Below, piece by piece: positions 1 through 64,000 of a stretch of 64,000 nt of DNA (position 1 is its first letter; each line of letters starts with the position of its first letter). Below the pieces are notes generated by a model, which made no database searches, was not told where the DNA came from, and saw nothing but the letters and a program-made list of their open reading frames with translations. The stretch comes from a virus. Location of the stretch: positions 5,947 to 69,946 of IMG/VR virus record IMGVR_UViG_3300048592_000443. One strand, written 5' to 3'. A program made the position numbers and the translations under genes.

Positions 1-2
1 AA

Positions 3-356
3 ATGGCATCATACCTGTTTGAACTGCCTGAACTGCTGTCCTATCTGGTGCAGGTGATCGCCGCCGCCGCCTATGCGTGGTTTCTTGAGAAGGTCGTCAC
101 GCGCGAGCGGTACGAGCGGGATAAAACCTATCTCACGGTCATCTGGGGCGTGTTCCAGACTGGGCTGATCGTCGCCGGCCGGCTTGTGCTCTTCCCACTG
201 CCGCCGCTCTCGAATGCCCCTCAGGCTGTCTGGTGGACATGGTGGTATTTCGTGCTGTCATTTGCCGCGTCTGGCCTGCCTATCGTTTACTGGCAGGTGA
301 TGTTGCAGTCTGGCCGGCAGCGCGAGATTATCGAGTACCTGAAGGGCGGCGCGTGA
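3..356 (+). CDS. Hypothetical membrane protein (about 3 TM segments)
   Basis: Hydrophobic stretches; TGA overlaps next ATG (TGATG). Confidence 0.6.
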   Translation: MASYLFELPELLSYLVQVIAAAAYAWFLEKVVTRERYERDKTYLTVIWGVFQTGLIVAGRLVLFPLPPLSNAPQAVWWTWWYFVLSFAASGLPIVYWQVMLQSGRQREIIEYLKGGA

Positions 357-652
357 TGGGCTCGCCGAATACAAAGCCGATGCTCGCGCAGCGCTGGCCT
401 CGCAACGCGGAAAAGCAGCGCCAGAATATCTATCACTCGGCGGAGGCAGGGCGCGAGTTACTTGACGAGAGCCGCGCCGAACTGGAGCGGGCCATTACCA
501 AGGTTGTGACCAATCCCGGACTTGCAGAACTGATGATCCGCAAGGCGATTACGAACCTTGCAGACATTCAGACTGTGCTGGGGGATATTCAGAAGGAAGC
601 CATGGCGGCCCGCATCGGGGTTGAGCCGCCGCAAGAGGAGACAGGCGAATGA
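356..652 (+). CDS. Hypothetical helical protein
   Basis: ATG 356 coupled to upstream stop; ATGA overlap with next gene. Confidence 0.6.
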   Translation: MGSPNTKPMLAQRWPRNAEKQRQNIYHSAEAGRELLDESRAELERAITKVVTNPGLAELMIRKAITNLADIQTVLGDIQKEAMAARIGVEPPQEETGE

Positions 653-1611
653 CAGGCATGATCAAGTACGAGGCGTCACAGGGCGGCGAACTCGACGTGA
701 TGACCCTGGGGCGCGTGCTGGCCGATAGCGGCTATTTCAGCGATGCCAAAGACGCCGCGCAGGCTATCGTGAAGGTGTTGGCTGGCAGAGAGATGGGAAT
801 CGGCTCAATTGCCGCGATGACGGGTATCTATCTGGTCAAGGGGCGCGTGACCCTGAGCGCGAATCTGATGGCGGCGCAGATCAAGCGCAGCGGCAAGTAC
901 AACTATCGTGTTGCCCGGCTCGATGACACCGGCTGTGAGCTGGTGTTTTTTGAGGGCAATCAGGAGATTGGGCGCAGTAGTTTCACCGCCGACGATGCCA
1001 AGGCCGCCGGCCTGCTGAACTCCTCAGATCCCTGGCGCAAGACGCCGCGCAATATGTACTTTGCTCGCGCAATCAGCAACGGCGCGAAGTGGTACACCCC
1101 TGACGTGTTCTCTGGCCCTGTCTACACCCCTGACGAGATGGACGGCGCGCCTATCGACGTGACGCCACAGGCGCCCGCTCGCCCGCCGCGCCCGGCCCAC
1201 AATGCAGACGGCGAGGTGATTGACGCAGAGCCCGAGGCCGATCCTTACGTCGTCTCTGGTCCTATCTATGGCGATCCGGTAGCGAAGTTCAACGGCGCGG
1301 GCGATCTGTACGTCAACCTGACCGTTGCCGGCGCTGAGTACATCATCAGGAAAGCCGCCGCCGAGTTGCAGTATCTTGAGGCGGGCGATCTGGTGATGCT
1401 CCGCTGGCACGAAGAGACGAACAGCAAGAAGAAAGACGCAGACGGCAACCCGCTGCGACTTCGCATCGTTGACGAGATTAGCGGCCCCAGGAATGCCGAT
1501 GGTGATACGGCATGGCAGGAGCGGGCCGCAGAGGCAGAGGCGACGAACACCGACGAGCCTGAGCCCGCCGCCGCCGGTATGCCTGAGGGCGATCTGCCCG
1601 CTCACCTGTAA
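649..1611 (+). CDS. RecT/Redbeta-like single-strand annealing protein
   Basis: Motif W-RK-TP-RNM-YFARAIS...PDVFSG-PVY-PDE typical of phage SSAPs; acidic C-tail; followed by Gam-like gene. Confidence 0.7.
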   Translation: MTGMIKYEASQGGELDVMTLGRVLADSGYFSDAKDAAQAIVKVLAGREMGIGSIAAMTGIYLVKGRVTLSANLMAAQIKRSGKYNYRVARLDDTGCELVFFEGNQEIGRSSFTADDAKAAGLLNSSDPWRKTPRNMYFARAISNGAKWYTPDVFSGPVYTPDEMDGAPIDVTPQAPARPPRPAHNADGEVIDAEPEADPYVVSGPIYGDPVAKFNGAGDLYVNLTVAGAEYIIRKAAAELQYLEAGDLVMLRWHEETNSKKKDADGNPLRLRIVDEISGPRNADGDTAWQERAAEAEATNTDEPEPAAAGMPEGDLPAHL

Positions 1612-1617
1612 CCGATT

Positions 1618-1633
1618 GTGCGACCCGTCGCAC
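1618..1633. promoter_or_regulatory. 16-bp palindromic operator GTGCGAC-NN-GTCGCAC (perfect)
   Basis: GTGCGACCCGTCGCAC, intergenic, followed by a GC hairpin at 1634-1654. Confidence 0.75.
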
Positions 1634-1673
1634 GGGGCGGCATTGTGCCGCCCCTGACGTATCGAGGTATGCC

Positions 1674-2132
1674 ATGACAGCCGAGACAGAGCGCGCCCCG
1701 TTTGTGATTGACGACGCGGATAAGGCCTCGTGGGCGATTGACAAGATCCTGATTGCTCGCGAGCGGGTGGAACGGGTCAAGCGCCAGTTTCAGGCGGCAC
1801 TTGACCAGGCTGAACTAGAGGTCAGGGACGCAGATGCGTTCTTTCTGCCGCTCCTGGAAGCGTGGTACGACGCCAACCCACCACGTAAGGGTAAGACGAT
1901 CAAACTGCCGCACGGCAATCTGAGCAAGCGCACCGTGCCAGGCGGCCCGCGCGTGGTTGACCCTGACGCCGTTCTCGCGTGGGCCAAAGAGCACGGCATT
2001 CCTGGCCTGATCAGGGTGACAGAGAGTGTGAGCAAGACGGCTGTTGCTGAGTACGTCAAGGCCACGGGCGATATGCCGGCCGGCGTTGAGGTTGTCGAGA
2101 GCCGAGAGGCGTTTGACGTGAGGGTGTCATGA
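1674..2132 (+). CDS. Mu Gam-like host-nuclease inhibitor
   Basis: Coiled coil then KTIKLPHGNLSKR and PAGVEV motifs; next to SSAP. Confidence 0.7.
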   Translation: MTAETERAPFVIDDADKASWAIDKILIARERVERVKRQFQAALDQAELEVRDADAFFLPLLEAWYDANPPRKGKTIKLPHGNLSKRTVPGGPRVVDPDAVLAWAKEHGIPGLIRVTESVSKTAVAEYVKATGDMPAGVEVVESREAFDVRVS

Positions 2133-2518
2133 GGTATCAGCGGTCAACATTGACCATCGCAGTGTACTATAGACGCCACATTGACGCGCAACCCATCACG
2201 GTCAGGTCATTACAGGTTGGCGATTGGCACGCGCATCTGTATAACGGGGAAGATACAGAACTGGGCGAGGGCGTGACGGTTGCGCACAAGAGCGGCATTG
2301 CTACGACCTGGCAGGGGCTTAGGCCCGCAACTGCCGTGCGTCTTTTGCGCGCCTATCAGGCGTTGCCGCCCTGCCCTGTTTCGGATGATGAGTTATCCGA
2401 GCGCATCAGGACAGGGAAAACCAAGGAAGTACCAGCACTGGTTAACTGGCTCAATCAGGCGATGCGTATTACCATGGATGTGACCAACCCGCAGAGGCAT
2501 ATCATCATCAGGGGCTAA
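2129..2518 (+). CDS. Hypothetical protein
   Basis: ATGA overlap, fills operon. Confidence 0.55.
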   Translation: MRYQRSTLTIAVYYRRHIDAQPITVRSLQVGDWHAHLYNGEDTELGEGVTVAHKSGIATTWQGLRPATAVRLLRAYQALPPCPVSDDELSERIRTGKTKEVPALVNWLNQAMRITMDVTNPQRHIIIRG

Positions 2519-2522
2519 CGTC

Positions 2523-3602
2523 ATGGCCGATCTGCTCACAGCCCTCTGCGACCGCTTACAGACCTCGCTTGACCGGCAGGGGCGGGCGTATGCCGACTGT
2601 CCCATGTGCGGCGCATCTGGCTTCACCAAGGGCAACAGGCCGGCGTATCATTTCTACCTATACGACATTCACGGGAAACGCGGCGCCTGTTGCTGGTCTT
2701 GCGGCTGGGGCACAAAGGGTTACAAACCAGAGCAGGGCTATAACGGCCCGCCCCCTGGCACACTTGCCGCCCTCGGCTTCATTCTCGACGTACAAGGCGC
2801 TGAGAGCCATTCTGCGGCGCCGCGCGAACTTCCACCTGCCCCGATAGCCCCATGGGCCTCAGACGACGCTCTGAGCCGCTACAGGCGGGCTATGGACGCT
2901 CGCTGGACTAGGGTTGTCAATATGTGGCAGATGTACAAGCCGCTGAGTGAGCAGACCATCAGGGATAACAATCTGGGCGTGGGCAAACTGCCCCTGTATG
3001 ACGAGGCCGGCGACAGGTGGTATGAGAGCCGCTATCCTCGGTTGCTTTACCCGCTTGTCGAGGGCGGGCGGATTGTGGGCATAGCCGGCCGCGCGTTTCT
3101 CCCTGGCGACACCGGGCCAAAGTGGCTCACCGGCTCAACCAGCACGCTCATTCTGCACGGGCTCGAAACTATCAGCCCCGGCGATACGGTTATCTGGGTT
3201 GAAAACCGCGTTGACCGGCTGCTCGTGCTGGAAGAGCGCTCAGACGTGCGCTGCCTCGCATCAGGCGGCTTGACCTGGCGCCCCGAGTGGCTTGACGCCA
3301 TTGCGGCGCGGCGTCCTCGCCATGTGCTGATGATGCTTGACAACGATCTGGCAGGTTGCCCCAATTATCAGACATACGTGCGCGGCAAAGCGGCGTGGCT
3401 CGCGCGTATGCGGGCGCAGGTGAAAGCCGGCAAGATTAAGCAGATCCCGCCGTTCCAGGAGCCAAGAGGGCCGGTTATCGCCAATGCCCTGCTAGAGCGC
3501 GGCGTCAAGGCCAGTGTGTACAAGTGGGCGAACGGCACGCCAGAGCATCAGGATATTGGCAGCGTCATTGTTCAGGATCGTCAGCAGCGGCGTGCTGCTT
3601 AG
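2523..3602 (+). CDS. DNA primase (Zn-finger + TOPRIM)
   Basis: CPMC...CCWSC zinc ribbon; RLLYP...GRIVGIAGR...PKW; VIWVEN..D and MLDND TOPRIM motifs. Confidence 0.8.
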   Translation: MADLLTALCDRLQTSLDRQGRAYADCPMCGASGFTKGNRPAYHFYLYDIHGKRGACCWSCGWGTKGYKPEQGYNGPPPGTLAALGFILDVQGAESHSAAPRELPPAPIAPWASDDALSRYRRAMDARWTRVVNMWQMYKPLSEQTIRDNNLGVGKLPLYDEAGDRWYESRYPRLLYPLVEGGRIVGIAGRAFLPGDTGPKWLTGSTSTLILHGLETISPGDTVIWVENRVDRLLVLEERSDVRCLASGGLTWRPEWLDAIAARRPRHVLMMLDNDLAGCPNYQTYVRGKAAWLARMRAQVKAGKIKQIPPFQEPRGPVIANALLERGVKASVYKWANGTPEHQDIGSVIVQDRQQRRAA

Positions 3603-3617
3603 TGCGACAGGTCACAC
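3602..3617. promoter_or_regulatory. Operator copy (1 mismatch)
   Basis: GTGCGACAGGTCACAC overlapping the primase TAG, just before the next ATG. Confidence 0.65.
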
Positions 3618-3619
3618 AG

Positions 3620-4477
3620 ATGGGCAATCTTCCCGAGCGACTAGAGCAAAGCCGCGCGATCTGGCAACAGGCAACCAGTCAGTATCCGCAACCATACGCC
3701 GTTGTGATGATGGTTAGCGGCGGCACTGACAGCATTACTGCTGAAGCCGTCGCGCGCTATCTGCACATTCCTGTTACGCACATTATGCACGGCATTACGC
3801 GCACCGGCATTCCAGAGACAACGCAGTTTGTGCGCGACCTCGCCGCGACCCGAGAGCCCCGCTATATCGAGGCTGACGCAGGCAGCGCTTATGAGCAGTA
3901 TGTGCTACGCAAGGGCTTTTTTGGCAGGGGCGAAACGGCGCACAACTATGCCTATCACGTCCTGAAAAGTGAGCATTTTCGCAGGGCGATCAGTCAGTAT
4001 ATCAGGCAAAGACAGCGCGGGCGCACAGTGATGCTATTGAATGGCGCTCGCAAGCAGGAGAGTGCGGCGCGCGGGCGCAAAATCCCTGACGCTATCCGCA
4101 AAGAGCCGAAGAGTAATAATGTTTGGGTCAGCATTATTCACGATTGGACGGCCGATGATCGACTTGATATGCTTGACCTGATGGGAGTTGAGCGCAATCC
4201 TGTTACCGTAAAACTCTGCCGATCTGGCGAGTGTATGTGCGGTACGACACAAAACCAGCAGGCCAGGGAAGAGGCGGCATTCTGGTATCCCGATTGGGGA
4301 AAGTGGCTTGACGATCTAGAGCGCCGCGTAATGTGTCAGTATCCCTGGAAGTGGGGCGATGATATTCCGCGTTGGTTTTCACAGACACAAGCGGGGCAGA
4401 TGACCTTGCCGGGTGATGACTGGTTGCCCATGTGCCATACGTGCATCAATGCCGCCGATGATCTGAGGCCCGCGTGA
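3620..4477 (+). CDS. PAPS-reductase-family (PP-loop) protein
   Basis: SGGTDS PP-loop, G.RKQES..R, I.DW, SGECMCG cysteine motif. Confidence 0.8.
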   Translation: MGNLPERLEQSRAIWQQATSQYPQPYAVVMMVSGGTDSITAEAVARYLHIPVTHIMHGITRTGIPETTQFVRDLAATREPRYIEADAGSAYEQYVLRKGFFGRGETAHNYAYHVLKSEHFRRAISQYIRQRQRGRTVMLLNGARKQESAARGRKIPDAIRKEPKSNNVWVSIIHDWTADDRLDMLDLMGVERNPVTVKLCRSGECMCGTTQNQQAREEAAFWYPDWGKWLDDLERRVMCQYPWKWGDDIPRWFSQTQAGQMTLPGDDWLPMCHTCINAADDLRPA

Positions 4478-6462
4478 CAGCCCTGCTTGACCGTGCGCTG
4501 GCTCAGATACACGAGCCGGCGCCGGAAGCCGTTACCACGCCATTACCAGAGGCGCCCAAAGAGCGCGGGCCAATCCGCAGAGGACTGAAAAAGGTTGCCA
4601 GGGTCTACTACACCGAGCCCGAACTAACCGTAGACGAGTTGCCAGCGATGATACACAAGCGCGTAGCAGAATACCTTGCCGAACCGGCGCCCGGCTATGC
4701 GCTCTTGCTTGCGCTGCCGGCCGGATCGGGTAAGACAACTGCGCTTGTGCAGACCGCAGAGCGGCACGCATCAGGCGGACAACGGGTTATCTACGCCGGC
4801 CCGCGTCATGATTTCTTCCTCGACATTCAGGCCATCGCGAGCAAGCCGCACTGGTGGTATGAGTGGCAACCGCGCCACGGGGGCGACGATACGCGAGAGG
4901 CAACTTGCCGCTGGGCGCCGCAGATGGAACGATGGCTCGCGCGCGGCTATCAGGCAATCGAGATGTGCCGCAATGCGAAGATCTGCGGCTGGAATGTCAT
5001 CAAAAACGAATGCCCCTACCACGCACAGCGGGCAATCACTCAGCCGATCATCTTTGCCCAGCATCAGCACGTTGCCATTAAACACCCGCTGATGGAGCAA
5101 GCCAGCCTCTTAATCGGTGACGAGCTGCCGCTTACAGCATTCTTGCATCACTGGACTATCCCGCCCGCATCAATCACGCTTGACGACGCTGATCCCGAGA
5201 TACACGCCCTGCTGTACAAACTACGCGAGTTAACGACCCTCGCCGCCCCTCGCAAAGGCGGCTGGTCAGGGCCGCAGCTCATGGCAGAGTTGGGCGGCGC
5301 CGGCTACGTTGCAGAGTTGTGCGAGCGCCATAGCTTGATGAACGAGCATGACCTGATCAGCCCGTCGCTGTCAAGCGCATTCGAGGTTGATACGGTCGAA
5401 TACGCGCATTTACCCTATCTGCTATCAATCCTGAAACAGGAGGCCAATGCGGGGTTGCGCGGCCTGCCTGAGTATGTACGCCGTATCAGGGTTAATCCCG
5501 AAGGCCTGCACCTGCTGATGCGGCGGCGCCCCGGCCAACTGCCCGCGCACATCGTCTGGTGCGACGCGACCGGCAACGCGGCGATGTATGAGAAGTTGCT
5601 CGGTATGCCTGTCGAGGTGGTACGCCCGCGCGTGAAGATGGCTGGCACGATCTATCAGGTGTGGACTTCGCTTAACAACAAGTACACCTTGAAGGGCCTG
5701 ACAGATCACACCGATGAACAGAAACAGGCCAGGGCGCGCAAGGCCGCAGACCTGAAAGCGCAGATTGACCATATCCTGAGCAAAGGCTATCAGCGCCCTG
5801 CGGTCATCTCGTACAAGAGCCTGCTTGACGAGTTGGCGCCAGACGTTGAGCAGCGCGGGCACTTTGGCGCAGAGCGCGGCACGAACCGCCTTGCCGAGTG
5901 CGACTGTCTCATCGTCGTTGGCACGCCAATGCCGCCGCAAGTAGACATACTCGCCGCCGCCGCGATGCTGTATGACGACAGAGATACGCCGTTCAATACC
6001 GATTGGACTGTCGAGGATCGGCAATTCGAGGGCACAGACCAGGCATATCCGATTGGCGGCTACTGGAGTGACCCGGCGCTGCAAGTGCTGGTTGACCAGT
6101 TCAGAGAAGCCGAATTGATGCAGGCTGTTCACAGGGCTCGCCCGTTGCGCCGGCCGGTTGACGTGTACCTGTTGACCAACGTAGCCGTGCCAGGGCTCCC
6201 GGTGACGCTCACGAGCCTCCACGGGCTGTTTGAAGCGCCTGAGGGCGTTGACCCGTATCGCTGGCCTGACGTGCGCCAGTGGGCGCGCGAGCGGCTAGAG
6301 CAGGTGGGCAGCGTCACCGCATCAGAGCTTGCCGAGCGGGCCGGCGTGCAATGGGCCGCCGGTAAGCGCTATCTCGAAGCCCTCGCAGCCCAGGACGGGT
6401 ATCAGGTGCGCAAGGTTGGGCAGAGCCGGGGCAGATCGGCGCTGTCGCTTGTAAAGGGATAA
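4474..6462 (+). CDS. SF2-type helicase-like replication/origin-binding protein with C-terminal HTH
   Basis: Walker A PAGSGKTT, IGDE, DATG, RGTN, QAVHRAR motif VI-like; Cys cluster; C-terminal HTH-like segment. Confidence 0.65.
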   Translation: MTALLDRALAQIHEPAPEAVTTPLPEAPKERGPIRRGLKKVARVYYTEPELTVDELPAMIHKRVAEYLAEPAPGYALLLALPAGSGKTTALVQTAERHASGGQRVIYAGPRHDFFLDIQAIASKPHWWYEWQPRHGGDDTREATCRWAPQMERWLARGYQAIEMCRNAKICGWNVIKNECPYHAQRAITQPIIFAQHQHVAIKHPLMEQASLLIGDELPLTAFLHHWTIPPASITLDDADPEIHALLYKLRELTTLAAPRKGGWSGPQLMAELGGAGYVAELCERHSLMNEHDLISPSLSSAFEVDTVEYAHLPYLLSILKQEANAGLRGLPEYVRRIRVNPEGLHLLMRRRPGQLPAHIVWCDATGNAAMYEKLLGMPVEVVRPRVKMAGTIYQVWTSLNNKYTLKGLTDHTDEQKQARARKAADLKAQIDHILSKGYQRPAVISYKSLLDELAPDVEQRGHFGAERGTNRLAECDCLIVVGTPMPPQVDILAAAAMLYDDRDTPFNTDWTVEDRQFEGTDQAYPIGGYWSDPALQVLVDQFREAELMQAVHRARPLRRPVDVYLLTNVAVPGLPVTLTSLHGLFEAPEGVDPYRWPDVRQWARERLEQVGSVTASELAERAGVQWAAGKRYLEALAAQDGYQVRKVGQSRGRSALSLVKG

Positions 6463-6546
6463 TCAGGATTTTAATTATCATCCCTCACCTATAAATAAAT
6501 ACTATAGATGAAGGATGATAATTAAAAACAGGGCAAACGCTTTACA
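6450..6546. repeat. AT-centred long palindromic element, copy 1 (candidate origin)
   Basis: TTTTAATTATCATCC...GGATGATAATTAAAA arms around an AT spacer; outer TGTAAAG/CTTTACA inverted repeats. Confidence 0.8.
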
Positions 6547-6640
6547 CTTAGACCAGTAACACCGCGTCCTGATGCCCGAACAGGCCGAAACGGGCGCAAC
6601 GTATCAGGAAGCGGTAGCGTTAGCGGATAGAAGAGGGGTT

Positions 6641-8365
6641 ATGCACCTGCGACCATACCAGCAAGAGGCGATTGTGGCTGTCAAGGCTGACTGGGCGGCC
6701 GGCATTCGAGAGACGTTGCTTGTAATGGCAACCGGCCTCGGCAAGACAAATACCTTTCTCGCGCTGCTGATGGCTGAGCTTGACGCCTGCCCTGATGCTC
6801 GCGCGCTTGTGCTGGCGCATCGCACTGAGTTGGTTGACCAGCCCCTTGACCGTCTGCGCTCGATTGACGAGGTATGGCTGATGGGCGGCGCGCTGAGTAT
6901 GCCCCGCGTCGGCGTTATTCAGGCACAGCGGCGCGACCTTGACCGGCAACTGACCTTTGCCACGGTTCAGAGCCTCAGGCCGCAGCGCGTGGCCGATCTG
7001 CTACGCTATGGCAAGATCACTCATCTGGTAGTAGACGAGGCGCATCACGCGACGGCGCCCACCTATCTGCAAGTGCGACAGGCGTTGCTTGATGCCAACC
7101 CTGACTTGTTTCATTTGGGCGTAACCGCTACGCCGATCCGGGCTGACGGCGATGGGTTAGCCAAGGTATACCAGAAAGATAGCGCCCGCGTCTCGATTGC
7201 AGACGGCGTGCGCTGGGGCTTTCTCACGCAGCCCCGATGGCTTGCCATCTCGACGGGCATCAGCATTGACGGCGTGCATACCCGCTCTGGGGATTACGTC
7301 GCCTCTGAACTTGCAGATCGCTTTGACACGCCACAGGGCCGGCAGATCATTGTACAGGCGTACCAGAAGTATGCGACGGGGCGCCGGGCCATCGCCTTTA
7401 CTGCCTCGGTACAGGGTGCTGTGGACCTTGCAGCGGCGTTTAGAGACGCGGGGGTGAGCGCCTATGCTGTGAGCGGCGAAACGCCCCGAGAAGAGCGCAC
7501 ACGGCTTCTGGGCGCGTTCAGGAAGGGCGAATACGCTATCCTGTGCAATTGCCAGGTCGCGGTTGAGGGCTTCGACGCGCCCGGCACAAGTTGCGTGCTG
7601 ATGTGTTGCCCAACCCGATCCGATGGGGCCTATATTCAAAAAATGGGGCGAGGGCTCAGGCCGGCGGCCGGGCGCGCAATGGAGGGCGAGGACTGCCTAA
7701 TCCTCGACTTCGTACCAGAGGGCTCGCGCAATATTGTGATGGCCGGTGACGTGCTCGGCATTCCCAAAGAGCAAGCCAAGGCCGCCCGCGAACTCTTGCA
7801 GGAAGAGGCAGAGCCGGGCGAGGTGCAGCTTGGCTTCACCTTCGACGGTCACAACTTCGATACGAGCGGCACGCCGCTGGAAATCATCGCGCGCCAACTC
7901 GATTACCTGAATGCAAGCCGCTGGCAATGGGACCGGCGCGACGGCTGGTTGACCCTTGGCCTTGGCCCTGGCGCTGACGGGGTTGACCGCACGCTGGCGA
8001 TTGCGCCAACCGACGAAGGGCATACCCTCTACGGCCTGCGTAGGGAGCCTGTAGGCGCCTCTGAGGACGGCAAGGCGCGTTATGGGCAGTGGAAGATAGC
8101 ATTCACCCGTAGCGGGGCTCTGGAGGCGTTGTGCGAGCTTGCAGAGCGACAGGCAGACCGCTACGCCGTGGCAGTGCTGGCGCAGAAAAATCGAACCTGG
8201 CACAAGCGCCCGGCAACCGAGGGGCAGATCAAATACCTGCGCCGCCTTGCTCCGAAGGGTGAGAAGTTGCCAGGCTTTCTGACAAGTGGTGACGCGGCGA
8301 GCCTGATTACACACTTCCAGGTCAAGCAGGCCGTTGCGCGCCTGTGCGACACGGCGCACGGATAG
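6641..8365 (+). CDS. DEAD/DEAH-box SF2 helicase (alternative start 6572)
   Basis: LRPYQ Q-motif, ATGLGKT, DEAHH, TATP, EGFD, QKMGRGLR. Confidence 0.88.
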   Translation: MHLRPYQQEAIVAVKADWAAGIRETLLVMATGLGKTNTFLALLMAELDACPDARALVLAHRTELVDQPLDRLRSIDEVWLMGGALSMPRVGVIQAQRRDLDRQLTFATVQSLRPQRVADLLRYGKITHLVVDEAHHATAPTYLQVRQALLDANPDLFHLGVTATPIRADGDGLAKVYQKDSARVSIADGVRWGFLTQPRWLAISTGISIDGVHTRSGDYVASELADRFDTPQGRQIIVQAYQKYATGRRAIAFTASVQGAVDLAAAFRDAGVSAYAVSGETPREERTRLLGAFRKGEYAILCNCQVAVEGFDAPGTSCVLMCCPTRSDGAYIQKMGRGLRPAAGRAMEGEDCLILDFVPEGSRNIVMAGDVLGIPKEQAKAARELLQEEAEPGEVQLGFTFDGHNFDTSGTPLEIIARQLDYLNASRWQWDRRDGWLTLGLGPGADGVDRTLAIAPTDEGHTLYGLRREPVGASEDGKARYGQWKIAFTRSGALEALCELAERQADRYAVAVLAQKNRTWHKRPATEGQIKYLRRLAPKGEKLPGFLTSGDAASLITHFQVKQAVARLCDTAHG

Positions 8366-8399
8366 GATCTGAATACAGGGGAATTGATAACCAATAGAT

Positions 8400-8415
8400 G
8401 TGCGACAGGTCGCAC
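8400..8415. promoter_or_regulatory. Operator copy (perfect) at the -35 position of an extended -10 promoter
   Basis: GTGCGACAGGTCGCAC; TGCTAATAT at 8422-8430; near-copy at 8344-8359. Confidence 0.75.
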
Positions 8416-8463
8416 GGGGCGTGCTAATATTGTGCCACATTCGCAAGTGACAAGGTTAACGAA

Positions 8464-8661
8464 ATGGGCAACGCGGCAGAGGTGAATTATTCGGTTCGAT
8501 TGACCGCAGATGAGCGTGAAGCGCTGCGCCGTCTTTCTGTCATTTACGAGCGCAGGCCCGGCGAAACGCTACGCGCCATCCTTCGCGCTGAGGCTCGCAA
8601 GCGGAATGTTTGGGTTGACGAGCCTCAGCATCTTTCATCTGAGCAGGAGCAAGCCAACTAA
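8464..8661 (+). CDS. Ribbon-helix-helix-like DNA-binding protein
   Basis: YSVRLT-ADEREALRRLS-...GETLRAILR beta-alpha-alpha pattern, 65 aa. Confidence 0.6.
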   Translation: MGNAAEVNYSVRLTADEREALRRLSVIYERRPGETLRAILRAEARKRNVWVDEPQHLSSEQEQAN

Positions 8662-9239
8662 TGCACACGGGCAACCACGCAGAGGACAAGGCCGCCGCCG
8701 CTGAATGGGCCTGGAAATGTTTACAGGAGCCTGAAACGGTAATTCTGGATTCAGAAACATCAGGATTGGGATCTGATGCCGAGATTATCCAGATCGCCAT
8801 TCTCGACATGCGCGGCACCGTGTTGCTTGACCGGCTCATCAGGCCGAATGGCAACATTCCTGCGGAGGCGTCGGCAATCCACGGCATCACGTTCAAGACG
8901 GTTGAGGATCAGCCGACATTCAAGGCGGTTGCACCTGACATCAGGAGTGCCCTGGAGGGCCGCCGCTGTCTCATCTATAATCGCAGTTACGATCACCGGC
9001 TCTTAAAGCAGAGCGCCATGCTTGATGGCCTTGACCCGTACGCGGCGCTTCCCTCGTCAACCAGGTTTGAATGCGTGATGCTTCCCTATTCGGCCTGGGT
9101 GGGCGAGTCCGGCAAATACCGAGGCGAATGGCGATGGCAACGCCTGCCGAGCGGCGATCATAGCGCTCTTGGCGATGTACTTGCCGTGCGCCGCTTGTTA
9201 TTCAAAATGGCCGGGCTCGAATGGTTGTGCGACAGATGA
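8661..9239 (+). CDS. 3'-5' exonuclease, DnaQ/DEDDh family
   Basis: DSETSG, IHGIT, YN..YD, HSALGD motifs. Confidence 0.9.
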   Translation: MHTGNHAEDKAAAAEWAWKCLQEPETVILDSETSGLGSDAEIIQIAILDMRGTVLLDRLIRPNGNIPAEASAIHGITFKTVEDQPTFKAVAPDIRSALEGRRCLIYNRSYDHRLLKQSAMLDGLDPYAALPSSTRFECVMLPYSAWVGESGKYRGEWRWQRLPSGDHSALGDVLAVRRLLFKMAGLEWLCDR

Positions 9240-10045
9240 CACAAGTAGACGCAATAACTTCCTGGTCAGATCGTTTCTGGGCCAATGTCCAGAAAAGCGA
9301 TGACGATTGCTGGCTATGGCAAGGTACGATTGATCATTACGGATACGGAACTTTATCTATTCGCGGCCACCCGTACAAAGCCCATCGCCTTTCTTATTTA
9401 CTTGCACATCGCACATTGCCGGGAGATAAGTTCGTGCTGCATAGTTGCGATGTGCGGCATTGCGTCAATCCCGCGCACTTGGAACTCGGCACGCATAACG
9501 ATAACTTAGAGCATATGCGTGTCAGGGAGCGGTTTACCAACCAATCGCTATACAAGCCTATTGCTGAGAGGCTAAGGACAGAGCGGCGCAATCGGCCTAA
9601 GCCCTCACGGGAGGAGCGTTTTTGGTCAAAGGTTGACAGGTCTGGTGATTGCTGGAATTGGATTGGTGGCAAAAACCGTGATGGATACGGATCATTCTAC
9701 TTTAACGGGCAAACAATTAACTCGTCTCGCGTTGCTTATATTTTGACTAGTGGCGAGATTGAGCCAGGATTAGTTGTTTGTCACTCGTGCGATAACCGCG
9801 CCTGTTGCAATCCTGATCACTTGTTCCTTGGCACTCAGGCTGAGAACATAGCCGATATGGAGCGCAAGGGCAGGAGGGGCGCCATAAAAGGCGAAAGCCA
9901 TCCCAGGGCGAAAATAACAGATGCTCAGGTTTCCGAGATGCGACAACTGTACGCATCGGGCGGTTATAGCCTCCGAGAACTGGGCCGAATGTTTGACGTG
10001 CATCATTCATATGTTGGCAAACTTGTCAACGGAAAGCATCGCTAG
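9236..10045 (+). CDS. Double-domain HNH (homing) endonuclease with C-terminal HTH
   Basis: Two RFW.KV...CW.W.G...GYG...HSCD...C.NP.HL..GT...N repeats; lower GC. Confidence 0.88.
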   Translation: MTQVDAITSWSDRFWANVQKSDDDCWLWQGTIDHYGYGTLSIRGHPYKAHRLSYLLAHRTLPGDKFVLHSCDVRHCVNPAHLELGTHNDNLEHMRVRERFTNQSLYKPIAERLRTERRNRPKPSREERFWSKVDRSGDCWNWIGGKNRDGYGSFYFNGQTINSSRVAYILTSGEIEPGLVVCHSCDNRACCNPDHLFLGTQAENIADMERKGRRGAIKGESHPRAKITDAQVSEMRQLYASGGYSLRELGRMFDVHHSYVGKLVNGKHR

Positions 10046-11458
10046 GTGACACAGATGGACTACTCTTCGTTCCTTGCCTCAAAGCGGCTCATTCATCAGC
10101 CGTCAGGCTTTGAGGTTGCGCTAGACGACATCAGCGCGCAAGGCTTCGACTATCAGCGCGTCATCGTGCGCTGGGCACTCCGCAAGGGCAAATGCTGCCT
10201 GTTTCTCGACACGGGCAACGGCAAGAGCTTTTGCTTTCTGGAGTGGGGCCGGCTCGTCTACCAGCACACCGGCCGCGACGTACTCATTCTCGCACCCCTC
10301 GCCGTCAGTCATCAGATTGCCCGTGAGGGTGAGAAGTTCGGCGTACCTGTGACCGTCTGCCGCGAGCAGAGCGATTGCCGCCCTGGCCTGAACGTGACCA
10401 ATTACGAGCGTCTGCACAAGTTTGACGCCTCGCAGTTTGGCGCTGTGGTCTGTGATGAGGGCTCAATCCTCAAGAGCCGCGACGGCAAAACGAGGACGCA
10501 GATCCTTGATACGTTCGCCGCGACGCCATATAAGCTGGTCGCGACCGCAACGCCATCGCCCAATGACCAGATGGAACTAGGCACCTACGCCGAGTTTCTA
10601 GGGGTGATGAGTTATACCGAAATGCTCGCCACGTTCTTCACGCACGACGGCGGCGACACCAGCCAGTGGCGACTGAAGGGCCATGCCGAGAGCGACTTTT
10701 ACAAGTGGCTGGCCTCGTGGGCTGTGGCGATGCGCTCACCTGCCGATCTCGGCTTTGATGCCTCTCGGCACGTTCTGCCGCCGAAGGTTCGGCACCAGAT
10801 TGAGGTTGCCGCCGACGATGACACGGCGCTCAGGCAGGGTACGCTCTTCGCAATGGAAGCTCAGGCCCTTATCGAGCGGCGACAGGCACGCAAGGCCAGT
10901 TTGCCGGAGCGGGTCAAGGCGGCGGCCGATATCGTCAACGGCCTGCCAGCCGATGAGAAGGTCGCGATCTGGTGCAACCTGAACGCCGAGGGTGACGCAC
11001 TCACAGCGGCGATTGCGGGTGCAAAGCAGGTGAGCGGCAGTGACAGTGCCGAGTACAAAGAGCAGACGATCCTGGACTTTGCACACGGCGGGCTCAATCG
11101 GATCGTCACTAAACCTGAGATCGCAGGGCACGGGCTCAACCTGCAAGCCTGCCGCTATACCGTGTTTGTTGGCCTGTCTGACAGCTTCGAGATGCTGTAC
11201 CAGGCAGAGCGGCGCTTCTGGCGCTTTGGACAGTCCAGAGAAGTCAACATCTGGATTATCACAAGCGAGTTGGAAGGCGCAGTTGTCAGGAATATCGAGC
11301 GCAAAGAGGCGCAGCATCATGCGCTAATGGACGGACTAGTCGCGCACATGCGCGCGGCGATGGCTGAGGAACTAGGCAGCACGATACGGCAGACCGAGGC
11401 GTATAACCCCAGCAAGGTCATGCGGCTTCCCGCGTGGCTCAAGAGTGAGGCAGCGTAA
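10046..11458 (+). CDS. SNF2-like helicase (methyltransferase-associated type)
   Basis: DTGNGKS, DEGS, TATPSPND, GLNLQ, QAERRFWRFGQ. Confidence 0.85.
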   Translation: MTQMDYSSFLASKRLIHQPSGFEVALDDISAQGFDYQRVIVRWALRKGKCCLFLDTGNGKSFCFLEWGRLVYQHTGRDVLILAPLAVSHQIAREGEKFGVPVTVCREQSDCRPGLNVTNYERLHKFDASQFGAVVCDEGSILKSRDGKTRTQILDTFAATPYKLVATATPSPNDQMELGTYAEFLGVMSYTEMLATFFTHDGGDTSQWRLKGHAESDFYKWLASWAVAMRSPADLGFDASRHVLPPKVRHQIEVAADDDTALRQGTLFAMEAQALIERRQARKASLPERVKAAADIVNGLPADEKVAIWCNLNAEGDALTAAIAGAKQVSGSDSAEYKEQTILDFAHGGLNRIVTKPEIAGHGLNLQACRYTVFVGLSDSFEMLYQAERRFWRFGQSREVNIWIITSELEGAVVRNIERKEAQHHALMDGLVAHMRAAMAEELGSTIRQTEAYNPSKVMRLPAWLKSEAA

Positions 11459-11459
11459 A

Positions 11460-11771
11460 ATGGAATTTCGTAAGGGACAGGACAGGAACGATCCTGGCAC
11501 CGTGGCAGACGAGTACCGCATTGATGTTACTGATCGGGCGCGTGCCGTATTCGGTGACATTGCGCAGTCTGCTGAACAGGTCGTTGACAATGCTCACAGC
11601 CCCTGCACGCTGTCAGAGGACAGGGCCAGATACCGCGCGCATCGTATTCAGACCGAGGCCGCCGATCAACTGAATCTGGCGCACGGCGATGTGATTATCA
11701 CTTTTGTTAATGGCGCCGTGGTTCGTATCAGTTCGTCTGAGTGGGGACACGTCATCAGGGAGGCGGCGTAA
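11460..11771 (+). CDS. Hypothetical protein
   Basis: Fills the gap between helicase and methylase with tight spacing. Confidence 0.55.
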   Translation: MEFRKGQDRNDPGTVADEYRIDVTDRARAVFGDIAQSAEQVVDNAHSPCTLSEDRARYRAHRIQTEAADQLNLAHGDVIITFVNGAVVRISSSEWGHVIREAA

Positions 11772-12782
11772 ATGGCAACCAAGGTACTTGACCAGGCCCA
11801 CGGCGAGATGTTTACCCTGTATCACGGTGATTGTGTTGAGGGCATGCGCGGCGTGCCTGACAACTCGGTTGACTTTAGCATCTTCTCGCCGCCGTTCGCC
11901 TCGCTGTACACCTATTCCAACAGCGAGCGCGACATGGGTAACACCCTGACCCATGCCGGCTTCTTTCAGCAGTATCGCTATCTGATTGCCGAGCAGATGC
12001 GAACCATGAAGCCCGGCCGGCTGATCTCGGTTCACTGTATGCAGTTGCCTGCGACCAAAGAGCGCGACGGCTTCATTGGCCTTCACGACTTCCGAGGCGA
12101 CATTATCAGGGCATACCAGGACGCCGGCTTTATCTATCACTCTGAGGTTGTGATCTGGAAAGATCCCGTGACCGCAATGCAGCGCACCAAGGCGCTAGGG
12201 CTGCTGTATAAGCAGCTCAAAAAGGACAGCGCCCGCAGTCGTCAGGGCATTCCTGACTATCTCGTGACCTTTCAGAAGCCAGGCACCAACCCTGACCCGG
12301 TGACGAAAACCCCTGAGGAATTCCCGGTTGAACTGTGGCAGCAGGAAGCCTCGCCGGTCTGGAACTACGGCGAGAACGATCCGCCGGTTAAGCAGTTTCT
12401 CGACTGGATCATGGGCTTCTTTCGTCACCCTGACACCCTGCCAGTATGGCAGCGCTATCAGGATGCCGTCTGGTACGACATTAACCCCTCTGACACCCTG
12501 CAATATCGCAGCGCTCGCGAGCATCAAGACGAGCGGCATATCTGCCCCTTGCAGCTCGAAGTCATCAGGCGGGCGATCCGGCTCTGGACGAACCCCGGTG
12601 ACGTGGTTCTCTCGCCCTTTGCCGGCATCGGCTCTGAACTGGTGACAGCACTGGAGATGGGCCGGCGCGCGGTTGGCTTTGAACTCAAGAAGTCCTACTA
12701 TGAGCAGGCCCGGCGCAACTGCCAGGCCGCAGAGCAGGCCGCCCATCAGCCAACCCTCTTTGGCCTTCTCGACGCCGCCTAG
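11772..12782 (+). CDS. DNA methyltransferase (N4-C/N6-A, beta class)
   Basis: GDC, FSPPF catalytic motif, SPFAGIGSE SAM-binding motif. Confidence 0.9.
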   Translation: MATKVLDQAHGEMFTLYHGDCVEGMRGVPDNSVDFSIFSPPFASLYTYSNSERDMGNTLTHAGFFQQYRYLIAEQMRTMKPGRLISVHCMQLPATKERDGFIGLHDFRGDIIRAYQDAGFIYHSEVVIWKDPVTAMQRTKALGLLYKQLKKDSARSRQGIPDYLVTFQKPGTNPDPVTKTPEEFPVELWQQEASPVWNYGENDPPVKQFLDWIMGFFRHPDTLPVWQRYQDAVWYDINPSDTLQYRSAREHQDERHICPLQLEVIRRAIRLWTNPGDVVLSPFAGIGSELVTALEMGRRAVGFELKKSYYEQARRNCQAAEQAAHQPTLFGLLDAA

Positions 12783-12797
12783 TGCGACAGGTCGCAC
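12782..12797. promoter_or_regulatory. Operator copy (perfect)
   Basis: GTGCGACAGGTCGCAC overlapping the methylase TAG. Confidence 0.75.
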
Positions 12798-12815
12798 ACA
12801 GAAAGGAACTGACCC

Positions 12816-13154
12816 ATGGCAAAGAAGAGTGACGACAAGGCGCCCGGCTATGACGCGACCGGCTACACGGGCGTGGCGGGCTATCTCTGGTCAACCTTCA
12901 AGCGGGGAACTGAGGCGCAGTATCGGGAGATCGGCCCGCGTATCGAGGGCCGCGACGTGGTGTACACCTTCCTGACGATCCTGAAGAGTGACGAGGCCGT
13001 GAAGACGGCCGAGGTCCAGACGGCGATTGCCAAGCTCCTGAACAAGCCTGCCAAGATGATCACGGTCGTGATGACCCACGAGCCGGCGCCCGATGCGCCG
13101 CCGCCCCTTGCCGGCGTTGACGCGCCGGCCGTGAAAGAGGTTGTCAATGCTTGA
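12816..13154 (+). CDS. Hypothetical protein
   Basis: AAAGGA RBS, GC-biased codons. Confidence 0.7.
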   Translation: MAKKSDDKAPGYDATGYTGVAGYLWSTFKRGTEAQYREIGPRIEGRDVVYTFLTILKSDEAVKTAEVQTAIAKLLNKPAKMITVVMTHEPAPDAPPPLAGVDAPAVKEVVNA

Positions 13155-13539
13155 CGAGTTAGAGCGGGCGATTGCCAGCGTTGACCGGCTCGATTGGCGT
13201 ATCGCACAGGAGCCTGATGGCGAGTGGGTTGCGTGGTTTCACCCTGACTGGCAGTCAGACCCCGTGCGCGTCGTCCTAGCAGACGAAGAGCCAAGCAAGA
13301 ACGAGGTTGCCGCTATCGCGGCGCTGCAACTGATGCTGGCGCACGCGCCTAGATTGGTTGAGATGGCTGGCGCAGTGCGGAACTATCGCGCTATGTGGAA
13401 GTTGGCCGATGACGCGCTGACACAGGGCAGCGACCCGCAGACAACTGATCGCCTGCTAGGCGAGGAAAACACCGCGCGCGAGCATCTGTTTACGTTGCTC
13501 CGACAGCTCGAAGAGGCAGGCGGCACGCGAGAAGGCTAA
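13147..13539 (+). CDS. Hypothetical protein
   Basis: GAGG RBS, overlaps upstream stop. Confidence 0.6.
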   Translation: MLDELERAIASVDRLDWRIAQEPDGEWVAWFHPDWQSDPVRVVLADEEPSKNEVAAIAALQLMLAHAPRLVEMAGAVRNYRAMWKLADDALTQGSDPQTTDRLLGEENTAREHLFTLLRQLEEAGGTREG

Positions 13540-13543
13540 CGCC

Positions 13544-13765
13544 ATGCTGCGCCGAGAGGTCATTACGCGCGCCCGTGACCCGGCCCGGCATCGGGCGCGC
13601 ACATGCCGAGGAAAGAAGCGCTATCGCCGCCGTTGGCTGGCCGAAGTTGACGCCAAGAAGGTGAGTGGCCTCACAGGCGGCATGATCGTCGCCTACGCCT
13701 GCCGGTATTGCTGGGGCTGGCACATCGGGCATTTAGTGAGGAGCAATCCATATGAACGCGACTGA
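13544..13765 (+). CDS. Small basic Zn-binding phage protein
   Basis: C.GKKRY...AY.C..C.GWH.GH pattern. Confidence 0.65.
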   Translation: MLRREVITRARDPARHRARTCRGKKRYRRRWLAEVDAKKVSGLTGGMIVAYACRYCWGWHIGHLVRSNPYERD

Positions 13766-14102
13766 GTACCAGCGGCTCGCCGCTCGCACGCTGATTGACC
13801 GGCCTGATTTCGAGATCACAGACAAGCAGATCATGATCGTCTGGTGTGCGGTTGGCCTTGCCGGCGAGACAGGCGAAGTAATGGAGCATGTCAAGAAAGG
13901 CATCTTTCATCAGCACGGCCTTGACCCTGAGAAGATGCGCAAAGAGTTGGGCGATGTGCTGTGGTACGTCGCCGGCCTCTGTTCGACACTCGGACTGGAC
14001 ATGGGCGAGGTGATGACCGAGAACGTCGAGAAGTTGCGCCGCCGCTACCCGAACGGCTATTCGTCGGCTGATAGTATCCGCCGTGTGGACACAGAGGCGT
14101 AG
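13752..14102 (+). CDS. MazG-like NTP pyrophosphohydrolase
   Basis: GLAGETGEV..KK, KELGDVLWYVA, N.EKL.RRYP.G. Confidence 0.88.
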   Translation: MNATEYQRLAARTLIDRPDFEITDKQIMIVWCAVGLAGETGEVMEHVKKGIFHQHGLDPEKMRKELGDVLWYVAGLCSTLGLDMGEVMTENVEKLRRRYPNGYSSADSIRRVDTEA

Positions 14103-14104
14103 CG

Positions 14105-14971
14105 ATGCGCAAGACTGGACAGCGCCACAATGCGCAAGAGGTGAGCAAGGCGGCCGAACGGGCCCGCACATGGTTACGCGAGAACGGCGCCAGTCGCCGC
14201 TGGCATCGCGGCTCAACTGACAGAGAGGCGATTGACCAGTTCTTGATCCTCTCGCACGGTGAGTTGCCCCTGAATGACCAGGCCGCTTACATCGGCCTGT
14301 CGGCGCACGGGATTAAGGCGCGGCGGCGCCGGTTGTACCGGGAAGGGCGCATCGTCGAGACAGAGCGCGCCAACTGCCCGACTTTGGAAGAGACAGACCG
14401 CGAAGAGATCCGGCGCCTATACGCCAATGGCTACAGTCAGCGGGCGATTGCCGCGATGCGCCAGATTGGCCCCGAGCGCGTGCGCCGACTGGTTAAGGGC
14501 GTGCGTCGCGCGCCAGCCCTACTGATGACCGACATCGAACGCATTTTCGGAGTGAGCGATACCACGGCGGGCGATTGGGTCAGGCGCGGTTGGCTGCCAG
14601 AAGAGCGCACCAATCCAGAGAACAGCCGGTCACACTATCGCTTCACGCGGGCAGACCTGTTCGAGTTTGCCGCCAATCGCCACACCTGGCCGGCGTGGCA
14701 ACCCGCACAGGTGAACGATCCTGAACTGCGCGCCTTTGCCGAGTTGCAGCGCCAGTCTGCCGGCGCCCGCTGGTGGAGTGTGAAGGAACTCGCGCTCTAC
14801 TGGGGCGTGACCCGCGATACGATGCACAGTTACATCAGTTGGGGTTATCTCTCAGATGCGGGCGAGCGGCGCACAACCTACGGCCGGGCCTGCTACTACT
14901 GGTTTCGAGAGCCGCCACCGATTACCCATCAGCGCCCCGCAAAACGACGGCGCGCAATCGCCGCAGACTAA
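14105..14971 (+). CDS. Multi-HTH DNA-binding protein
   Basis: Several HTH-like segments (YSQRAIA, DIERIFGVSDTT..W..RGWL, VKELALYWGV). Confidence 0.65.
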   Translation: MRKTGQRHNAQEVSKAAERARTWLRENGASRRWHRGSTDREAIDQFLILSHGELPLNDQAAYIGLSAHGIKARRRRLYREGRIVETERANCPTLEETDREEIRRLYANGYSQRAIAAMRQIGPERVRRLVKGVRRAPALLMTDIERIFGVSDTTAGDWVRRGWLPEERTNPENSRSHYRFTRADLFEFAANRHTWPAWQPAQVNDPELRAFAELQRQSAGARWWSVKELALYWGVTRDTMHSYISWGYLSDAGERRTTYGRACYYWFREPPPITHQRPAKRRRAIAAD

Positions 14972-14976
14972 CTGCT

Positions 14977-15204
14977 ATGACACGTCGCCCTGTCACCCTG
15001 TATGACCCTGACGGCGCAGAGATCGGCAAGCCGCTTGCCGAAGCGCTCGAAATCCTCGGATGCTCGCGCGCCCTGGTATACAAAATCTCAGAGCCCGTCG
15101 AGGGCGGGCGTAAGTTGACCCGATGGCCGAAGCGCTACGGGCAGCGCGGGCCAGACAAGCGCAAACGCAAACAGCGGTATGACACATGGGAGCCAACGCT
15201 ATGA
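14977..15204 (+). CDS. Hypothetical protein, possible HTH
   Basis: EALEILGCSRALVYK; ATGA coupling downstream. Confidence 0.5.
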   Translation: MTRRPVTLYDPDGAEIGKPLAEALEILGCSRALVYKISEPVEGGRKLTRWPKRYGQRGPDKRKRKQRYDTWEPTL

Positions 15205-15623
15205 CCCGCGTCTCTTCCCTTGCCGATCTGCCGCTTTCAGACGATGTGCGCCGACTCAACCCTGATGCGGTCGCGCCTGAGCAGCCGAGCAAGGCGAGCA
15301 AGTACGGCAACGTGAGAACACAGATCGATGGGATCTGGTTTGATAGCAAAGCAGAGGCAAACAGGTATGCAGAACTGCGGCTCTTGCAGCGTGAAGGGTT
15401 GATCGCCATGCTCTGCCCCTCGCCTGAACAGCCCAAAAAGCAGCGCTTTAAGTTGACTGCCGGCCTGACCTTCACACCTGACTTTACGTACTTCGAGCAA
15501 GGCAAGCAGGTTGCCGAAGATGTGAAGGGCGGCAAGGCGACGATGACCCAGGCCGCGACAATGCGGGTGAAGCTCTTTCGTGAGTGCTATCCGCAGATCG
15601 AACTGAGGATTGTTGAAAGGTAA
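15201..15623 (+). CDS. DUF1064-like PD-(D/E)xK endonuclease
   Basis: SKYGN...DGI.FDSKAEA.RY, PDF.Y, EDVKG. Confidence 0.82.
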   Translation: MTRVSSLADLPLSDDVRRLNPDAVAPEQPSKASKYGNVRTQIDGIWFDSKAEANRYAELRLLQREGLIAMLCPSPEQPKKQRFKLTAGLTFTPDFTYFEQGKQVAEDVKGGKATMTQAATMRVKLFRECYPQIELRIVER

Positions 15624-15629
15624 ACCCTC

Positions 15630-15845
15630 GTGAACTTCATCGCCTGGTACGACGACGACAGAAAGCGTACTCTTGCTCAGAAGATAGCCGACGCCTGCGA
15701 GGCATTCCAGTCCCGCATGGGCATTGCGGCAACCGTCGCCCTGATTAGCCTGGACGATGGTCCTGCGCCCGCTGATGCGCTCGTGCGGATTGAGTCGCGC
15801 AGCACGATCCGGCGCAATACCGTATGGGCAGGCCGCGATGAGTGA
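15630..15845 (+). CDS. Hypothetical protein
   Basis: AAGG RBS, operonic. Confidence 0.55.
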   Translation: MNFIAWYDDDRKRTLAQKIADACEAFQSRMGIAATVALISLDDGPAPADALVRIESRSTIRRNTVWAGRDE

Positions 15846-16416
15846 CAAAGCGCAGTATGCCGCCATCGGCGCCTACCTTGGTGTGCAGAATGGCGACGAC
15901 TGGATACAGACCGCATCAGGCAAGGCGTTCTATCCGCTGCGCCCCCGGCCTGATGACATCTGCCTGACTGACATTGCGCATGCCCTCGGCAACCTGTGCC
16001 GATACGGCGGCCAATGCCGCGCGTTCTACTCGGTTGCTGAGCACTCGGTATTGCTCTCGTACGCCGTGCCGCCTGAACTTGCCCAATGGGCACTGATGCA
16101 CGATGCGTCTGAGGCCTATCTGATTGACATTCCGAAGCCGCTCAAGCCATTTCTGCCGCAGTATCTTGATGCAGAGCGGCGCCTGATGGAACTGATCGCG
16201 GCGCGCTACGGGCTTGAATGGCCTGAGCCTGAGACGCTTCACGAGTACGACACACGCATTCTGCACAATGAACAGGCCGCGCTACACCCTCACCCGCCGC
16301 GACCTTGGAACATTCCAGGGCAACCGCTCGCAGGGATTACGATTACGGGCTGGCCGCCGCTGATGGCACGCACTCGCTTTCTGGGCCGCTGTCAGGAGTT
16401 AGGCATCAATGACTGA
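15838..16416 (+). CDS. HD-domain phosphohydrolase (YfbR/YfdR-like)
   Basis: DIAHAL..LCRYGG, YSVAEHS, LMHDASEAY. Confidence 0.88.
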   Translation: MSDKAQYAAIGAYLGVQNGDDWIQTASGKAFYPLRPRPDDICLTDIAHALGNLCRYGGQCRAFYSVAEHSVLLSYAVPPELAQWALMHDASEAYLIDIPKPLKPFLPQYLDAERRLMELIAARYGLEWPEPETLHEYDTRILHNEQAALHPHPPRPWNIPGQPLAGITITGWPPLMARTRFLGRCQELGIND

Positions 16417-16834
16417 CACCAGCGTTATCACCAATGAGCAGGGGACGCTCATCGCCGTTGTGATCAATAACACCCGCTTTAGCCCGGAGGCAATCACCAT
16501 GGCCTGTGCGCAACTGGAAGAGAGCCGGCGCAACGCCGAGTTGTGGAAAGAAGCCGCAGCCGAAGCGCTGAACGGTCAAGATATACTGCGGCGCAAGTTG
16601 CACGAGGCGCGTGAGACGGCCGAACAGTACGCGGCACGCATTGCCGATGCCGAGCAGGCCATGGCCCTGATGGTTGACGATATGATGAAACGCGGCGAGA
16701 CGGCAGAGGCTATCGGCCGGGTGATGCGCTACGCCCGCGAGTATGTTGCACTCAGGACCGATACGGCATTCGAGGGGCTGGTTCGCTCCCTTGCCGAGTA
16801 TGACGAATTGAGGAAGCACGATGACAAACGATAA
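16409..16834 (+). CDS. Hypothetical coiled-coil protein
   Basis: Overlapping operonic ORF. Confidence 0.6.
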   Translation: MTDTSVITNEQGTLIAVVINNTRFSPEAITMACAQLEESRRNAELWKEAAAEALNGQDILRRKLHEARETAEQYAARIADAEQAMALMVDDMMKRGETAEAIGRVMRYAREYVALRTDTAFEGLVRSLAEYDELRKHDDKR

Positions 16835-17123
16835 GCCTGTTTTCGGCGATCTTGTGACCGTGTATGCTGTTTTAAAACGGCGTCGGCGCCATCTTGAAAG
16901 AGGCCAGGGCGAAAGAAAATACTGGCAACCCTGGCCTATTAACAAGCGAACCGGACTATACATCGGCTATCGCACTCTGTACGACGGTCGTGTAGATTGG
17001 ATCGATAGCGAGGCGGGAACAGTGTTTTACCCTGAAAGTCATTTTCAGGCAGCGCTGGTTGTGTTCTCGGAGCGTGAGCGCCCTGCGCTTGTGCCGTTTG
17101 ATAAGTTGAGGGTGATGCCATGA
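16821..17123 (+). CDS. Hypothetical protein
   Basis: GAGG RBS, overlap. Confidence 0.6.
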   Translation: MTNDKPVFGDLVTVYAVLKRRRRHLERGQGERKYWQPWPINKRTGLYIGYRTLYDGRVDWIDSEAGTVFYPESHFQAALVVFSERERPALVPFDKLRVMP

Positions 17124-17335
17124 TGATCTGTTACACGCCTTATCTTACTGACTTGCCCGGCATTGCCACTGAGTACGCCGAGTGGGCCACGCTCAACCCC
17201 GAGCAGGCGCGGGCCGCGCTCTGGCACTGTTACAATTCGGAGCTTCGCGGCGTGGCCTGGCGCTACTACTACCCGCCTCAGCCGTCGGATGTGGCGCACC
17301 GCATTAGGAGAGCGCGCGATGGCCGGCAAGCGTAA
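17120..17335 (+). CDS. Hypothetical protein
   Basis: ATGA coupling. Confidence 0.5.
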   Translation: MMICYTPYLTDLPGIATEYAEWATLNPEQARAALWHCYNSELRGVAWRYYYPPQPSDVAHRIRRARDGRQA

Positions 17336-17501
17336 GCCGTCGCGTGCGACCGCTCGCACGGATAGAACGCCTGCGCCGCCTGTGGACTGGAAGGGCAGGC
17401 CGCCGATGATTTGCACCCTCGGCAGTGACTTGGAAGAGAGCCGGCGCCTGCAAGAGCGGCTAGAGCAACTGAGACAGCGCACTAGACAGGGGATGGTATG
17501 A
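17319..17501 (+). CDS. Hypothetical protein
   Basis: AGGAG RBS; contains a near-operator at 17344-17359. Confidence 0.45.
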   Translation: MAGKRKPSRATARTDRTPAPPVDWKGRPPMICTLGSDLEESRRLQERLEQLRQRTRQGMV

Positions 17502-17692
17502 TGACCGTAACGGATCAGGCGCCGCAGCGGTTACAGGTCACAATCGAAGAAGCTGCCCGTATGCTGTCTTACGATGTGTCAACGGTTCGGCGCAAGATTG
17601 CCAGGGGCGAGATTAAAGCTACGGGACACGGGCGCGGGCGCCGTGTGCCTGTTGCCAGCTTGCAAGAGTATATCGAGCGCGAACAGGAGTAG
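17498..17692 (+). CDS. xis: Excisionase (HTH_17/MerR-like)
   Basis: VTIEEAARMLS...TVRRKIARGEI....G...RVPV..L.EYI; directly upstream of an integrase start. Confidence 0.8.
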   Translation: MMTVTDQAPQRLQVTIEEAARMLSYDVSTVRRKIARGEIKATGHGRGRRVPVASLQEYIEREQE

Positions 17693-17696
17693 TGCC

Positions 17697-17733
17697 ATGG
17701 CTCGCCGTCGTACCAAGGGTGAAGGGTCAATAC
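17697..17733 (+). pseudogene. Tyrosine integrase N-terminal stub (12 codons)
   Basis: AGGAG RBS + MARRRTKGEGSI, the typical arm-binding N-terminus, then abrupt junction to ISL3 sequence. Confidence 0.7.
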
Positions 17734-18030
17734 CAGGCGGCGCGTCATCAGGTGGTCGCTGTCCAGCTCGGGCGGCTGCTCGAAGAAGGTGTCGCCACAC
17801 TCCAGGCACTTGAAGCGGCGACGGAGGAGGAGGATACCCACCCGCTTCCCGTGCATCGGGGTGTCGATGAACAGTTGCGGGCGCGTCTCGTGGCGGTAGA
17901 GGCGGGGCTGGACGTGACCGCAGCGAGGGCACGCCGAAGGGAGCGGGGTGTACTCCGCCGTGTAGCGGGTCGCTCCCTCAGCGTGCTCCTCGCCGCTAAT
18001 CTGCCAGTTGGGGAAGCCGAGAGGGTTCAC
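17730..18030 (-). pseudogene. ISL3-family transposase N-terminal fragment
   Basis: CPRCG...D.P..GKRV....RRRFKCLECG.TF.E...MTRRL zf-ISL3 domain; no DDE domain follows. Confidence 0.85.
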
Positions 18031-18033
18031 GGG

Positions 18034-18474
18034 CTACGCCTCGTGACGGGCACGGGCATCACGAAGCAAGGCGCGAATGAGCTTGTCGCCGCCATTGGCC
18101 TTAACCCAGGCTTTCAGGTCGGCATCCATTCGCAGCTCGTATCTGCTGTCAAGCTCTGGTTCGGCGTCGAGGAGCTTCGGCAGGCGACCGGCGCGGAACT
18201 CGGCGCGCTGGTGGTAGTAGCCAAGCGAGAAGTCGCCCTGCTGCGACATGATGAGCGACCCTTCAAAGGCGTCGGCAGGCAGCTCGGCCATAATCGGCAG
18301 CAGCAGCTCGCGGGCCTCCTCGCCGCCGTTCTTGGTGGCCTGCATCAGCAATGGGGTCAGGTGGGACGGGACGATGCTCGCCTTCTCGTACATCCGCTCG
18401 ACGTTGGGGACAACGCCCAAGCGGTCGAGAGCGGCCAGCAGCCGCCCCAGGTGGTATCCGGTGCGAGTGCTCAT
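18034..18474 (-). CDS. Cas11c/Cas8c-C-terminus-like protein fused to an RHH-like domain
   Basis: GYHLGRLLAALD...AS..P...QQGDFSLGYYHQR matches the Cas8c C-terminal signature; then YELRMDADLKAWVKANGGDKLIRALLR. Confidence 0.7.
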   Translation of the reverse strand: MSTRTGYHLGRLLAALDRLGVVPNVERMYEKASIVPSHLTPLLMQATKNGGEEARELLLPIMAELPADAFEGSLIMSQQGDFSLGYYHQRAEFRAGRLPKLLDAEPELDSRYELRMDADLKAWVKANGGDKLIRALLRDARARHEA

Positions 18475-18477
18475 TGG

Positions 18478-18753
18478 TTAGCTCCTGCACTCGCAAGCGC
18501 CGCCCCAGTGGCCGGCGCACCCACCGTCGTGCTGCTCGCGCTTGGCCGGAGCGGCAGCGACGACCCGCAGGCCGCGATAGCCCAGCCACTCAGCAGGCGT
18601 GTTCAGCGTGTCGCCGCCCATCGCCACTTTGACCGCCTCGGCGCTGATCACCCAGGTCTTGGTGGTGCCGTCGAACTTGCCGCCGAGCTGCTTGGCCGTG
18701 CTGACGCCCTTGCCAAACACCTTGGGGTTCACGCTGACGGTGATGGTAGCCAT
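18478..18753 (-). CDS. Small hypothetical protein (DUF5710-like K.LG.KFD...K.W motif)
   Basis: AAAGG RBS, first gene after a strong promoter. Confidence 0.7.
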   Translation of the reverse strand: MATITVSVNPKVFGKGVSTAKQLGGKFDGTTKTWVISAEAVKVAMGGDTLNTPAEWLGYRGLRVVAAAPAKREQHDGGCAGHWGGACECRS

Positions 18754-18760
18754 TGCCTTG

Positions 18761-18843
18761 CCTTTCGTCCGTACACGCTTCGTCTCTGTACGTACATATT
18801 AGCACCGTGTACGTACAAAGTCAAGGGGTGTACGGACGAAAGG
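18761..18843 (-). promoter_or_regulatory. Sigma70-type promoter with palindromic operators
   Basis: TTGACT-17-TAATAT (18824-18796); two TGTACGTACA palindromes; flanking 16-bp IR CCTTTCGTCCGTACAC/GTGTACGGACGAAAGG. Confidence 0.75.
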
Positions 18844-18942
18844 AGGATCAGTTTGAAAGGTACGATTCCACGAACTACGCCGACTCAACTACCGAACGTT
18901 CGTGCTGCCTCTCCACGAGGTACGCCGATTAGCCCTATTTGT

Positions 18943-18972
18943 AACCCACGACCTTCTGATTGATAGTCAGAA
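18943..18972 (-). other. attP-like core resembling a tRNA anticodon arm and variable loop
   Basis: Minus strand TTCTGA-CTATCAA-TCAGAAGGTCGTGGGTT; 6-bp IR with 7-nt spacer, located where the integrase 3' end would lie. Confidence 0.5.
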
Positions 18973-19016
18973 TTACGGCATAACACTGCCGCTATATGAA
19001 AGGGTGCGTAGAGGGT

Positions 19017-19532
19017 TTAGCCAATTCTCGTCACACTGACATGGTTATACAGGCTATCGTTTAGCAGTGCGAGCGCCGCGCCCGTGTTCTGAAATGCCCG
19101 CACGTCGAGCGTGTCGCCCGTGCTGCACGCGATCACGTCGGCCCCGCTGAGGCTTACGGCGAGCGCCGTCGCCGCCGGGTAGCCGTCGCGACGGGCAAGC
19201 ATACCGACCGAGACCCCGTTCTTGAACACCTCGATCTGCGCGTCCTCGGCGGGGTCCCACGCCGTCGTGCTGGCCCACGTCACGGTGGCGGTGACGAGGT
19301 AGTAGCCGTCGACGGGGCAGGTGAAGACCCAGCCCGCGCCGGTCGTGACCAGGGAGAGCGGGTCGTAATCCACATCCTCAAAGTTAACAACGGTGAATGA
19401 GTTGTTGGGGATGCTCTGCCCGGCGTTGCTGGTGTAGCGGGCGCCCACAAAGCGCGACAACTCGACTGACGCCATTTGATCGCGCCACTTTTCGAGCGCG
19501 GCCAGTCGCCGATACAGATCAGGGTCACTCAC
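19017..19532 (-). CDS. Tail tip/receptor-binding protein with C1q-like domain
   Basis: V.F..VDYD...FTCPVDGYY.V C1q/TNF-like pattern; last tail gene. Confidence 0.65.
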   Translation of the reverse strand: MSDPDLYRRLAALEKWRDQMASVELSRFVGARYTSNAGQSIPNNSFTVVNFEDVDYDPLSLVTTGAGWVFTCPVDGYYLVTATVTWASTTAWDPAEDAQIEVFKNGVSVGMLARRDGYPAATALAVSLSGADVIACSTGDTLDVRAFQNTGAALALLNDSLYNHVSVTRIG

Positions 19533-20629
19533 AGCGCCAACCCCGTATTGTCATAGACAAAGCGAATGTCAAGTTGCTCGCCGTTGCGGCCGAATGAGAC
19601 GCGCACCGGGTCAACCCGCACATCAAACTGTTGCCCGTAATCATTGATGGTCAACAGGTCGCCCCAGCGATAGTGCAAGCCATAGATGAAGCCGGGCGCG
19701 TCCTGGCCTCTGGCCTCGTACCGCACGCGCCCACGCCGCGCATACAGCTCGCCCTGTGCGTAGCCGTCAAGAATATCTTGATCGTCTGTCGAGTTGACCT
19801 GATAGTGACCTTCGATACGGCCGTAGGGTGACGAGCCCTCTGCGGCGGTATTCTGCGCCGTGCCGACAGATCGCTCAGCCTGCTCGCCTTTGCCAAGCGC
19901 ATAGATGAACGTCTCTTCATCGGACCAATCTTCATCTAGGCTGCTTTCGGCAATCGCGCCGGAGGTGAGCGGCACGGGCAGGTAGTTGCCCGATCCGTAG
20001 CGCCGGTCAACCCCGCGATGGCTGGTATATGTGACCAGAGTAAGCGCCGTGCCAATTGTCCTGACCTCGAAGCCAAGATACACACCCTGCGCGGCGGCAT
20101 CGTCACAGATATCCTGTGCGACGGTGAGCACATTACGGCGCGAGAATGACTTGTCAATGGTTGGGCCGAGGCCTTGATCGCTCTCGACTGACAGGCCGGT
20201 CATCGTGCGGGTTGTATCAGTCGGCGCGGTGAAGTTCTCGCGCACGAGGGCCTTGATCATATCGTCGCCCGCGTCGCTCTTGCTGGCCTCTGCGGAGCCG
20301 GCCGCATAGGCGACAATGCGCCGATCAAGCAGGTTATTCGCGTGCTGTGCCCAGACCGTGATCAGCCGCTCGCGCCCTTCCAAGCTTTGTTGACGCCGCC
20401 TGATAATCCAGGTTGCATCACCTTCCAGATAGAAGCCGGCGCCGATGTCCCGGTTCAACCGGAGCAAGCCATCTTTTTGCAGATTGGCAATCGGATAGGA
20501 CGGCGGCAAGGTCACTTTGAGTGTGCCAACACCGCGCTCAGTGAGTACATATTCAACCGCAATCGGCACAACCGAGGGCAGTTGCACGCCTGACGAGGTA
20601 AATACATCGAGACGATAACTGGTACTCAT
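19529..20629 (-). CDS. Minor tail protein (ReqiPepy6 Gp37/Tal-like)
   Basis: Position after Dit; GKGE..R, YGRIE, YG.HY..GD. Confidence 0.7.
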   Translation of the reverse strand: MSTSYRLDVFTSSGVQLPSVVPIAVEYVLTERGVGTLKVTLPPSYPIANLQKDGLLRLNRDIGAGFYLEGDATWIIRRRQQSLEGRERLITVWAQHANNLLDRRIVAYAAGSAEASKSDAGDDMIKALVRENFTAPTDTTRTMTGLSVESDQGLGPTIDKSFSRRNVLTVAQDICDDAAAQGVYLGFEVRTIGTALTLVTYTSHRGVDRRYGSGNYLPVPLTSGAIAESSLDEDWSDEETFIYALGKGEQAERSVGTAQNTAAEGSSPYGRIEGHYQVNSTDDQDILDGYAQGELYARRGRVRYEARGQDAPGFIYGLHYRWGDLLTINDYGQQFDVRVDPVRVSFGRNGEQLDIRFVYDNTGLAL

Positions 20630-23133
20630 TGGAGTGCAGGGGTTAGGGTTGCGTCGTCCAGGCTCTCATACTGCGGCGTAAACGAAAGCGTTGCCGTGAC
20701 CGTGCTGCTCGCCGCGAACAGTGACAGGCTGTTGCTTCCCTTCACCAGTGCAAAGTCATAGTCAGAGCCGGGGAGGATTGCCGAGTTGATCGCCCCTCGA
20801 AACGACGTGCGCAAACTGAGGGTGTTGCCGGTTGCCGTCAGGTAGGCGGTTTCACCTGCTGAAAGCGCCAGATCAAAGTATACCGCGCTGCCGGTTCTGT
20901 TGTTTGTGATGCTATAGATGCGGCTCGTGCCGCTTGTCGGCCCGGTAATGGTGAGCGCAAATCCCGCAGGGATGGTGCCGGGGTTTGAAACCGTGGTCAC
21001 ACTGGCCGCCGTCGCCGTACCTGATGTGTTATAGGCAACGGTCAACGCCCCGTCGCGGCTAAAGAAAAAATCGCTCACCGATGCAGTGCCCGGCAAGTCG
21101 ATTGGCACAGGCGACCATGCACTACCTGTCCAGAGTGCGGCATTATCAGGCAGCACGATACCTGCAACTGTAGAAAACGACAATCCGCCAATATACATAT
21201 TGTTATCAGGCGCAAATCTCACGACAAACACTTGCGATCCTGATGGCATATTGGCGCCAATGTCAGCCCATGCCGATCCGTTCCAGCCGGCGATTTTCCG
21301 AATAGTCAACCCGCCGATAGTGTTAAACACACCGCCCGCATACAGTGTGCCGTTTGGGGCAAAGGCGAGCGCTTGAACGATATTGTCCGCGCCCGTACCA
21401 AGCGCAGACCAGGCCGAGCCATTCCATCGGGCGATATAGTTTGCCGTCACACCGCCCACCGTTGCGAAGTTGCCGCCCAGGTATAGCGAGTTGTCAGGCC
21501 CGACGACAAGCGCCAATCCCGATCCGGCCGCAATGCCCGTGCCAAGCGCAGACCAGGCCGAACCGTTCCAGGAAGCGACACGGTTTGCTGCCCCGCCGCC
21601 AGCGGTCGTGAATGCCCCGGCTGCATACAATGTGCCGCTTGGAGCAAAGGCGAGCGCAAGCACGGCATCACCCATACCCGTGCCGAGGGCAGACCACGCC
21701 GAACCGTTCCAGCGGGCGATGTATGCTGTATTCGCCACGCCCCCGGCAGATGTAAAGTTGCCGCCAACATACAGCGATCCATCAGGGCCAACCGCAAGCG
21801 CGCGCACCGATGCATTGGTACCCGTACCGAGGGCAGCCCAACTTGACCCGTTCCAGCGGGCGATATAGTTTGCTGCTACACCGCCAATCGATGTAAAGTC
21901 GCCGGCAGCATAGAGTGAGCCGTCAGGGGTTTCGATAACGTTTGTAACCTGTGCGTTAGCGCCTGTGCCGAGTGCAGACCACGCGCCCGCCGCAGAGCGC
22001 TGCAAGATATAGTTGGCGTTGCTGACACTGGTCTGCGGTGAAAGCGTAGTGCCCCGGCTGCCGCTGCTCATCAGGGCCGGCAAGAACGACTGGAACTGCA
22101 CGCTGACTTTCTCATCAAAGGGCTGCGTCATCTCTTCGCCTAGTCCTTCCAGATAGGACGCGGCGATGGTCACTTGATCGCCTATCGGGTCGCGCCCGTC
22201 GAAGCGCTGCAAGCGCATCACGAGCGGCTGATCAACACCGCTGAGATCATGCGACAGAAGCGAGCGAAGCGCGCCCCGTCGCGCAGAGAGTGAGCGCGGG
22301 TCAGACCCGTCAAACATACCTGCAATCGTAAACTCGCGGCTCTCGCGAATAGTGCGCTGGTACAGATTGCCATCGGCCAGGCCAAGCGGCGTACTAATCA
22401 CGCTCCGCTGTGAGAAACCGAGGCCAATCAGGGCCAAGATCGTGAGCCCGTAGCGCGCGACACTCATAGGTCGTCCTCCCGCGCGAGTTGTGCCGCTTCT
22501 CACGCTGGTTGAGGCGTGCGGCGTGCCAGTCCAGTAATAGGCCGGTGGGCTCTCAATCGGCAAGAGCCCAGGCTGATCGCCATCACAGTAGGTTGTGCAA
22601 TAGCCCTTGGCTTCCAGTTGCGCCGCGTCAACGTAGAAGATGTTGCCAGGTGAACCAATCACCCGGATACCGACGCCGCTTGTGCTGGTTGACAGCCATG
22701 TCTTTTCGACCCTGTACCACCCACCTGCTATATACGAGATGCTATCCCAATCGGTTACAGCGCCGTTGACAAACGCCTTGCAGTTGGCGCCGCGCACAAT
22801 GCCGCCATTCGAGCGGCGCACATGAAACGACATGCTGTATTGCGTCGCATTCGAGATAGATGCATTGACCAGTTGCCCATAGGTGCCGTTCGTCGGGCGA
22901 ATGGTCAACTGTGCCGAGTAGGCGCCTTTGAATTGTCGCGTTGTGCTGCGCTGGTACGGCGTGCCGCTTGACCCGTCGCTAGAGTTTGTCCAGTTTGTTG
23001 TGTTTGTTTCCCATGAGGGGTTAAGAAAAAGATTGGTTGTACCCTCAGGCAGCACGATCTCTAGCGCAACAGCAAGCGGTGCGCCGGTTGGATTGTCAGG
23101 CTCAGAGTAAAGATTGTAACGACGTGCAAGCAT
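20626..23133 (-). CDS. Distal tail protein with carbohydrate-binding domain and beta-propeller repeats
   Basis: Follows TMP; NPSWE CBM-like start; about 6 repeats of LY.GG.F...GG..ANYIARWNGSAWSALGTG. Confidence 0.7.
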   Translation of the reverse strand: MLARRYNLYSEPDNPTGAPLAVALEIVLPEGTTNLFLNPSWETNTTNWTNSSDGSSGTPYQRSTTRQFKGAYSAQLTIRPTNGTYGQLVNASISNATQYSMSFHVRRSNGGIVRGANCKAFVNGAVTDWDSISYIAGGWYRVEKTWLSTSTSGVGIRVIGSPGNIFYVDAAQLEAKGYCTTYCDGDQPGLLPIESPPAYYWTGTPHASTSVRSGTTRAGGRPMSVARYGLTILALIGLGFSQRSVISTPLGLADGNLYQRTIRESREFTIAGMFDGSDPRSLSARRGALRSLLSHDLSGVDQPLVMRLQRFDGRDPIGDQVTIAASYLEGLGEEMTQPFDEKVSVQFQSFLPALMSSGSRGTTLSPQTSVSNANYILQRSAAGAWSALGTGANAQVTNVIETPDGSLYAAGDFTSIGGVAANYIARWNGSSWAALGTGTNASVRALAVGPDGSLYVGGNFTSAGGVANTAYIARWNGSAWSALGTGMGDAVLALAFAPSGTLYAAGAFTTAGGGAANRVASWNGSAWSALGTGIAAGSGLALVVGPDNSLYLGGNFATVGGVTANYIARWNGSAWSALGTGADNIVQALAFAPNGTLYAGGVFNTIGGLTIRKIAGWNGSAWADIGANMPSGSQVFVVRFAPDNNMYIGGLSFSTVAGIVLPDNAALWTGSAWSPVPIDLPGTASVSDFFFSRDGALTVAYNTSGTATAASVTTVSNPGTIPAGFALTITGPTSGTSRIYSITNNRTGSAVYFDLALSAGETAYLTATGNTLSLRTSFRGAINSAILPGSDYDFALVKGSNSLSLFAASSTVTATLSFTPQYESLDDATLTPALQ

Positions 23134-23136
23134 AGG

Positions 23137-26100
23137 CTATCCTGAGGTTGCAAACGCCCGCATCACCGCAAAATCCTGCGACGGTTGGCGAGGCGCCGAA
23201 CCATACGACGGCGAGTAATTAAAGTTGTTGACCGTGCTGCTGCTCACACTGCCGCCCCGTGCCAGTGCCGGCGCAGCCGGCCGCACGAGCCCGGCGGCCA
23301 TATTGGCGACGGCGCCCATCGCAACCGGCATGGCCTGCTGTACACCTAACGCAACACCCTCGGAGATTGGCATACCGACTTGCTGCGCAAACACTATCGA
23401 CGGCGAGCGGATACCAAGTTGCTGTTGTGCCACCCTCAGCGCGTTTGCCATCACCTCAGACAGTGCGCTGCTCAGCGCGTCGGATTTCTCCTGGATACCT
23501 TTAATCAGACCGTCAACAATCGAGACGCCGGTTTTTTCAAAGTCGTCGCCAACCGAGGCCAGTTCCTTCTGGCGCTTCTCCATGGCGATCTTGAACTGTT
23601 CCAACTCGGCTGCTTGCGCGGCCCGCTCCAGTTCTAGGATGCGGTTCGCCCGCGCCTGCTGCTCTTTTGTCTCGGCGCCGTCGCGCTCAGCTTCCAGTTC
23701 CAGGATTTTGAGGATCTGATCTTCGCGCAGGGCCAGATAGTCACGCGCCGCAACCGCGTCAACCTTCGCAATCTCGGATGCCTCGTTCTGCGCCGCCGCG
23801 CGCATACGCTCAGCCTCTTGCATACGAGCAGAGAGCCGCTGATATTCCGCGTCGAGTTTGGCGCGGTTGCCTGAGATTTCGGTTTGCAGCGCGCTCATGC
23901 GGGCGACAATCGTATTGTACTCCTCTTCGTCGTACGCCTCGCCCTTGTCGCGTAGGGCCGCCAACTCTGCGCGCCGCCTCAGAAGCCCGTGCATCTCTTC
24001 GCGCTGTTCATCGGTTGTAACACCCGCGCGCCGTTGCTCGCGCAACTCGACCAATTTATCCTCGAATTTCCCCCAATCCCGTAGCGCCTGCTGGCGTGTC
24101 CTAATAATCCCCAGGCGACCGCTCAGCGCATCGTCAAACATCTTCGCAGCGGCCTGCCCGATGCCCTCGAAGGCCTTGATCGCCTTGTCTTTTGTCTCGC
24201 CAGCCAACTCCTCAATCGCGTCGGCAACCTCAGGTATGCCGTCGAGAATGCCCTGCGCGACGCCCTGCGTGATTGGGTAGCCTACTTCATTTGCAAAGAC
24301 TTTCGAGGGTGAAGAGATGCCAAGCAGGCTTTTTGCCGCATCAAGGGCAGCCTGTGCGGCACTTGATGCGGCCTCGGCAATCGCAGAGGCGCCCGCACTG
24401 ACCGCATTCACAATACCGTCAATGATGTTCTGGCCTAGTTCTGATGCCGCGCTCAGGAAGTCAGGCCCGAGATCGGTAATCAGGCTCACGATATTGTTAA
24501 ACGTGTCAGTCAGGTAATCGGAGATGCCGTCAACAATCTGCTGAATGCCCTCGCTTGCCTTCTCCCAATCGCCGGTAACGATGCCAAGAATGGTTGTGAC
24601 GATACCCTGAATGGTATTCATCACAAGGTCAATCGTATTCCTGATATTGTTCCAGGCAAAGTCAAGCACGCGCTGAATGGTCGCGCCGTGCTCATTCAGG
24701 AAGTCAGCAATTGTGCTGAATACGCGGGTGACAATCTCAGCGACGATTGCAACCACGGTGCCCACGATCTCTTGCACCTGTGACCATGTGCGCTGCGCCG
24801 TCGCCATAATGTCAGCGCCGTTGCGGTTCCAGAACTCTGTCACCACGCCGAGAACTGAAGTGATGACCTTCTGAACCGCCGCCATGGCGGTCTGCGTTTT
24901 CTCCTGGATACCGCCAAAGTTGCTATCCCATGCGCCCTTCAGCGCGGCGGCGGCCACGCCCACGGCGGCAAAGATGGCGATTACCGGAGCGGCGGCAACC
25001 ACGGCAGCGCCAAAGGCGGCAGCACCGGCCGCGAGAGCCGGCACCAGGGCGGCGGCGAGAATGCCGCCCGCGACGGCGACGGCCGCTTGCCAGTTGTTTT
25101 GCAGGAAACTAACAACCTGATTGACGCCGAGCATCAGCGGTTGCAGCGCCGGGTGAACCAAACTCAGAGCTTCGGCAAACTCGATTGAGAATGGGCCGGC
25201 TTCCATAAAGGCATCGGCCAAAATCTGCAATACCGTCGCTACTTGCTGTAGCGGCGGCGAGAGCGATGCAAGCGCTTCCTGATTGCCTGTGAGCGCGCCC
25301 GCAAACTGCGCCACGATGGCAAGGCCGGGCAGGATTGTGCCTTCGATGAATTGGGTTAAGATTGGCAGTAGCGCCGTACCAATAATGATCTGAATGGTTT
25401 CGAGCGTGCCAGCGAGCTGATCCATTGCAAAATCAAAGCCCTGATTTTGAATGGCCGCCGTCTCACTCGCCGTGCCGGCCGCCGCCATGCTGTCGCCCAT
25501 GGCGTTGAAGCCCTCGGCGCCCGCGTTTGCCACTGCGGCGGCGGCGCGAATGGCATCAGCGCCGAAGATGGTTTGAAAGGCCGATAGGCGCTGCTCTTCG
25601 CTCAGGTCTGCGGTTGCGGTCTGCAAGAGGCGCGCAGCCTCTTCCATTCCGACAAACGAGCCTTCCATATCATAGAAAACAGATTGATCGAAACTTGACC
25701 AAACTTTTTGCGTTTCTTTAGCCGTCCATCCCTGTTGCGCTGCAAACGCGGTAAACTGATTACCAAGCGTGTCAAGGTCATTACCAAGCGGCGTAATTCC
25801 TTTTTCGGTTAAGTATTCAAAGATTTTGGTTGTATTCGTCGTCATCAGGCCAAGTTCGGCCATGGCGTCTTTTGCCGGCGCCGTACTTGGAATGAGACGA
25901 GCAAGAAACGTCTTGAAACTCGTACCCGCATCGCTCGCGCTAGAGAAGTTCGGCGCAATCAGCGCCATACTCTGCACAAGTTCATCAAACTCAACACCGG
26001 CTGTTTTTGCCGTGCCGCCCGCCTGTGCTAGACCAAGTGCAAGATCTTCAGCGCCGACAGTCGAGGCGTTTGATGCCTGGGTGATCAGGTCAACAACATT

Positions 26101-26658
26101 TGCTGTGGTGACGCCGGTTTCGCCCCAGACGCCGAACTGCTTTGCAACAATCTCAGCCGCCGGCCCTAGTTCAATACCAGCGGCGGCGGCAAGGGCGAGT
26201 GTGTGATCCGTCGCCTCTGCCATCACCTGAGAGACAGGCACGCCGCCCTTGACCAGCTCAGTCATCGCCGCGATTGACTGAGATGCGGAATAGGCGGTAT
26301 CGATGCCGAGTTGTAATGCCTTGTCGCTTACGTCGTCGAAACTGAAGCCAGCATCAGCCAGGGCCGTACCAGAGACGGCGGCGAGATTGTTAACCGCGCC
26401 CTCGAACTCACCCGCAACACTGACACTCTGGGCAATCGCGCCGCCAATGCCCTGCACCAGTTGCGCACCAGCGGTAATAGCCGCCTCGCCAATCTTGCGA
26501 AGCGCGCCAATGCCGACTTGCTCAAGTGCTGAGAAGCCGCCGCCGCTGTCTTTGGCCTTATTGCCGATCTGGCCTACGGCATCGCCCGCCCGCCCTAGTT
26601 CGCTGTAGAACGAACCAGGGTCGAGTACTAACTTGATGCCAATTTCCTGAAGTGCCAT
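23137..26658 (-). CDS. Tape measure protein (TP901-like)
   Basis: 1173 aa, Ala-rich helical; SDAGTS.K..L, IFG.DA..AA, SPSKVF motifs. Confidence 0.92.
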   Translation of the reverse strand: MALQEIGIKLVLDPGSFYSELGRAGDAVGQIGNKAKDSGGGFSALEQVGIGALRKIGEAAITAGAQLVQGIGGAIAQSVSVAGEFEGAVNNLAAVSGTALADAGFSFDDVSDKALQLGIDTAYSASQSIAAMTELVKGGVPVSQVMAEATDHTLALAAAAGIELGPAAEIVAKQFGVWGETGVTTANVVDLITQASNASTVGAEDLALGLAQAGGTAKTAGVEFDELVQSMALIAPNFSSASDAGTSFKTFLARLIPSTAPAKDAMAELGLMTTNTTKIFEYLTEKGITPLGNDLDTLGNQFTAFAAQQGWTAKETQKVWSSFDQSVFYDMEGSFVGMEEAARLLQTATADLSEEQRLSAFQTIFGADAIRAAAAVANAGAEGFNAMGDSMAAAGTASETAAIQNQGFDFAMDQLAGTLETIQIIIGTALLPILTQFIEGTILPGLAIVAQFAGALTGNQEALASLSPPLQQVATVLQILADAFMEAGPFSIEFAEALSLVHPALQPLMLGVNQVVSFLQNNWQAAVAVAGGILAAALVPALAAGAAAFGAAVVAAAPVIAIFAAVGVAAAALKGAWDSNFGGIQEKTQTAMAAVQKVITSVLGVVTEFWNRNGADIMATAQRTWSQVQEIVGTVVAIVAEIVTRVFSTIADFLNEHGATIQRVLDFAWNNIRNTIDLVMNTIQGIVTTILGIVTGDWEKASEGIQQIVDGISDYLTDTFNNIVSLITDLGPDFLSAASELGQNIIDGIVNAVSAGASAIAEAASSAAQAALDAAKSLLGISSPSKVFANEVGYPITQGVAQGILDGIPEVADAIEELAGETKDKAIKAFEGIGQAAAKMFDDALSGRLGIIRTRQQALRDWGKFEDKLVELREQRRAGVTTDEQREEMHGLLRRRAELAALRDKGEAYDEEEYNTIVARMSALQTEISGNRAKLDAEYQRLSARMQEAERMRAAAQNEASEIAKVDAVAARDYLALREDQILKILELEAERDGAETKEQQARANRILELERAAQAAELEQFKIAMEKRQKELASVGDDFEKTGVSIVDGLIKGIQEKSDALSSALSEVMANALRVAQQQLGIRSPSIVFAQQVGMPISEGVALGVQQAMPVAMGAVANMAAGLVRPAAPALARGGSVSSSTVNNFNYSPSYGSAPRQPSQDFAVMRAFATSG

Positions 26659-26715
26659 AACGACAAGCGCCGCCTATCGTGTGATAGGCGGCGTGCGCGC
26701 GGGTGATGCGGTTAT

Positions 26716-26977
26716 CTAGCGCGGGCGATTGACGATGTAATGATCGGTGATGGCGTTGATCTGGTTCTTACTGCGGTAAACAGCGAGGCAGAGCGCTTGA
26801 TAGTCAGGATCTAATCTATCCCATCGGGCGGGCTCAATCCCCCAGGCCATCGCGCACAGGTACATTTCAAGTACGCAGCTGTATTCAAACCCCGCCGATG
26901 GCACCTTCCAGGTGAAGATGTCACGCCCTTTATACGTCGGCCCCGTTGCCGTTGGGTGATACGGCGGGCGGAAAGGT
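26716..26977 (-). CDS. Tail assembly chaperone extension (probable frameshift product)
   Basis: Overlapping +1 frame between TAC and TMP, no clear own RBS. Confidence 0.55.
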
Positions 26978-27550
26978 GGCAAGGTGCGCTTGTACGCCCT
27001 CCTCTGATACCGCAGAGCGCTGGGTGAGTGCCTGATAGAACTCTTGCAGATCCTCGGTTGAGCCAATCGCAACGTGCAAGAGCCAGACGATCCGGTCATT
27101 TTCCGCTGGTGTGTAGCGGTCAAAGTAGGGCAGTTCCACACCTTCCAGGCTCAGAGAGCGGCGCACGCGCTGCGCGGCGGCGGCAATCTCTTCATCGCTC
27201 GTGTCAAGCGGCTCGATTGCCGTGATTGCCGCGATGCGCAGGAAACGCTCATTCGCCTCACCCATGGCCCACCGGCCCCAGCGGTCAAGCGCCGCCAGAT
27301 AGTCAGGGTGATTTTCGTTGCGCTCTTCCCGGATTTCGCCGCCCATGTCCACCCGCTCAACCGGCGGCTCAGGCAGTTTGTGCTCATGGGCCGCCGGCAG
27401 CGCCCTGGCCTCCGCCCTGACAGTCTCCGCGATGCGCTGCAAGGTTGTCGGGCTGAGTTTGTGCAACTCGACTTCGATCCCCGTGTCCCTGAACAGGTGG
27501 CGAGGGCGGGCGTTGACGCGCCGGCCGCGCGTGATAGGAATGGGCTCCAT
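26930..27550 (-). CDS. Tail assembly chaperone
   Basis: GGAGG RBS; canonical position between major tail protein and TMP. Confidence 0.7.
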   Translation of the reverse strand: MEPIPITRGRRVNARPRHLFRDTGIEVELHKLSPTTLQRIAETVRAEARALPAAHEHKLPEPPVERVDMGGEIREERNENHPDYLAALDRWGRWAMGEANERFLRIAAITAIEPLDTSDEEIAAAAQRVRRSLSLEGVELPYFDRYTPAENDRIVWLLHVAIGSTEDLQEFYQALTQRSAVSEEGVQAHLATFPPAVSPNGNGADV

Positions 27551-27605
27551 AATCCTCCCTTATGGCGTCAGGGGCCGGGCAACCGCTGCCCGGCCCCATA
27601 CTCGA

Positions 27606-29162
27606 CTAGAGGAGCGCACTTGCACCGATCAGCAGCACGCCGTCAGTACCGGCGGCGCCGTCGCGCCCGGCAACCCCGAGAAAGGCACAGTTGAGATCGG
27701 GCGTGCTGTTCGGCACCGCGACGCGGTTGACTTGCTGGAACGAAGGCCATCCCTGCACCCGGCTACTCAACTCGCCGTTGCCAACATCGGCCCAATCGTG
27801 ACCGCCGTTCAGGGTCGCCTGAATGCGCGCGGCCGGGGTTGCCGTGTTGTACACCGTGTACCCAACCTCAGGCGTTGCGAACACGATATCGGTGATGGTA
27901 CTCGCACCCGCAATCGCCTGCTGCGCCCAACTCACCCCGGCATTGCGGGTGTAGTAGCGCGAGGCGCCGCCCACCCACCAGTGATACGCATCCTTGACAC
28001 TGACCGCCGTCAGGGCCGCCGCACCGGGCGCAGCGCTCGCGGTCTGCCACGATGTACCACCGTTCGCGCTATAGACCACGGTCGCGGCGGCGCCCACGGC
28101 AACCAGGGTAGAGGCCCCGTCGCCGTGAATGCGGTTGAGGTTCTGCGTGGTCGCGTCGCCCGCGTCGAGGGTCGTAACGCCCTGGGTGACGCTGGTCAGG
28201 CTATAGATATAGCCGCCATCGCCAACCAGATAGGCCTGGAACGGGTTTGCGACGAAAATATCGTTGGGCTCTTTCGTCGCGACGATGCCGGTTGTGACTT
28301 CGGTGAAACTGCCGAGGGTGCCGTCAAGCGAGTTGATCGCCGCATAGGCGTAGGAACCTGCGTCATTCGAGACGACGATCAGGTAATCGCCCATGATGTC
28401 GATTGCCGAGGGCTGCTCACTCGTGGTGAGATAGGTGAGCGGATACTGATAGACCGTGGTTGCGCCTGTCACCGCGTCGCGGTTAACATACACAACCTCG
28501 GCTTGCAGGCCGGGTGAGGCGGCGCCGCTGCTCTGCGTCACGGCATACAGGCGGGTCGCGCCGTCATCGGCCGGGCCGCAGTTGCCGCAGTTCACCCCGC
28601 CGCCCCATACCACGTCAACCACCTCGCGGTCAACCCCGGTCGCGGCCTTCTCGCCAAACGATAGGCGCCCAACCTTGTACATCTCGGCGATCTTGAGACT
28701 GTACGCATTGGTCAGCGCCTCGTCGCCGTCCTGGGGAAACACGTCGCCGCCGTCGCGGTCCTCTGCGATACAGCCGCCGTAGACTTCCACGTAATCCCAA
28801 CCGTTATTGAAATCGGCCAGGCTCTTGCAGTTGCCCACGGGGCGATACAGGTTGAACTCGCAGCCTTGCTTGCCGAGGTCGCGCGGCACAAAGCCGATCT
28901 TTTCCATCAGGGTCAGATTGGCCGTGCCGAGATCGGGCTGTGACCGCTGCCGGCCCACGATCTGATACCTGTCAGTGACGACGGGATCTTTGACGTAGAT
29001 CGGGTCAACCGACCCGTAACTCTCCGACACGCCGTCAAGCATCGCGTACTGTGCATTCAGCCCGTAATAGGCCCATGCGCTGTTGGGGAATGGCCCGCCG
29101 ATCTGAAAGAACAGGCGGTTCATTCGCTGCGTATAAATGTCGCTCCGAGTGAGACGCGGCAT
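27606..29162 (-). CDS. Probable major tail protein with C-terminal BNR/beta-propeller domain
   Basis: Directly upstream of TAC; strong codon bias; S.NGG.SW / T.NAG.SW / T.NGG..W Asp-box repeats. Confidence 0.6.
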   Translation of the reverse strand: MPRLTRSDIYTQRMNRLFFQIGGPFPNSAWAYYGLNAQYAMLDGVSESYGSVDPIYVKDPVVTDRYQIVGRQRSQPDLGTANLTLMEKIGFVPRDLGKQGCEFNLYRPVGNCKSLADFNNGWDYVEVYGGCIAEDRDGGDVFPQDGDEALTNAYSLKIAEMYKVGRLSFGEKAATGVDREVVDVVWGGGVNCGNCGPADDGATRLYAVTQSSGAASPGLQAEVVYVNRDAVTGATTVYQYPLTYLTTSEQPSAIDIMGDYLIVVSNDAGSYAYAAINSLDGTLGSFTEVTTGIVATKEPNDIFVANPFQAYLVGDGGYIYSLTSVTQGVTTLDAGDATTQNLNRIHGDGASTLVAVGAAATVVYSANGGTSWQTASAAPGAAALTAVSVKDAYHWWVGGASRYYTRNAGVSWAQQAIAGASTITDIVFATPEVGYTVYNTATPAARIQATLNGGHDWADVGNGELSSRVQGWPSFQQVNRVAVPNSTPDLNCAFLGVAGRDGAAGTDGVLLIGASALL

Positions 29163-29171
29163 GGTTGCTCC

Positions 29172-30452
29172 CTAGAACGAATAGCCTAGCACTTGCTGAT
29201 TGTCTTTCACCCGGCGCCAGACGTGGATATGCCCCCGTCTCGTGCCGAATGGATTGTCAAGATCAGCCGTGCTGATAGCGTATGCTTCATCATTCGCGCC
29301 CGCCGTGCGGGCCATGTCGAATTGCCAGTGGTGCAGGCGTTGCCTGACACCTTCGCACGCGCAGATCGGCCCTTCCAGTTCGGCCAGGGCCATGTACGTG
29401 ACGAACTCCTGCCACGACCGATCCATCTGCCCGTTAGTCAATGGCAAGCCGGCGAGGTAGCGAACCTCGGCCCGATCCGGCTCGAAACCAGTTGACCAGT
29501 TGACCCGCAACCACTCGCCCGATGTGCTGTTATAGACAGCCTCACCCGGCGTAACGATGCCGTTTGCCGCGTCCCTGATGCCAACGCGGGCAACGGCCTT
29601 GCCCACGGCGGCAGGATCAGACGCATTCGGCTCATATGGCGAGGCGCCTGAGGTCAGGCACCAGAACGGCCATGGCTGCGTTTCCCAAATGAGCGTTGCC
29701 TGCGCGTCGTCAACGGTCTGCCCATTCGGGTTAATGTACTCGCGATAGATCGTCAGGCTCTCGGCATAGATTGTCTCGTCTGCCGGGTCATAGTAGGTTG
29801 TGGGGTCAACCACGTCGGCATACAGGATCGGCCTGACGATCTGCCAGACGTTACCCCGGATCGTTGCCGTGCCGCCTGAGATTACCACGCTAATTGGCTG
29901 GATCTTCCAACTATCCAGCGGTGCGAGATCATCCCATCGGTCGGCTGTAGTGAAGTAGGCGGCAATCTGCGACGTGTCAGCAACGGTCGTGGTAATCGTC
30001 GCGGTGAAGGTGTCAATCAGCCCGTCGTTATTCGCATCAGACAGGGTGACAGCGGCATCGCCAATGCTCGTGCGCGTGAGCGCGCCGACAGACCGCACCT
30101 GCTTATAGGGCAGTTGCACGCTGATCGCCCGGTCAATCGCGCCCCAATCGCCGTAGCGCCATTCCGTCTGATTGAACCGACGCGGCCACTCGACACTATC
30201 AGTCCGATAGCGCGGCGCAACGTCATACCTGAGCCAGTCGCGTAGTTTGCGCTCCGCAACGTCAATCGCCTGCCTGATGCTTGACCGGCTCATCGCGTAG
30301 GCGTTCTGCCAGTCCTCTTCATACAGCACATCGTCACAGGGGTTGGCGCTCTGCAACGTCGCGTTGTCGAGTTGCCAGAACCGATACGGGTGCATCTTGA
30401 CGATGCGCCTGAACTGTTCCAGTGACAAGAGGGTGACAGGTTGCCCAGTCAT
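29172..30452 (-). CDS. Head-tail adaptor/completion-like structural protein
   Basis: Position; AI..AE..L...L, V.Y.AG and NPFGT motifs. Confidence 0.55.
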   Translation of the reverse strand: MTGQPVTLLSLEQFRRIVKMHPYRFWQLDNATLQSANPCDDVLYEEDWQNAYAMSRSSIRQAIDVAERKLRDWLRYDVAPRYRTDSVEWPRRFNQTEWRYGDWGAIDRAISVQLPYKQVRSVGALTRTSIGDAAVTLSDANNDGLIDTFTATITTTVADTSQIAAYFTTADRWDDLAPLDSWKIQPISVVISGGTATIRGNVWQIVRPILYADVVDPTTYYDPADETIYAESLTIYREYINPNGQTVDDAQATLIWETQPWPFWCLTSGASPYEPNASDPAAVGKAVARVGIRDAANGIVTPGEAVYNSTSGEWLRVNWSTGFEPDRAEVRYLAGLPLTNGQMDRSWQEFVTYMALAELEGPICACEGVRQRLHHWQFDMARTAGANDEAYAISTADLDNPFGTRRGHIHVWRRVKDNQQVLGYSF

Positions 30453-30778
30453 TACGAGCCGCCTATCTGGAACAGGAAGAGCACGCCGCCGGCAATGGGC
30501 AACCACAGCCCGAATGCAGTTGCGACCGGGGCGCCTGCTACCTGAGTGACAAGGAATGCCGCCGGGAGCGCAAGCCAGAATGAGACGCAGAGCGGGCAGG
30601 CCAGCCCGCGCGCAATCCAGTGCGAGCGGCGCCGGTTGCCCTCGGCGTTGTCTGGCAGTCGAGATGCCGCCGCCCTGAGCCGGTCAAACACGTCGAATGG
30701 CCCTTCCTCGCGCGTGACCATCATGGCCAGTCGGTAGACGGCTAGGATTGCAGCGGTTGTGAACAGGGCGAGTGTCAT
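30452..30778 (-). CDS. DUF1360-like membrane protein
   Basis: YRL...EEGPF..F..LR...L.CP.C.SFW. Confidence 0.75.
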   Translation of the reverse strand: MTLALFTTAAILAVYRLAMMVTREEGPFDVFDRLRAAASRLPDNAEGNRRRSHWIARGLACPLCVSFWLALPAAFLVTQVAGAPVATAFGLWLPIAGGVLFLFQIGGS

Positions 30779-30794
30779 AGAAAAAGGCTGATGC

Positions 30795-30810
30795 GTGCGA
30801 CAGGTCGCAC
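30795..30810. promoter_or_regulatory. Operator copy (perfect) forming the tip of a terminator-like hairpin
   Basis: GGCTGAT..GTGCGACAGGTCGCAC..ATCAGCC with a U-tract on the minus strand. Confidence 0.7.
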
Positions 30811-30842
30811 AGATCAGCCGTCAAAGCGGGCGGATATTCGTT

Positions 30843-30966
30843 TGTAACCTCGTCTCTCCGAGGCGTCACGCCTGTACTGCCTACGCGACACGCTATCTCT
30901 ACAGGCCAGCGTTTACCTGTATTGAACCACGGTCGCAACGGGCATCGCAGATAGCGGCAGTCGCCA
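30843..30966 (-). ncRNA. Candidate structured RNA (multi-stem + pseudoknot + GAGAGA hairpin)
   Basis: Non-coding gap after TGCTATAAT; pairings ACTGCC/GGCAGT, CGCTATCT/AGATAGCG, TACAGG/CCTGTA, TGTCGCGT/GCGTGACG, CCTCG/CGAGG. Confidence 0.5.
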
Positions 30967-30991
30967 CCTGAATTATAGCATAGCCGTCAAC

Positions 30992-31007
30992 GTGCGACAG
31001 GTCGCAC
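30992..31007. promoter_or_regulatory. Operator copy (perfect) at -35 of a minus-strand promoter
   Basis: GTGCGACAGGTCGCAC; TGCTATAAT at 30980-30972; overlaps upstream TAG. Confidence 0.75.
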
Positions 31008-31411
31008 TAGCGGGGCGGCACGAACTCCGGCCAGTGCCAGGTGCCGCCGGCCGGCGCCTCTGTTGCGTCGTGCCAGGCGACCGCAGTAAAGGGCGGCTCG
31101 TTCACTGGAAAGACAGTAAGCGCCTGCATAGTCACCTCGCCTACGCCCTCAGGCACGGTGAATGCCGGATCGGTGATGATTGCCGGAACATGCTTGTCGC
31201 CATACACGAAATGCACAACCCGACCCACGCTCGGAACCTGCTGCGGCTGACCCTGGTAGGGGTTTGCGATATTCTTCTCACTCACCTTGCGTTTCTCCTG
31301 TCGCTTTTTCCACTCATCAGCGGCATACAGCGCGTATGCCGGATCGTCACCCCGTCTGATGTGCCGATAGTAAATATCCTGCCAGGTGGAAGGGCGGCGC
31401 GACACTGTCAC
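31007..31411 (-). CDS. Conserved small phage protein (true start may be internal)
   Basis: PSVGRVVHF...AIIT...L.VF...WHWP pattern. Confidence 0.65.
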   Translation of the reverse strand: MTVSRRPSTWQDIYYRHIRRGDDPAYALYAADEWKKRQEKRKVSEKNIANPYQGQPQQVPSVGRVVHFVYGDKHVPAIITDPAFTVPEGVGEVTMQALTVFPVNEPPFTAVAWHDATEAPAGGTWHWPEFVPPR

Positions 31412-34263
31412 CCCTGCTTGCGCGGGCGCCCGCGCTGCTTGTGCTGCTGCGCCTTGTTCTCGACGGCCCGATCAAGCGCCGCCTTGTCGAATGCCGCCGC
31501 GATCTCTGCGGCATCTGCGACTGGCGCATCGTCGTCACTCGCCGCCGCCGCGCGCTCTGCGGCAAACTGCGCCGGGGCGGGTGCTGTGACGCGCTGTGCG
31601 GGCTCAGGAGCGGCGATAGGCGCCGGGGGCGGCTGATGCGACACGGGCGCGGGCGCGGGGCTCTCAGCGGCGTCTAGCGCCCTCCGAAAGCCGATGCCCT
31701 CCATAAAAGCAACATCTTCATTCCAGACGGCGATTAGGCGCTGATCGCCACCGTAGGTGTAGCGCACGGGTCGCCCGTCAACGCGCTTCGTGCGGCTTTG
31801 CACGTTGGTCGTACCGGCCTTGTTGCCGGTATACTCCATAAGGGTCTGGCCCGCTTGCAGGTCCATACTCATGATCTCCCCTTCCGTGAGTGACTGTCGT
31901 ATTCGCATCAAGGCCGCGCCAGACGGCCCGCAACCGCATGCCATCGGTTTTACTCCCTCGTATCTGCCCCGGATCAGCGGTGCAAGTTTCTCGCCATTGG
32001 CCCATGCCGCATTCCGTTGCGTGCCTGAATACTTCCGATAGCCGAGCAAGGCGCCGGGTTGCCTGACACCGCAGAAACCACGGGCGGCGAGCTTCGCGAA
32101 GAAATCCCAATCTTCCCAACCCGGCAACGCCTCGTCAAAGCCGTCAACCGCTCGCGCCCATTCGGTAGGGACAAGAGCGGTAACGGCGTGCTGACCCTTC
32201 ACGAACCAGGCCTGCGGGTCATACTCTGGCGCTTGGTCCTCCCACGGGTCGCGCCCCTGTTCAAAGTTGACCCAATCCGAGTACACATACTTGCCGGTCA
32301 AGGCTTGCTTTTTGAACATCAGGCGCAGCGCATCAGGATCGGCTAGCCAATCATCGGCATCAAGGAACAGGACCAGCGGCGCAGTTGCGGCATGCAACCC
32401 CAGGTTGCGCGCGGCGGCAGGCCCGCGCCCGCCCTCGGTCTGCAACACCTTGCAGAACGGGTATGCGGGCAGATCAAGATCCTCGCCGCTGTCATTCACG
32501 ACAATACATTCCCATTGGCGATAGGTCTGCATCAGCAGGCTATCAATTGCGCCGGGCAGGTAGCGGGCGTGGTTTGGCCCAACGGGAATGATGACGCTGA
32601 TCAGCGGTCGCGCGTAACTCAGGACCGTGGGCGGCTTCTCGGAGGGTGCTGCGAACGGGAATTGACGGTCGCGCATCCAGGGGTGATAGCCCGAATAGTC
32701 GAAATAGCGCCGTGTCTTACTGGCGCCCCCCGCGTGATTGCGATACCAGATCCATGGCTCGTCTGCCACCTTGCGCGCGGCGTAGCCGACTGAGAGCCCG
32801 CGCGTATAGAACTCGGCATCTTCACCCGGCGCAAACACCTGACGATAGCCGCCGGCCCGTTGCCAGAGTGAGCGCCGGAACATCGCCGCCGTTGGCACAC
32901 AGGTGCGCGGGGGATTGCCCGGCGTGCTCTGATGCTCCCAATCAAAGGCGGGCGGGAATGCCGAGGGCGTGACCCTGCCATCGTCGGCAAGCAAGCCAAG
33001 GCCAGTATACGCAATGCCGAGGGCGCGATCTGCTTTCAAGGCGGCGCGGCAGACCCGAATATAGTCAGGTGCGAGTTGATCATCTGCGTCGAGACAGATC
33101 ACATACTCGCACTCGGTTGCCGCAACGCCGTTGTTTCGCGCGGCGGCTACACCTTGATTGGACTGAGGAATATAGCGCACGCCAGCGGCGGCATGCACCG
33201 CTAGTGCATCAAGCGCAACATCATCGGTATGGTCTGTGCTGCCATCATTGACAATGACAATTTCGTCAGGCGCATCAGACTGCACTAGCAGACTGTCAAC
33301 GGCGCCTTTCAAGTATTGACCATAGTTATAACTGGTCACAACCACACATACCCGGTGCCGCTCGCGCGCCTTCTCCTCTGCGATGCGATGGTACAGATCA
33401 ACATAGGCGCGCATGGCCGCGTCCCATGTGCATGATACGCCTGTGATTGCGGCATTCTGGCTGTACTGCTGCCAGTTATCCATCAGCGCATAATAGCCCT
33501 GGTATAGCCCCTCGGTGTCGCCGGGCTCGACAAGCCAACCCGTAATACCGTGTTCTACCAGATCGGACGTGCCACACCAGCGATAGCCGAGGATTGGCAC
33601 GCCGGCCGCCATCGCCTCTAGCGTGCCAATGCCAAATGTCTCAGGCGTCGTTGCGAGGTATACCGAGGCGTGTCTGATGAACGTCCGCATTTTGTCGTGA
33701 GGCTGCACGCCAATCACGAACAGGGTTTCAGGTCGCGTGCCGGCGTCACCAAAGGTCGTGATGACTGGCACGCCGCGCCGCGCAAGCGCACAGGCCGGGC
33801 GCGGGTCGCATACGTCACTGCTACGGCTCTTATTCCACAGCGCATAGCCGCGCCGCTCTTCTCTCGACAGGGGTGCCCACTCGGCCGGGTCAATGCCATG
33901 GCCGATGACGAGCGGATCGAGGCGCATATCGCGCTTGAACGTCTCTGCGACCCAGGGCGAGGGAACGGTGATCACGCGAGCGCCGCGCGCCGTCGCCGCA
34001 ATACGCTTGTTCGCCTCGTAATGCCAGGCCTGATACTTCTCGTGCGGCAAATCCTCAACATACAGCCCGTGGCAGTGCAGCACGTCAACGTTGCGCCCGT
34101 TGCTCTCGATATGACAGGCGGTTACATCTGCCGTATCGGGCGATCCGACCAACTCAACCCCATAGCGCGGCAACAGGTCATACTGCGCCTTGACAATGCG
34201 ACCAATGCCGTTGTTGTCGTCAACGGCAGTCGGGTCAGGAGTGAGGTGTAGGCGGAGGGTCAT
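31408..34263 (-). CDS. Multidomain glycosyltransferase (GT4 + GT2 + GT2 + C-terminal domain)
   Basis: ETFGIGTLEAMAAGVP (GT-B); two V.I..Y/V...VND.S...ARN.G...LDADD...ED GT-A domains. Confidence 0.9.
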   Translation of the reverse strand: MTLRLHLTPDPTAVDDNNGIGRIVKAQYDLLPRYGVELVGSPDTADVTACHIESNGRNVDVLHCHGLYVEDLPHEKYQAWHYEANKRIAATARGARVITVPSPWVAETFKRDMRLDPLVIGHGIDPAEWAPLSREERRGYALWNKSRSSDVCDPRPACALARRGVPVITTFGDAGTRPETLFVIGVQPHDKMRTFIRHASVYLATTPETFGIGTLEAMAAGVPILGYRWCGTSDLVEHGITGWLVEPGDTEGLYQGYYALMDNWQQYSQNAAITGVSCTWDAAMRAYVDLYHRIAEEKARERHRVCVVVTSYNYGQYLKGAVDSLLVQSDAPDEIVIVNDGSTDHTDDVALDALAVHAAAGVRYIPQSNQGVAAARNNGVAATECEYVICLDADDQLAPDYIRVCRAALKADRALGIAYTGLGLLADDGRVTPSAFPPAFDWEHQSTPGNPPRTCVPTAAMFRRSLWQRAGGYRQVFAPGEDAEFYTRGLSVGYAARKVADEPWIWYRNHAGGASKTRRYFDYSGYHPWMRDRQFPFAAPSEKPPTVLSYARPLISVIIPVGPNHARYLPGAIDSLLMQTYRQWECIVVNDSGEDLDLPAYPFCKVLQTEGGRGPAAARNLGLHAATAPLVLFLDADDWLADPDALRLMFKKQALTGKYVYSDWVNFEQGRDPWEDQAPEYDPQAWFVKGQHAVTALVPTEWARAVDGFDEALPGWEDWDFFAKLAARGFCGVRQPGALLGYRKYSGTQRNAAWANGEKLAPLIRGRYEGVKPMACGCGPSGAALMRIRQSLTEGEIMSMDLQAGQTLMEYTGNKAGTTNVQSRTKRVDGRPVRYTYGGDQRLIAVWNEDVAFMEGIGFRRALDAAESPAPAPVSHQPPPAPIAAPEPAQRVTAPAPAQFAAERAAAASDDDAPVADAAEIAAAFDKAALDRAVENKAQQHKQRGRPRKQG

Positions 34264-34538
34264 TGCGGTAACTCCGGCAATCCTTCACCTTTTTTCAGGC
34301 TTTCAATTGCAACTTGCCACGCCGCACGCCATATCATTTGATTGGAGTGCGGCATCTTGGCCGCATACGCTACAATGCAAGCGTCATAGGCTTTTACTTC
34401 CTCAAATGGCACGCCAAGGCATACCGCCTGATGCCATGTTTGCTCTTGATCTGCAAGCATTTCATACTGCGCACGTACATCAGCCGGTAAAACTCCCATA
34501 GACAGAGCAAGGCTTTGTAGTAATTTTCCGTGCATCAC
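34260..34538 (-). CDS. Hypothetical protein (lower GC)
   Basis: Overlaps both neighbours by 4 nt. Confidence 0.55.
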   Translation of the reverse strand: MMHGKLLQSLALSMGVLPADVRAQYEMLADQEQTWHQAVCLGVPFEEVKAYDACIVAYAAKMPHSNQMIWRAAWQVAIESLKKGEGLPELPQ

Positions 34539-35089
34539 TTCACCCTGAATGAAATCAGCGTGTCAACAAACGACACTTGCTCATATCTGCCGACAAGCAA
34601 TTCCTTGACGGCCTTATTGACGCCGTGCCAAACCTTGACTTTTTTCTCGTAATCATGAACGGCCATAATGCCGCCCGGCTTGATATGCCGTAACCAGATA
34701 GTAATATCGCCTTTGGCCTCGTGGTACTGATGGCCGCCGTCAACAAACACGAGGTCAACCGGGCCATACTCCCAACGCTTACCGACTTCCTTGCTATCAC
34801 CGTGGATTTGCGTATGGCGCGGGTCGCCCCAGAAGCCGGCCGATCTGAATACCGCTTCCTCGCCTTCCAGACAGCCAAAGGGGCTGCTTTCCTTCTGAAT
34901 GTCGATTGTGAAGAGCCTGAGATCGGGGCGCGCTTCCATAAAAGCCAGGCCTGATGTGCCGTTGCCGGCGCCAATGTTTACGATTGACGCATGCTCAGGC
35001 AGGGAGCGGGCCATCTCCTGTAGTGCGTCAACCTCGGCATGGGTCAGGTAGTTTGTCCAATCAACAACGCTATGTGCGGTATGGCCCAT
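34535..35089 (-). CDS. Class I SAM methyltransferase (Methyltransf_24-like, probable sugar O-MTase)
   Basis: NIGAGNGTS, DLVFVDGGH.Y, PGG.MAVHDY. Confidence 0.85.
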   Translation of the reverse strand: MGHTAHSVVDWTNYLTHAEVDALQEMARSLPEHASIVNIGAGNGTSGLAFMEARPDLRLFTIDIQKESSPFGCLEGEEAVFRSAGFWGDPRHTQIHGDSKEVGKRWEYGPVDLVFVDGGHQYHEAKGDITIWLRHIKPGGIMAVHDYEKKVKVWHGVNKAVKELLVGRYEQVSFVDTLISFRVK

Positions 35090-36280
35090 CTATGCCGCCT
35101 TTCGCATAACAAGCGAATTGACACCCTCAGTGATCACTTCCGCCATATAGGTAATGTCGCTTGCGGTCAAATCCTGGTGCGAAGCGACGTAAAAGCCGCT
35201 CCGGTTAACCCAGTCGGCAACCGGATAGTGCGACGGGTCGCACCAATCAGCATAGGCGGGCTGATTGGTAAGCGGCAACATCTCGCGCGTTTCAATGCCG
35301 CGCTCTTCTAGATACGCGCACAGCGCGTCTTTAGGCGCGTGCCTGATGACCAGGGGCAGCATCATAAAGGCATGGCCGGTGTGCGGTCGCACCTGAGGCA
35401 ACTGCAACAGGTCAGAGACAGGATTGAGCGCGTGGCACAGGGCCATGGCATTGGCCCGCCGCTGTGCGATCATCTCCTGCCAGGTTTCGAGTTGTGCGAG
35501 GCCTAAGGCCGCTTCTAGTTCGGTAATCCGAAACGAATGTCCGATGCGCTCAAAGCGAAAGCGCTTGCTGATGACTTCGCGCAACTCGGCGCCGCTCTTG
35601 CCGGCGTCGTCGTCAATCGCGATATAGATCCCATCGCGCCCGTGGTTGACGAGCGAACGCATCACGGCGGCGATCTCAGGGTCATTGGTTGTCGCGATGC
35701 CGCCCACGCCCGTTGTCAGCAGGTGCGCAACGTAGGTCGAAAAACAGCCTACGTCACCCCACGAGCCGGCCGCGCGCCCGTGGTGACTGACAAACATGCA
35801 TTCGCAACTATCCTCGATAACCGCAAGGCTGTGCTGTGCAGCGAGAGCCTGCACAGCCTTCATATCACACGGCATGCCGAACAGGTGTACCGGCAGAATG
35901 GCGCGCGTGCGCGGCGTGATGGACGCCTCAATCTGGCGTGCGTCAATGCCGTAGTAGCCTGGTTCCACGTCAACCAGCACAGGCGTCAAACGGCAGTGCA
36001 GCACAACATTAACGGTCGCAACAAAGGTGAGCGACGGCACGATCACTTCGTCGCCGTCTGCCCACCCGTGCAACTCTTTGAGGGTTTGCAGAGCTACTTG
36101 CAGACTTGAGGTGCCGCTATTCGATAGCACGGCATAGCGGCTATCGTGCAAGGCGGCGAACTGCTGTTCAAAAGCGCGCGACATGGGGCCATAGGAGATG
36201 CGCCCGCTGTCGAGTACCTGATTGACCAGCTCGCGCATGCGCTCAGTGGTGCGAAAGGTGCCAACGCCGATTTGCTTCAT
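35090..36280 (-). CDS. DegT/DnrJ-family PLP/PMP enzyme, ColD/E1-like 3-dehydratase type
   Basis: NSGTS.L, PVHLFG, IEDSCE; FSTYVAHLLTTG has His where aminotransferases have the catalytic Lys. Confidence 0.85.
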   Translation of the reverse strand: MKQIGVGTFRTTERMRELVNQVLDSGRISYGPMSRAFEQQFAALHDSRYAVLSNSGTSSLQVALQTLKELHGWADGDEVIVPSLTFVATVNVVLHCRLTPVLVDVEPGYYGIDARQIEASITPRTRAILPVHLFGMPCDMKAVQALAAQHSLAVIEDSCECMFVSHHGRAAGSWGDVGCFSTYVAHLLTTGVGGIATTNDPEIAAVMRSLVNHGRDGIYIAIDDDAGKSGAELREVISKRFRFERIGHSFRITELEAALGLAQLETWQEMIAQRRANAMALCHALNPVSDLLQLPQVRPHTGHAFMMLPLVIRHAPKDALCAYLEERGIETREMLPLTNQPAYADWCDPSHYPVADWVNRSGFYVASHQDLTASDITYMAEVITEGVNSLVMRKAA

Positions 36281-36546
36281 TGAAATCTGCCGCCTTCATG
36301 ACGTGTGCTTACGGGGGGATATACGGTTATGCGCTCACTAAGCGCCGCGATAATCAAATCAGCGCACCGCTCTGCCGAACTCCCTACTTCCGGTCGGATT
36401 GCATCAACGATGATGCGGCGCCATTCGCGGGTCAAATGCTCGTGCTGCGCCTCAATTGCCGCTTTCGCGGCGTCTCCGTACACATCGCCCATCTTATCAA
36501 CACGAGGAAGCCATAAAGTAAATCTTGTATTCATTCCACACCCCAC
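36277..36546 (-). CDS. Hypothetical protein
   Basis: Operonic overlap. Confidence 0.5.
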   Translation of the reverse strand: MGCGMNTRFTLWLPRVDKMGDVYGDAAKAAIEAQHEHLTREWRRIIVDAIRPEVGSSAERCADLIIAALSERITVYPPVSTRHEGGRFQ

Positions 36547-37241
36547 GGCTTAAGATAGCCGAGTGCGGTCAACTCGGCAACGTCTGACGGGTCAAGTTCG
36601 TCAAGTAGCAGTTTGGCACTATCGCCACCTCGAAATGCCAGGGTATGACGCACGGGCCATACCCGCGAACCGAGGACGATCATTTCGTCGCGCATCGCCC
36701 GTAGGCGCGGCGTGCCGTTTAACTCGACTTCCCATGGCGTCTCGCCCGGAATGAGCACACGGCGCAGGTTGCGCGGGCTCCAGATAGCGGTCATCAGCGA
36801 CATATGATACTGGCTCTCGGGGTCAGACCAGATCAGATCCAGATGACCGCACTTGCCGTAGAGGCTTGCGCCCTGCGCGTGTAGCCTGTCGCCGGTCAGG
36901 TCCATACGGCAGACGTAGCCGAACTGGCGGCAGTAGTCTGCGAGCATACGCACCGCCTCAACCTGCACCGGGCGCGTAATCCAGTAATCTTCGAGCATCA
37001 AGGCGAAGGGCTCGTCAGGGATGACGCTCAGGAGTTTCAGCAGCGCGTCTGACCAGCGGTTGACCGGATAGTCAGAGAAGGTGCCAAGGCTCAGGAAGTC
37101 GGCAAACGGGGGTAACTCGAAATCAGGCGACGTGAAGCCGCAGACTGTGACCGTCTGCCCCGGCCAGTATTTACCGAACAGCCAGAGAAACGGCCGCACG
37201 GCGGGAAGATATTTATCCGAGGTCATCACATACACGCGCAT
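36531..37241 (-). CDS. Putative GT-A-like glycosyltransferase
   Basis: S..Y...F.KYWP, WS..L, LMLEDYW, PWE.E motifs; cluster context. Confidence 0.55.
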   Translation of the reverse strand: MRVYVMTSDKYLPAVRPFLWLFGKYWPGQTVTVCGFTSPDFELPPFADFLSLGTFSDYPVNRWSDALLKLLSVIPDEPFALMLEDYWITRPVQVEAVRMLADYCRQFGYVCRMDLTGDRLHAQGASLYGKCGHLDLIWSDPESQYHMSLMTAIWSPRNLRRVLIPGETPWEVELNGTPRLRAMRDEMIVLGSRVWPVRHTLAFRGGDSAKLLLDELDPSDVAELTALGYLKPWGVE

Positions 37242-38188
37242 TAGCGAACACCTCTGTACCAATCGACGGTGCGTTGCAAGCCGTCATACAGGCTGAACAC
37301 GTGCGACCAGCCAAGCGCCTGCAAGCGCGATGCGTCACTGTAGCGCGCCGGGTCGCCTGGGTCGTAATCGCTCGCAAACTCGACAGTCTTATCAGTGCCG
37401 CACGCCGCCTGAATGAGTGTCACCAGCTCGCGAATGCTCACACAAGTTGCGCCGCTCGTGCCGATGTTATAGGCCTTGCCGTGCTCGCCGCGCTCCAGGG
37501 CTGTCAGCATGCCCTGCGCAACGTCGGCGACATAGATAAACTCGCGCCGCTCGTGACCTGAACCGTTGACGCGGATCGTCGCATCGTTCAGCGCCTTGCG
37601 AATGAGCGCCGGGATAACGTGCGCCCGCTCGTCAAAGTAGTCGCGCGGGCCAAAGACGTTTGACGGCCGCACAATGACGGCGTGCGCGAGATCTGCCCAC
37701 TCGGTAACGCGCTCACCAATCCGCTTTGACCAGGCATAGCCATTATTCGCGGCGTGCGGCTCGTCTCTGCGCCCGAACACCTCGTAGGCCGGCGCGTTGT
37801 GATCAGGCGAGTACACGCACACGGACGAGGCTTGCAGGACGTGCGGCACGCTGCGCACGGCGGCGGCAATCATCGGCACGGTCTGCAATCTGACGTTGCG
37901 CTCGAACATCAGTGCATGATTGTGCTGATTGTAGGCCACGCCCGCGACATAGGCAGCGAGATTGAACAGGGCGAAAGCGCCGTCAAGCGCCTTGGTCATC
38001 GCCCGCTCATCACCCGCGTCAACCCGGATCAGGCGAGAACCCGGCACGAACGTGCTGCCCCGGCTCATATCGTCAATGACCAGCACCTCGGCGCCCCGGT
38101 CAATCAGCAACTCGGCAAGTGCCGATCCGACCATGCCGGCGCCGCCCGTTACCACAACCCGCTGACCTGCGTAGAAATCAGGTGTCAT
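37241..38188 (-). CDS. NAD(P)-dependent epimerase/reductase, GDP-fucose synthase/ColC-like
   Basis: TGGAGMVG, SSVCVY, GYAWSK, N.FGP.D.F...HVIPALIRK, GSG...REF.YV.D. Confidence 0.88.
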   Translation of the reverse strand: MTPDFYAGQRVVVTGGAGMVGSALAELLIDRGAEVLVIDDMSRGSTFVPGSRLIRVDAGDERAMTKALDGAFALFNLAAYVAGVAYNQHNHALMFERNVRLQTVPMIAAAVRSVPHVLQASSVCVYSPDHNAPAYEVFGRRDEPHAANNGYAWSKRIGERVTEWADLAHAVIVRPSNVFGPRDYFDERAHVIPALIRKALNDATIRVNGSGHERREFIYVADVAQGMLTALERGEHGKAYNIGTSGATCVSIRELVTLIQAACGTDKTVEFASDYDPGDPARYSDASRLQALGWSHVFSLYDGLQRTVDWYRGVR

Positions 38189-38430
38189 CGCACCAATCCC
38201 GCTTTCTTTGCCCGATCAAGCCATTCTGTAGGCGCCGTCATTCGATACGGCCAGACAAGCCCGGCGCAGATGCGTGCGTGCTCAAAGGCGATAGCCCGGT
38301 CGCGGATTAACTCTAGTCCGTCCTGAAGGTCGGCATGGCGCTGCGCCAACACAAGTGCAGCCATTGCGCTCGCAGCGTTGCTCACAGCGCTTGACAAACT
38401 CTCCCCAAACTCGCGAAAGGCATCACTCAT
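38185..38430 (-). CDS. Hypothetical protein
   Basis: GGAGG RBS, ATGA couplings. Confidence 0.5.
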   Translation of the reverse strand: MSDAFREFGESLSSAVSNAASAMAALVLAQRHADLQDGLELIRDRAIAFEHARICAGLVWPYRMTAPTEWLDRAKKAGLVR

Positions 38431-38618
38431 CGCCCACGCCTCCGCTTGACCCTGAAGGCCCCTAGGACGGCGCCTACGGCGTGATAGCAGGCCGATAGGC
38501 ATATCCAGGCAAAGCAGACTGTTGCGAACGTCTGCGCGCCGTCTAGCCCGTTCTGCGAGGCAACCAGCATACCGACCAGCACGGCGACGATGACGACAAG
38601 CGCACCTTGTATGGTCAT
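38427..38618 (-). CDS. Small 2-TM membrane protein
   Basis: Two hydrophobic helices, basic tail. Confidence 0.55.
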   Translation of the reverse strand: MTIQGALVVIVAVLVGMLVASQNGLDGAQTFATVCFAWICLSACYHAVGAVLGAFRVKRRRGR

Positions 38619-38875
38619 TCGTCACCCCTCGGCGGCTCAGGCGGCAGCGTATCCCAAAAGGGCGCCTGTGGCATATGGTCAGGCCAAAGGGAGCGGCACA
38701 GGTTCAGAAAGAACCAGTCGCGGGTCAGGGTCGCGGCAAGGTTGCTCGGAACGTGCGTATCGAGACTGACGAACAGAGCGCCGGCCAGTGCGCCTAGTTG
38801 CTCGATGCCCGCCTGTGATTGGTCTGCCTCAACAGACCGCAAGAGCCGCCGCGCGACTTCATCTGCGTCACTCAC
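38615..38875 (-). CDS. Hypothetical protein
   Basis: AAAGG RBS, GTG start. Confidence 0.5.
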   Translation of the reverse strand: MSDADEVARRLLRSVEADQSQAGIEQLGALAGALFVSLDTHVPSNLAATLTRDWFFLNLCRSLWPDHMPQAPFWDTLPPEPPRGDE

Positions 38876-38960
38876 CCTGCTACACCTTTCCGCTACCGCT
38901 AACGGCTACTATTCAAGCCCGGTTGGGCGGCGATGGCTTTCTGATGCGCTTCCCTGTCAG

Positions 38961-39061
38961 GAAGTGTAAGGGGTTTAGGGAGATTTTAATTATCATCCCT
39001 CACCTATAAGAGTAATTTATAGGTGAGGGATGATTAATCGAAACCTGGCTATCGCTTTACA
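38961..39061. repeat. AT-centred long palindromic element, copy 2
   Basis: AATTATCATCCCTCACCTATAA-gagtaat-TTATAGGTGAGGGATGATTAAT; outer GTGTAAG/CTTTACA. Confidence 0.8.
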
Positions 39062-39170
39062 GGTCGCTCGCGCACTCGGGCGCACGGCGGGGCGGCCCTG
39101 GTACGGGGCGCGAGCTGACAGGCTGTGAAGCGGGAAGCGCATAGGACCAGTATAGCATTTTTGTCAATCT

Positions 39171-39186
39171 GTGCGACCTGTCGCAA
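39171..39186. promoter_or_regulatory. Operator copy (1 mismatch) between divergent promoters
   Basis: GTGCGACCTGTCGCAA; minus-strand TGCTATACT at 39157-39149; plus-strand TAGACA-17-TATAGT at 39194-39222. Confidence 0.7.
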
Positions 39187-39258
39187 AAACAGGTAGACAA
39201 TCATTACCACTAGTGCTATAGTCATTACCAGAAGAGGCGGTGACGAAAGGAACCGGCA

Positions 39259-39765
39259 ATGCTCACTACTGAGATCAAAACGAAGCTTTACACCCTGGTT
39301 GGCATCTCTGACGAGCACACCGACTGCGACTGCTGCGGGCGCTCCGGCCTTAAGCGGACCATGGTTCTCAGGCCGACTGACGGCACCAGCGCTGATGGCT
39401 CGTTTGACTTCGTGTACTTCGGCACGGGCTGCGGCGCTAAGGCGCTGATGTGGGCGGAGGGCGAGAAGCCGGCAAAGAAAATGGGCGCTGATGCTCTGGC
39501 CCGCAAGGCGCAAGAGGCGCAGCGTATGGCCGATATGAAGCGCAAGAGCGCCGAGTATCAGGCGCAGATGGAAGCGCACCGGCTCTGGCCCCTGGTTGTC
39601 GAGACTGAGGCCCGGATTACGACCCCTGAGGGTATGACCTTTCGCGAGCATATGAATGCTCTCAGGGCCAACCCTGACGCCTATGCTTTCTACCGCAGTC
39701 AGCGCGACTATGCCAACGGTCTGCGCGAGCGCATCAAGGCTGAGATTGGCCCGCTAAAGTTTTAG
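39259..39765 (+). CDS. Hypothetical Zn-binding protein (candidate anti-defence)
   Basis: CDCCGR..LKRT...FGTGC; own promoter and AAAGGA RBS. Confidence 0.75.
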   Translation: MLTTEIKTKLYTLVGISDEHTDCDCCGRSGLKRTMVLRPTDGTSADGSFDFVYFGTGCGAKALMWAEGEKPAKKMGADALARKAQEAQRMADMKRKSAEYQAQMEAHRLWPLVVETEARITTPEGMTFREHMNALRANPDAYAFYRSQRDYANGLRERIKAEIGPLKF

Positions 39766-39774
39766 GAGACGCAC

Positions 39775-39990
39775 ATGACCCCTGACGATCTGCTCACTCC
39801 AAAGGCCGCCGCCGCAATCATCGGCATAGAGCGACGGCAAGTTCTGAACCATATCAAGGCCGGGCGCCTGCTAGCGGTCAACCTCGGCACTGACGAGCCG
39901 CACGGCGCCCGCTATTTCGTCAAGCGAGCTGACGCAGAGGCATTCGCCAAAATTGATCGAAAACCCGGCCCCAAACCCCTTGACAGTTAG
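39775..39990 (+). CDS. HTH_17 DNA-binding protein (Aca-like position)
   Basis: LLTPKAAAAIIGI.RRQV..HIKAGRL.A; RKPGPK tail. Confidence 0.8.
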   Translation: MTPDDLLTPKAAAAIIGIERRQVLNHIKAGRLLAVNLGTDEPHGARYFVKRADAEAFAKIDRKPGPKPLDS

Positions 39991-40008
39991 TGCCACTAGT
40001 GGTACCAT
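39980..40008 (+). promoter_or_regulatory. Sigma70-type promoter with CCACTAGTGG palindrome in the spacer
   Basis: TTGACA-17-TACCAT; the same CCACTAGTG core is in the 39194-39222 promoter. Confidence 0.7.
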
Positions 40009-40048
40009 TAGCACATAGCAGACAGGTAATGACGAAAGGGCAACCGAG

Positions 40049-40255
40049 ATGACAACGCAGATTTGGCGCGAGCGCTCCGAAGGTCACATCGTAGCGGTGG
40101 AACTGCACAGCGGGCAGGTGACGCGGGCGATGCTCGTCACCTGTGAGGATATGGAGGCCCTGGTGAGTGACGGCATTCCGGCCGGCGCCGACGATGCCGA
40201 TCTGCTTGACCTTATCGAGATGACCGGCTATGACGGCTTTGACTTCCTCGGCTAG
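40049..40255 (+). CDS. Small acidic hypothetical protein
   Basis: AAAGG RBS; very acidic C-half. Confidence 0.65.
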   Translation: MTTQIWRERSEGHIVAVELHSGQVTRAMLVTCEDMEALVSDGIPAGADDADLLDLIEMTGYDGFDFLG

Positions 40256-40277
40256 TTAGTGCAAGAGGCAACGGGCA

Positions 40278-40547
40278 ATGAGCACCCTCAACTTTCACGA
40301 TGCGAAGTCCGGCAAGTGGTTCAGGTACGATAGCCGTTGTGCTGCCTGTTACCTGAACCATGAGCATAGCCACGCCGATCACTGCAAAGCACTCGCTGGC
40401 GCCCGCGCTCAGGAAGTCGCCGCCACTGCGCCCGATTGGCGCGATACCGGCTACTGGCAGCGCGTTGAGGAGATCGGCAACCTGACGCGCGCGCTTCTGC
40501 CGACTGTGACCGCTGACACGCCGCTGCTGAATGGGGCATGGGAGTAA
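40278..40547 (+). CDS. Small hypothetical protein (CxxC + His-rich)
   Basis: GAGG RBS. Confidence 0.6.
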   Translation: MSTLNFHDAKSGKWFRYDSRCAACYLNHEHSHADHCKALAGARAQEVAATAPDWRDTGYWQRVEEIGNLTRALLPTVTADTPLLNGAWE

Positions 40548-40627
40548 CGGCGATGAGACTACGAACAGGTCAGGTTGATTTGGCGGCTGTGACGATTACA
40601 TGTCCTAGCTAGAGCAGGAGTTAAGTA

Positions 40628-40990
40628 ATGCTCACCACCGCAGAAGCCGCCGCGATCCTCGGCATCACGCGCACAACGGTGCTGGCCCACATCAAGGCCA
40701 GCAACCTGAAAGCCGAGAAGCACGGGCGCGATTGGCTTATCGAGCAAACCGAGGTTGACCGCTTCAAGCAGGGCCGGCGCACGTCGAAGGGATCGGGGAG
40801 GAAGGCGAGCAAGGTTCTTGCCATTTCCGCACCCGCCAAAGAGGGTGAAGTAATTGACGTGTTGAGCAGCGGCGATACGCTCAATATCACATTCACTGTA
40901 ACCGATGGCAAGTTACGAGGCGCGCCGGAGGCAGAAATCATTCGCAAGCGTCGATTAAACGAAGAAGGGGACGGTAATGCGGACAGGTGA
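40628..40990 (+). CDS. HTH_17 DNA-binding protein with C-terminal extension
   Basis: MLTTAEAAAILGITR.TV..HIK...LKAEKHGRDWLI. Confidence 0.82.
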   Translation: MLTTAEAAAILGITRTTVLAHIKASNLKAEKHGRDWLIEQTEVDRFKQGRRTSKGSGRKASKVLAISAPAKEGEVIDVLSSGDTLNITFTVTDGKLRGAPEAEIIRKRRLNEEGDGNADR

Positions 40991-41192
40991 CAGGGTGCGC
41001 GTGCTGGCGACGGGCGATGACCGGCTTGATTGGGCCGCAGGGCTGGAGGGTGAGGTTGTTAACATCAAGCCAATCTGGACTTTGGCAGGCTATGATGGGG
41101 GATGGCCGGTATATTACACCTATCATAGTGTGACTGTTCGCACGGCGCAGGGCGATGTGACCGTGAATGATAACGAGGTTGAAGCGCTATGA
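40977..41192 (+). CDS. Small SH3/KOW-like hypothetical protein
   Basis: GDRVRV...G.EGEVV pattern. Confidence 0.55.
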   Translation: MRTGDRVRVLATGDDRLDWAAGLEGEVVNIKPIWTLAGYDGGWPVYYTYHSVTVRTAQGDVTVNDNEVEAL

Positions 41193-41476
41193 CACCAGAA
41201 GAGCGGGCGCGCGAGATTGCGTACAGTTTTGACCTTGATGAATTTGATTGGCGCGAAGACGAGCCCGGCAACGCGCTTCGCCTCATCAATCGCAGGTGGC
41301 TTGCTGAGAAGATCGCCGCCACAATCCGCGCCGCAGTCGAGGCAGAGCGCGAGCGGTGCGCACAGGTGGCAGAGGAGCACGCCGGGCCATTTGGCGGCGT
41401 TGGGCGCCTGATCCTGGCAGACAAGATCGCAGAGGCCATCAGAAACACCAACGCCCCGGCTGAACCGGAGCGCTGA
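41189..41476 (+). CDS. Hypothetical phage protein
   Basis: AERERCA.VAE...IA.AIR motif; ATGA overlap. Confidence 0.6.
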   Translation: MTPEERAREIAYSFDLDEFDWREDEPGNALRLINRRWLAEKIAATIRAAVEAERERCAQVAEEHAGPFGGVGRLILADKIAEAIRNTNAPAEPER

Positions 41477-41568
41477 TGCGTCGCCGCGCACTATCCAGGT
41501 TACACCCGCTACATAGTACACAGAGGGATCATAGCATATGAAGTGGTAGATTGTAACGTTGAACGGTT

Positions 41569-41584
41569 GTGCGAACGGTCGCAC
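41569..41584. promoter_or_regulatory. Operator copy (1 mismatch) at -35 of a TGGTATAAT promoter
   Basis: GTGCGAACGGTCGCAC; TATAAT at 41591-41596. Confidence 0.65.
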
Positions 41585-41661
41585 GAATGGTATAATACGA
41601 GGCGTCAGGGCTGCAATCCCTGACGCCTCTTTCGTGGCCCTTGTGCAGAAAGGCCAGCCCC

Positions 41662-42228
41662 ATGAGTGTAGCATATCTCCCCGATCCGTCAATGACCGAG
41701 AAGCCCTGCAAGCGCTGCGGCGTCGTGCGCTCTGTTGACCAGTTCAACAAAGACAAGCGATACCGAGACGGCTATCAGTCCTGGTGCAAGCCGTGTTATG
41801 CCGAATATCACAACCAGCCAGCAGAGAAGGCGAAGCAGAAAGAGCGATACAAGAGGCGCTATGCTGATCCTGAATACAGGGATAAATATAGGATTAAACA
41901 GAATAAGCATTACCGTGAGCGCTGGCGGCAGGATCAAACTTTTAGGAAGCGAAAAAATGCTAGCAAGAGCATGTTTAACCATGCTCGGCGCACAATCGCA
42001 GCGCAAGGCGATCTTACTTTTGAGCAGTGGCAGGCAATATGCGCGTATTACGGTAATCAGTGTTTGTGTTGCGGCAGGCCCGAAATTACGCTTGACCATA
42101 TTAAGCCAGTGTCGCGCGGCGGAAAACATACCGCATCAAACGTTCAGCCATTGTGCAAGTTTTGTAACAGTAGCAAGATGACCAAAACGATTGACTATAG
42201 ACCTGACAAAGGCGCATGGATAGGCTAA
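41662..42228 (+). CDS. HNH endonuclease
   Basis: K.CK.CG...CK.C N-terminal Zn finger; CLCCG...TLDHI.P.SRGG.H...N.QPLC..CN.SK; low GC. Confidence 0.88.
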   Translation: MSVAYLPDPSMTEKPCKRCGVVRSVDQFNKDKRYRDGYQSWCKPCYAEYHNQPAEKAKQKERYKRRYADPEYRDKYRIKQNKHYRERWRQDQTFRKRKNASKSMFNHARRTIAAQGDLTFEQWQAICAYYGNQCLCCGRPEITLDHIKPVSRGGKHTASNVQPLCKFCNSSKMTKTIDYRPDKGAWIG

Positions 42229-42231
42229 TCC

Positions 42232-42263
42232 AAAAGCCGCCGGGCTGTTGCTCGGCGGCTTTT
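42232..42263. terminator. Bidirectional intrinsic terminator
   Basis: AAAAGCCGCCGGGC-TGTT-GCTCGGCGGCTTTT between convergent HNH and capsid genes. Confidence 0.85.
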
Positions 42264-42279
42264 GTCCGACTGAAAAACA

Positions 42280-43743
42280 CTACGACACGGGCGGGTAATA
42301 ACTCGGCGCATTCGAGGCGCCCGAAGTGTTGCCCCCGTTCGCCCAGTAGGGGCTCGACGGATCGTAGCTCCTGAGGTCATTGAGGCGGCTGTAGCGCACG
42401 TTATCGATCCTCGCCGCAAGGTACGGCGTGAGCAGCTTCAGGCGCGGCTCGGTGTAGGCAAGCACCTGCACACACAGGTTCGTCGGCGCCTTCTTCACCA
42501 CGAGGAAGCGGCCGTTGTCGGTCGTCTGGAAGAAGCCATTAGGCGCGAAGCGGGCGGCGTCCTGAGGCACGCCAATCGCATCGTAGTTGATGTACTCCAG
42601 GTACGTGACCGGCTGCCCGCCGAGGACCGTGAGCGGAATGAAGTAGATCGAGGCCTGCTGCACGCCGCCACCGATGGCCGTCTCGGGAATGCTGTCATCG
42701 ATGATGACCGGCACATTCTGCCCGAAGATCTTCAGGTGCGTCCCGGTGCGATTGGTCAGATCGCCGCGCATCTCGTCACGCATGCGGATCTGGTCGCCCG
42801 CGTCAATTCGCACCACGTCAGTGCTGCAACCATCGGTCAGGTACGAGCAGGGCCAGATGCGGGTGAGCTGGTAGAAGAGCGACTGAGGCATCGCGAGCAC
42901 CCAGCGCACCGGGGCGAGGTTGACGCGGGCGGCCAGATCCATCAGCACGTAGTAGGTTTCGAGGATCTGGGTCACGGCGGCGCTGCCCGCCGTCGCGACG
43001 TTCTGACCCGCAAACGACTTCACGATGCTGTCAGCGGCGGCACAGGCAACACCGCTCACCGCGTCCTGATAGCCCGTGTTGATCAGCTCGTTCAGGCCGT
43101 AGAACTCCTTATAGCCGCCGCCCGCGCTGTTGTTGGCCGGGTTGCCGGTGTAGATCTGCTGCGCGAAGTCGCGTGCCCACGCGACCATCCACGAGTAGAT
43201 CAGCCGGCCCGTGTTCGTGTTGGCAGACTGATTGATGTCAGTCAGGCCCGGCACCGAGGGCGTCCACGGGTTGCGGTTGGCGTTCGGCGTGTTGAACGGG
43301 TCGCCGTACACCAGGAAGTCACGATGCTCGCCACGCGACGCAAGTCGGGTGCCCTCCCTGATGTTGTACACCGAGGTCTGCCGGGCGAACAGACCGAGGG
43401 GAAACGACCGCTGGCAGAGCTTGGTCAGGCCAGTCGTGGGCGGGTCATCACAGAGGCCCGAGGCCTCGTTACCCGTGGTGTCGGTGACACCCGTGATGAT
43501 GCCATCAAGCGGGTCGGTGACCATTGTTTCGCGCACGGGCAGCACGAACTGAATGCCGCTGAACGGGGTGATCACCGTCGAGTACAACGGGCGCTCCAGT
43601 GCCGGATTGGCAAAGAGCCCGGTTGCCCCGTGGGCGTAGTTGGTATTCGGCGTGCTGCCGGCGGCCTTCATCGCCATCTGCCACATGCGGTTAAAGGCGA
43701 GATCGCTCACCTTCTCGGCAAGGGCGTTATCGCTCAGATACAC
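42280..43743 (-). CDS. Major capsid protein (probable)
   Basis: 487 aa, follows protease/scaffold, strong codon bias, GAGGAG RBS, followed by a terminator. Confidence 0.78.
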   Translation of the reverse strand: MYLSDNALAEKVSDLAFNRMWQMAMKAAGSTPNTNYAHGATGLFANPALERPLYSTVITPFSGIQFVLPVRETMVTDPLDGIITGVTDTTGNEASGLCDDPPTTGLTKLCQRSFPLGLFARQTSVYNIREGTRLASRGEHRDFLVYGDPFNTPNANRNPWTPSVPGLTDINQSANTNTGRLIYSWMVAWARDFAQQIYTGNPANNSAGGGYKEFYGLNELINTGYQDAVSGVACAAADSIVKSFAGQNVATAGSAAVTQILETYYVLMDLAARVNLAPVRWVLAMPQSLFYQLTRIWPCSYLTDGCSTDVVRIDAGDQIRMRDEMRGDLTNRTGTHLKIFGQNVPVIIDDSIPETAIGGGVQQASIYFIPLTVLGGQPVTYLEYINYDAIGVPQDAARFAPNGFFQTTDNGRFLVVKKAPTNLCVQVLAYTEPRLKLLTPYLAARIDNVRYSRLNDLRSYDPSSPYWANGGNTSGASNAPSYYPPVS

Positions 43744-43771
43744 GGTAGTAACTCCTCTGCTGTGTCGATTG

Positions 43772-43787
43772 GTGCGACAGGTCGCAC
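43772..43787. promoter_or_regulatory. Operator copy (perfect)
   Basis: GTGCGACAGGTCGCAC between scaffold and capsid genes. Confidence 0.75.
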
Positions 43788-43791
43788 GATG

Positions 43792-45027
43792 CTACGAAGT
43801 CAGACCCTCAACCCATGCGCCAATGGCATCGGCGGGGTGCGAGTAGGCCGGGGCGCCGCTCTTCTTTGTGACCTCGAACTTGTCAGGCGTCTCGACGGCG
43901 GCAACCGTGCGCCCGCTCTCACTGGCGACGGCGGCTGGCTGATCGCCCAGCAGTTCCGAGAGCTGATCGGTCAGGGTTTTCACCCTGGTCTGCGTCTCAG
44001 TGAGCGCGGCCTGAAGGGCTTCGATCTGCTCGGCCCGGCTCGCGTCTTTCTGAGACGTGCCGCTCATATAGCCCTTCATCTCTTCCATCATGGCGCCCAT
44101 CTTCTCGGCCATATTGAGCCGAGTATTCAGCGCCTTCATCTCAGAGGCCATGCCGCCCATTGCCACCTTGACGGCCTCGGCAACCAGAGCCTTGAAATCG
44201 CCGACGCTCATATCGCCGGCATAGTCCATGGCCTCTTCCTCGCCGTCGTCGCCCTCGGCCTCAGCCTCGACGACCTCAGCAGCGGCGGCCGGCTTGTCCT
44301 CGGCCTTGCTCTCTGCCATCGCCTTCAGGGCGGCGATCTGCGCTTCCATCTCGGCGATCTTGGTCGCGATCCCGTCATCCTTGAACCGCAGGCCGGCGGC
44401 TTCAGCCGTCTTTGTGGCACTGGCGGTGTACTTGCTGATCATGCTCTCAATCTCTCCCTGCGCGGCGGGATTGCCGTCAAGCAGAGCCTTGAGCGCTCGC
44501 ATCTGCTGCTCATTCACGCTGGTTGCTCCTGGAACGTAGAAGGCTGTGAGCGGGTTAGACACCCGGCCGTGTGGGGCTAGTGACCGCTCAAAGCGTCGAA
44601 TATGGGAAAACACTCCATCGGCGTCAGGCTCGCCTCTGGGGTGAAAAAAGCCGAGACTGATTGCCATATCGCCCGCCTTGCGGGCTACGGCCTCACCTAT
44701 CGCGTCGCTGGCAAATGTGCCGCTTTCGACCAGGAATGGCCCGCTCATCGCCGCGAAGTCACACCAGCCGAGGTCAACCCCTGGCCCCCATGGCTCGTCA
44801 AGGTTCGTCGGGTCCGGGTTGCCGCAGTGCCACCAGCGCAGCGGGCCATACAGCCCGTCTCTCGCCGTGCGCTCAACATCGGTCGCGAGCGCCTTGGTGC
44901 TAACAATCTCCCTGTCTTTGTCCTCAAAGCCATTCGAGGAAAAGGCGATCCATCGCAGCCCCTTTGCCGTTTTGTAGACGGCAAACGACGATGCGCTATC
45001 GGTTTTCGTGGCAATCAGGTCTGTCAT
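43792..45027 (-). CDS. Prohead protease-scaffold fusion
   Basis: N-domain D.D.E.V...L.WWH...S.GF...E.S; acidic coiled-coil C-half; upstream of capsid gene. Confidence 0.7.
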   Translation of the reverse strand: MTDLIATKTDSASSFAVYKTAKGLRWIAFSSNGFEDKDREIVSTKALATDVERTARDGLYGPLRWWHCGNPDPTNLDEPWGPGVDLGWCDFAAMSGPFLVESGTFASDAIGEAVARKAGDMAISLGFFHPRGEPDADGVFSHIRRFERSLAPHGRVSNPLTAFYVPGATSVNEQQMRALKALLDGNPAAQGEIESMISKYTASATKTAEAAGLRFKDDGIATKIAEMEAQIAALKAMAESKAEDKPAAAAEVVEAEAEGDDGEEEAMDYAGDMSVGDFKALVAEAVKVAMGGMASEMKALNTRLNMAEKMGAMMEEMKGYMSGTSQKDASRAEQIEALQAALTETQTRVKTLTDQLSELLGDQPAAVASESGRTVAAVETPDKFEVTKKSGAPAYSHPADAIGAWVEGLTS

Positions 45028-45033
45028 GGGTGT

Positions 45034-47067
45034 CTACCTGCGTCGTCTGGCCTCAACGGCGGCCCGGCGCTCCGCTGTTGCCCGCTCGCGCGCCATGCGG
45101 TTGCGCGCATCCTGCAACGCCGCCTGATAGCCGCGCACGTCGCCGCGCTCTAATGCCGTCAGCGCACGCCTGCCCTGGTCAGTCGCCTCGCCACCGCTTG
45201 TGAAACCGAGCCGAGCAAGCGCATCGTTGCCGCCGCCTGTCTCGGCCGCAGCGCGCAGGGAGCTGTAATCATCAGGCGAGATGCCAACCTTGCGCGCCGT
45301 ATCGCGCGCCGTCGCCCGCCGATCCTGGTCGCGCCGTATGGCCCGCTCATCTGCGGCCGGCTTTGCTTGTTTCGGCTTCTCAGGTGAGTTGCGCGGGCCG
45401 CCAGACGAGCCGCCACTAGCAGGGCGTGCGTTGCCGGCGGGGCTGATGTTGCGCAGGGCGTTCGTATTGTTCTTTGACGGCTTCTCGTCTTTGCCCTTGC
45501 CGCCCCCGCCGCCCTTCTTTGGCTTGGCTTCCTTCGGATCTTTCCCTTGCTCTTTGGCGTTGCGCGCTGCCTCACGAGCCGCCCGGCGCTCCTCAATCTC
45601 GCGCCGCCGCTGTGCGCGCTGCTCACCCCTTCCGAGTGCGTCACGCGCCTTGCTCACATCGCCCGTTCGTGCCGCCGCGATATACGACCGGCCGGCGCCG
45701 CTGATGCGATAGGAGCCGTCAGGGTTTTTCTCGACAAGCCCTTTGGCGAGCAAGGCTTCAGCGTTCTGCGGTGCAAGGGTGATATTTTCGTCAGGGCTGG
45801 CAAATTCGAGCAAGGCATCAGACAGACTGGCGCCAAGGCCGGCGCCATCGCCTACAGCCTTTTCATTCTCGCGCCGCTTGGCGTCGCGCTCGGCTTCACG
45901 CTGCGCCTGCTTTGCAAGCCGCTCTTGCTCTTTCTGTGCGTCTGATTTCTTCGGCTTACTGCCTTTGCTGCCACCCTTCTTTGGCTTCTTTTTCTTATCG
46001 GGGAAGCCGGACAGGTCAAGTTTGAACGGCTTTGACCCACTGGCGCTACCTGCGCTGGTGAACTTGCCATCGGCGCCACGTTTCAGATTGCCGCGAATAG
46101 TCTCGCCCGCGCGAGCGCTATACCCGCGCCCACCGCTCGGCGCAGGGCGGCCGCTCGCGCCCTCATCGCTTTCGGCTTTAAGCGCGGCGGCAAGGCGCCG
46201 CTGTGCTGACTTGCTCTTGCGCGCAACCCGCTCAGGCAGGCGACGAAACGCGGCCGTATCGCCCGTCTCATCTGCCCAGCGCTCTGCGAACGGCTGACCT
46301 GTGCTAAAAGCCCATCTTTGCTGAGCGCGAGAGGCGAACGGCTTGGTTGTGATAGCCGGCGCTTTTTCTGTCGAAATTTCTCCAGCCATATGCGGCGCAA
46401 GCGGCTGCTTGCCGAGTAATGGCAGATCGATGCGCTCACCAGCCCATACCAGACTGATAGCCTCAAAGCGCAGCGGCGTGCGCTTGCGCTCCAGTCGCGG
46501 CATAGGCGTGCTGGCAGGCAGGTAGCACAACGTAATGTGCGGCGTGAAGCCGTAGCGATCTTCCAGGGGGATAGCAAGTCCCGAAGCGCGCATATACACC
46601 GCTTGCCTGAGCCAAGGCAACTGCGGGCTATTCAGGAGCATCACGAGCGGGTATTGCTCGTCATCGCCGGCAAAGGCGCCGTAGCCGTTGACTGCCACCT
46701 CAACCGGCTCGGTCATACTTGCCAGCACGGCAAGCGACGAAAGCAGGGCCGCCTTGCGGTCCTCAATCGCCGCCGCGTCCTGAGCCAGATAGATCAGGGT
46801 GCAGTGGTCTGCCTCTTTGGCGAGGCGCCCCGGTATGCCTTCGGTAATCTCGGCTGTCTGCTCAGGAGTGAGCATCAGCGCGAGCATTGCACCGGGATTA
46901 GCGTCAGGGTCAATCTGTACTGCCTTATACACCTGCGCCGCTCGCGCCTTCTCCGCCCGTCGCTGTGCTGACTTGCTGCGACGCCTGCCCATAGCACTAA
47001 GGGCGGGATTGCTGAACAATCCGCCCGGCCCGTGTGCATAGTTCGTATTTGGCGTCGGATCAGTCAT
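45034..47067 (-). CDS. Head-module protein with 2H phosphoesterase (LigT/Acb1-like) domain and basic low-complexity tail
   Basis: HCTL and PHITL motifs about 90 aa apart; N-terminus copies a capsid peptide; RGADGKF motif. Confidence 0.8.
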   Translation of the reverse strand: MTDPTPNTNYAHGPGGLFSNPALSAMGRRRSKSAQRRAEKARAAQVYKAVQIDPDANPGAMLALMLTPEQTAEITEGIPGRLAKEADHCTLIYLAQDAAAIEDRKAALLSSLAVLASMTEPVEVAVNGYGAFAGDDEQYPLVMLLNSPQLPWLRQAVYMRASGLAIPLEDRYGFTPHITLCYLPASTPMPRLERKRTPLRFEAISLVWAGERIDLPLLGKQPLAPHMAGEISTEKAPAITTKPFASRAQQRWAFSTGQPFAERWADETGDTAAFRRLPERVARKSKSAQRRLAAALKAESDEGASGRPAPSGGRGYSARAGETIRGNLKRGADGKFTSAGSASGSKPFKLDLSGFPDKKKKPKKGGSKGSKPKKSDAQKEQERLAKQAQREAERDAKRRENEKAVGDGAGLGASLSDALLEFASPDENITLAPQNAEALLAKGLVEKNPDGSYRISGAGRSYIAAARTGDVSKARDALGRGEQRAQRRREIEERRAAREAARNAKEQGKDPKEAKPKKGGGGGKGKDEKPSKNNTNALRNISPAGNARPASGGSSGGPRNSPEKPKQAKPAADERAIRRDQDRRATARDTARKVGISPDDYSSLRAAAETGGGNDALARLGFTSGGEATDQGRRALTALERGDVRGYQAALQDARNRMARERATAERRAAVEARRRR

Positions 47068-47127
47068 ACAGCAAAAGCCGCCTATCTCAGTCGAGACAGG
47101 CGGCAAAGCGCGCGGGTGATTGATTTG

Positions 47128-47349
47128 CTACGGTCGCTTCGTGCGGGTCGCGGTGTATGTGCCGTTGATCAGGTCATCAATAGAAATTTCGCCATAGTAG
47201 CGCGTGCCATCGATCTTGCAGTAGTTCCTGACAACCTGCCGGCCGGGGTGATACTCGCACCAGAGATGGCCCTGAGGGTCGCGAATGGCAATCCAGCCAT
47301 CATCGGGCGTACGACCCGTCGCACAGTTTGATTGTAGCAGATTAGTCAA
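47128..47349 (-). CDS. Small hypothetical protein
   Basis: Fills gap; start uncertain; near-operator at 47309-47324. Confidence 0.4.
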   Translation of the reverse strand: MTNLLQSNCATGRTPDDGWIAIRDPQGHLWCEYHPGRQVVRNYCKIDGTRYYGEISIDDLINGTYTATRTKRP

Positions 47350-47358
47350 GATACACCA

Positions 47359-47622
47359 TTAGGGATTGACGACATATACCGGGATAGGTGCGACGTTGCC
47401 GGCGACGGCGCGCCCGTCAGACACAACCACTATCGGCACCGGCACATTGCCCCGTGTGCCCCACTGCGCCGCCTCAGCCTCAGACACAATATAGACCGGA
47501 ATTGCAGGCCCGCCCCGCGTCGTCAGGCCATCATCACGATACACCCGCAACGCCGGTTGCGCGACGGGCGCCGTTGTCGCGATACTGACAGGGAGAGCCG
47601 GGGCGGCGGTGTACTCAGTCAT
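47359..47622 (-). CDS. Hypothetical protein
   Basis: ATGA overlap; three G..(A/V)IP(V/I).(I/V)V repeats. Confidence 0.6.
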   Translation of the reverse strand: MTEYTAAPALPVSIATTAPVAQPALRVYRDDGLTTRGGPAIPVYIVSEAEAAQWGTRGNVPVPIVVVSDGRAVAGNVAPIPVYVVNP

Positions 47623-48098
47623 GCAACCCCCTGCTTGACAGCTTCCTGCATACGCTTCGGATACTCGACACGGGCGATCTTGGCCGCCGCCTCGTCAAAC
47701 TTGCGCGCCTCAGTGCCAGGGTGAAACACCTGTCGCCGGAATGTATCCGCCGGCCCACGAGATCCCGCCCCGCTGTCGAGACTGCCGGGGCTCGTCTTTG
47801 GGCTGCTAGCACTCGGAAAGTTCAGGTAGCGCGCATTCTTGGCCCGAATGACGTGCGGGCGCGTGCCGCCACTCACATAGCCGTAAATCTCATTCGACGT
47901 CGAGATCGTGCGGCCGTTGGCAATGGCCTTGATCTGGAATGCGACTTTGGTTTGCCATGTGCTGGTTGGCTTCTGGAGGTTGGTATAGACCTTTTGCGCG
48001 CTGTCCTCTAGTCCATCTTCCAGCGCAGTGCGAAGCCGGCCTATGTCGATAAGGCCGGCTTTCGGCATCGTCACCTGTACCGAGACTTTCAACGGCAA
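47619..48098 (-). CDS. HK97 gp10-like neck/tail-completion protein
   Basis: GTRPHVIRAKN..YL.F...V.HPGT motif. Confidence 0.7.
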   Translation of the reverse strand: MPLKVSVQVTMPKAGLIDIGRLRTALEDGLEDSAQKVYTNLQKPTSTWQTKVAFQIKAIANGRTISTSNEIYGYVSGGTRPHVIRAKNARYLNFPSASSPKTSPGSLDSGAGSRGPADTFRRQVFHPGTEARKFDEAAAKIARVEYPKRMQEAVKQGVA

Positions 48099-48105
48099 TG
48101 CCCTT

Positions 48106-48121
48106 GTGTGACAGGTCGCAC
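48106..48121. promoter_or_regulatory. Operator copy (1 mismatch) over the TSS of a minus-strand promoter
   Basis: GTGTGACAGGTCGCAC 4 nt downstream of TGCTATACT. Confidence 0.7.
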
Positions 48122-48140
48122 GGATAGTATAGCAGAGCGG

Positions 48141-48515
48141 TCAAGGCGCCGTGCGGGTCACATCACGCCGAATTAACAGCGTGCCATCGGCAACCGTGAA
48201 CGTCTCATCGGGCGTGCCATCTTTGGCAATCTGGACATCCCAGACACAACTGGTGTCAACCGTGAGCGTGTTTGTGCTGTCACGCTCTGGTTGCATCTCG
48301 GCAAGGCCGCCCGCCGCGTTCGTAATCGTAATCGTACCGTCAACCGTCGAGAGCTGAAAGACGGCATCAGCATCAGCCTGGTCAATGCTGGTTTTCGCCG
48401 TCATACGGATCGTGTACCCACTCAGGTTGAACGCGGCGCCGTCTTCGTCAATAACAGTCAACTCCCATACCGGAGTATCGCCCCGGCGCATCTCTAGTCG
48501 CGTGCTCATTGGCAT
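48141..48515 (-). CDS. Virion structural protein (BppU N-terminal-like)
   Basis: RGDT...DEDG..FNLSG....K...WDVQI...G.L.I..DVT; GGAGG RBS. Confidence 0.65.
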   Translation of the reverse strand: MPMSTRLEMRRGDTPVWELTVIDEDGAAFNLSGYTIRMTAKTSIDQADADAVFQLSTVDGTITITNAAGGLAEMQPERDSTNTLTVDTSCVWDVQIAKDGTPDETFTVADGTLLIRRDVTRTAP

Positions 48516-48534
48516 ATGCCTCCGCTACACGCGA

Positions 48535-49101
48535 CTAGGAAATGGTCAGCGTGAGTGTCACTTGCAGCGTGGTTGCGCTCGTCTTCGTCCCCAGACTGGA
48601 AACAAGGCGGTTCAGCATCGTACCAAGCTCGGTTGTGAAGTTTGGCCCGTCGTTGAAGAGCGCCGCTTCCTGAATGCTGAAATTGCCCTCGGACGCGCCG
48701 AATGTGCAGCGCCAGCTCATTGTCTGGCCTGAACGCGAAGGAAAGGTCGCATCCATTGCGGCTTTGACCTTGTTTGTCACTGCCTGCAAATCGGTTTGCC
48801 CGGCCGCCGCCGCCGTGTTGCTATCGCCAATGCCGATGTACGCATTGCTGTTGTCATAGACCGTGCCGCCCGCGCCAATCAGCAGATCCAGCATCAACTG
48901 AATGCCGACATTGACGAGCAGGTTATCAGCCTCGTACACTTCGACGGGCGCCCCGGCAAGGCCCTGGTCAATCTCCTCTGCCGTCCAGCCTCCTGCATAG
49001 TACGCTGCCTGCCAGCGACCCTTGACCGTCAGACCCTCGTGAAGCCCGGCGCCGATCTGCGCGCTCACACTCTCGCCGCTCTTACCCTGCTCGCTGATCA
49101 T
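48535..49101 (-). CDS. Virion structural protein
   Basis: NLLVN.G...IGIGD...A..QTDL...F...E.N..I.EAALFN pattern common in phage fibre/decoration genes. Confidence 0.65.
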   Translation of the reverse strand: MISEQGKSGESVSAQIGAGLHEGLTVKGRWQAAYYAGGWTAEEIDQGLAGAPVEVYEADNLLVNVGIQLMLDLLIGAGGTVYDNSNAYIGIGDSNTAAAAGQTDLQAVTNKVKAAMDATFPSRSGQTMSWRCTFGASEGNFSIQEAALFNDGPNFTTELGTMLNRLVSSLGTKTSATTLQVTLTLTIS

Positions 49102-50297
49102 GATGCACTCCTGAGTGTGACAGTCGCGCTAGGATTGCGCGCCGTCACGGTTGCTGATACCTGTTGCACCGTGAGTGTTGCCGAAGGCGCAGCGCGGTCA
49201 GTCACCCGCCCTGTAATCCGCCGTGTCGTAACCGTTGCGCTCGGCATAGTCGTGCGAACGGTCGCACTGCCGGGCAAGGCTGTAACCAGGGGCGGGAAGA
49301 TGCTGATGCCGTCAGCCCCGGCCCCCGTCTCCGCAAGAGCCGCCGCGTACAGTGCCGAGATAGCGTCAAGACCGGCGCCTGTCTCGTCAAGCGTAGCACC
49401 CGGCACGGCTGAAACACTATCGGCGCCTATGCCCGTCTCGACAAGTCCAGCCGAGTAGGCGCCCGCCGTCGCATCTGCCCCTATGCCGCTCTCAGCGGGC
49501 TCAGAAGCGTTTGCCCCTGCGGCGGTGTCACTCCCTGCCCCCGCATCGCTCAGAAGCCCGGACAGCGCGCCTGAGAGGCCATCGGCGCCCGCGCCACTCT
49601 CGGCAAGGGTTGCCAGGTATGCGGCGCCCGCCGCATCGGCGCCGGAACCCGTATCCGGCGCGGTGACAGCTCCGGCACCGCCCGCCGATACGTTGTCACC
49701 CCCTGCGCCTGTCTCTGCCAGGATCGCGAAGAACGCGCCCGCTACGGCGTCACTGCCGACGCCCGTATCGTCAAACGCGGCGCCCTGCTGTGCCGAGAGC
49801 GCATCAGCCCCGCTGCCAGCCTCTACAAGCGTCCCTGCGTAGGCGCCCCCTGCCGTATCACTCCCGGCGCCCGTCTCGTCGCTCTCCGCCCCGCTCAGCG
49901 CGCTCAGCGCGTCAACGCCGGTGCCTGTCTCGGCGATGGTCGCAACGCCCGCCCCGCTTGCGGCGTCTGACCCGGCGCCACTCTCGTCAACCGTCGCCGC
50001 CGAGACAGCGGTCGCGGCATCAGCGCCGCCCCCTGTCTCGGCATAGGTCGCGCCGTGTTGAGCGGCAAGCGCATCTGCGCCAGTGCCCGTATCAGCGAGC
50101 GTGCCCGCAGAGGCCCCCGAGACGGCATCTGCGCCGCTTGCCGTGTCTGCGAGGGTCGCAGCGTAGTCCCCGGCGCCTGCGTCGGCGCCAGATCCCGTAT
50201 CATCGGCCTGCGCCGACTGCGCATCTGCCCCGCCGACAAATCCTGCGCCGACTGCCTCGTCGTCGTCATCGCCGCCGATGTAGAGTGCGTCACTCAC
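49098..50297 (-). CDS. Ala/Gly/Asp-rich repeat protein (about 19-aa tandem repeats)
   Basis: About 16 copies of (L/A)(A)(E/D)(T/S)G.G.DA. Confidence 0.75.
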   Translation of the reverse strand: MSDALYIGGDDDDEAVGAGFVGGADAQSAQADDTGSGADAGAGDYAATLADTASGADAVSGASAGTLADTGTGADALAAQHGATYAETGGGADAATAVSAATVDESGAGSDAASGAGVATIAETGTGVDALSALSGAESDETGAGSDTAGGAYAGTLVEAGSGADALSAQQGAAFDDTGVGSDAVAGAFFAILAETGAGGDNVSAGGAGAVTAPDTGSGADAAGAAYLATLAESGAGADGLSGALSGLLSDAGAGSDTAAGANASEPAESGIGADATAGAYSAGLVETGIGADSVSAVPGATLDETGAGLDAISALYAAALAETGAGADGISIFPPLVTALPGSATVRTTMPSATVTTRRITGRVTDRAAPSATLTVQQVSATVTARNPSATVTLRSAS

Positions 50298-50812
50298 GAT
50301 AGACCGACCCAGTAAGACAGACTGTGCTCAGACATGCCTGAGAGCGTCAAACTTGACGGGAGCGAGGTCTGCCCCGTGAGGATAGATGCCCAGCGCATCT
50401 GTCCGCTGCCGAGACCCAGGTTGCCCGCCGCCGTCGCGATGCCGCGCGCGAAGCTCGGCCGCGTCGTGCCGTTACACAATATCGCCACATACACCCACCC
50501 GACGGCAAGCGTGATTGGCGCGGTGAGCGCGATATGTTTGTAGCCGTTTGATGCCCAACTAGAGGCCTGATCAGCCGAAACGGCGAGGCGCGTCCCGCCC
50601 GTATCGTAGAGGCCTACAAAGTTTTGACCGCTATCCAGTCCTGATCCGGCCGTGCGGATCACTACATCGATGTAACTAATCTCCTGCTCAACGGGGTTCC
50701 AGATCTTAATCAGGTTAATCGATCCGTCGCCCGCTGCCGAGCTGTCGTAGGCGTTGACAACGTCCCCAGACCAGGCCTTAAGACCGTACCCCCACGGCTC
50801 CCAACCGTGCAC
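50294..50812 (-). CDS. Virion protein C-terminal part (in frame with upstream ORF across a single TAG)
   Basis: VGLYD..GT.LA.SADQ...W...G fibre-like domain. Confidence 0.55.
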   Translation of the reverse strand: MHGWEPWGYGLKAWSGDVVNAYDSSAAGDGSINLIKIWNPVEQEISYIDVVIRTAGSGLDSGQNFVGLYDTGGTRLAVSADQASSWASNGYKHIALTAPITLAVGWVYVAILCNGTTRPSFARGIATAAGNLGLGSGQMRWASILTGQTSLPSSLTLSGMSEHSLSYWVGLS

Positions 50813-50842
50813 GGGCGGCAGAACAGCCCGATTATCGCCGTC

Positions 50843-51256
50843 CTACAGATTATCGGCCGCCACGATAGTTGCGGCCGCCGGCCACCAGACGCGCCAGAGT
50901 GGGACATGCCCGGCCGGGGTCGCGGGCGGTAGCGGGTTTGTGCCCGCCGCCCCCGCCGTCGCCGTCTTCACGCCGGCGCTGCTGACCGAGATCAGCACCC
51001 ACATCGGGTTGCTGCCGTCAGATGACGGCATGGTCACGTTGCCCGCTGTCCAACTCACGTAGACGTTACCTGAGAGCCCGGCGCCGGCTGCGACGGCAAC
51101 CGTCCCGTCGGGCGTGCCCTGGGGCGTAACAGCGCCGCCCCACAGCACGCCGGTGCCGTGAACGCCGGCCATCATCGTATCAATGTGCGCCTGCGCCAAC
51201 TTCGCCTGACGGACGTCAAGGCTGACATCGGCTTTGTTTGGGAGCGTCAGGGCCAT
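50843..51256 (-). CDS. Virion structural protein (fibre N-terminal-like)
   Basis: AAAGG RBS; GVL.G.AV...PD.TV.VAAG...G......P..PA...P.L..V pattern. Confidence 0.65.
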   Translation of the reverse strand: MALTLPNKADVSLDVRQAKLAQAHIDTMMAGVHGTGVLWGGAVTPQGTPDGTVAVAAGAGLSGNVYVSWTAGNVTMPSSDGSNPMWVLISVSSAGVKTATAGAAGTNPLPPATPAGHVPLWRVWWPAAATIVAADNL

Positions 51257-51357
51257 CGCTATACCTTTCTCCGCCTCACGGGCCAATCACCCGCAAGGGC
51301 TGTACGAATTAGATTATCCGTGCTATAATACGGAAGCAAGATAGGAGAAACAATGCT

Positions 51358-52278
51358 ATGACGCAACGGCTTTGCGGACAATGCGAACAGCCATTCACGC
51401 CTAGAAAAAATTATTCTAAAGAGCAGCAGGCAAAGCAGCGGTTTTGTTCTGGCGACTGCGCCAGAAGGGCCAATGCATTGCTTGCTAAAGGTAAGAAGCC
51501 TCGCATCAAAGGTAAGCCGTGCGAGCGTTGCGGGCGCATTGGCTATGATCGAGTCAATCCGATTTGCCGGTATTGCCAAAAAGAATTGCGTGATCCAGGA
51601 GGGGAGCGTAACCCGAAATGGCGCATTACTCGCCGTGTTTACTGGAACGACGAAAAAGATGCGGTGCTGAAAGAGCACTATTCGACTAAAGGCGCTGAAT
51701 ACTGCGCCAATCAACTTGACATTAGTGCTCAGGCTGTGCGTTGCCGCGCCAATAGACTTGGCTTGCGTTTGACGAAAGACGCCACTAAGCGCATTGTCAA
51801 CGCAAAAGCCAAAGAGTATATGATAAAACACAATCCTATGAAAAGAGATGAAGTCAAAGAAAAGGTTAAAAAGTTTTATAATGAGCATCCAGAAACAAGA
51901 GAGGCTGTTAATGCAGCATTGCATCGTGGACAGGCCGAGTTGCAACGCCGCAAGGTGAGTAAACTCGAATTGGCTTTGCGTGTTATCCTTGACGGCTTTG
52001 GCGTTTCTTATGAAGCTTCCGTAGAGATTAAGCCGAATTTTATTGTTGACATACGCATTGGTCAACTGATAATTCAAGCCGATGGCGATTACTGGCACGG
52101 CCATTCGCGTTTTGAGCCGCTCACCGAAAGGCAGCAAAAACAAAAGCAGCGCGACGCAGCCCAGGATGATTACTTGCGCGCTTGCGGTTATACTGTTGCG
52201 CGTATATGGGAAAGCGATATGAGCGCTGATAGTGTTTTGCATATTCTGGATATCCATGCTATACCGCGCGCGGCCTAA
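51358..52278 (+). CDS. Free-standing endonuclease with Vsr/DUF559-like C-domain
   Basis: VDI....IIQADGDYWH...D..QD..L...GY.V.RIWE; Zn fingers; low GC; antisense insertion with own TGCTATAAT promoter. Confidence 0.82.
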   Translation: MTQRLCGQCEQPFTPRKNYSKEQQAKQRFCSGDCARRANALLAKGKKPRIKGKPCERCGRIGYDRVNPICRYCQKELRDPGGERNPKWRITRRVYWNDEKDAVLKEHYSTKGAEYCANQLDISAQAVRCRANRLGLRLTKDATKRIVNAKAKEYMIKHNPMKRDEVKEKVKKFYNEHPETREAVNAALHRGQAELQRRKVSKLELALRVILDGFGVSYEASVEIKPNFIVDIRIGQLIIQADGDYWHGHSRFEPLTERQQKQKQRDAAQDDYLRACGYTVARIWESDMSADSVLHILDIHAIPRAA

Positions 52279-52876
52279 CAATATGATCGCCTTCCAGCAT
52301 CGGGCAATCCTTGCAATGGTTTTCCGGCTTTGTCATAGTTCTTGTGACTATGCCAGTTCCGTCGCCATTATCAATGACATCGCTTAAAACACAACCGCAA
52401 TTCCCCAGACAAGTTTGCCGACCCGGCAAGATGCGATCCGGTATTTCCCAACCTGCCAGCCTTTGCTCAAAATAGAATGGCTTTATGCTTGTGGCGTAGA
52501 GGTTCGCCCTGGCCGCGATAGCCGCCGGGCTCATATCGCCGCTCCTGATGTCTATCACGAAGCCTGAGAGGTATTCGAGCTGCCGGTTGACTGCGGCCTG
52601 AATGTCCTGCTTCTCAGCACGGCTTAGCCGCTGCCGGCTGATGAGCGGCGAGTTAGCCGGGATGTTCAACCGCTCTGCCGTCGCCGCGATGTAGGCTGCC
52701 GTGTGCGCCCGTAGCAAGTGCTCGCGCATCTCGCGCTGCCAGCGGTCAACGTTGCCGCTCGCGATCAGGTCGCGCGTGCTGGCCTGGATTGATGCCAGGT
52801 TCAGGCCGATCAGGCGGTCAAGCGTATCGCCCGGCGCCTTGAGGGCGACAACGGCCATTTCGAGAGCGGCTGTCAT
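52259..52876 (-). CDS. Minor head morphogenesis protein (MuF/gp7-like)
   Basis: Downstream of portal; Q..YL.GF..DI..G...I.ARA.LY; C..NC.C and HC.DC motifs. Confidence 0.6.
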   Translation of the reverse strand: MTAALEMAVVALKAPGDTLDRLIGLNLASIQASTRDLIASGNVDRWQREMREHLLRAHTAAYIAATAERLNIPANSPLISRQRLSRAEKQDIQAAVNRQLEYLSGFVIDIRSGDMSPAAIAARANLYATSIKPFYFEQRLAGWEIPDRILPGRQTCLGNCGCVLSDVIDNGDGTGIVTRTMTKPENHCKDCPMLEGDHIVRPRAV

Positions 52877-53163
52877 CAGGCGCCCACATAGGCAGGCACG
52901 AGCGTGCCGCCGCCGCTATCGTCGTCGTCATTGTCGCGGCTCACTTCGATCTGCACATCAAGCCGCTGCCAACCTGAGCCGTAGTCAATCTGCCAACAGG
53001 CAATCCAGGCCACGAGGTTTGCCCACGGCTGCAAGAGCCCGTCAGGTAGGAAGCGACAGGCAAAGAGCAGGTAGTAAGCCCACGGGCGGCGGCATCGGAT
53101 TGTGACCGTCTGATGTGATTGCGCCATTTGTGCTACCTGTCGTGCAATCTCGGTTGACCGCAA
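52876..53163 (-). CDS. Hypothetical protein
   Basis: TGATG coupling to next gene. Confidence 0.45.
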   Translation of the reverse strand: MRSTEIARQVAQMAQSHQTVTIRCRRPWAYYLLFACRFLPDGLLQPWANLVAWIACWQIDYGSGWQRLDVQIEVSRDNDDDDSGGGTLVPAYVGA

Positions 53164-53504
53164 GTAGGACAGGGATACTCACCCGATGGCCCTGTATCAG
53201 GATCGTGAACAGGACAGCCGCTCTCAGGCACAAAGCCGTACGGCATCTGCCAACCGCAGGCAAGCTCGCACGACTTGAGCGGCGCAGGGGTGATATGGAA
53301 ACTCTCGCCGGCCCCATAGCCCTGTGCGTCGTATGTCTCCCATTTGACTTGGAAGCCGCTATCAGACCGCTCAATTCTCAGGCGCCAGCGCTCGCCATAC
53401 TCGGCCGTCAGGCAGTCGTGAAGCATCTGCACAGCAGCGGAGATAGTACGGACATAGGGCGATGGCCTGTGAACATAGCCACTGTCAGGTGTCTGATTGT
53501 CCAT
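53133..53504 (-). CDS. Hypothetical protein (moron-like, Cys-rich C-terminus)
   Basis: RBS-like AGGTAGAAAG; follows palindromic element copy 3. Confidence 0.5.
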   Translation of the reverse strand: MDNQTPDSGYVHRPSPYVRTISAAVQMLHDCLTAEYGERWRLRIERSDSGFQVKWETYDAQGYGAGESFHITPAPLKSCELACGWQMPYGFVPESGCPVHDPDTGPSGEYPCPTCGQPRLHDR

Positions 53505-53530
53505 TTGTGCTACTTTCTACCTGTTACCGT

Positions 53531-53638
53531 GAAGTGTAAAGAGTTTTCGGCCTGTTTGAATTATCATCCCGCTCCTATAAGAAATTAATATATAGGCGAG
53601 GGATGATTAATCGAAACCTGCTTATCCCTTTACACTTC
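53531..53638. repeat. AT-centred long palindromic element, copy 3
   Basis: GAAGTGTAAAG...AATTATCATCCCGCTCCTATA-AT-TATAGGCGAGGGATGATTAAT...CTTTACACTTC; contains the portal stop. Confidence 0.8.
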
Positions 53639-55318
53639 GCTCCGCTGTAGCGCTGCCTCAGCCCATCTGAGGGCGTCATCATAGATCGCTGAGATCTCAT
53701 CTTCGGTGATTTCACCCCCTGCCGGATCTGCTTTGACCGCATGCGGCGTCCCTGGCCCGCCCTCCTCTGCATACCCGCTTTCGGAAGGGTTGACAGCCGG
53801 CGCCTTGAGCCCGCTTAACACGTCGCGCAGGCTTGGCTCTGTGGCCGGCGTCTCGGCAACGCGCACGCTCTCTGCCTCACCTTCCTCTAGCGGCTTCTCA
53901 TCGTCGCGCAGCTCGTCTTGTGGCGTGGTGTCGTCTGCGGGTAGAAACTCGCGCGGGATCAACTCCTCGTCAACCATGATCTGTAGTGCCTGCCCTGCCG
54001 AGAGCACGCCCTTTTCAACCAGGGTCGTGAGGGCCTTTGCGCGCATATCAAACACCTCGGCCTTGGCTTTCTTATCTGACAGGCTCTCGCCCTCCCAGAC
54101 AAACTCAACCGTCTGCGGCAAGAGGTTCGAACCAGCCCAATGCACCCACCATTTCAGGAAGCGCGAGAAGCCGGTATCTTCGGCTTGCTCGGCCTCAACC
54201 TCTGCCGTGCGCCCGCTGTTGAGCCCTGCTGGCGCGGGTTGCAGGTCGCGCGAGGGCAGGCCAAGGGCGTTTGCGTATTCGAGCCGGGTATCTTCACGCT
54301 CCTGTTGCGGTTCAAACCCGTCAGGGATCTCGGCAATCGGAATGCGATGGCCCGTGATGCCCGCGTCAGGCTTGATGCCAGGGATCACCACGACGCCGCG
54401 ATATTGCTGCTGATTGCGGCTTCTGGCCTGATCCTGGCTGCTCGCCATTGCGGCTTCGAACTGCGATTGCATGATGCCGCTGACGAGATGTATCTCTTTG
54501 GGCTGTGAGCCGGTTATCTTCTCGGCAAGATACCGCTCCATACTGGCATCTTTGAAAATGGTCTGGTACACCCGATGAGCAGCACAGATGCCCGTGCCGC
54601 GCAGTTCAGATCGCGGGCTCGTCAGGTCGCTTGTCGCCCCTACCTGCCAACGCCAGAGCAGATGATAGCGGCCCCACAGGTCGTAATACATCACGGGAAA
54701 GTTGCCCGCATGTACCTCGTCAGGGCGAATGTTCCAGTAGGCGGCAAGCGTCTCGCGGTATGGGTACAGGTCAACGTCGTGCATCCTGGTACAGCGCACG
54801 CTGTCGAGATGCTGAATGCCAAGCGGGCGCCCTACGGGCTGTAACTGCCCGTTGCGCCCGCGCCTGACCTCCAGGGTTGACCAGATGACTTCACAAAATC
54901 CGCCGTTGTTGGTCAGGGCGTAGTCAGTCAGGAATTGGGTCAGGAAGTTAATCCAACCCTTACCTTTGTTGGCATTCAGCAAAAGCGAACGGGCGCGGTC
55001 TGTGCGCTGCTCACTTCCTGCTACGTCGCGGACGGTCCAATCCAGCGATGCCACCTTGCCGATAGCCTTGGCAACGGCATTGGCCCACTTCGCGCTGTGG
55101 TCAATCGTACTGCTCAAAATGTAATCGCCCGCGCGCGTCCAACGCGGCGGGAGATCAATCGGCAGGACTGTTGACTGGCGCCCGTAGATTGACGGGAAGT
55201 AGAAGTGCAGTACGCCGCCGGGTGCGCTTGGCTCTCGGCTGACAAGCGATGCATCGCCGTCAAACCGGGTAATGCTGTGGGCGTGCAGTTCGTCAACAGA
55301 GGGCTGTGTCATTGGCAA
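53630..55318 (-). CDS. Portal protein
   Basis: 562 aa directly after TerL; DY....NGGF.E, HLDS.RC. Confidence 0.8.
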   Translation of the reverse strand: MPMTQPSVDELHAHSITRFDGDASLVSREPSAPGGVLHFYFPSIYGRQSTVLPIDLPPRWTRAGDYILSSTIDHSAKWANAVAKAIGKVASLDWTVRDVAGSEQRTDRARSLLLNANKGKGWINFLTQFLTDYALTNNGGFCEVIWSTLEVRRGRNGQLQPVGRPLGIQHLDSVRCTRMHDVDLYPYRETLAAYWNIRPDEVHAGNFPVMYYDLWGRYHLLWRWQVGATSDLTSPRSELRGTGICAAHRVYQTIFKDASMERYLAEKITGSQPKEIHLVSGIMQSQFEAAMASSQDQARSRNQQQYRGVVVIPGIKPDAGITGHRIPIAEIPDGFEPQQEREDTRLEYANALGLPSRDLQPAPAGLNSGRTAEVEAEQAEDTGFSRFLKWWVHWAGSNLLPQTVEFVWEGESLSDKKAKAEVFDMRAKALTTLVEKGVLSAGQALQIMVDEELIPREFLPADDTTPQDELRDDEKPLEEGEAESVRVAETPATEPSLRDVLSGLKAPAVNPSESGYAEEGGPGTPHAVKADPAGGEITEDEISAIYDDALRWAEAALQRSEV

Positions 55319-55326
55319 TGCCTATC

Positions 55327-55342
55327 GTGCGACGGGTCGCAC
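55327..55342. promoter_or_regulatory. Operator copy (perfect) over the TSS of the portal promoter
   Basis: GTGCGACGGGTCGCAC 4 nt downstream of minus-strand TGCTATACT. Confidence 0.75.
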
Positions 55343-55414
55343 AGGTAGTATAGCATGCCGCGCAAGGCATAGCGATGCCCCCCTCCCCACAGTCAGGAAA
55401 GGGCGCGACGAGGG

Positions 55415-56842
55415 CTACCCGTTGTGCAACTCGCCTAGTTCGTACATCAGGCGATAGTGCGCCATCGAACAGGCGACGGCAAGGTCAATACGCGCCGTCC
55501 CGGTGCGCTTCACGATGCGTAGTTTCCGCTCCTGTGCATCGATCTGCTTGTCGGCATTCCTGATATGCTCGCGCAGCTCGGCATTGCCATCGTGCCAGAC
55601 GCGCCGGGCCATGATGCCGTCCCAAAAGCTCTTATCGGCTTCTAGCCGTAACGGTCCCTGATTGAACGGGTCAACCCAGATCGGGCGCGACGGTTCGCCC
55701 TGCGCGGTCCTGAGCAATCCGGCCTCGGCACGCTGCGCAATGCTGACCATCTGGTACGGGTCAAAGGCGAGTTGCACGACGTTCCAATCGCGCGTGGCCT
55801 GCGCAATGGTCTGCTCAATCGGCGTATAGTCCAGCCAGAGGCCGCCGCCGACAGGCGCGAACGGCCTGACCCAGCGCACGGCGGCATGGCCCGGCTTCGA
55901 CGGGTGCGCAGTTAAGCCGGCAAGCGCGAAGGTATCGCCCGAGATTGAGGCGTCTGCGGCAATGACCATAGGCGCCTGGCCGTCATACGGGGGCAGGGTA
56001 TCTTTGCAGGCGTCCCATAGGGCTATATCGGCAATGAAGCGCTCTGCGCCTGTCATCGCAAACGCCTCTGCGGCTGTTCCAGGATACTCCTGTCGCATTG
56101 CCGCAGATGAGATAGCGTCGCGCTCAGTCGCCGCGTACCACGCCGCATCGCGGCCAGGTCGCGCGTGCCAGGGCAGGAAGATAGGCACAAAGCCGCCAAC
56201 GCCGCTTGCCGCTTTCTCCCATAGCGGGTGAAAGAATGGATCGGCGCCGTTGGCCGTCGAGAACACAATCAACTGCCCGCCCGCGTCAATCGTCGGCTTC
56301 AGTGCGGTGTAGAGGGTTGCGGCCCACTGACTAAAGGCGGCCTCGTCCATCAGGACCAGTGACGCGGTAAACGAACGGCCCGCGTTCTGTGTTGCCGGCA
56401 TGCTCACGATGCGCGAACCGTTCGCCCATTCCAGTTCAGCCGTCAGTGGTCGCGTAAGGGCGGGCAACTGCGCTTTCAGCCAATCCGGCAAGCGGTCATA
56501 TAGCACTCTGATGCGCCGGATTAACTCATTGGCCTCGGTCTGGCCTTTCGAGAAACAGAGCACACTGCGGCCGGGCCGGAACAGACACAACCAGAGGGCA
56601 TAGCCACAACAGAGCCAACTAATCCCGAGTTGGCGCGCTTTGAGAATGACAATCAACCGATGCAGCATAAACTGCCACATCGTTTGAACCTGAGCCGGCC
56701 ATAGGCGAAAGCGCACGGCAGACGCACTGCCATCGCCTTGCGGGTCATCTATCCAGCCGTAGGCGTCAAGAAAGTACGCCGCGTCGGCGTCACACTTCAG
56801 CCATTCGACTGTTTCAGCGCCTCTTGCTGTTGCCGTCGCCAT
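55415..56842 (-). CDS. terL: Terminase large subunit
   Basis: LKARQLGIS Walker A, LMDEAA Walker B, STANG, QEYP, C-terminal nuclease IDLAVA. Confidence 0.92.
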   Translation of the reverse strand: MATATARGAETVEWLKCDADAAYFLDAYGWIDDPQGDGSASAVRFRLWPAQVQTMWQFMLHRLIVILKARQLGISWLCCGYALWLCLFRPGRSVLCFSKGQTEANELIRRIRVLYDRLPDWLKAQLPALTRPLTAELEWANGSRIVSMPATQNAGRSFTASLVLMDEAAFSQWAATLYTALKPTIDAGGQLIVFSTANGADPFFHPLWEKAASGVGGFVPIFLPWHARPGRDAAWYAATERDAISSAAMRQEYPGTAAEAFAMTGAERFIADIALWDACKDTLPPYDGQAPMVIAADASISGDTFALAGLTAHPSKPGHAAVRWVRPFAPVGGGLWLDYTPIEQTIAQATRDWNVVQLAFDPYQMVSIAQRAEAGLLRTAQGEPSRPIWVDPFNQGPLRLEADKSFWDGIMARRVWHDGNAELREHIRNADKQIDAQERKLRIVKRTGTARIDLAVACSMAHYRLMYELGELHNG

Positions 56843-57459
56843 TCGGCTAGATCTGCCTCTGCTCTGGCCTTATCCTCGGTTGTGATCTGGAGTGGCGCGC
56901 CGTTTGGCCCGCTCACCTCTTGCCGTTCCACAAAGGCGCGGTGATACTTGCCAAGCAACTGCTGCGCCTCCAGTGCCGAGTATAGTTCAATCTCTGGCCC
57001 GTGCTCACCCCACTTAAGTTTCTTGAGCGCCCCGAGCACGCCGCGCCGCTTGGCTTTGGCGAGGTCGAGGCGCCAATGCCCAGGGTGAGGCGTGCGTGGT
57101 TTGCCCTCGCCGCCCTCTGGTGTCTCTGGCTGCCCATAGTCAGGGAATGTGCTGTCATCGGCGCCGGCTTCCGCCTCAAGTGTGATGAAATCCTCAAGGC
57201 TTGCGGAGGCAATTGCACTAATGCGCGCAATCACCTCGTCTTTCTGCATTGCTTTGCGCTCAAAGCCTAAGCGTAATGCGTCTTTAATGTCAGGTTTTCT
57301 AAGGTTCTCAGATGCGGTTTGGTACAGGCTTCGCGCGGCATACCCCGCTTGCCGTGCCGCTTCGGCAGCATTCAAGCAATCAAGATATGCAAGAACAAAA
57401 GCCCGCTGTTTTCCAGTAAGCTTTTCTAGCGCCTGTTCAAATGTTAGTTGCTCACTCAT
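56797..57459 (-). CDS. terS: Terminase small subunit
   Basis: LT.KQ..FV..Y....NA..AA..AGY......ASENL.KP.I; EVSGPNG.P. Confidence 0.88.
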   Translation of the reverse strand: MSEQLTFEQALEKLTGKQRAFVLAYLDCLNAAEAARQAGYAARSLYQTASENLRKPDIKDALRLGFERKAMQKDEVIARISAIASASLEDFITLEAEAGADDSTFPDYGQPETPEGGEGKPRTPHPGHWRLDLAKAKRRGVLGALKKLKWGEHGPEIELYSALEAQQLLGKYHRAFVERQEVSGPNGAPLQITTEDKARAEADLAEWRRQQQEALKQSNG

Positions 57460-57721
57460 TCATCACCACAATCGGCAACCACTGACACGGGCTCTCAATC
57501 ACCGTCCCCTGCCACCGGATCAGCCGACACTTGCCCGTCGCAAGCAGTGTCAGTCTGCCATTGCCGTTGCCGTCGCTGGTGCAAAAGACATCGGCCTTGG
57601 CATACTCGACGGTCAAGCCGGGCGGCAACTTGTCAACCGTCGAGACGCCGTCAAGCGTGCATTCCTCAGTATACGGCGGAATACCATCAAACAGATACAC
57701 GCTCTGCATCTCGGTCTGCAT
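57452..57721 (-). CDS. Hypothetical protein (start uncertain, frame open to 57946)
   Basis: Overlaps terS start by 8 nt. Confidence 0.4.
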   Translation of the reverse strand: MQTEMQSVYLFDGIPPYTEECTLDGVSTVDKLPPGLTVEYAKADVFCTSDGNGNGRLTLLATGKCRLIRWQGTVIESPCQWLPIVVMNE

Positions 57722-57908
57722 GATCCGGGTGACGATAGGTTGCGCCTGAGCCCCAATCACGGTAATAGATACCGCAAACAGGACAGAACAGGCAAAACCA
57801 CTGATTACCACGAATAACCAGCATTGTACGCCAGTAGGTACGACAGGTGATGCACTGCGCCGCCATGTACTGAGCGCGCGGCTGATGCTGATATACGCCT
57901 CGCGGCAT
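57687..57908 (-). CDS. Small Zn-ribbon protein
   Basis: CxxC...CxxC; ATG 3 nt after upstream stop. Confidence 0.45.
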   Translation of the reverse strand: MPRGVYQHQPRAQYMAAQCITCRTYWRTMLVIRGNQWFCLFCPVCGIYYRDWGSGATYRHPDHADRDAERVSV

Positions 57909-57911
57909 CGA

Positions 57912-58220
57912 TTACTCACCGTCAATCCTATCGGTATAGGTGCCATCTGCCGACGCGTCGCGCCCTCGCATCTCTTCCAGTTGCTTCAGGATAAATACCA
58001 CCTGATGCGCGGTGCGACTGTCGGCGCGATTGATCATTAACTCGCCAAACTCCGCCCACTTGCGCCGGGCGACCGAACGCCAATGACGAGCATCACCCTT
58101 ACGACCTTCAGCGCTCGCGGCGATGAATTGCTCAATCGCGTCGAGTGCGTCATCAATGGTCTGCATATATTGTTGAATGATGCGGTCAGCATGCTCACTC
58201 TCGCTATCCATCGCCGTCAT
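57912..58220 (-). CDS. Hypothetical protein
   Basis: Operonic, helical. Confidence 0.55.
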   Translation of the reverse strand: MTAMDSESEHADRIIQQYMQTIDDALDAIEQFIAASAEGRKGDARHWRSVARRKWAEFGELMINRADSRTAHQVVFILKQLEEMRGRDASADGTYTDRIDGE

Positions 58221-58650
58221 TCTGGCGCCATGTGCGCCACTGGTTCAGCACATCTTGCACGGCCTGACGGCACCCGATGCACGCCGGGTGGATTTCGATC
58301 AGGTGCAAGGCCCGTTCGGCAACCTCTCTCCCGGTGCGCTCTGCCTGAAGATCCTGGATCAGTTGTGCGCGCTCGTTGGCGTGATTGGCCGCGTCCTGCG
58401 CCGCTCCAAGGGTTTGCCCGGTCAACTCAGTATTGTGATTGATGCTGCGCAGAATGTTATCGCCGATCTGGCGCACCAGGGCAATCAGGCCGGTGAGGAC
58501 GGCGACGGCGAGGCCAATGATCAGCCCGCTCACCTCAACCGGCAGTTGACCGCTGGAAAACGCGACACCGGCCGCAATGCCGCCGATAAACCCCAGGCCC
58601 GCCGTCAGAAAGATCAGGATAATGTCGCGTTTCGAGAAATTCAGTGTCAC
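58204..58650 (-). CDS. Holin-like 2-TM protein
   Basis: Two N-terminal TM helices, directly after endolysin. Confidence 0.55.
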   Translation of the reverse strand: MTLNFSKRDIILIFLTAGLGFIGGIAAGVAFSSGQLPVEVSGLIIGLAVAVLTGLIALVRQIGDNILRSINHNTELTGQTLGAAQDAANHANERAQLIQDLQAERTGREVAERALHLIEIHPACIGCRQAVQDVLNQWRTWRQNDGDG

Positions 58651-59624
58651 GGCTCCCTCATGGCTGCCATATCCCGCAACACGGCGTTGATATAGGACTG
58701 CGGTGCGTTGCCATCGCCTGACGGGGCAAAGACAGGGATAATGGTTTCGACATCAAGCAGGCCCCGCGCGCCGTACATCTCTTTGAGATGGATAACAGCG
58801 TGCATAGCCCCCTGCTGCCAATCGCTATAGTAGTTCCACCTGACACCGCGCATCTCGACTGCCGGCCATCGCCCATATGCCTTGATGTTGAACGGGTTGC
58901 GGGTCTGCTGACCAATGGCCGACTGACCAAGCGGCACGCCCTGTTCGTGGGTCCAAACGGCAAGCCAGAACGCCGGGTCAATGTCAAGCCAGTCGCACAG
59001 CGTATAGATGCGCGTGCCGATGGTCTGCAAGTGCTCGCCGAACGGCGCCTGACGGCGGGTGAGAATGTCGAGAAAGCGATCAAGGCCGATGGACGGGCGC
59101 ACGCCAATCACACGGGTCATAGCGGTATCTCGGTACACGGCATCGGTGAAGTACAGCCATGGGAAGCCGGCCGGGTCAGTCTTACGGCCGGGGCTAATGT
59201 CGAGATGCCTGACGAGCTGGGCGCGCGGAATGTCGCGGCGCGTCACAATGTCACGGGCGAGGGCAACCGCACTCTCTATCTGCTCGCGCGGGTAGGGGTC
59301 GCGCCCATTGTTGGCATTCGATAGTTCAATCCCAACCGAGCACTTATTGAGCCCGCTGATACGCTTCCCGTCAATGACCCATGACGACGTACCAGCGTGC
59401 CATGCGGTATCTTCCTCCCTGACGAACTGGAAGATCTCGCCGGCCTTATTCACCAGATAGTGTGTTGAGACAGGATAAGCGGTTGACCCGCCCTTTTTGA
59501 GCCATTCGAGATCGCCCGGATACACACCCGCCGTCGCGTGCATCACCAGGGCGCGAATAGGCATCGTGCGCCCCGTCGCATAATGCTCGCGGGTCATCGG
59601 GATCTGTGCGATTGCGAGGGTCAT
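58647..59624 (-). CDS. Endolysin: Amidase_2 + C-terminal glucosaminidase/lysozyme-like domain
   Basis: VMHAT, STHY, AWHAG, SVGIEL, H.DI.PGRK.DP; second domain IDPAF.LA...HE...NPFNI. Confidence 0.9.
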   Translation of the reverse strand: MTLAIAQIPMTREHYATGRTMPIRALVMHATAGVYPGDLEWLKKGGSTAYPVSTHYLVNKAGEIFQFVREEDTAWHAGTSSWVIDGKRISGLNKCSVGIELSNANNGRDPYPREQIESAVALARDIVTRRDIPRAQLVRHLDISPGRKTDPAGFPWLYFTDAVYRDTAMTRVIGVRPSIGLDRFLDILTRRQAPFGEHLQTIGTRIYTLCDWLDIDPAFWLAVWTHEQGVPLGQSAIGQQTRNPFNIKAYGRWPAVEMRGVRWNYYSDWQQGAMHAVIHLKEMYGARGLLDVETIIPVFAPSGDGNAPQSYINAVLRDMAAMREP

Positions 59625-59737
59625 AGGCTGCAAAAACGCCTATCCGTAGTAGCGGAAGGCGTCAAAGCGCGCGGATATGGGGCTTGTGTTCATTGTAGCA
59701 TATTGGTCAACCCGTCGCACATGTAGACAGGTCGCAC
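59625..59737 (-). promoter_or_regulatory. Late promoter and leader; divergent control region with operator half-sites
   Basis: Minus-strand TGCTACAAT; GTCGCAC half-sites ending at 59720 and 59737; leader hairpin with U-tract. Confidence 0.6.
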
Positions 59738-59784
59738 GAAAAATGATAAGATATGCATACTGTCATACGGAAAGGAAAACCATT

Positions 59785-59985
59785 GTGAGCCTCACCGAAG
59801 AGCAGGTACGCGAGCGCATCAGGCAAGAGTGCGAGACGCTAGCGGGCGGCCAGCGGGAATGGGCAAAGCGGCACAGCATCAGCCCGCAGTATGTCAATGA
59901 TGTGCTGGTGCGAAATCGCGCGCCGGGTAAGTTGTTTTTGCGGGCTCTCGGCTTACGGCGCGTGGTGAGGTACGAAGAGGCATAA
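59785..59985 (+). CDS. Cro-like HTH regulator
   Basis: GGQREWAKRHSISPQYVNDVL..NR.PG...L.ALGL; AAAGGA RBS. Confidence 0.78.
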   Translation: MSLTEEQVRERIRQECETLAGGQREWAKRHSISPQYVNDVLVRNRAPGKLFLRALGLRRVVRYEEA

Positions 59986-60064
59986 AGGGCGACCCGCCCG
60001 ATGTTGGCGCATCGGGCGGGCTCTCTGGCAACCGTTCACTGAAAAGTCAACACGAGTATACACC

Positions 60065-60697
60065 ATGGCTCTTAAAGTTGTAAATGGTCACGTTGTCGGA
60101 TTACCCGGCTATCATCCCGAATACGCCGAGGACAGGTCAAAGACAGACCTTGATGACGATCTGCACAGTCGATTGGTTGCACATGGGTACAGATGGAATG
60201 GCGCCGAGCGCTGGCCGGGCATACGAGGCGAACAACGGCCATGGCATCATTGGGTGATTGCTGTTGCCACAACCAGATCGCTAAACTTCGGCAATACCGC
60301 AGCAGGACTGCGCCGACAATGCGAGTGGTTGGAAGAAGAGCAGCGCCTTGATGCCTATTACGCATCACTCGGCTGGCAGTACAACCCAAAGCGTCATTGG
60401 GAATGGACGCGCCTAAACAATTGCCTGGAAGCGGGCGGCGATGTTGCGGCGCTCATTCGGCAGATGCGAGAAGATCGATCCGCAGAGGTGCGGCGCCGTT
60501 GGGAGTTTCGCAAGTTAGACCGCACCGATCCGCTGAAAGAAGCGGCGCCAAGTCGCAGCGATGAAGAGATAGCAAGGCACGTCAGGAATATCAAGCGATG
60601 GCACAAGAAAGGCCTGAGTAGCAATGAAATGGTCAAGCGCATGGGCGTTAGCAGACAGGAAGCGCTAGCCCTGATCAGGATTGTCACAAAATCCTAA
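60065..60697 (+). CDS. Hypothetical protein with C-terminal HTH
   Basis: GLSSNEMVKRMGVSRQ.A. Confidence 0.6.
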   Translation: MALKVVNGHVVGLPGYHPEYAEDRSKTDLDDDLHSRLVAHGYRWNGAERWPGIRGEQRPWHHWVIAVATTRSLNFGNTAAGLRRQCEWLEEEQRLDAYYASLGWQYNPKRHWEWTRLNNCLEAGGDVAALIRQMREDRSAEVRRRWEFRKLDRTDPLKEAAPSRSDEEIARHVRNIKRWHKKGLSSNEMVKRMGVSRQEALALIRIVTKS

Positions 60698-60708
60698 TCT
60701 GCCCTACC

Positions 60709-60919
60709 AGAACCAGTTGAAGGGCGTCTTTGCGGCATTAGAAAGCCCAAAGACGCCCTTCGCTCGTGCAATTATCATCCTCTTCCTATAATTATATATA
60801 AGGAAGATAGAGTGCTTCATTTCGGGCATTTTCTATTTATAGGCCAGGGATGATAATTGCACGGCTCAAAGCCGGATTTCCTCTTCCTGATGCCCTAAAA
60901 CGACTTTCAAACTGGTTCT
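60709..60919. repeat. About 210-bp imperfect foldback containing palindromic element copy 4 (core 60766-60862)
   Basis: GTGCAATTATCATCC...GGATGATAATTGCAC; outer arms AGAACCAGTT-GAAG... / ...TTCAAACTGGTTCT. Confidence 0.75.
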
Positions 60920-61023
60920 AGTTTTTACAACGCCGTGCGATGCACCGCACGTATTGTCAAGTCGCACACGGCGCGGTATACTGGCATTGCCTAGCGTGTT
61001 GGCGTACTAGCAAGAGGGAAGTT

Positions 61024-61227
61024 ATGGGCGACGATGACGAGCGGCGGCGGATCGGCGTGGCGACGTACTACGTCAAGAGTGAGCAGGAGGCGAATGAAGC
61101 GCACGCCCTTGCACGACTGGCAGGGTACAAGCGCTTCGCGCATCTGGTATTCGAGGCAGTTGACGCCAAGTTGGCAGAGTTGCGAGGCCAGTACGGCGCG
61201 CTGCTGACAGAGGCCCGGCGCGACTAG
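61024..61227 (+). CDS. Small RHH-like regulator
   Basis: Beta-alpha-alpha pattern; TTGTCA-17-TATACT promoter upstream with an operator half-site in the spacer. Confidence 0.55.
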   Translation: MGDDDERRRIGVATYYVKSEQEANEAHALARLAGYKRFAHLVFEAVDAKLAELRGQYGALLTEARRD

Positions 61228-61298
61228 TTGCACCTAGCCGCGCCGGTTGCGGGGTTGGGTGACACCGCACAGCAAGTATACGACAGGAGACAACCGAG

Positions 61299-61937
61299 AT
61301 GCGCGAACGGCTCATGCAGATGCTTGACGTGGTATCGCTCGTCAAAGCAGTGCGCAATGCGATGATTGACCTTGACCGGCCATCAGCTTTTGGCGTGATG
61401 ATCTTTTCATTCCTCGGCACGCTCGTCACCGGGGCCTACACCTGGGTTGTGGACTGGCAGCCGACATGGCGCTTCGCCAACGGGCAGGACCCGAGCGAGA
61501 TCATCTACACGCCGACGAGCGTGGCCGACGCAATGATCGGCAACGTGGACGCCATGGTGGGCGTGGTGAACGGCCTGGCAACCATCACCCTCGGCGCGTT
61601 TATCGGCGGCTCCCTCGCCGTCGGTATTACGCTACTGCCTACGATTGTGCAGTTCATCGCGCCGAAGGTCATGCACCCGATGGCGAAAACCGGCATGGAC
61701 ATTGCCATCGGATTTGACTTCGTGACCGACTGGCCGAGCGCTGGGGTGCAAGCGTCCTATATTACGACAAACCCTATTGGTCAGTTTTTGGCTACGCTCG
61801 GCCTCGTGTTCTTCTATTCGCTCGTACTTCAGTCGTTTTTCGTGCTGTTCTTTGCGGCTTTCGCCATGTCGGTGATCATTCTTCTTGCGGGTGATCCGCC
61901 CAAGCGTCGCGTTGCACCGCAGACGATCAACGCATAA
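61299..61937 (+). CDS. Multi-pass membrane protein
   Basis: AGGAG RBS; 3-4 hydrophobic segments. Confidence 0.75.
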   Translation: MRERLMQMLDVVSLVKAVRNAMIDLDRPSAFGVMIFSFLGTLVTGAYTWVVDWQPTWRFANGQDPSEIIYTPTSVADAMIGNVDAMVGVVNGLATITLGAFIGGSLAVGITLLPTIVQFIAPKVMHPMAKTGMDIAIGFDFVTDWPSAGVQASYITTNPIGQFLATLGLVFFYSLVLQSFFVLFFAAFAMSVIILLAGDPPKRRVAPQTINA

Positions 61938-61949
61938 AGGAGGACTGGC

Positions 61950-63461
61950 GTGCTGGTGCTAAAAATTCCGCTGCTTTCGGCGGCCGGCACGCTGGCCGCA
62001 ACGGTCCCTGGCTCGATATGGTGGATTGCCCCCGCTGTCGGCTTTGCTCTCACCGTGGTTTACGAGCATACCACGCCGCCAGAAGAGCGCCATGCGCTGT
62101 TGCGCCCCGGCGCAGGGCGCTATCTGATTACCGAAGGGCCGCAGATGGCAAGAGATGCCGGAGCCGCGCTGTCAGGCGGCGTACGCGCGTTGAGCGCGCC
62201 GCGCACGTCAAGAAAACATCTGACTGAGCCCAACACAGACAATCCCGCCACGTCGCGGGAACCGGCCGCCCCTGCTGCTGCCAGGTCGCAGCAGCAGGGC
62301 GCGGCGCGCAAGCAGTCGCAGGTGAGAGAGCGCCCGCGTTGGGTAGAGATTGTCAACGATGAGCCAGACAAACACCCGCACGCGCTCATCCTCGGCGGCA
62401 CGGGCGCCGGCAAGACGACGATGGCAAAGGCGATCATTGGCGACCGGGGCGGGCGCGCGGTTGTGCTGGCGCCGAAGGTGAGCCCGAAGGGCTGGGTCGG
62501 CTCTGGCGCCGAAATCATCACCCTTGACGACGACTGCACCTATGCACCGATTGTGCGAGCGCTTGAGGACATTGACGAGGAAAAGCGCCGCCGCTCTCGG
62601 CTTGTCAAGCTTGGCAAGACGCCTGAGCCTCTGACCATTGTGCTAGACGACATTCAGGATCTTGCGGTCAAAGAGCCTGCGGCCGGCGAACTAATGGTCA
62701 ACCTGTCGAGTATCGGGCGCGAGTTGAACATGCGCCTGATTGGCATCGGCACGACTGACGACGCACTCAACATTCGAGGCTGGAAGGCCAGTCGCAATAA
62801 CTACGTCAGGATTGAAACGGATAGCACCCGGCGCGGCGTCCTGAACGACGGCGTGCGTACGATTAACATTCACGCGCAGGAGAGCAAGCGCCTTGCCGAC
62901 GCTGCCAGGTTGCAGCCGTGGCGCGGTGAGGTTGAGCAATTGCCGTTGCCTGACCCTGCGCCCGCCCGCCGCGCCGTTGCGGCTGATGCGCCGCGACCCG
63001 CAACCGCGACGGCGCGTGTGCCGGCGCAGAGAACAGCAGCCGATCTTGACTTCCTGCTTGATGGCCTGCTCGCGCAAGAGGTGCCGGAGCCGGCGCGCAA
63101 GGCATCACTTGACGAGCGGATTGCGGCGGCGCTGCAAGGATCAGACGCGCCGCCCGATGCGCCACAGCACACCCTGACCGTCGAAGGCGGCGCCGGCCGC
63201 ACAACCGTCAACGTCTATCCTGCGCCCGCTACGGTTGTGCCGGTGCCTGTTGAGGCAACTCCTATGGTTGGGCGAACGCGGCGCCGACAGCCAAGTCGCG
63301 TCAACGCAAAGCGACTGCGCGAGCGTGCTGAGAAGTATCAGCAGGTCAAGCAGCTCGTTGCCGAGAACAAGAGCGGCAATGAGATCGATGACCTCGTGCC
63401 GGGTGAGCGCAAAAAGATCCTGCGTCTGGTCAGGCAGGCAAAGGCCGAACTAGGCAAGTGA
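61950..63461 (+). CDS. Membrane-anchored FtsK/TraB/VirD4-like P-loop ATPase
   Basis: N-terminal TM; PHALILGGTGAGKTT, L.PK, E..RR, IVLDD, GRELNM.LI; C-terminal HTH-like tail. Confidence 0.78.
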   Translation: MLVLKIPLLSAAGTLAATVPGSIWWIAPAVGFALTVVYEHTTPPEERHALLRPGAGRYLITEGPQMARDAGAALSGGVRALSAPRTSRKHLTEPNTDNPATSREPAAPAAARSQQQGAARKQSQVRERPRWVEIVNDEPDKHPHALILGGTGAGKTTMAKAIIGDRGGRAVVLAPKVSPKGWVGSGAEIITLDDDCTYAPIVRALEDIDEEKRRRSRLVKLGKTPEPLTIVLDDIQDLAVKEPAAGELMVNLSSIGRELNMRLIGIGTTDDALNIRGWKASRNNYVRIETDSTRRGVLNDGVRTINIHAQESKRLADAARLQPWRGEVEQLPLPDPAPARRAVAADAPRPATATARVPAQRTAADLDFLLDGLLAQEVPEPARKASLDERIAAALQGSDAPPDAPQHTLTVEGGAGRTTVNVYPAPATVVPVPVEATPMVGRTRRRQPSRVNAKRLRERAEKYQQVKQLVAENKSGNEIDDLVPGERKKILRLVRQAKAELGK

Positions 63462-63584
63462 TCTGGTTCGCCTGGCCTGCACTGGTTCTGAGGCGTCCTA
63501 ATGCCGCCGTACTGGTCTAGTTCAGGGTGCAGTTGCATCACGAACTGGACCAGTGCTTTTACTGGTTCGGAGGCGCCCTGATGC
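63461..63584. repeat. ACTGGTTC-type 8-mer cluster with a 24-bp direct repeat
   Basis: ACTGGTTCTGAGGCGTCCTAATGC (63481) and ACTGGTTCGGAGGCGCCCTGATGC (63561); IR ACTGGTCTAGTTC/GAACTGGACCAGT between them. Confidence 0.6.
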
Positions 63585-63642
63585 GGAATATTCGCCTTTG
63601 CTATCCGCAATCACGTAATATCACGTATTTTCCGTGGATTGC

Positions 63643-63670
63643 TTGACATTTCCAAACTTTGTGCTACACT
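63643..63670 (+). promoter_or_regulatory. Sigma70-type promoter
   Basis: TTGACA-16-TACACT with extended TG; degenerate operator just downstream. Confidence 0.6.
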
Positions 63671-63711
63671 TCGCATGTGTTGACACGTCGCACAAGTCAG
63701 GAGCAAGGGCA

Positions 63712-64000
63712 ATGACCGCAGAGACGACAATCACGATCCGCAATCGCTTCACGGGCAACACCATGTACGAGGTTAGCGCGCCAGATTTGCGCGGCGCCGT
63801 GTTGAAACTTATTTCAATCGACGCCGACCTGAGCGACGCCAACCTGAGCGACGCCGACCTGAGCGGCGCCAACCTGAGGCGCGCCGACCTGAGCGACGCC
63901 AACCTGAGCGACGCCGACCTGAGCGGCGCCAACCTGAGGGGCGCCGACCTGAGCGGCGCCAACCTGAGCGACGCCGACCTGAGCGGCGCCAACCTGAGGC
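63712..64000 (+). CDS. Pentapeptide-repeat protein (truncated by window end)
   Basis: I.NRFTG N-terminus then A(D/N)L(S/R)x repeats encoded by 15-bp tandem units. Confidence 0.9.

Follow-up and report, generated by a model that had tools for sequence, protein, structure and literature searches.

AcrIB4 from Listeria is a homologue of the C-terminal part of Cas8b, resembles Cas11b and inhibits type I-B systems, as described by Katz et al. (2023, bioRxiv 10.1101/2023.06.24.545427), who also compile 358 orphan viral cas genes. It blocks the engagement of target DNA (Katz et al. 2023, bioRxiv 10.1101/2023.06.24.545427; bioRxiv 10.1101/2025.06.06.658234), and a replacement of Cas11 has been proposed as its mechanism (bioRxiv 10.1101/2025.06.06.658234). 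AcrIE10, found on Klebsiella plasmids, is described as a ribbon-helix-helix (RHH) Acr-Aca protein, and Cas7 lifts the repression that it exerts (Nat Commun 2026, PMC13530269). It occupies DNA as a dimer of dimers and is described as mainly a regulator that senses Cas7, its own Acr activity being weak (PMC13530269). AcrIF25 and Aca14 are reported as RHH regulators of acr operons with inverted repeats that overlap the -10 element, and a homologue of AcrIF25 is said there to have an HTH in place of the RHH (bioRxiv 10.64898/2026.07.27.740549). Cas11c, the small subunit of the type I-C Cascade, is made from an internal start in cas8c (McBride 2020, as cited) and is described as accommodating the non-target strand in a positively charged channel (O'Brien 2020, PMC7684278; Hu 2023).

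The locus discussed here combines features of these systems in an uncultured phage, which we propose to be siphovirus-like. The window, by which we mean the whole stretch of DNA that was analysed, is 64 kb long and comes from a 69.9-kb IMG/VR record that is about 79% complete. The second gene of a short cassette in this window is a strong candidate for a self-regulating anti-CRISPR protein. It may be to type I-C what the Cas11b-like AcrIB4 is to type I-B, with an RHH autorepressor built in, as known from AcrIE10 and AcrIF25; we give this reading a probability of roughly 0.5.

The cassette and its three genes

On the phage record, the cassette is located on the minus strand and is flanked by terminase, tail, Gam and helicase genes. 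When the large terminase was compared with cultured phages, the best relatives showed 26–40% identity over about half of the protein and came from many phyla. Three genes follow one predicted promoter in the order gene 1 (91 aa, function unassigned, 18478..18753), gene 2 (146 aa plus stop, 18034..18474) and gene 3 (a 153-aa ORF, 17569..18030), all of them on the minus strand. The TAA stop of gene 1 lies 3 nt ahead of the gene 2 ATG, and an AGGAG sequence is located within the 3' end of gene 1, before gene 2. A preliminary description of the locus had placed a 91-aa and a 146-aa gene behind a shared promoter, and all of these are present. It had also read Y.LGRL and QG.F.LGYYHQR in the 146-aa ORF, and the gene 2 protein does contain Y7.LGRL and ..QGDFSLGYYHQR90, followed by a C-terminal tail. 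The GC3 values range from 0.81 to 0.88 across the three genes (0.88 for gene 1, 0.82 for gene 2). A 423-aa ORF on the plus strand (17692-18963) was discarded as a shadow of genes 1–3 because of its GC1 of 0.79 and GC3 of 0.63.

We also considered that gene 2 could be a chance ORF with a spurious profile match. We found no point in favour of this, while full-length relatives of gene 2 occur in 39 clusters (47–71% identity), its Pfam score exceeds the gathering cut-off, its fold model is confident (pLDDT 87.5) and its GC3 is that of a coding sequence in this cassette, so that this explanation can be dismissed for practical purposes.

Gene 2 is neither nested in cas8c nor part of a type I-C cas operon that has an array: Cas7c and Cas3 profile searches of the whole 69.9-kb virus record gave no match, and no CRISPR-like array was found in the 64-kb window. 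This bears out the earlier remark that cas3, cas7 and arrays are missing nearby. In the search with a Cas5d profile, the control matched in no genome. The 64-kb window was also free of tRNA genes.

Gene 3 starts 3 nt past gene 2 and is a third gene of the cassette, beyond those in the preliminary description. Its first ~100 aa correspond to the N-terminus of an ISL3 transposase, with a zinc ribbon, and homologues that carry PF14690 and PF13542 cover 62–65% of the query. The last ~53 codons display no homology, overlap a convergent HTH_17 gene (17498-17692) and have a GC3 of 0.67, compared with 0.88 in the first 100 codons. This part is probably read-through of the transposase remnant. In one of the related loci (L002), gene 3 is absent downstream of gene 2.

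The two domains of the gene 2 protein

The N-terminal domain of the gene 2 protein (residues 1–97, 18184..18474, minus strand) is a homologue of Cas11c, or the Cas8c C-terminus, by sequence profile and by fold. In Pfam, gene 2 matched PF09709 (Cas_Csd1) with 44.2 bits (E 1.4e-11, cut-off 27) at positions 450-558 of 559, which is the Cas8c C-terminal stretch of about 110 positions. The TIGR01863 score was 35.7 bits (E 3.6e-9), below the cut-off of 218.65 bits for a full-length Cas8c equivalog; as the protein contains the C-terminal domain alone, it is not a Cas8c. Four Cas8c models of PADLOC matched gene 2 with E-values around 1e-9, and nothing but Cas8c was hit. A single-sequence phmmer search with gene 2 against the PDB returned weak Cas11c matches only (E 0.064-0.31), and the case for Cas11c thus rests on profiles and folds.

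The structural comparisons pointed in the same direction. Foldseek ranks 1–15 (14 of them listed) are all type I-C Cascade entries, either Cas11c or Cas8c chains, and the matches to I-C chains have a probability of 1.00 and 23–28% identity, with E-values of just ~1e-2. VIA-align gave Z-scores of 11.0, 10.9 and 10.5 for 8g9s_K, 8g9u_H and 8dej_I (rmsd 2.5–2.8 Å over 93–101 aa), and the next rows were a I-A Cas11 with Z 6.1 and CasB with Z 5.5. The domain therefore has the Cas11 helical-bundle fold, and type I-C structures are the closest. The preliminary description had recognised its signature as the Cas8c C-terminus or Cas11c and had named a structural comparison with Cas11c as a check; profile and fold both confirm the assignment. 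The core motifs of Cas11c (Y7, G10-R11-L12, F82, L84-G-Y-Y-H88 and R90) are kept though the family is only about 30% identical, which suggests that a specific interaction has been retained and not just a generic helical scaffold. The residues Q20, A23, D26 and R27, invariant in hosts, are not conserved in the gene 2 family.

Gene 2 relatives were not found in 50,697 records of cultured phages. On plasmids, 7 records matched, each a bona fide cas8c, and the best 80 of 355 relatives in species genomes are all Cas8c C-termini. Two subgroup alignments, used against IMG/VR to look for divergent subfamilies, gave no relative. One locus from the species genomes (L130) had aligned over residues 7-145 and was rejected, as the RHH tail proved to be absent on inspection. 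In a tree of 54 family N-domains and 148 host Cas8c C-terminal domains, one split separates the two groups (support 0.991, branch 1.12). The net charge differs as well, with a median of -3 in the family (-6 to 0, n=54) against +3 in the hosts (-2 to +8, n=148), and there are 7.6 K and R residues per 100 aa in the family versus 11.4 in hosts; since both sets consist of related sequences picked by similarity, the charge contrast and the clean split are optimistic. Gene 2 is thus a cas homologue that sits alone on a mobile element and forms its own clade, as in anti-CRISPRs of the AcrIB3/AcrIB4 type. A positively charged surface for the non-target strand is not evident in the family, judged by charge at the level of sequence.

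These data bear on the idea that the phage supplies a Cas11c which complements or boosts the type I-C Cascade of its host. The retained fold and core motifs speak for such an accessory. However, the positive charge tied to non-target-strand binding has been lost, a long branch sets the family apart as its own clade, the domain is fused to a predicted dimerising repressor domain, and neither an array (in the window) nor a Cas7c or Cas3 match (in the record) accompanies it. A pro-CRISPR role is therefore highly improbable. An acidic surface and the loss of host residues fit equally a domain that no longer touches Cascade, a point to which we return below.

The C-terminal tail (residues ~104-146, 18037..18165, minus strand) is supported as an RHH domain that is predicted to dimerise. 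It comprises a strand (R111-Y-E-L-R115-M), helix A and helix B. An AF2 model of the tail alone had a pLDDT of 86, and its best VIA-align match was the PutA RHH (Z 5.0, rmsd 1.1 Å over 38 aa); other top matches were CopA_SO, TacA, AmrZ, NikR, Arc, Omega, ParD and FitA. A Z-score of 5.0 is low in absolute terms, yet expected for 46 residues. The predicted structure thus shows the strand-helix-helix fold of the RHH superfamily. The homodimer model reached an ipSAE of 0.68, against 0.00 for the best of 3 controls, with a partner pLDDT of at least 83 and a contact agreement of at least 96% between runs; the mark for the dimer score is one that 20 of 30 proteins solved as pairs reach, compared with 1 of 23 solved as single chains. 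In this model, residues 112-115 pair with 112-115 of the partner as an antiparallel two-stranded ribbon, and the two B helices pack against each other, as in RHH dimers, although this may reflect likeness to solved dimers. Three residues that face outward, R111, E113 and R115, do not vary among 37 sequences.

At the level of profiles, the tail alone (51 and 59 aa) matched no Pfam family up to E 10, and a profile of 13 tails against PDB sequences gave chance matches only (E of at least 0.09) and no RHH protein. As there is no curated RHH profile match, the assignment rests on predicted structures. Of the earlier proposal of an RHH-like tail of 35 aa, the RHH likeness stood up in the AF2 model and in VIA-align, and the length had to be corrected to about 43 aa. 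The identical type of RHH tail occurs alone in P0058 and P0089 and on other N-domains in P0075, P0076, P0084 and P0088, and therefore behaves as a portable regulatory module. One relative, P0044, has an HTH_17 domain (E 8.5e-12) where the RHH would be.

Promoter, candidate operators and the exchangeable upstream gene

The promoter scan located a -35 hexamer TTGACT (18819..18824, minus strand) and, after a 17-nt spacer, a -10 hexamer TAATAT preceded by TG (18796..18801, minus strand). The -35 reads TTGACT in L002 and TTGACA in L003. TTGACT-17-TAATAT is the sole sigma-70-like site in 17300-19200, where the shuffled region gives 0.3 ± 0.6. Four candidate operators are arranged over it. O1 (18808..18817) is an exact palindrome TGTACGTACA between -35 and -10 and is found exact at the same place in L002 and L003. 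O2 (18787..18796), also an exact TGTACGTACA, overlaps the last base of the -10 and the likely transcription start, and each of the two related loci has a version with 1 mismatch. O0 (18829..18838), just upstream of the -35 and 21 bp from O1, is imperfect (CGTCCGTACA on the minus strand, 2 mismatches to TGTACGTACA) and has a counterpart in L003. O3 (18766..18775), in the 5' UTR and 21 bp from O2, is likewise a 2-mismatch site (TGTACGGACG on the minus strand), with an identical sequence in L002. The promoter is enclosed by a 36-nt inverted repeat (18761..18843) whose arms, 18761-18796 and 18808-18843, are 86% complementary.

With up to 1 mismatch, TGTACGTACA occurs in the 64-kb window only at O1 and O2. 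The count of exact palindromes is by itself not significant, since 2 or more matches were obtained in 18 of 100 shuffles. It is the arrangement, with four sites at exactly 21-bp spacing within an inverted repeat, and not the number of sites, that beats chance. Five loci in all were open to inspection. The layout of promoter and operators is kept in all three that show the promoter beside an intact gene 2; L005 lacks the operators, and its gene 2 is frameshifted. The claim that palindromes cover the TTGACT-17-TAATAT promoter holds here. We also scanned IMG/VR for the operator pattern, which yielded more than 119 matching stretches, mostly chance presumably. In 27 stretches a second site was near, and only one of these (L238, the same contig as L002) belongs to the gene 2 family. 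Unrelated low-GC phages have the same TTGACxTTGTACGTACA promoter beside a 58-aa Pfam RHH_1 protein, the strand of which likewise reads R-x-E-x-R. We infer that the gene 2 protein binds O0–O3 and represses the operon.

Gene 1 is the variable part of the cassette. Its C-terminal cluster H75/C79/C87/C89 is invariant, a weak motif like that of DUF5710 misses the Pfam cut-off (E 0.006), and its homologues fall into 2 clusters only (57–60% identity). Searches of Pfam, PHROGs, NCBIfam, PADLOC and a protein atlas gave no usable name and no named relatives, and nothing was found in Pfam, PHROGs and PADLOC for the upstream genes of the loci. Each of the five loci has a different gene in the upstream position, with a best E-value of 0.39 in 10 pairwise comparisons. 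This is the organisation of an acr-aca cassette: a small putative DNA-binding regulator late in a short operon, inverted repeats over the promoter, and diverse, exchangeable genes beside the conserved regulator. The preliminary description had spoken of an acr-aca-style cassette and suggested a survey of homologous neighbourhoods; both the 3' conserved regulator with sites over -35 and -10 and the unrelated upstream gene in each of the 5 loci match that view. By its position only, gene 1 is an anti-CRISPR candidate.

The same organisation allows gene 2 to be seen as the Aca of the cassette, a sensor-regulator only, with the exchangeable gene 1 as the real inhibitor. Its Cas11c-derived domain might then bind, for example, free Cas7c and so relieve repression according to the abundance of CRISPR-Cas, or it might merely oligomerise the repressor. 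The preliminary description had weighed two functions, a decoy that poisons host Cascade while it autoregulates and a Cas11 fold turned into the sensor or oligomerisation domain of a repressor; published parallels now exist for both, in AcrIB4 and AcrIE10. A pure regulator would fit the conservation of gene 2 next to a variable gene 1, the conservation that is highest in the tail and the operators, and the portability of the tail, as well as the described nature of AcrIE10 as primarily a sensor of Cas7 (PMC13530269). However, the Cas11c core motifs persist at ~30% identity, which suggests a retained specific interaction, and AcrIB4, as described, shows that a Cas11-like protein alone can inhibit. 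We therefore regard a purely regulatory gene 2 as possible, if on the unlikely side; it overlaps the reading of gene 2 as a self-regulating inhibitor, and the two are not mutually exclusive.

A different alternative is an exaptation unrelated to CRISPR, in which gene 2 is the RHH repressor of a phage accessory ('moron') cassette, such as a toxin-antitoxin-like pair in reverse order or a superinfection function, and its Cas11c-derived N-domain now has another role. The acidic family with its several lost host-invariant residues could be explained in this way, the cassette contains no acr gene recognised by the Pfam, PHROGs, NCBIfam and PADLOC searches, and RHH proteins are common antitoxins, which are also many of the top structural matches of the tail. 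In type II toxin-antitoxin systems, however, the RHH is usually N-terminal in the antitoxin and the partner toxin is conserved, whereas here unrelated genes take the partner's place. The PADLOC matches to Cas8c alone and the close parallel with the published AcrIB4, AcrIE10 and AcrIF25 also argue against it. This origin seems doubtful to us, quite clearly on the improbable side.

Proposed mode of action and comparison with known systems

In the reading that we prefer, gene 2 as a self-regulating type I-C inhibitor, the RHH domain would dimerise and probably form higher oligomers. Its binding sites would be the four TGTACGTACA-like operators, which follow one another at two helical turns across the -35, the -10 and the 5' UTR, and it would shut off its own operon following an early burst of expression. 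The N-domain is a diverged and acidic version of the small subunit of the type I-C Cascade. It may engage the host I-C Cascade at the Cas11c sites, i.e. the Cas7c backbone, the Cas8c C-terminal domain or a neighbouring Cas11c, and could not provide the positively charged groove in which the non-target strand is held. A Cascade with the phage N-domain would then be unable to stabilise the R-loop. In this way, the gene 2 protein would bind Cascade and inhibit interference, and the exchangeable gene 1 upstream would be another anti-defence candidate.

It is also conceivable, if unlikely, that the cassette encodes a defence-sensing repressor built from a defence subunit. Docking to Cas7c or Cascade would then both poison the complex and break the operator-bound RHH oligomer, so that expression of the cassette tracks the I-C Cascade. 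The occurrence of the RHH tail alone and on other N-domains, and its exchange for an HTH in one relative, support a wider pattern. If this idea is true, uncultured phages may harbour a broader, undescribed class of modular switches that join an 'immune-subunit mimic' to a repressor.

Type I-C is among the commonest CRISPR-Cas subtypes and serves for genome editing with large deletions, and off-switches for it are sought for these reasons. If active, the gene 2 family would be the first Cas11c-derived inhibitor, and together with AcrIB4 it would make the copying of small subunits a recurrent route to anti-CRISPRs. The built-in RHH domain and the unusually regular four-site operator would offer a compact system to ask whether mobile elements gauge Cascade levels, as AcrIE10 does. 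Moreover, the conserved gene 2 and its operator could anchor a guilt-by-association search for anti-defence genes, in particular in uncultured high-GC phages, where known Aca markers are missing.

Compared with host Cas11c, the gene 2 domain has the same fold, the same motifs (Y.LGRL ... QG.F.LGYYHQR) and approximately the same start point. It differs in that it is not nested in cas8c and lies outside a cas operon, and it is shorter (the median length up to the GYYHQR motif plus 4 is 89 aa in phages and 106 aa in hosts). The phage domain is acidic where Cas11c is basic, and the Q/A/D-R motif that hosts invariably have in helices 1-2 is missing from it. Gene 2 also adds the RHH tail, while host proteins stop a median of 24 residues past the motif.

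With AcrIB4, which we compare by its published description, gene 2 shares the character of a small homologue of just the C-terminal ~90-100 residues of the large Cascade subunit (the Cas11 equivalent), encoded on a mobile element. Both are orphans outside cas operons, and each makes up a clade distinct from bona fide Cas proteins. AcrIB4 has a type I-B parent (Cas8b) and is known from Listeria only, whereas gene 2 derives from Cas8c/Cas11c of type I-C and is found in uncultured high-GC phages. Gene 2 carries an added RHH domain. The activity of AcrIB4 has been measured; gene 2 is known from sequence and models.

The published account of AcrIE10 describes an RHH that recognises an inverted repeat in its own promoter and another domain that binds a Cascade subunit, to which the two domains of gene 2 may be likened. 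Both proteins are encoded by the second gene of their operon, which for AcrIE10 has two genes and begins with another Acr, and the structural comparison of the gene 2 tail also matched the AcrIE10 chain 8ji9_D (Z 3.7). The order of domains is reversed, since AcrIE10 is described with an N-terminal RHH and an Acr domain that is no Cas homologue, while gene 2 has a C-terminal RHH and a Cas11c homologue as its other domain. The reported target of AcrIE10 is type I-E*, not I-C. Aca14, likened here by its description, is a stand-alone RHH with AT-rich operators, and AcrIF25 and Aca14 are described without a Cas-derived domain. The relative of gene 2 with HTH_17 in place of the RHH mirrors the exchange of RHH for HTH reported for AcrIF25.

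The Cas11c-like domain and tail of gene 2

Gene 2 (18474-18034, minus strand, 146 aa) consists of a Cas11c-like N-terminal domain (residues 1-97) and a tail (residues ~104-146) of the predicted ribbon-helix-helix (RHH) type. The Pfam profile Cas_Csd1 aligns with residues 2-93 over its positions 450-558 of 559 (44.2 bits, cut-off 27; E 1.4e-11), and the same C-terminal profile stretch is matched in TIGR01863 and four PADLOC Cas8c models. Structural comparison used an AlphaFold2 model (mean pLDDT 87.5) derived from an alignment of 37 relatives. Foldseek hits to the PDB at ranks 1-15 (14 rows) were all type I-C Cascade, Cas11c or Cas8c chains (probability 1.00, E 0.012-0.084, identity 23-28%). 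VIA-align, which is independent of Foldseek, placed N. lactamica and D. vulgaris structures first (Z 11.0, 10.9 and 10.5; rmsd 2.5-2.8 Å over 93-101 residues), followed by Cas11 of other subtypes with Z down to 6.1 and 5.5.

The tail is the most conserved region of the gene 2 family (EP.LD.RYE.R.D.DLK.W.K.NGGDKLIRALLR), and R111, E113 and R115 are unchanged in all 37 aligned sequences. Searched alone, it returned no Pfam family at E up to 10, and its profile found no RHH match among PDB sequences. With a tail-only structure model (pLDDT 86), VIA-align listed RHH proteins from rank one on, among them the PutA RHH (Z 5.0, rmsd 1.1 Å over 38 residues), CopA_SO, TacA, AmrZ, SvtR, NikR, Arc, Omega, ParD, FitA and also AcrIE10. 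Judged by its predicted structure, the tail is an RHH domain without a recognisable RHH sequence. A two-copy model of residues 97-146 scored 0.68, above the tool's mark, a level attained for 20 of 30 proteins with a solved pair structure and for 1 of 23 with a solved single-chain structure; the best of three controls reached 0.00. The runs shared at least 96% of contacts, with a partner pLDDT of at least 83. Part of this result may come from likeness to solved RHH dimers. The modelled contacts follow the RHH topology, residues 112-115 lying against 112-115 of the partner copy and helix B against helix B'. Since residues 112 and 114 contact helices in this model, 111, 113 and 115 would face outwards. 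RHH proteins carry their DNA-reading residues at outward-facing ribbon positions.

A preliminary description had called a Cas11c signature from motifs and an RHH-like tail. The first call was correct, as the profile and fold matches show, type I-C Cas11c/Cas8c chains topping both structural lists; the second holds on the tail model, its VIA-align matches and the dimer model, sequence profiles giving no match.

Promoter, candidate operators and phage setting

Gene 2 is preceded by gene 1 (18753-18478, 91 aa) and followed by gene 3 (18030-17569, 153 aa, GTG start), all on the minus strand. The ATG of gene 2 and the GTG of gene 3 each lie 3 nt past the preceding stop, and GC3 is 0.81-0.88 across the three genes. 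A long ORF antisense to them was discarded, its codon-position GC having the signature of a shadow frame. The cassette has its own promoter, TTGACT-17-TAATAT (18824-18796, minus strand, promoter scan), and lies at the junction of a late minus-strand block (end 19017) and a plus-strand block (end 17692).

The palindrome TGTACGTACA occurs in two exact copies in the 64-kb window, both at this promoter, a count that is not significant by itself (18 of 100 shuffles reach two). Unlike the bare count, the arrangement is significant: together with two sites carrying two mismatches, the exact copies form an array of four candidate operators starting at 18766, 18787, 18808 and 18829, spaced by exactly 21 bp. 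They extend from just 5' of the -35 across the spacer and the -10/+1 region into the 5' UTR, and sit inside a 36-nt inverted repeat (86% complementary). Elsewhere in the window only seven sites have two or fewer mismatches, each a singleton. Two contigs whose gene 2 is 59% identical, L002 (IMG/VR) and L003 (metagenome), have three candidate sites each, spaced by 22 and 21 bp and by 22 and 19 bp, and match the window in their -35 element, in the ribosome-binding region ACGRAACGAAAGG downstream of it and in where the sites lie. The palindrome-covered promoter proposed earlier for genes 1 and 2 is present, and its layout recurs in these two loci. The metagenome locus L005 is an exception: its gene 2 copy (4851-5418) is in two frames, through a frameshift or an assembly error, and no TGTACGTACA operators were found within 700 nt.

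In unrelated low-GC phages, a promoter TTGAC(A/T)TTGTACGTACA ... ATGTACAAAATGTACGTA precedes a 58-aa protein (L165:6461-6709, L180:2978-3231), as it does in about 17 more IMG/VR loci (L163, L197, L201, L202, L206, L222, L230, L234, L244, L246, L247, L249, L252, L254, L255, L256, L262). One type of these proteins matches Pfam RHH_1 (E 2e-7). Because their predicted strand has the form R-x-E-x-R (RIEIRM, RLEVRL), as does RYELRM in gene 2, the same operator core may pair with the same ribbon residues.

The IMG/VR record comprises 69,946 bases, an estimated ~79% of the genome, and the window has the gene content of a tailed phage. Small and large terminase, a tape-measure-like minor tail protein, a Sipho_Gp37-like protein and a C1q/BclA-like fibre tip are encoded on the minus strand; Gam, helicase, exonuclease, HNH, DNA methylase, MazG and DUF1064 genes are on the plus strand. 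Within the structural module, a sugar-modification block (31408-38188, minus strand) encodes, beside a 951-aa protein that carries glycosyltransferase domains of the GT1 and GT2 types, a methyltransferase, a DegT/DnrJ aminotransferase (E 1e-89) and an NAD-dependent epimerase/dehydratase, an uncommon cargo for a siphovirus-like genome. A 690-aa protein (45034-47106, minus strand) has a 2'-5' RNA ligase / 2H phosphoesterase superfamily domain (E 7.7e-9) and may be a second anti-defence candidate, since some phage members of this superfamily break down cyclic-nucleotide immune signals. At 63621-64000, nine or more copies of a 15-nt periodic repeat, continuing past the window end, code for a pentapeptide-repeat-like protein (A/D-N/D-L-S-x), a class that can mimic DNA.

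Relatives, neighbours and divergence from host Cas11c

Of 216 candidates from a word-indexed search, 39 protein clusters reached E ≤0.001; these are 82-162 aa long, with full-length coverage in almost every case. Leaving out the fragments P0037 and P0038 yielded the alignment of 37. An exhaustive representative search gave 58 clusters at E ≤0.001, including two-domain members as low as 27-45% identity, tail-less Cas11c-like proteins of 93-116 aa and eight full-length Cas8c proteins. In others of these clusters the tail occurs by itself (P0058, 55 aa; P0089, 60 aa), behind other N-terminal domains (P0075, P0076, P0088) and at the N-terminus (P0084), and in P0044 the Cas11c-like domain carries HTH_17 instead (E 8.5e-12). 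No family member was found among the best 80 of 355 matches in 185,579 species genomes, and 50,697 cultured phage records gave no match; among 72,556 plasmids, the seven matching records all held bona fide cas8c. A metagenome scan yielded three members (L003, L004, L005) among the best 80 of 440 matches. In other metagenome loci (L054:505-3413; also L058, L067, L078, L079) the Cas11c equivalent is a separate 142-aa ORF between ORFs of 529 aa, presumably Cas8c minus its C-terminal domain, and 297 aa. This looks like a natural cas8c/cas11c split, not an internal start.

The gene directly upstream of gene 2 differs in all five readable loci (91, 73, 95, at least 33 at a contig end, and 186 aa; best E 0.39 in 10 pairwise comparisons). 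The surroundings vary as well: an amidase adjoins in L002, and an FtsK-like ATPase and a ParB-like gene flank the cassette in L003. Pfam gives gene 1 a weak DUF5710-like match at AKQLGGKFDGTTKTW (E 0.006, below cut-off), and the C-terminus of its product carries an invariant H-x3-C-x7-C-x-C cluster, a possible metal-binding site. Comparable motifs of the K..G..FD...W type, recognised by eye and all below the Pfam threshold, are present in upstream genes (L005:4429-4989, L002:5770-5991) and in P0088, which has the motif fused to the RHH tail seen in gene 2. Gene 3, found at the window locus only among the loci read, is an N-terminal fragment of an ISL3 transposase (homology in the first ~100 aa only) whose last ~40 codons overlap a convergent 64-aa HTH_17 (excisionase-like) gene (17498-17692, plus strand). 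It is probably a relic of insertion into this accessory locus.

When 54 family N-domains were compared with 148 distinct Cas8c C-terminal domains from fetched loci, a single split separated them in the tree (support 0.991, branch length 1.12). Both share the core motifs (Y7, G10, R11, L12, A14, L16, E17, A32, P36, L74, F82, L84, G85, Y86, Y87, H88, R90), whereas Q20, A23, D26, R27, V39, F40, L43, P71 and Q79 are invariant in hosts and not conserved in the family. The median net charge is -3 in the family versus +3 in hosts (Mann-Whitney p 7e-26, inflated by sequence relatedness), with 7.6 versus 11.4 K+R per 100 residues. In published structures, a positively charged channel or groove of Cas11c is assigned to the non-target strand (O'Brien 2020, PMC7684278; Hu 2023). 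A kept scaffold with lost charge would be the expected look of a poisoning subunit, and would equally be that of a domain freed from its former role. An exapted repressor without connection to CRISPR is improbable in our estimate. The main rival, that gene 2 senses and regulates but does not itself inhibit, is somewhat unlikely. Gene 2 is most likely a self-repressing, Cas11c-mimicking anti-CRISPR against type I-C, to which we assign a probability of about one half. Taken as a whole, the observation of a Cas11c-like protein fused to a DNA-binding domain in an acr-aca-style cassette is confirmed, and its interpretation stands.

Comparison with known inhibitors

According to Katz et al. (bioRxiv 10.1101/2023.06.24.545427), AcrIB4 shares 38% identity with the final 90 residues of Cas8b, blocks type I-B at a step before DNA binding and branches as a separate clade; a later preprint argues that it amounts to a Cas11 homologue taking the place of Cas11 (bioRxiv 10.1101/2025.06.06.658234). 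In its separate clade AcrIB4 parallels the gene 2 family, which splits off from host Cas8c. In the body of the Katz et al. article, which also has a figure and supplementary lists covering 358 orphan viral cas genes, Cas11, Cas8c and I-C go unmentioned. AcrIE10 is described as an RHH-containing Acr-Aca protein, of which a dimer of dimers occupies an inverted repeat in its promoter until Cas7 releases it (PMC13530269); gene 2 resembles AcrIE10 in having a predicted RHH domain, and AcrIE10 is among the structural matches of the tail. Further variants are reported in which an HTH replaces the RHH in an AcrIF25 homologue and an RHH Aca, Aca14, stands alone (bioRxiv 10.64898/2026.07.27.740549). In the literature searched, neither a phage Cas11c homologue nor a Cas11-RHH fusion was described, nor was this combined form. 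The gene 2 element is readily testable, and it unites the ideas of Cas-subunit mimicry and of an RHH-bearing Acr-Aca fusion, both known before.

Follow-up and report, generated by a model that had tools for sequence, protein, structure and literature searches.

Why should a phage protein with an enzymatic domain open with a copy of a peptide that also stands near the start of the putative capsid protein? The question is raised by a stretch of 64,000 nucleotides (the window), part of an uncultivated phage record, in which three genes follow one another on the minus strand: a cargo protein, an S78-like protease-scaffold and a putative major capsid protein (MCP). The first-pass annotation of the window had read the peptide as a candidate tag for loading an anti-defence enzyme into the capsid. 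The features are listed below with their basis in brackets.

47077..47104, minus strand: GC-rich hairpin, 12-bp, with a short U run (folding against shuffles)
45034..47067, minus strand: cargo ('polyvalent') protein, 677 aa (open reading frame; Pfam and PHROGs matches; homologues; module map; pI)
46999..47067, minus strand: copy of the MCP motif, cargo residues 1-23 (BLASTP; six-frame search; N-terminal in homologues P0122-P0126 and P0144)
46462..46842, minus strand: 2H phosphoesterase domain, cargo residues 76-202 (Pfam PF13563)
45028..45036, minus strand: cargo/protease junction, TAG stop (45036-45034) plus two codons (fused forms known in relatives)
43792..45027, minus strand: prohead protease-scaffold fusion, 411 aa (invariant residues; ESM Atlas)
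42280..43743, minus strand: putative MCP, 487 aa, of an unannotated family (synteny; AlphaFold model; ESM lead)
43597..43668, minus strand: MCP motif, residues K26-L49 (conserved block common to MCP and cargo proteins)

A peptide shared by two genes of the window

Residues 5-23 of the cargo protein (47055-46999) match residues 31-49 of the 487-aa protein (43653-43597) at 16 of 19 positions (BLASTP, one protein against the other, E 3e-7), which bears out the match that the annotation had reported. When all 1,257 six-frame segments of the window (94,692 residues) were searched with the first 70 residues of the 487-aa protein, the cargo N-terminus came up at E 4e-7 and the runner-up at E 3.1; within this six-frame scope the window holds only two copies of the motif. 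The reported synonymous difference at 10 of the 16 identical residues was reproduced by script, with the same codon at the other 6 of 16, and across 11 cognate pairs of cargo and capsid copies the codon is shared at 56 of 150 identical residues. Since synonymous codons differ to this extent, the motif is selected at the peptide level. A match by chance, or a recent functionless copy of the DNA through gene conversion, would suit a short stretch with many Gly and Pro residues, but this explanation is refuted by the sequence evidence, namely the E values from the whole six-frame window, the scrambled synonymous sites and the occurrence of copies at no fewer than 5-7 points of the MCP tree, and it is extremely improbable.

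Translation of the cargo protein most likely starts at the ATG at 47067, upstream of the peptide as had been assumed, because five homologues begin with the same peptide; their residues 1-60 are 76-84% identical to those of the window cargo. The public gene call for the window cargo begins at Met61, downstream of the motif. No clear Shine-Dalgarno sequence accompanies ATG 47067, and a strong hairpin lies just ahead of it, ending 10 nt before the ATG inside the 60-nt gap behind the upstream gene. The hairpin folds at -31.9 kcal/mol (z -4.5), a value equalled by 0 of 200 shuffles, and its position before the start codon suggests low or regulated expression.

Identity of the three proteins

The cargo protein consists, in order, of the N-terminal MCP-like motif, a basic stretch, a 2H phosphoesterase domain, a conserved middle module (phrog_1375) and a long basic C-terminal region. 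The two HxT motifs on which the annotation had based the 2H assignment are well supported: residues 76-202 match PF13563 (2_5_RNA_ligase2) with 36.2 bits against a cut-off of 27 (E 7.5e-9), and all four residues of H88-C-T90 (46798-46806) and H177-I-T179 (46531-46539), namely H88, T90, H177 and T179, are invariant in 17/17 aligned 2H-bearing homologues. On this alignment, the 2H catalytic motifs are intact. The long basic tail was likewise recovered, with a pI of 10.5 for residues 301-677 and of 10.1 for the whole protein.

The proposed link to Acb1 fared less well. Acb1, the anti-CBASS 2H phosphodiesterase, resembles the window domain in being 2H-type, phage-encoded and equipped with two HxT/S motifs, but differs in being a small protein that is made after infection and is not known as a virion component. 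In Pfam, the window cargo gave no match to the Acb1 profile PF23474 at E <= 0.01, and the homologue P0136 scores 22.7 bits, below the cut-off of 27. A sequence search of solved structures at E <= 10 returned only two unrelated TALE-repeat chains (E 0.35 and 9.2). Assignment to LigT/RNA 2',3'-cyclic phosphodiesterase was rejected on scores of 18.7 bits against 23.3 for PF02834 and 17.1 against 65.7 for TIGR02258.

Among 33 cargo homologues, 10 are stand-alone and 23 are fused: the partner is the protease-scaffold, which follows the cargo, in 16, and an HK97-type (PF05065) MCP in 7. The homologues share a common backbone that carries 2H, ADP-ribosyltransferase, DdrB-like ParB (P0135), DUF6582 or DUF7218 modules, and judged from these arrangements the 2H domain is one swappable module. 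Because relatives are fused to the protease-scaffold (16/33) or to an HK97-type MCP (7/33), the cargo protein is very likely head-internal, in agreement with the packaging that the annotation had envisaged. Alternatively, the cargo may be a cytoplasmic late protein that binds the protease-scaffold or MCP and times or limits head assembly, while its 2H domain repairs or processes RNA in the infected cell. Occurrence of 2H domains in RNA repair and end healing (PMC5512222, available sections) and the strong hairpin ahead of the start codon would suit such a role, but the same backbone is placed inside the assembling head by the fusions, and the homologue modules, such as the ADP-ribosyltransferase of P0136 and the DdrB-like ParB of P0135, are typical of injected effectors; a cargo that stays in the cytoplasm is thus very unlikely. 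In Arthrobacter phage Kovu, a 2H protein of the head module shows no likeness to the capsid protein of that phage (best E 0.72).

The ATG of the protease-scaffold at 45027 is in frame with the cargo stop, two codons on. An S78-like protease domain occupies approximately residues 11-178 (44494-44997), and the C-terminal half is coiled-coil and matches coiled-coil chains only. The ESM Atlas leads to Peptidase_S78 (features 0.95; structure TM 0.54-0.60 over residues 11-178), and Pfam returned no match for this protein. H67 (44827-44829) and S124 (44656-44658) are invariant in 35/35 sequences, and we infer from this a catalytic role for both candidate residues.

For the 487-aa protein there are at least 644 homologues, all of them unnamed and lacking Pfam domains, and its family comprises 746 clusters among 1.84 billion representatives. 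In 77 of 83 unique related loci, a protease domain is encoded no more than 3 kb upstream of the MCP, and in the window the MCP gene is directly downstream of the protease-scaffold. An AlphaFold model (pLDDT 75.3, pTM 0.74) contains a hairpin at residues 70-86, a 23-residue helix at 177-199 and then helices and sheets, an order that by eye is compatible with the HK97 fold. The language-model lead is SU10_MCP, obtained with ESM in 35% of one cluster. Profile comparisons with SU10 MCP and with the PF05065 fusions were negative. Among 37 MCP members, Pfam returned no capsid family and ten stray single-member matches (E 0.045-0.39, ceiling E 1), and PHROGs matched 0/37. On synteny, the AlphaFold model and the language-model lead, 43743-42280 is therefore assigned as a putative capsid protein. 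A phage collection contained no match to the MCP or the protease-scaffold, and no cultured relative was found there.

Conservation of the MCP begins at K26, behind a variable leader of approximately 25 aa in which residues 5-21 are predicted to form a helix. P32, H38, G39, G42 and L43 are invariant in 37/37 MCPs and, across these sequences, the motif is the most conserved N-terminal motif of the MCP family and its hallmark. In the AlphaFold monomer model, residues 20-59 have a pLDDT below 50.

Distribution, co-variation and placement of the motif

Of 84 unique related phages, 10 have a second copy of the motif, among them a doubtful one (L047, 12.1 bits), and L012 and L136 also carry a second copy but stand outside this count. 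All second copies lie upstream of the MCP on the MCP strand, where they open a stand-alone cargo or form an internal part of a cargo-protease polyprotein, and score 12-43 bits; every other match scores at most 5.9 bits. The second copy is absent in 74/84 related phages, so heads of this type do not generally require the signal.

The motif co-varies with the cognate MCP partially and unevenly, most clearly at its most variable position. Cognate pairs share 13.64 of 22 residues and non-cognate pairs 11.42, and the observed value was reached by 0 of 20,000 permutations. At the most variable motif position of the MCP (N46 in the window), where 11 loci show 7 different residues, cognate agreement is 6/11 against 0.05 for non-cognate pairs, and at position 48, which is A or G, it is 11/11 against 0.67. 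In L033, the otherwise invariant His is lost from both copies. The expectation that the tag tracks its cognate capsid held for the window, L033, L136, L151 and L156, where no other cargo copy matches as well as the cognate one, and failed for L010 (11 better), L089 (10), L012 (7), L011 (5) and L062 (2), so that best-match co-variation is seen in about three of six lineages. Counted from the conserved His (MCP H38), the copies share a class signature of Ala at -1 (11/11) and Gly at +12 (10/11), and shared identity stops sharply past Leu (L49), with 0/11 identical at +12 and +13. This signature and sharp end fit a single old origin followed by co-evolution better than recent copying.

Co-variation with the MCP would also be expected if, as the annotation had proposed, the cargo N-terminus mimics the MCP N-arm; it would plug into an N-arm site of the lattice, such as one left free around the portal vertex, and anchor the enzyme to the inner head wall. 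Consistent with this, the MCP motif lies between the predicted helix (5-21) and the folded body, in the segment that is unstructured in the monomer model, and low pLDDT is expected of an arm that becomes ordered only against a partner. Met1 of the stand-alone cargo aligns with the residue after MCP K26, approximately at the start of the conserved block. In phage 80alpha, docking at the N-arm within the procapsid is known: look-alike short elements of the scaffolding protein and of SaPI1 CpmB compete for the N-arm region of the MCP (PMC5644958, available sections). Unlike the window peptide, CpmB mimics the helix-and-hook at the C-terminus of the scaffold and not the capsid protein, and it alters capsid size and loads no enzyme (same sections of PMC5644958). 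Mimicry of the N-arm is nevertheless unlikely: in a complete lattice these sites are filled by capsid subunits, the interior polyprotein copies would need prior cleavage, the protease-scaffold is equally possible as the partner, and the MCP fold, and with it the label 'N-arm', is itself a prediction.

The placement of the motif differs between stand-alone and fused homologues: it is present in 7/10 of the former (absent from P0135, P0143 and P0149) and 5/23 of the latter (Fisher p 0.013, with kinship ignored), the fused bearers being 5 of the 16 protease-fused forms. In 48/77 related loci, over 150 residues of the reading frame precede the protease domain. The window and L083, both stand-alone and with the motif, group on the MCP tree as sister to the fused, motif-free L005 and L006 (support 99). 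P0122-P0126 carry the motif N-terminally and P0144 carries it close to the start; these homologues differ in their module sets and show 43-72% identity to the window cargo in the alignment. The motif occurs without a 2H domain in P0124, P0126 and P0144, and in P0136 it is interior, between the 2H and ADP-ribosyltransferase domains, which contradicts the earlier idea of a tag made for the 2H enzyme. In L010, L012, L062, L136, L151 and L156, the motif is in frame with the protease domain and upstream of it (in L012 the order is 2H, DUF6582, motif, protease), and in P0138, P0141, P0145, P0147 and P0148 it likewise stands ahead of the protease. A motif inside a protease polyprotein may serve for processing or recognition no less than for docking.

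Taken further, the motif may be a processing site only, recognized and cut by the S78-like prohead protease: the MCP would shed its leader, polyproteins would separate their N-terminal domains from the protease, and the copy in a stand-alone cargo would be a remnant of a gene split or a trimming site, with loading by something else, for example the basic C-terminal backbone. The layout of these six loci and five homologues fits this reading, as do the interior copies, which retain the Lys that precedes the motif in the MCP (8/11 at -12) and stop sharply at Leu, followed by Gly and basic residues. Co-variation, too, would be expected if the protease co-evolves with its sites. However, a motif at the extreme N-terminus has nothing in front of it to remove, and P0122-P0126 keep it in just that place despite wide divergence, as P0144 does close to its start. 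The family's polyproteins mostly lack such a site (the 74 of 84 loci with no second copy), and a conserved block of 24 residues is long for cleavage alone. A role in processing only is therefore doubtful.

A proposed head-assembly signal and its closest known counterparts

On balance, the motif is probably, though far from certainly, a head-assembly signal common to MCP and cargo, by means of which the cargo is loaded. The 677-aa protein would then be a head-internal 'polyvalent' cargo with a conserved basic backbone and swapped effector modules, here a 2H phosphoesterase. In most relatives, the backbone is the N-terminal part of the protease-scaffold polyprotein and is proposed to enter the procapsid because it is joined covalently to the assembly core. 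In the window lineage, the backbone is a separate gene, whose product opens with a copy of the approximately 24-residue motif (conserved Lys to conserved Leu) that stands behind the leader in every MCP of the family. A partner that handles the N-terminal arm of the MCP during procapsid assembly (the protease-scaffold, or else the capsid lattice at its inner face) would also bind the cargo. The cargo would be co-assembled, possibly trimmed by the protease, and would then stay in the head until it passes with the DNA into the next host, where the substrates of the 2H domain may be 2',3'-cyclic phosphate or 2'-5' linked RNA ends, or else nucleotide signals. The motif in 5/16 protease-fused homologues and in the six polyprotein loci, where loading is already assured, speaks instead for processing.

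In encapsulins, enzymes of various kinds are docked to the inside of an HK97-fold shell by short peptides at their termini, and we know of no such cargo-loading peptide that copies a segment of the shell protein. Similarly, the capsid targeting sequence (CTS) of phage T4, which is removed by the gp21 protease, is to our knowledge not copied from any motif of a T4 capsid protein. In the available sections of the cited papers, the CTS is described as the sole common feature of the T4 internal proteins (PMC3012670) and, in IPI-III and Alt, as a short N-terminal peptide that sends defence-countering proteins into the scaffolding core of the prohead (PMC3012670, PMC9024508). Like the CTS, the motif heads proteins that otherwise differ in their modules (P0122-P0126 and, near the start, P0144); unlike the CTS, the window peptide copies the conserved motif of the MCP, co-varies with it and can be interior in homologues.

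In phage P1, the N-terminal 30 residues or fewer of DarB suffice to load a reporter into the capsid, and a resemblance of this signal to the P1 capsid protein is not mentioned in the available sections (PMC9024508). DarB, of the Dar anti-restriction system, is a large anti-defence protein whose packaging signal is N-terminal, and the cargo homologue P0135 has a DdrB-like ParB domain, whereas the phage type and the head proteins differ between P1 and the window.

Polyvalent proteins, as described by Iyer, Burroughs, Anand, de Souza and Aravind (2017; PMC5512222, available sections), are multi-domain proteins encoded beside head genes, with domains shuffled between orthologues. Their 2H phosphoesterase modules occur in fusions with MuF or portal domains and are proposed to be RNases or degraders of nucleotide signals; assemblin-like peptidases are 'always at the C termini', and packaging and injection are predicted for the polyvalent proteins as such. 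Packaged 2H polyvalent proteins have thus already been predicted in print; the available text of that paper describes no capsid-derived motif, and the capsid-copied signal seems to be new. The window cargo and its homologues fit the polyvalent description in their shuffled unrelated domains and in a gene directly upstream of the protease-scaffold and MCP. Unlike the polyvalent type, the window cargo lacks a C-terminal peptidase, which is encoded as a separate gene, whereas this feature is present in 16/33 of its homologues.

Gene order and the putative capsid protein family

The virus record is uncultivated, 69,946 bases long and of an estimated completeness of 79%, and the window takes in its bases 5947–69946. 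The structural block lies on the minus strand and reads as follows, with the three genes of interest placed after a block of small genes.

Features of the structural block
57459–55415, minus: small and large terminase (PHROGs and Pfam)
55318–53630, minus: weak portal candidate (phrog_146, E 5e-4)
Between the portal candidate and the three genes of interest, minus: block of small genes, of which some have a weak match to tail fibres
47077–47104, minus: 12-bp GC-rich hairpin with a short U run (−31.9 kcal/mol, z −4.5), ending 10 nt before the cargo start
47067–45034, minus: cargo protein, 677 aa
45027–43792, minus: protease-scaffold, 411 aa
43743–42280, minus: putative major capsid protein (MCP), 487 aa

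Two genes sit on the opposite strand within this block and are probably homing endonucleases: an HNH endonuclease at 41641–42228 (PF01844, phrog_1035), and an ORF at 51358–52278 with weak PHROGs matches to an endonuclease and a D5-like regulator. The minus strand also carries a 399-aa ORF at 49098–50297 that is built of loose repeats and consists almost entirely of Ala, Gly, Asp, Ser and Thr; TRF found no tandem DNA repeat in it, and no family match was obtained. At 31408–38188, again on the minus strand, lie sugar-modification genes that include a 951-aa double glycosyltransferase, a DegT/DnrJ-type aminotransferase and an ORF labelled epimerase-like from a reading of its sequence rather than from a search match.

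The MCP belongs to a large family, with at least 644 relatives at E ≤ 0.001 among the candidates scored and 746 clusters at 50% identity among 1.84 billion representatives. None of the 120 relatives listed carries a Pfam domain or any name other than 'hypothetical protein', and for 37 members Pfam returned only stray single-member matches (E 0.045–0.39) and no capsid family, while PHROGs matched 0 of 37. By sequence, the sole solved-structure match to the MCP was one acetyltransferase chain (E 0.24), neither the MCP nor the protease-scaffold found a match in the cultured phage collection, and single-protein scans for close relatives found none. Three lines of evidence point to a capsid protein. 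The window, like 77 of 83 unique related loci, has this gene after that of the protease-scaffold; the AlphaFold model (pLDDT 75.3, pTM 0.74) has an order of elements that, by our reading, is compatible with the HK97 fold; and the nearest named cluster in the ESM Atlas is SU10_MCP, only 35% of whose members carry that family. Because profile comparisons by hhalign were negative, giving a probability of 0.5% for the PF05065 fusion proteins and 0.1% for the SU10 major head protein, the identification of the 487-aa protein as the major capsid protein is held to be likely and no stronger. The analysis thereby brings to light a large unannotated, likely capsid family together with its cargo-protease-scaffold polyproteins.

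The first ~25 residues of the MCP vary in sequence and length among 37 aligned members, and conservation sets in from Lys26. The conserved block reads Lys-x-x-Ser-Thr-Pro, next three residues that vary, and then Tyr-Gly-His-Gly-Pro-Gly-Gly-Leu-Phe-Ser-x-Pro-(Gly/Ala)-Leu, and Pro32, His38, Gly39, Gly42 and Leu43 are invariant in the alignment. Distant members have a degenerate block, and its core pattern occurs within the first 120 residues in 103 of 134 full-length representatives. A leader helix occupies residues 5–21 of the predicted model and residues 20–59 are unstructured, as would be expected of an arm that becomes ordered only against a partner.

Copies of the capsid motif upstream of the capsid gene

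The first-pass annotation had reported that the N-terminal peptide of the cargo protein is repeated in the capsid protein, and this was confirmed: the peptide recurs at residues 31–49 of the 487-aa ORF with 16 of 19 residues identical (BLASTP E 3e-7), and 10 of those 16 residues are encoded by different codons in the two copies, as it had also stated. The window yields 1,257 six-frame segments, 94,692 residues in all; a search of these with MCP residues 1–70 recovered the cargo N-terminus at E 4e-7, with the next match at E 3.1. The window holds two copies of the motif only.

Capsid alignments were used to fetch 161 loci from related phages, and all of their six-frame segments were searched with a small motif profile. 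Among the 84 unique capsid loci whose upstream sequence extends for 3 kb or more, the window included, 10 have a second copy, scoring 12–43 bits; that of locus L047 is doubtful (12.1 bits). Two further loci, L012 and L136, also carry a copy and fall outside the 84-locus count on account of their short contigs. Every second copy lies upstream of the capsid gene on the same strand, and all other matches score 5.9 bits or less. In the window, L083 and L033 the copy opens a reading frame of its own; it stands in the protease frame, upstream of the protease domain, in L010, L012, L062, L136, L151 and L156; and in L011 and L089 the segment bearing it and the protease segment overlap in different frames. 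The overlapping segments run over 5157–5691 and from 5605 on in L011, and over 4548–5709 and from 5627 on in L089, which reflects either two overlapping genes or a frameshift in one polyprotein, whether programmed or due to faulty assembly. Directly before the interior motif of L136, L151 and L156 there is a small Cys-rich element, with two close Cys residues and a Tyr-Thr-Cys some 15–20 residues further on, which may bind zinc. On the capsid tree, the copy-bearing loci occupy at least five to seven places.

Over 22 aligned positions, the cargo (or upstream) and capsid copies of the same phage share 13.64 residues on average, versus 11.42 for non-cognate pairs, and 20,000 permutations never attained the observed value, a figure that overstates independence since the sequences are related to one another. 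The test comprised 14 pairs, three of them paired by inference, and the 11 locus pairs alone gave the same result. The main seat of the signal is the position of Asn46, the most variable of the motif in the MCP, where cognates agree in 6 of 11 pairs versus 0.05 of non-cognates, with His/His and Pro/Pro pairs here within a single clade. At the two positions after Asn46, agreement is 8 of 11 versus 0.45 and then 11 of 11 versus 0.67, and in L033 an otherwise invariant His is replaced in both copies. The tracking of the cognate capsid is partial. The copy finds its best partner in its own capsid protein in the window, L033, L136, L151 and L156, but not in L010, L011, L012, L062 or L089, and the cognate-specific signal is carried by about three of six lineages.

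The upstream copies also form a class of their own. Unlike the capsid copies, they have Ala before His in 11 of 11 cases, and in 10 of 11 the final Leu is followed by Gly; immediately past this Leu, identity between cargo and capsid is 0 of 11. Synonymous sites are scrambled, with codons held in common at 56 of 150 identical residues. Together with the cognate co-variation, these comparisons speak for an old duplicate that selection would have held similar to its capsid partner, and against recent copying or chance.

The cargo protein and its neighbour

The first-pass annotation had read the cargo protein as a 2H phosphoesterase, of the family that includes Acb1 and LigT, docked into the procapsid by its mimic of the capsid N-arm. 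A 2H domain is indeed present at residues 76–202 (PF13563, 36.2 bits against a cut-off of 27), and its two HxT motifs are unchanged in all 17 homologues aligned. The link to Acb1 and LigT was not borne out, since the domain falls below the Pfam models of both and below the NCBIfam cyclic phosphodiesterase model. What had been observed holds, and the interpretation is supported in part. The 677-aa protein has no solved-structure match by sequence. After delivery, possible substrates of the 2H enzyme would be RNA ends, 2'-5' links and cyclic nucleotide signals.

Besides the window's own entry, 33 homologues of the cargo protein were found, in three architectures.

Architectures of the cargo homologues and occurrence of the motif
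Upstream part of a fusion with the protease-scaffold: 16 of 33; motif in 5, and weakly in one more
Joined, together with a protease-like part, to an HK97-type (PF05065) capsid protein: 7 of 33; motif in 0
Stand-alone: 10 of 33; motif in 7 (P0122–P0126, P0144 and P0136)

The gene calls of P0122–P0126 begin with the same peptide as the window's cargo protein, P0144 has the motif at residues 10–27, and P0136 has it at residues 179–196, between its 2H and ADP-ribosyltransferase domains. The cargo backbone consists of a middle module matching phrog_1375 and a long C-terminal region of pI 10.5. P0124, P0126 and P0144 carry the motif and lack the 2H domain, and the constant part is therefore the basic backbone, in which the 2H, ADP-ribosyltransferase and DdrB-like ParB domains and several DUFs are exchangeable inserts. 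The homologues fused to PF05065 capsid proteins (P0127–P0131, P0142 and P0146) are single polyproteins of 824–1041 aa that run from the 2H domain through a protease-like part and coiled coil to the capsid protein, and so place a head-assembly line and an enzyme in one gene, with a capsid family other than the window's.

A profile scan of IMG/VR for cargo relatives yielded six loci, in all of which the cargo protein is fused to the protease and the second motif is absent; in the four where the capsid gene lies within the fetched stretch (L166, L168, L169 and L171), it belongs to the same MCP family. The search for a cargo protein that copies its capsid in another capsid family was negative for Arthrobacter phage Kovu. 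With cargo residues 1–60 alone as the query, only four close homologues were returned. In L015, L016, L112, L115 and L161, a 2H domain is found at the C-terminus of a 680-aa protein encoded ~5.6 kb upstream of the capsid gene and separate from the protease polyprotein (Pfam match in L015), which may be a portal or MuF-type fusion of the kind described in PMC5512222. In a wastewater contig (X5), a relative diverged by ~12%, 487 different bases replace 55 at 46352–46408, just after the 2H domain, an insertion that fits the extra module at the same place in P0123 and P0125.

The window's public gene call for the cargo protein starts at Met61. The ATG at 47067 is without a clear ribosome-binding site and stands behind the strong hairpin at 47077–47104, and in a wider fold the cargo AUG is partly paired. 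This ATG is nonetheless taken as the start, because five homologues are called from the motif, cargo residues 1–60 are 76–84% identical to theirs, and P0136 and P0144 also have the basic stretch that follows the motif. The predicted hairpin could terminate transcription of the genes upstream or slow translation of the cargo; none was seen upstream of the L083 cargo gene. In the freshwater data set from which the window comes (X1), one contig is identical across 46804–47092, and a second matches upstream and diverges exactly at the cargo start codon (47067/47068), where an apparent start of another gene follows; this looks like a mosaic breakpoint at a gene boundary. Among the 14 runs listed no RNA set was found, and the contigs testify only to presence.

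For the 411-aa neighbour, Pfam, PADLOC and NCBIfam returned nothing meaningful, and several lines mark it as a putative protease-scaffold fusion. All 35 relatives have His67 and Ser124 unchanged, residues 11–178 resemble Peptidase_S78 in the ESM Atlas by features (0.95) and by structure (TM 0.54–0.60), and the C-terminal half has coiled coils as its only solved-structure matches.

Possible roles of the motif

Because proteins carried in the head are active before any phage gene is expressed, they settle the opening minutes of the struggle against host defences. To our knowledge, the packaged proteins of most phages cannot be told from sequence.

The backbone protein would belong inside the head and would usually arrive there as part of the protease-scaffold polyprotein. 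As a separate protein it would need a ticket of its own, which would be the arm motif of the capsid protein, recognised by whatever recognises that arm during assembly. This simplest account is favoured because the motif is enriched in the stand-alone forms (7 of 10, versus 5 of 23 fused forms; p 0.013, uncorrected for kinship) and because, on the capsid tree, the window and L083, with a separate motif-bearing cargo gene, are sister to L005 and L006, in which the cargo is fused and the motif is absent. The motif also looks like a processing site, judging from its surroundings: it occurs within some polyproteins, with the conserved Lys in front of it and Gly plus basic residues behind, which counts against a pure loading role. 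Loading and processing may be one and the same role, in that a protease-scaffold docking on the motif would cut beside it and keep hold. Three options are considered here: the binding partner could be the protease-scaffold; it could be the capsid lattice, as the first-pass annotation proposed; or the capsid protein or the cargo protein could be cut after Lys or after Leu. A complex prediction for the protease-scaffold with cargo residues 1–60 scored 0.07 against a mark of 0.32 and weighs neither way on binding.

A motif copy that acts as a loading signal would give a sequence rule for finding head cargo in uncultured phages, its fixed address would explain the free swapping of effector modules behind it, and the motif would serve as a handle for loading chosen proteins into HK97-type particles. 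A bolder reading, which we regard as rather unlikely, is that the portable, co-evolving copy of ~24 residues from the capsid arm is at once an address label, a polyprotein cut mark and a pseudo-subunit arm reaching into the lattice or core. If this were true, any enzyme could be swapped in behind the motif, as 2H, ADP-ribosyltransferase and ParB modules already have been, and the label could be read from the capsid gene in metagenomes and would lead to the injected proteins of uncultured phages.

The cargo protein and its homologues, with their basic backbone and exchangeable inserts, match the polyvalent proteins of Iyer and co-workers, which that paper describes as probably packaged and injected, with 2H domains fused to MuF or portal proteins and assemblin-like peptidases at their C termini (PMC5512222); an injected 2H enzyme is accordingly not new as an idea. 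The nearest functional analogues of the motif are the capsid targeting sequence of T4 and the N-terminal signal of P1 DarB (PMC3012670, PMC9024508), and look-alike elements that compete for the capsid N-arm region are already known from phage 80alpha and SaPI1 (PMC5644958). Within the literature searched, as far as its texts were available, no loading or processing element was found that copies the capsid's own conserved motif and co-varies with it, and the string HGPGGLF was absent.

At the junction of the two genes (45027–45036, minus), the cargo TAG stop and the protease-scaffold ATG lie two codons apart in the same frame, an arrangement with odds of one in three by chance. Since relatives have the cargo and protease-scaffold fused, any read-through of this stop would recreate the fusion.
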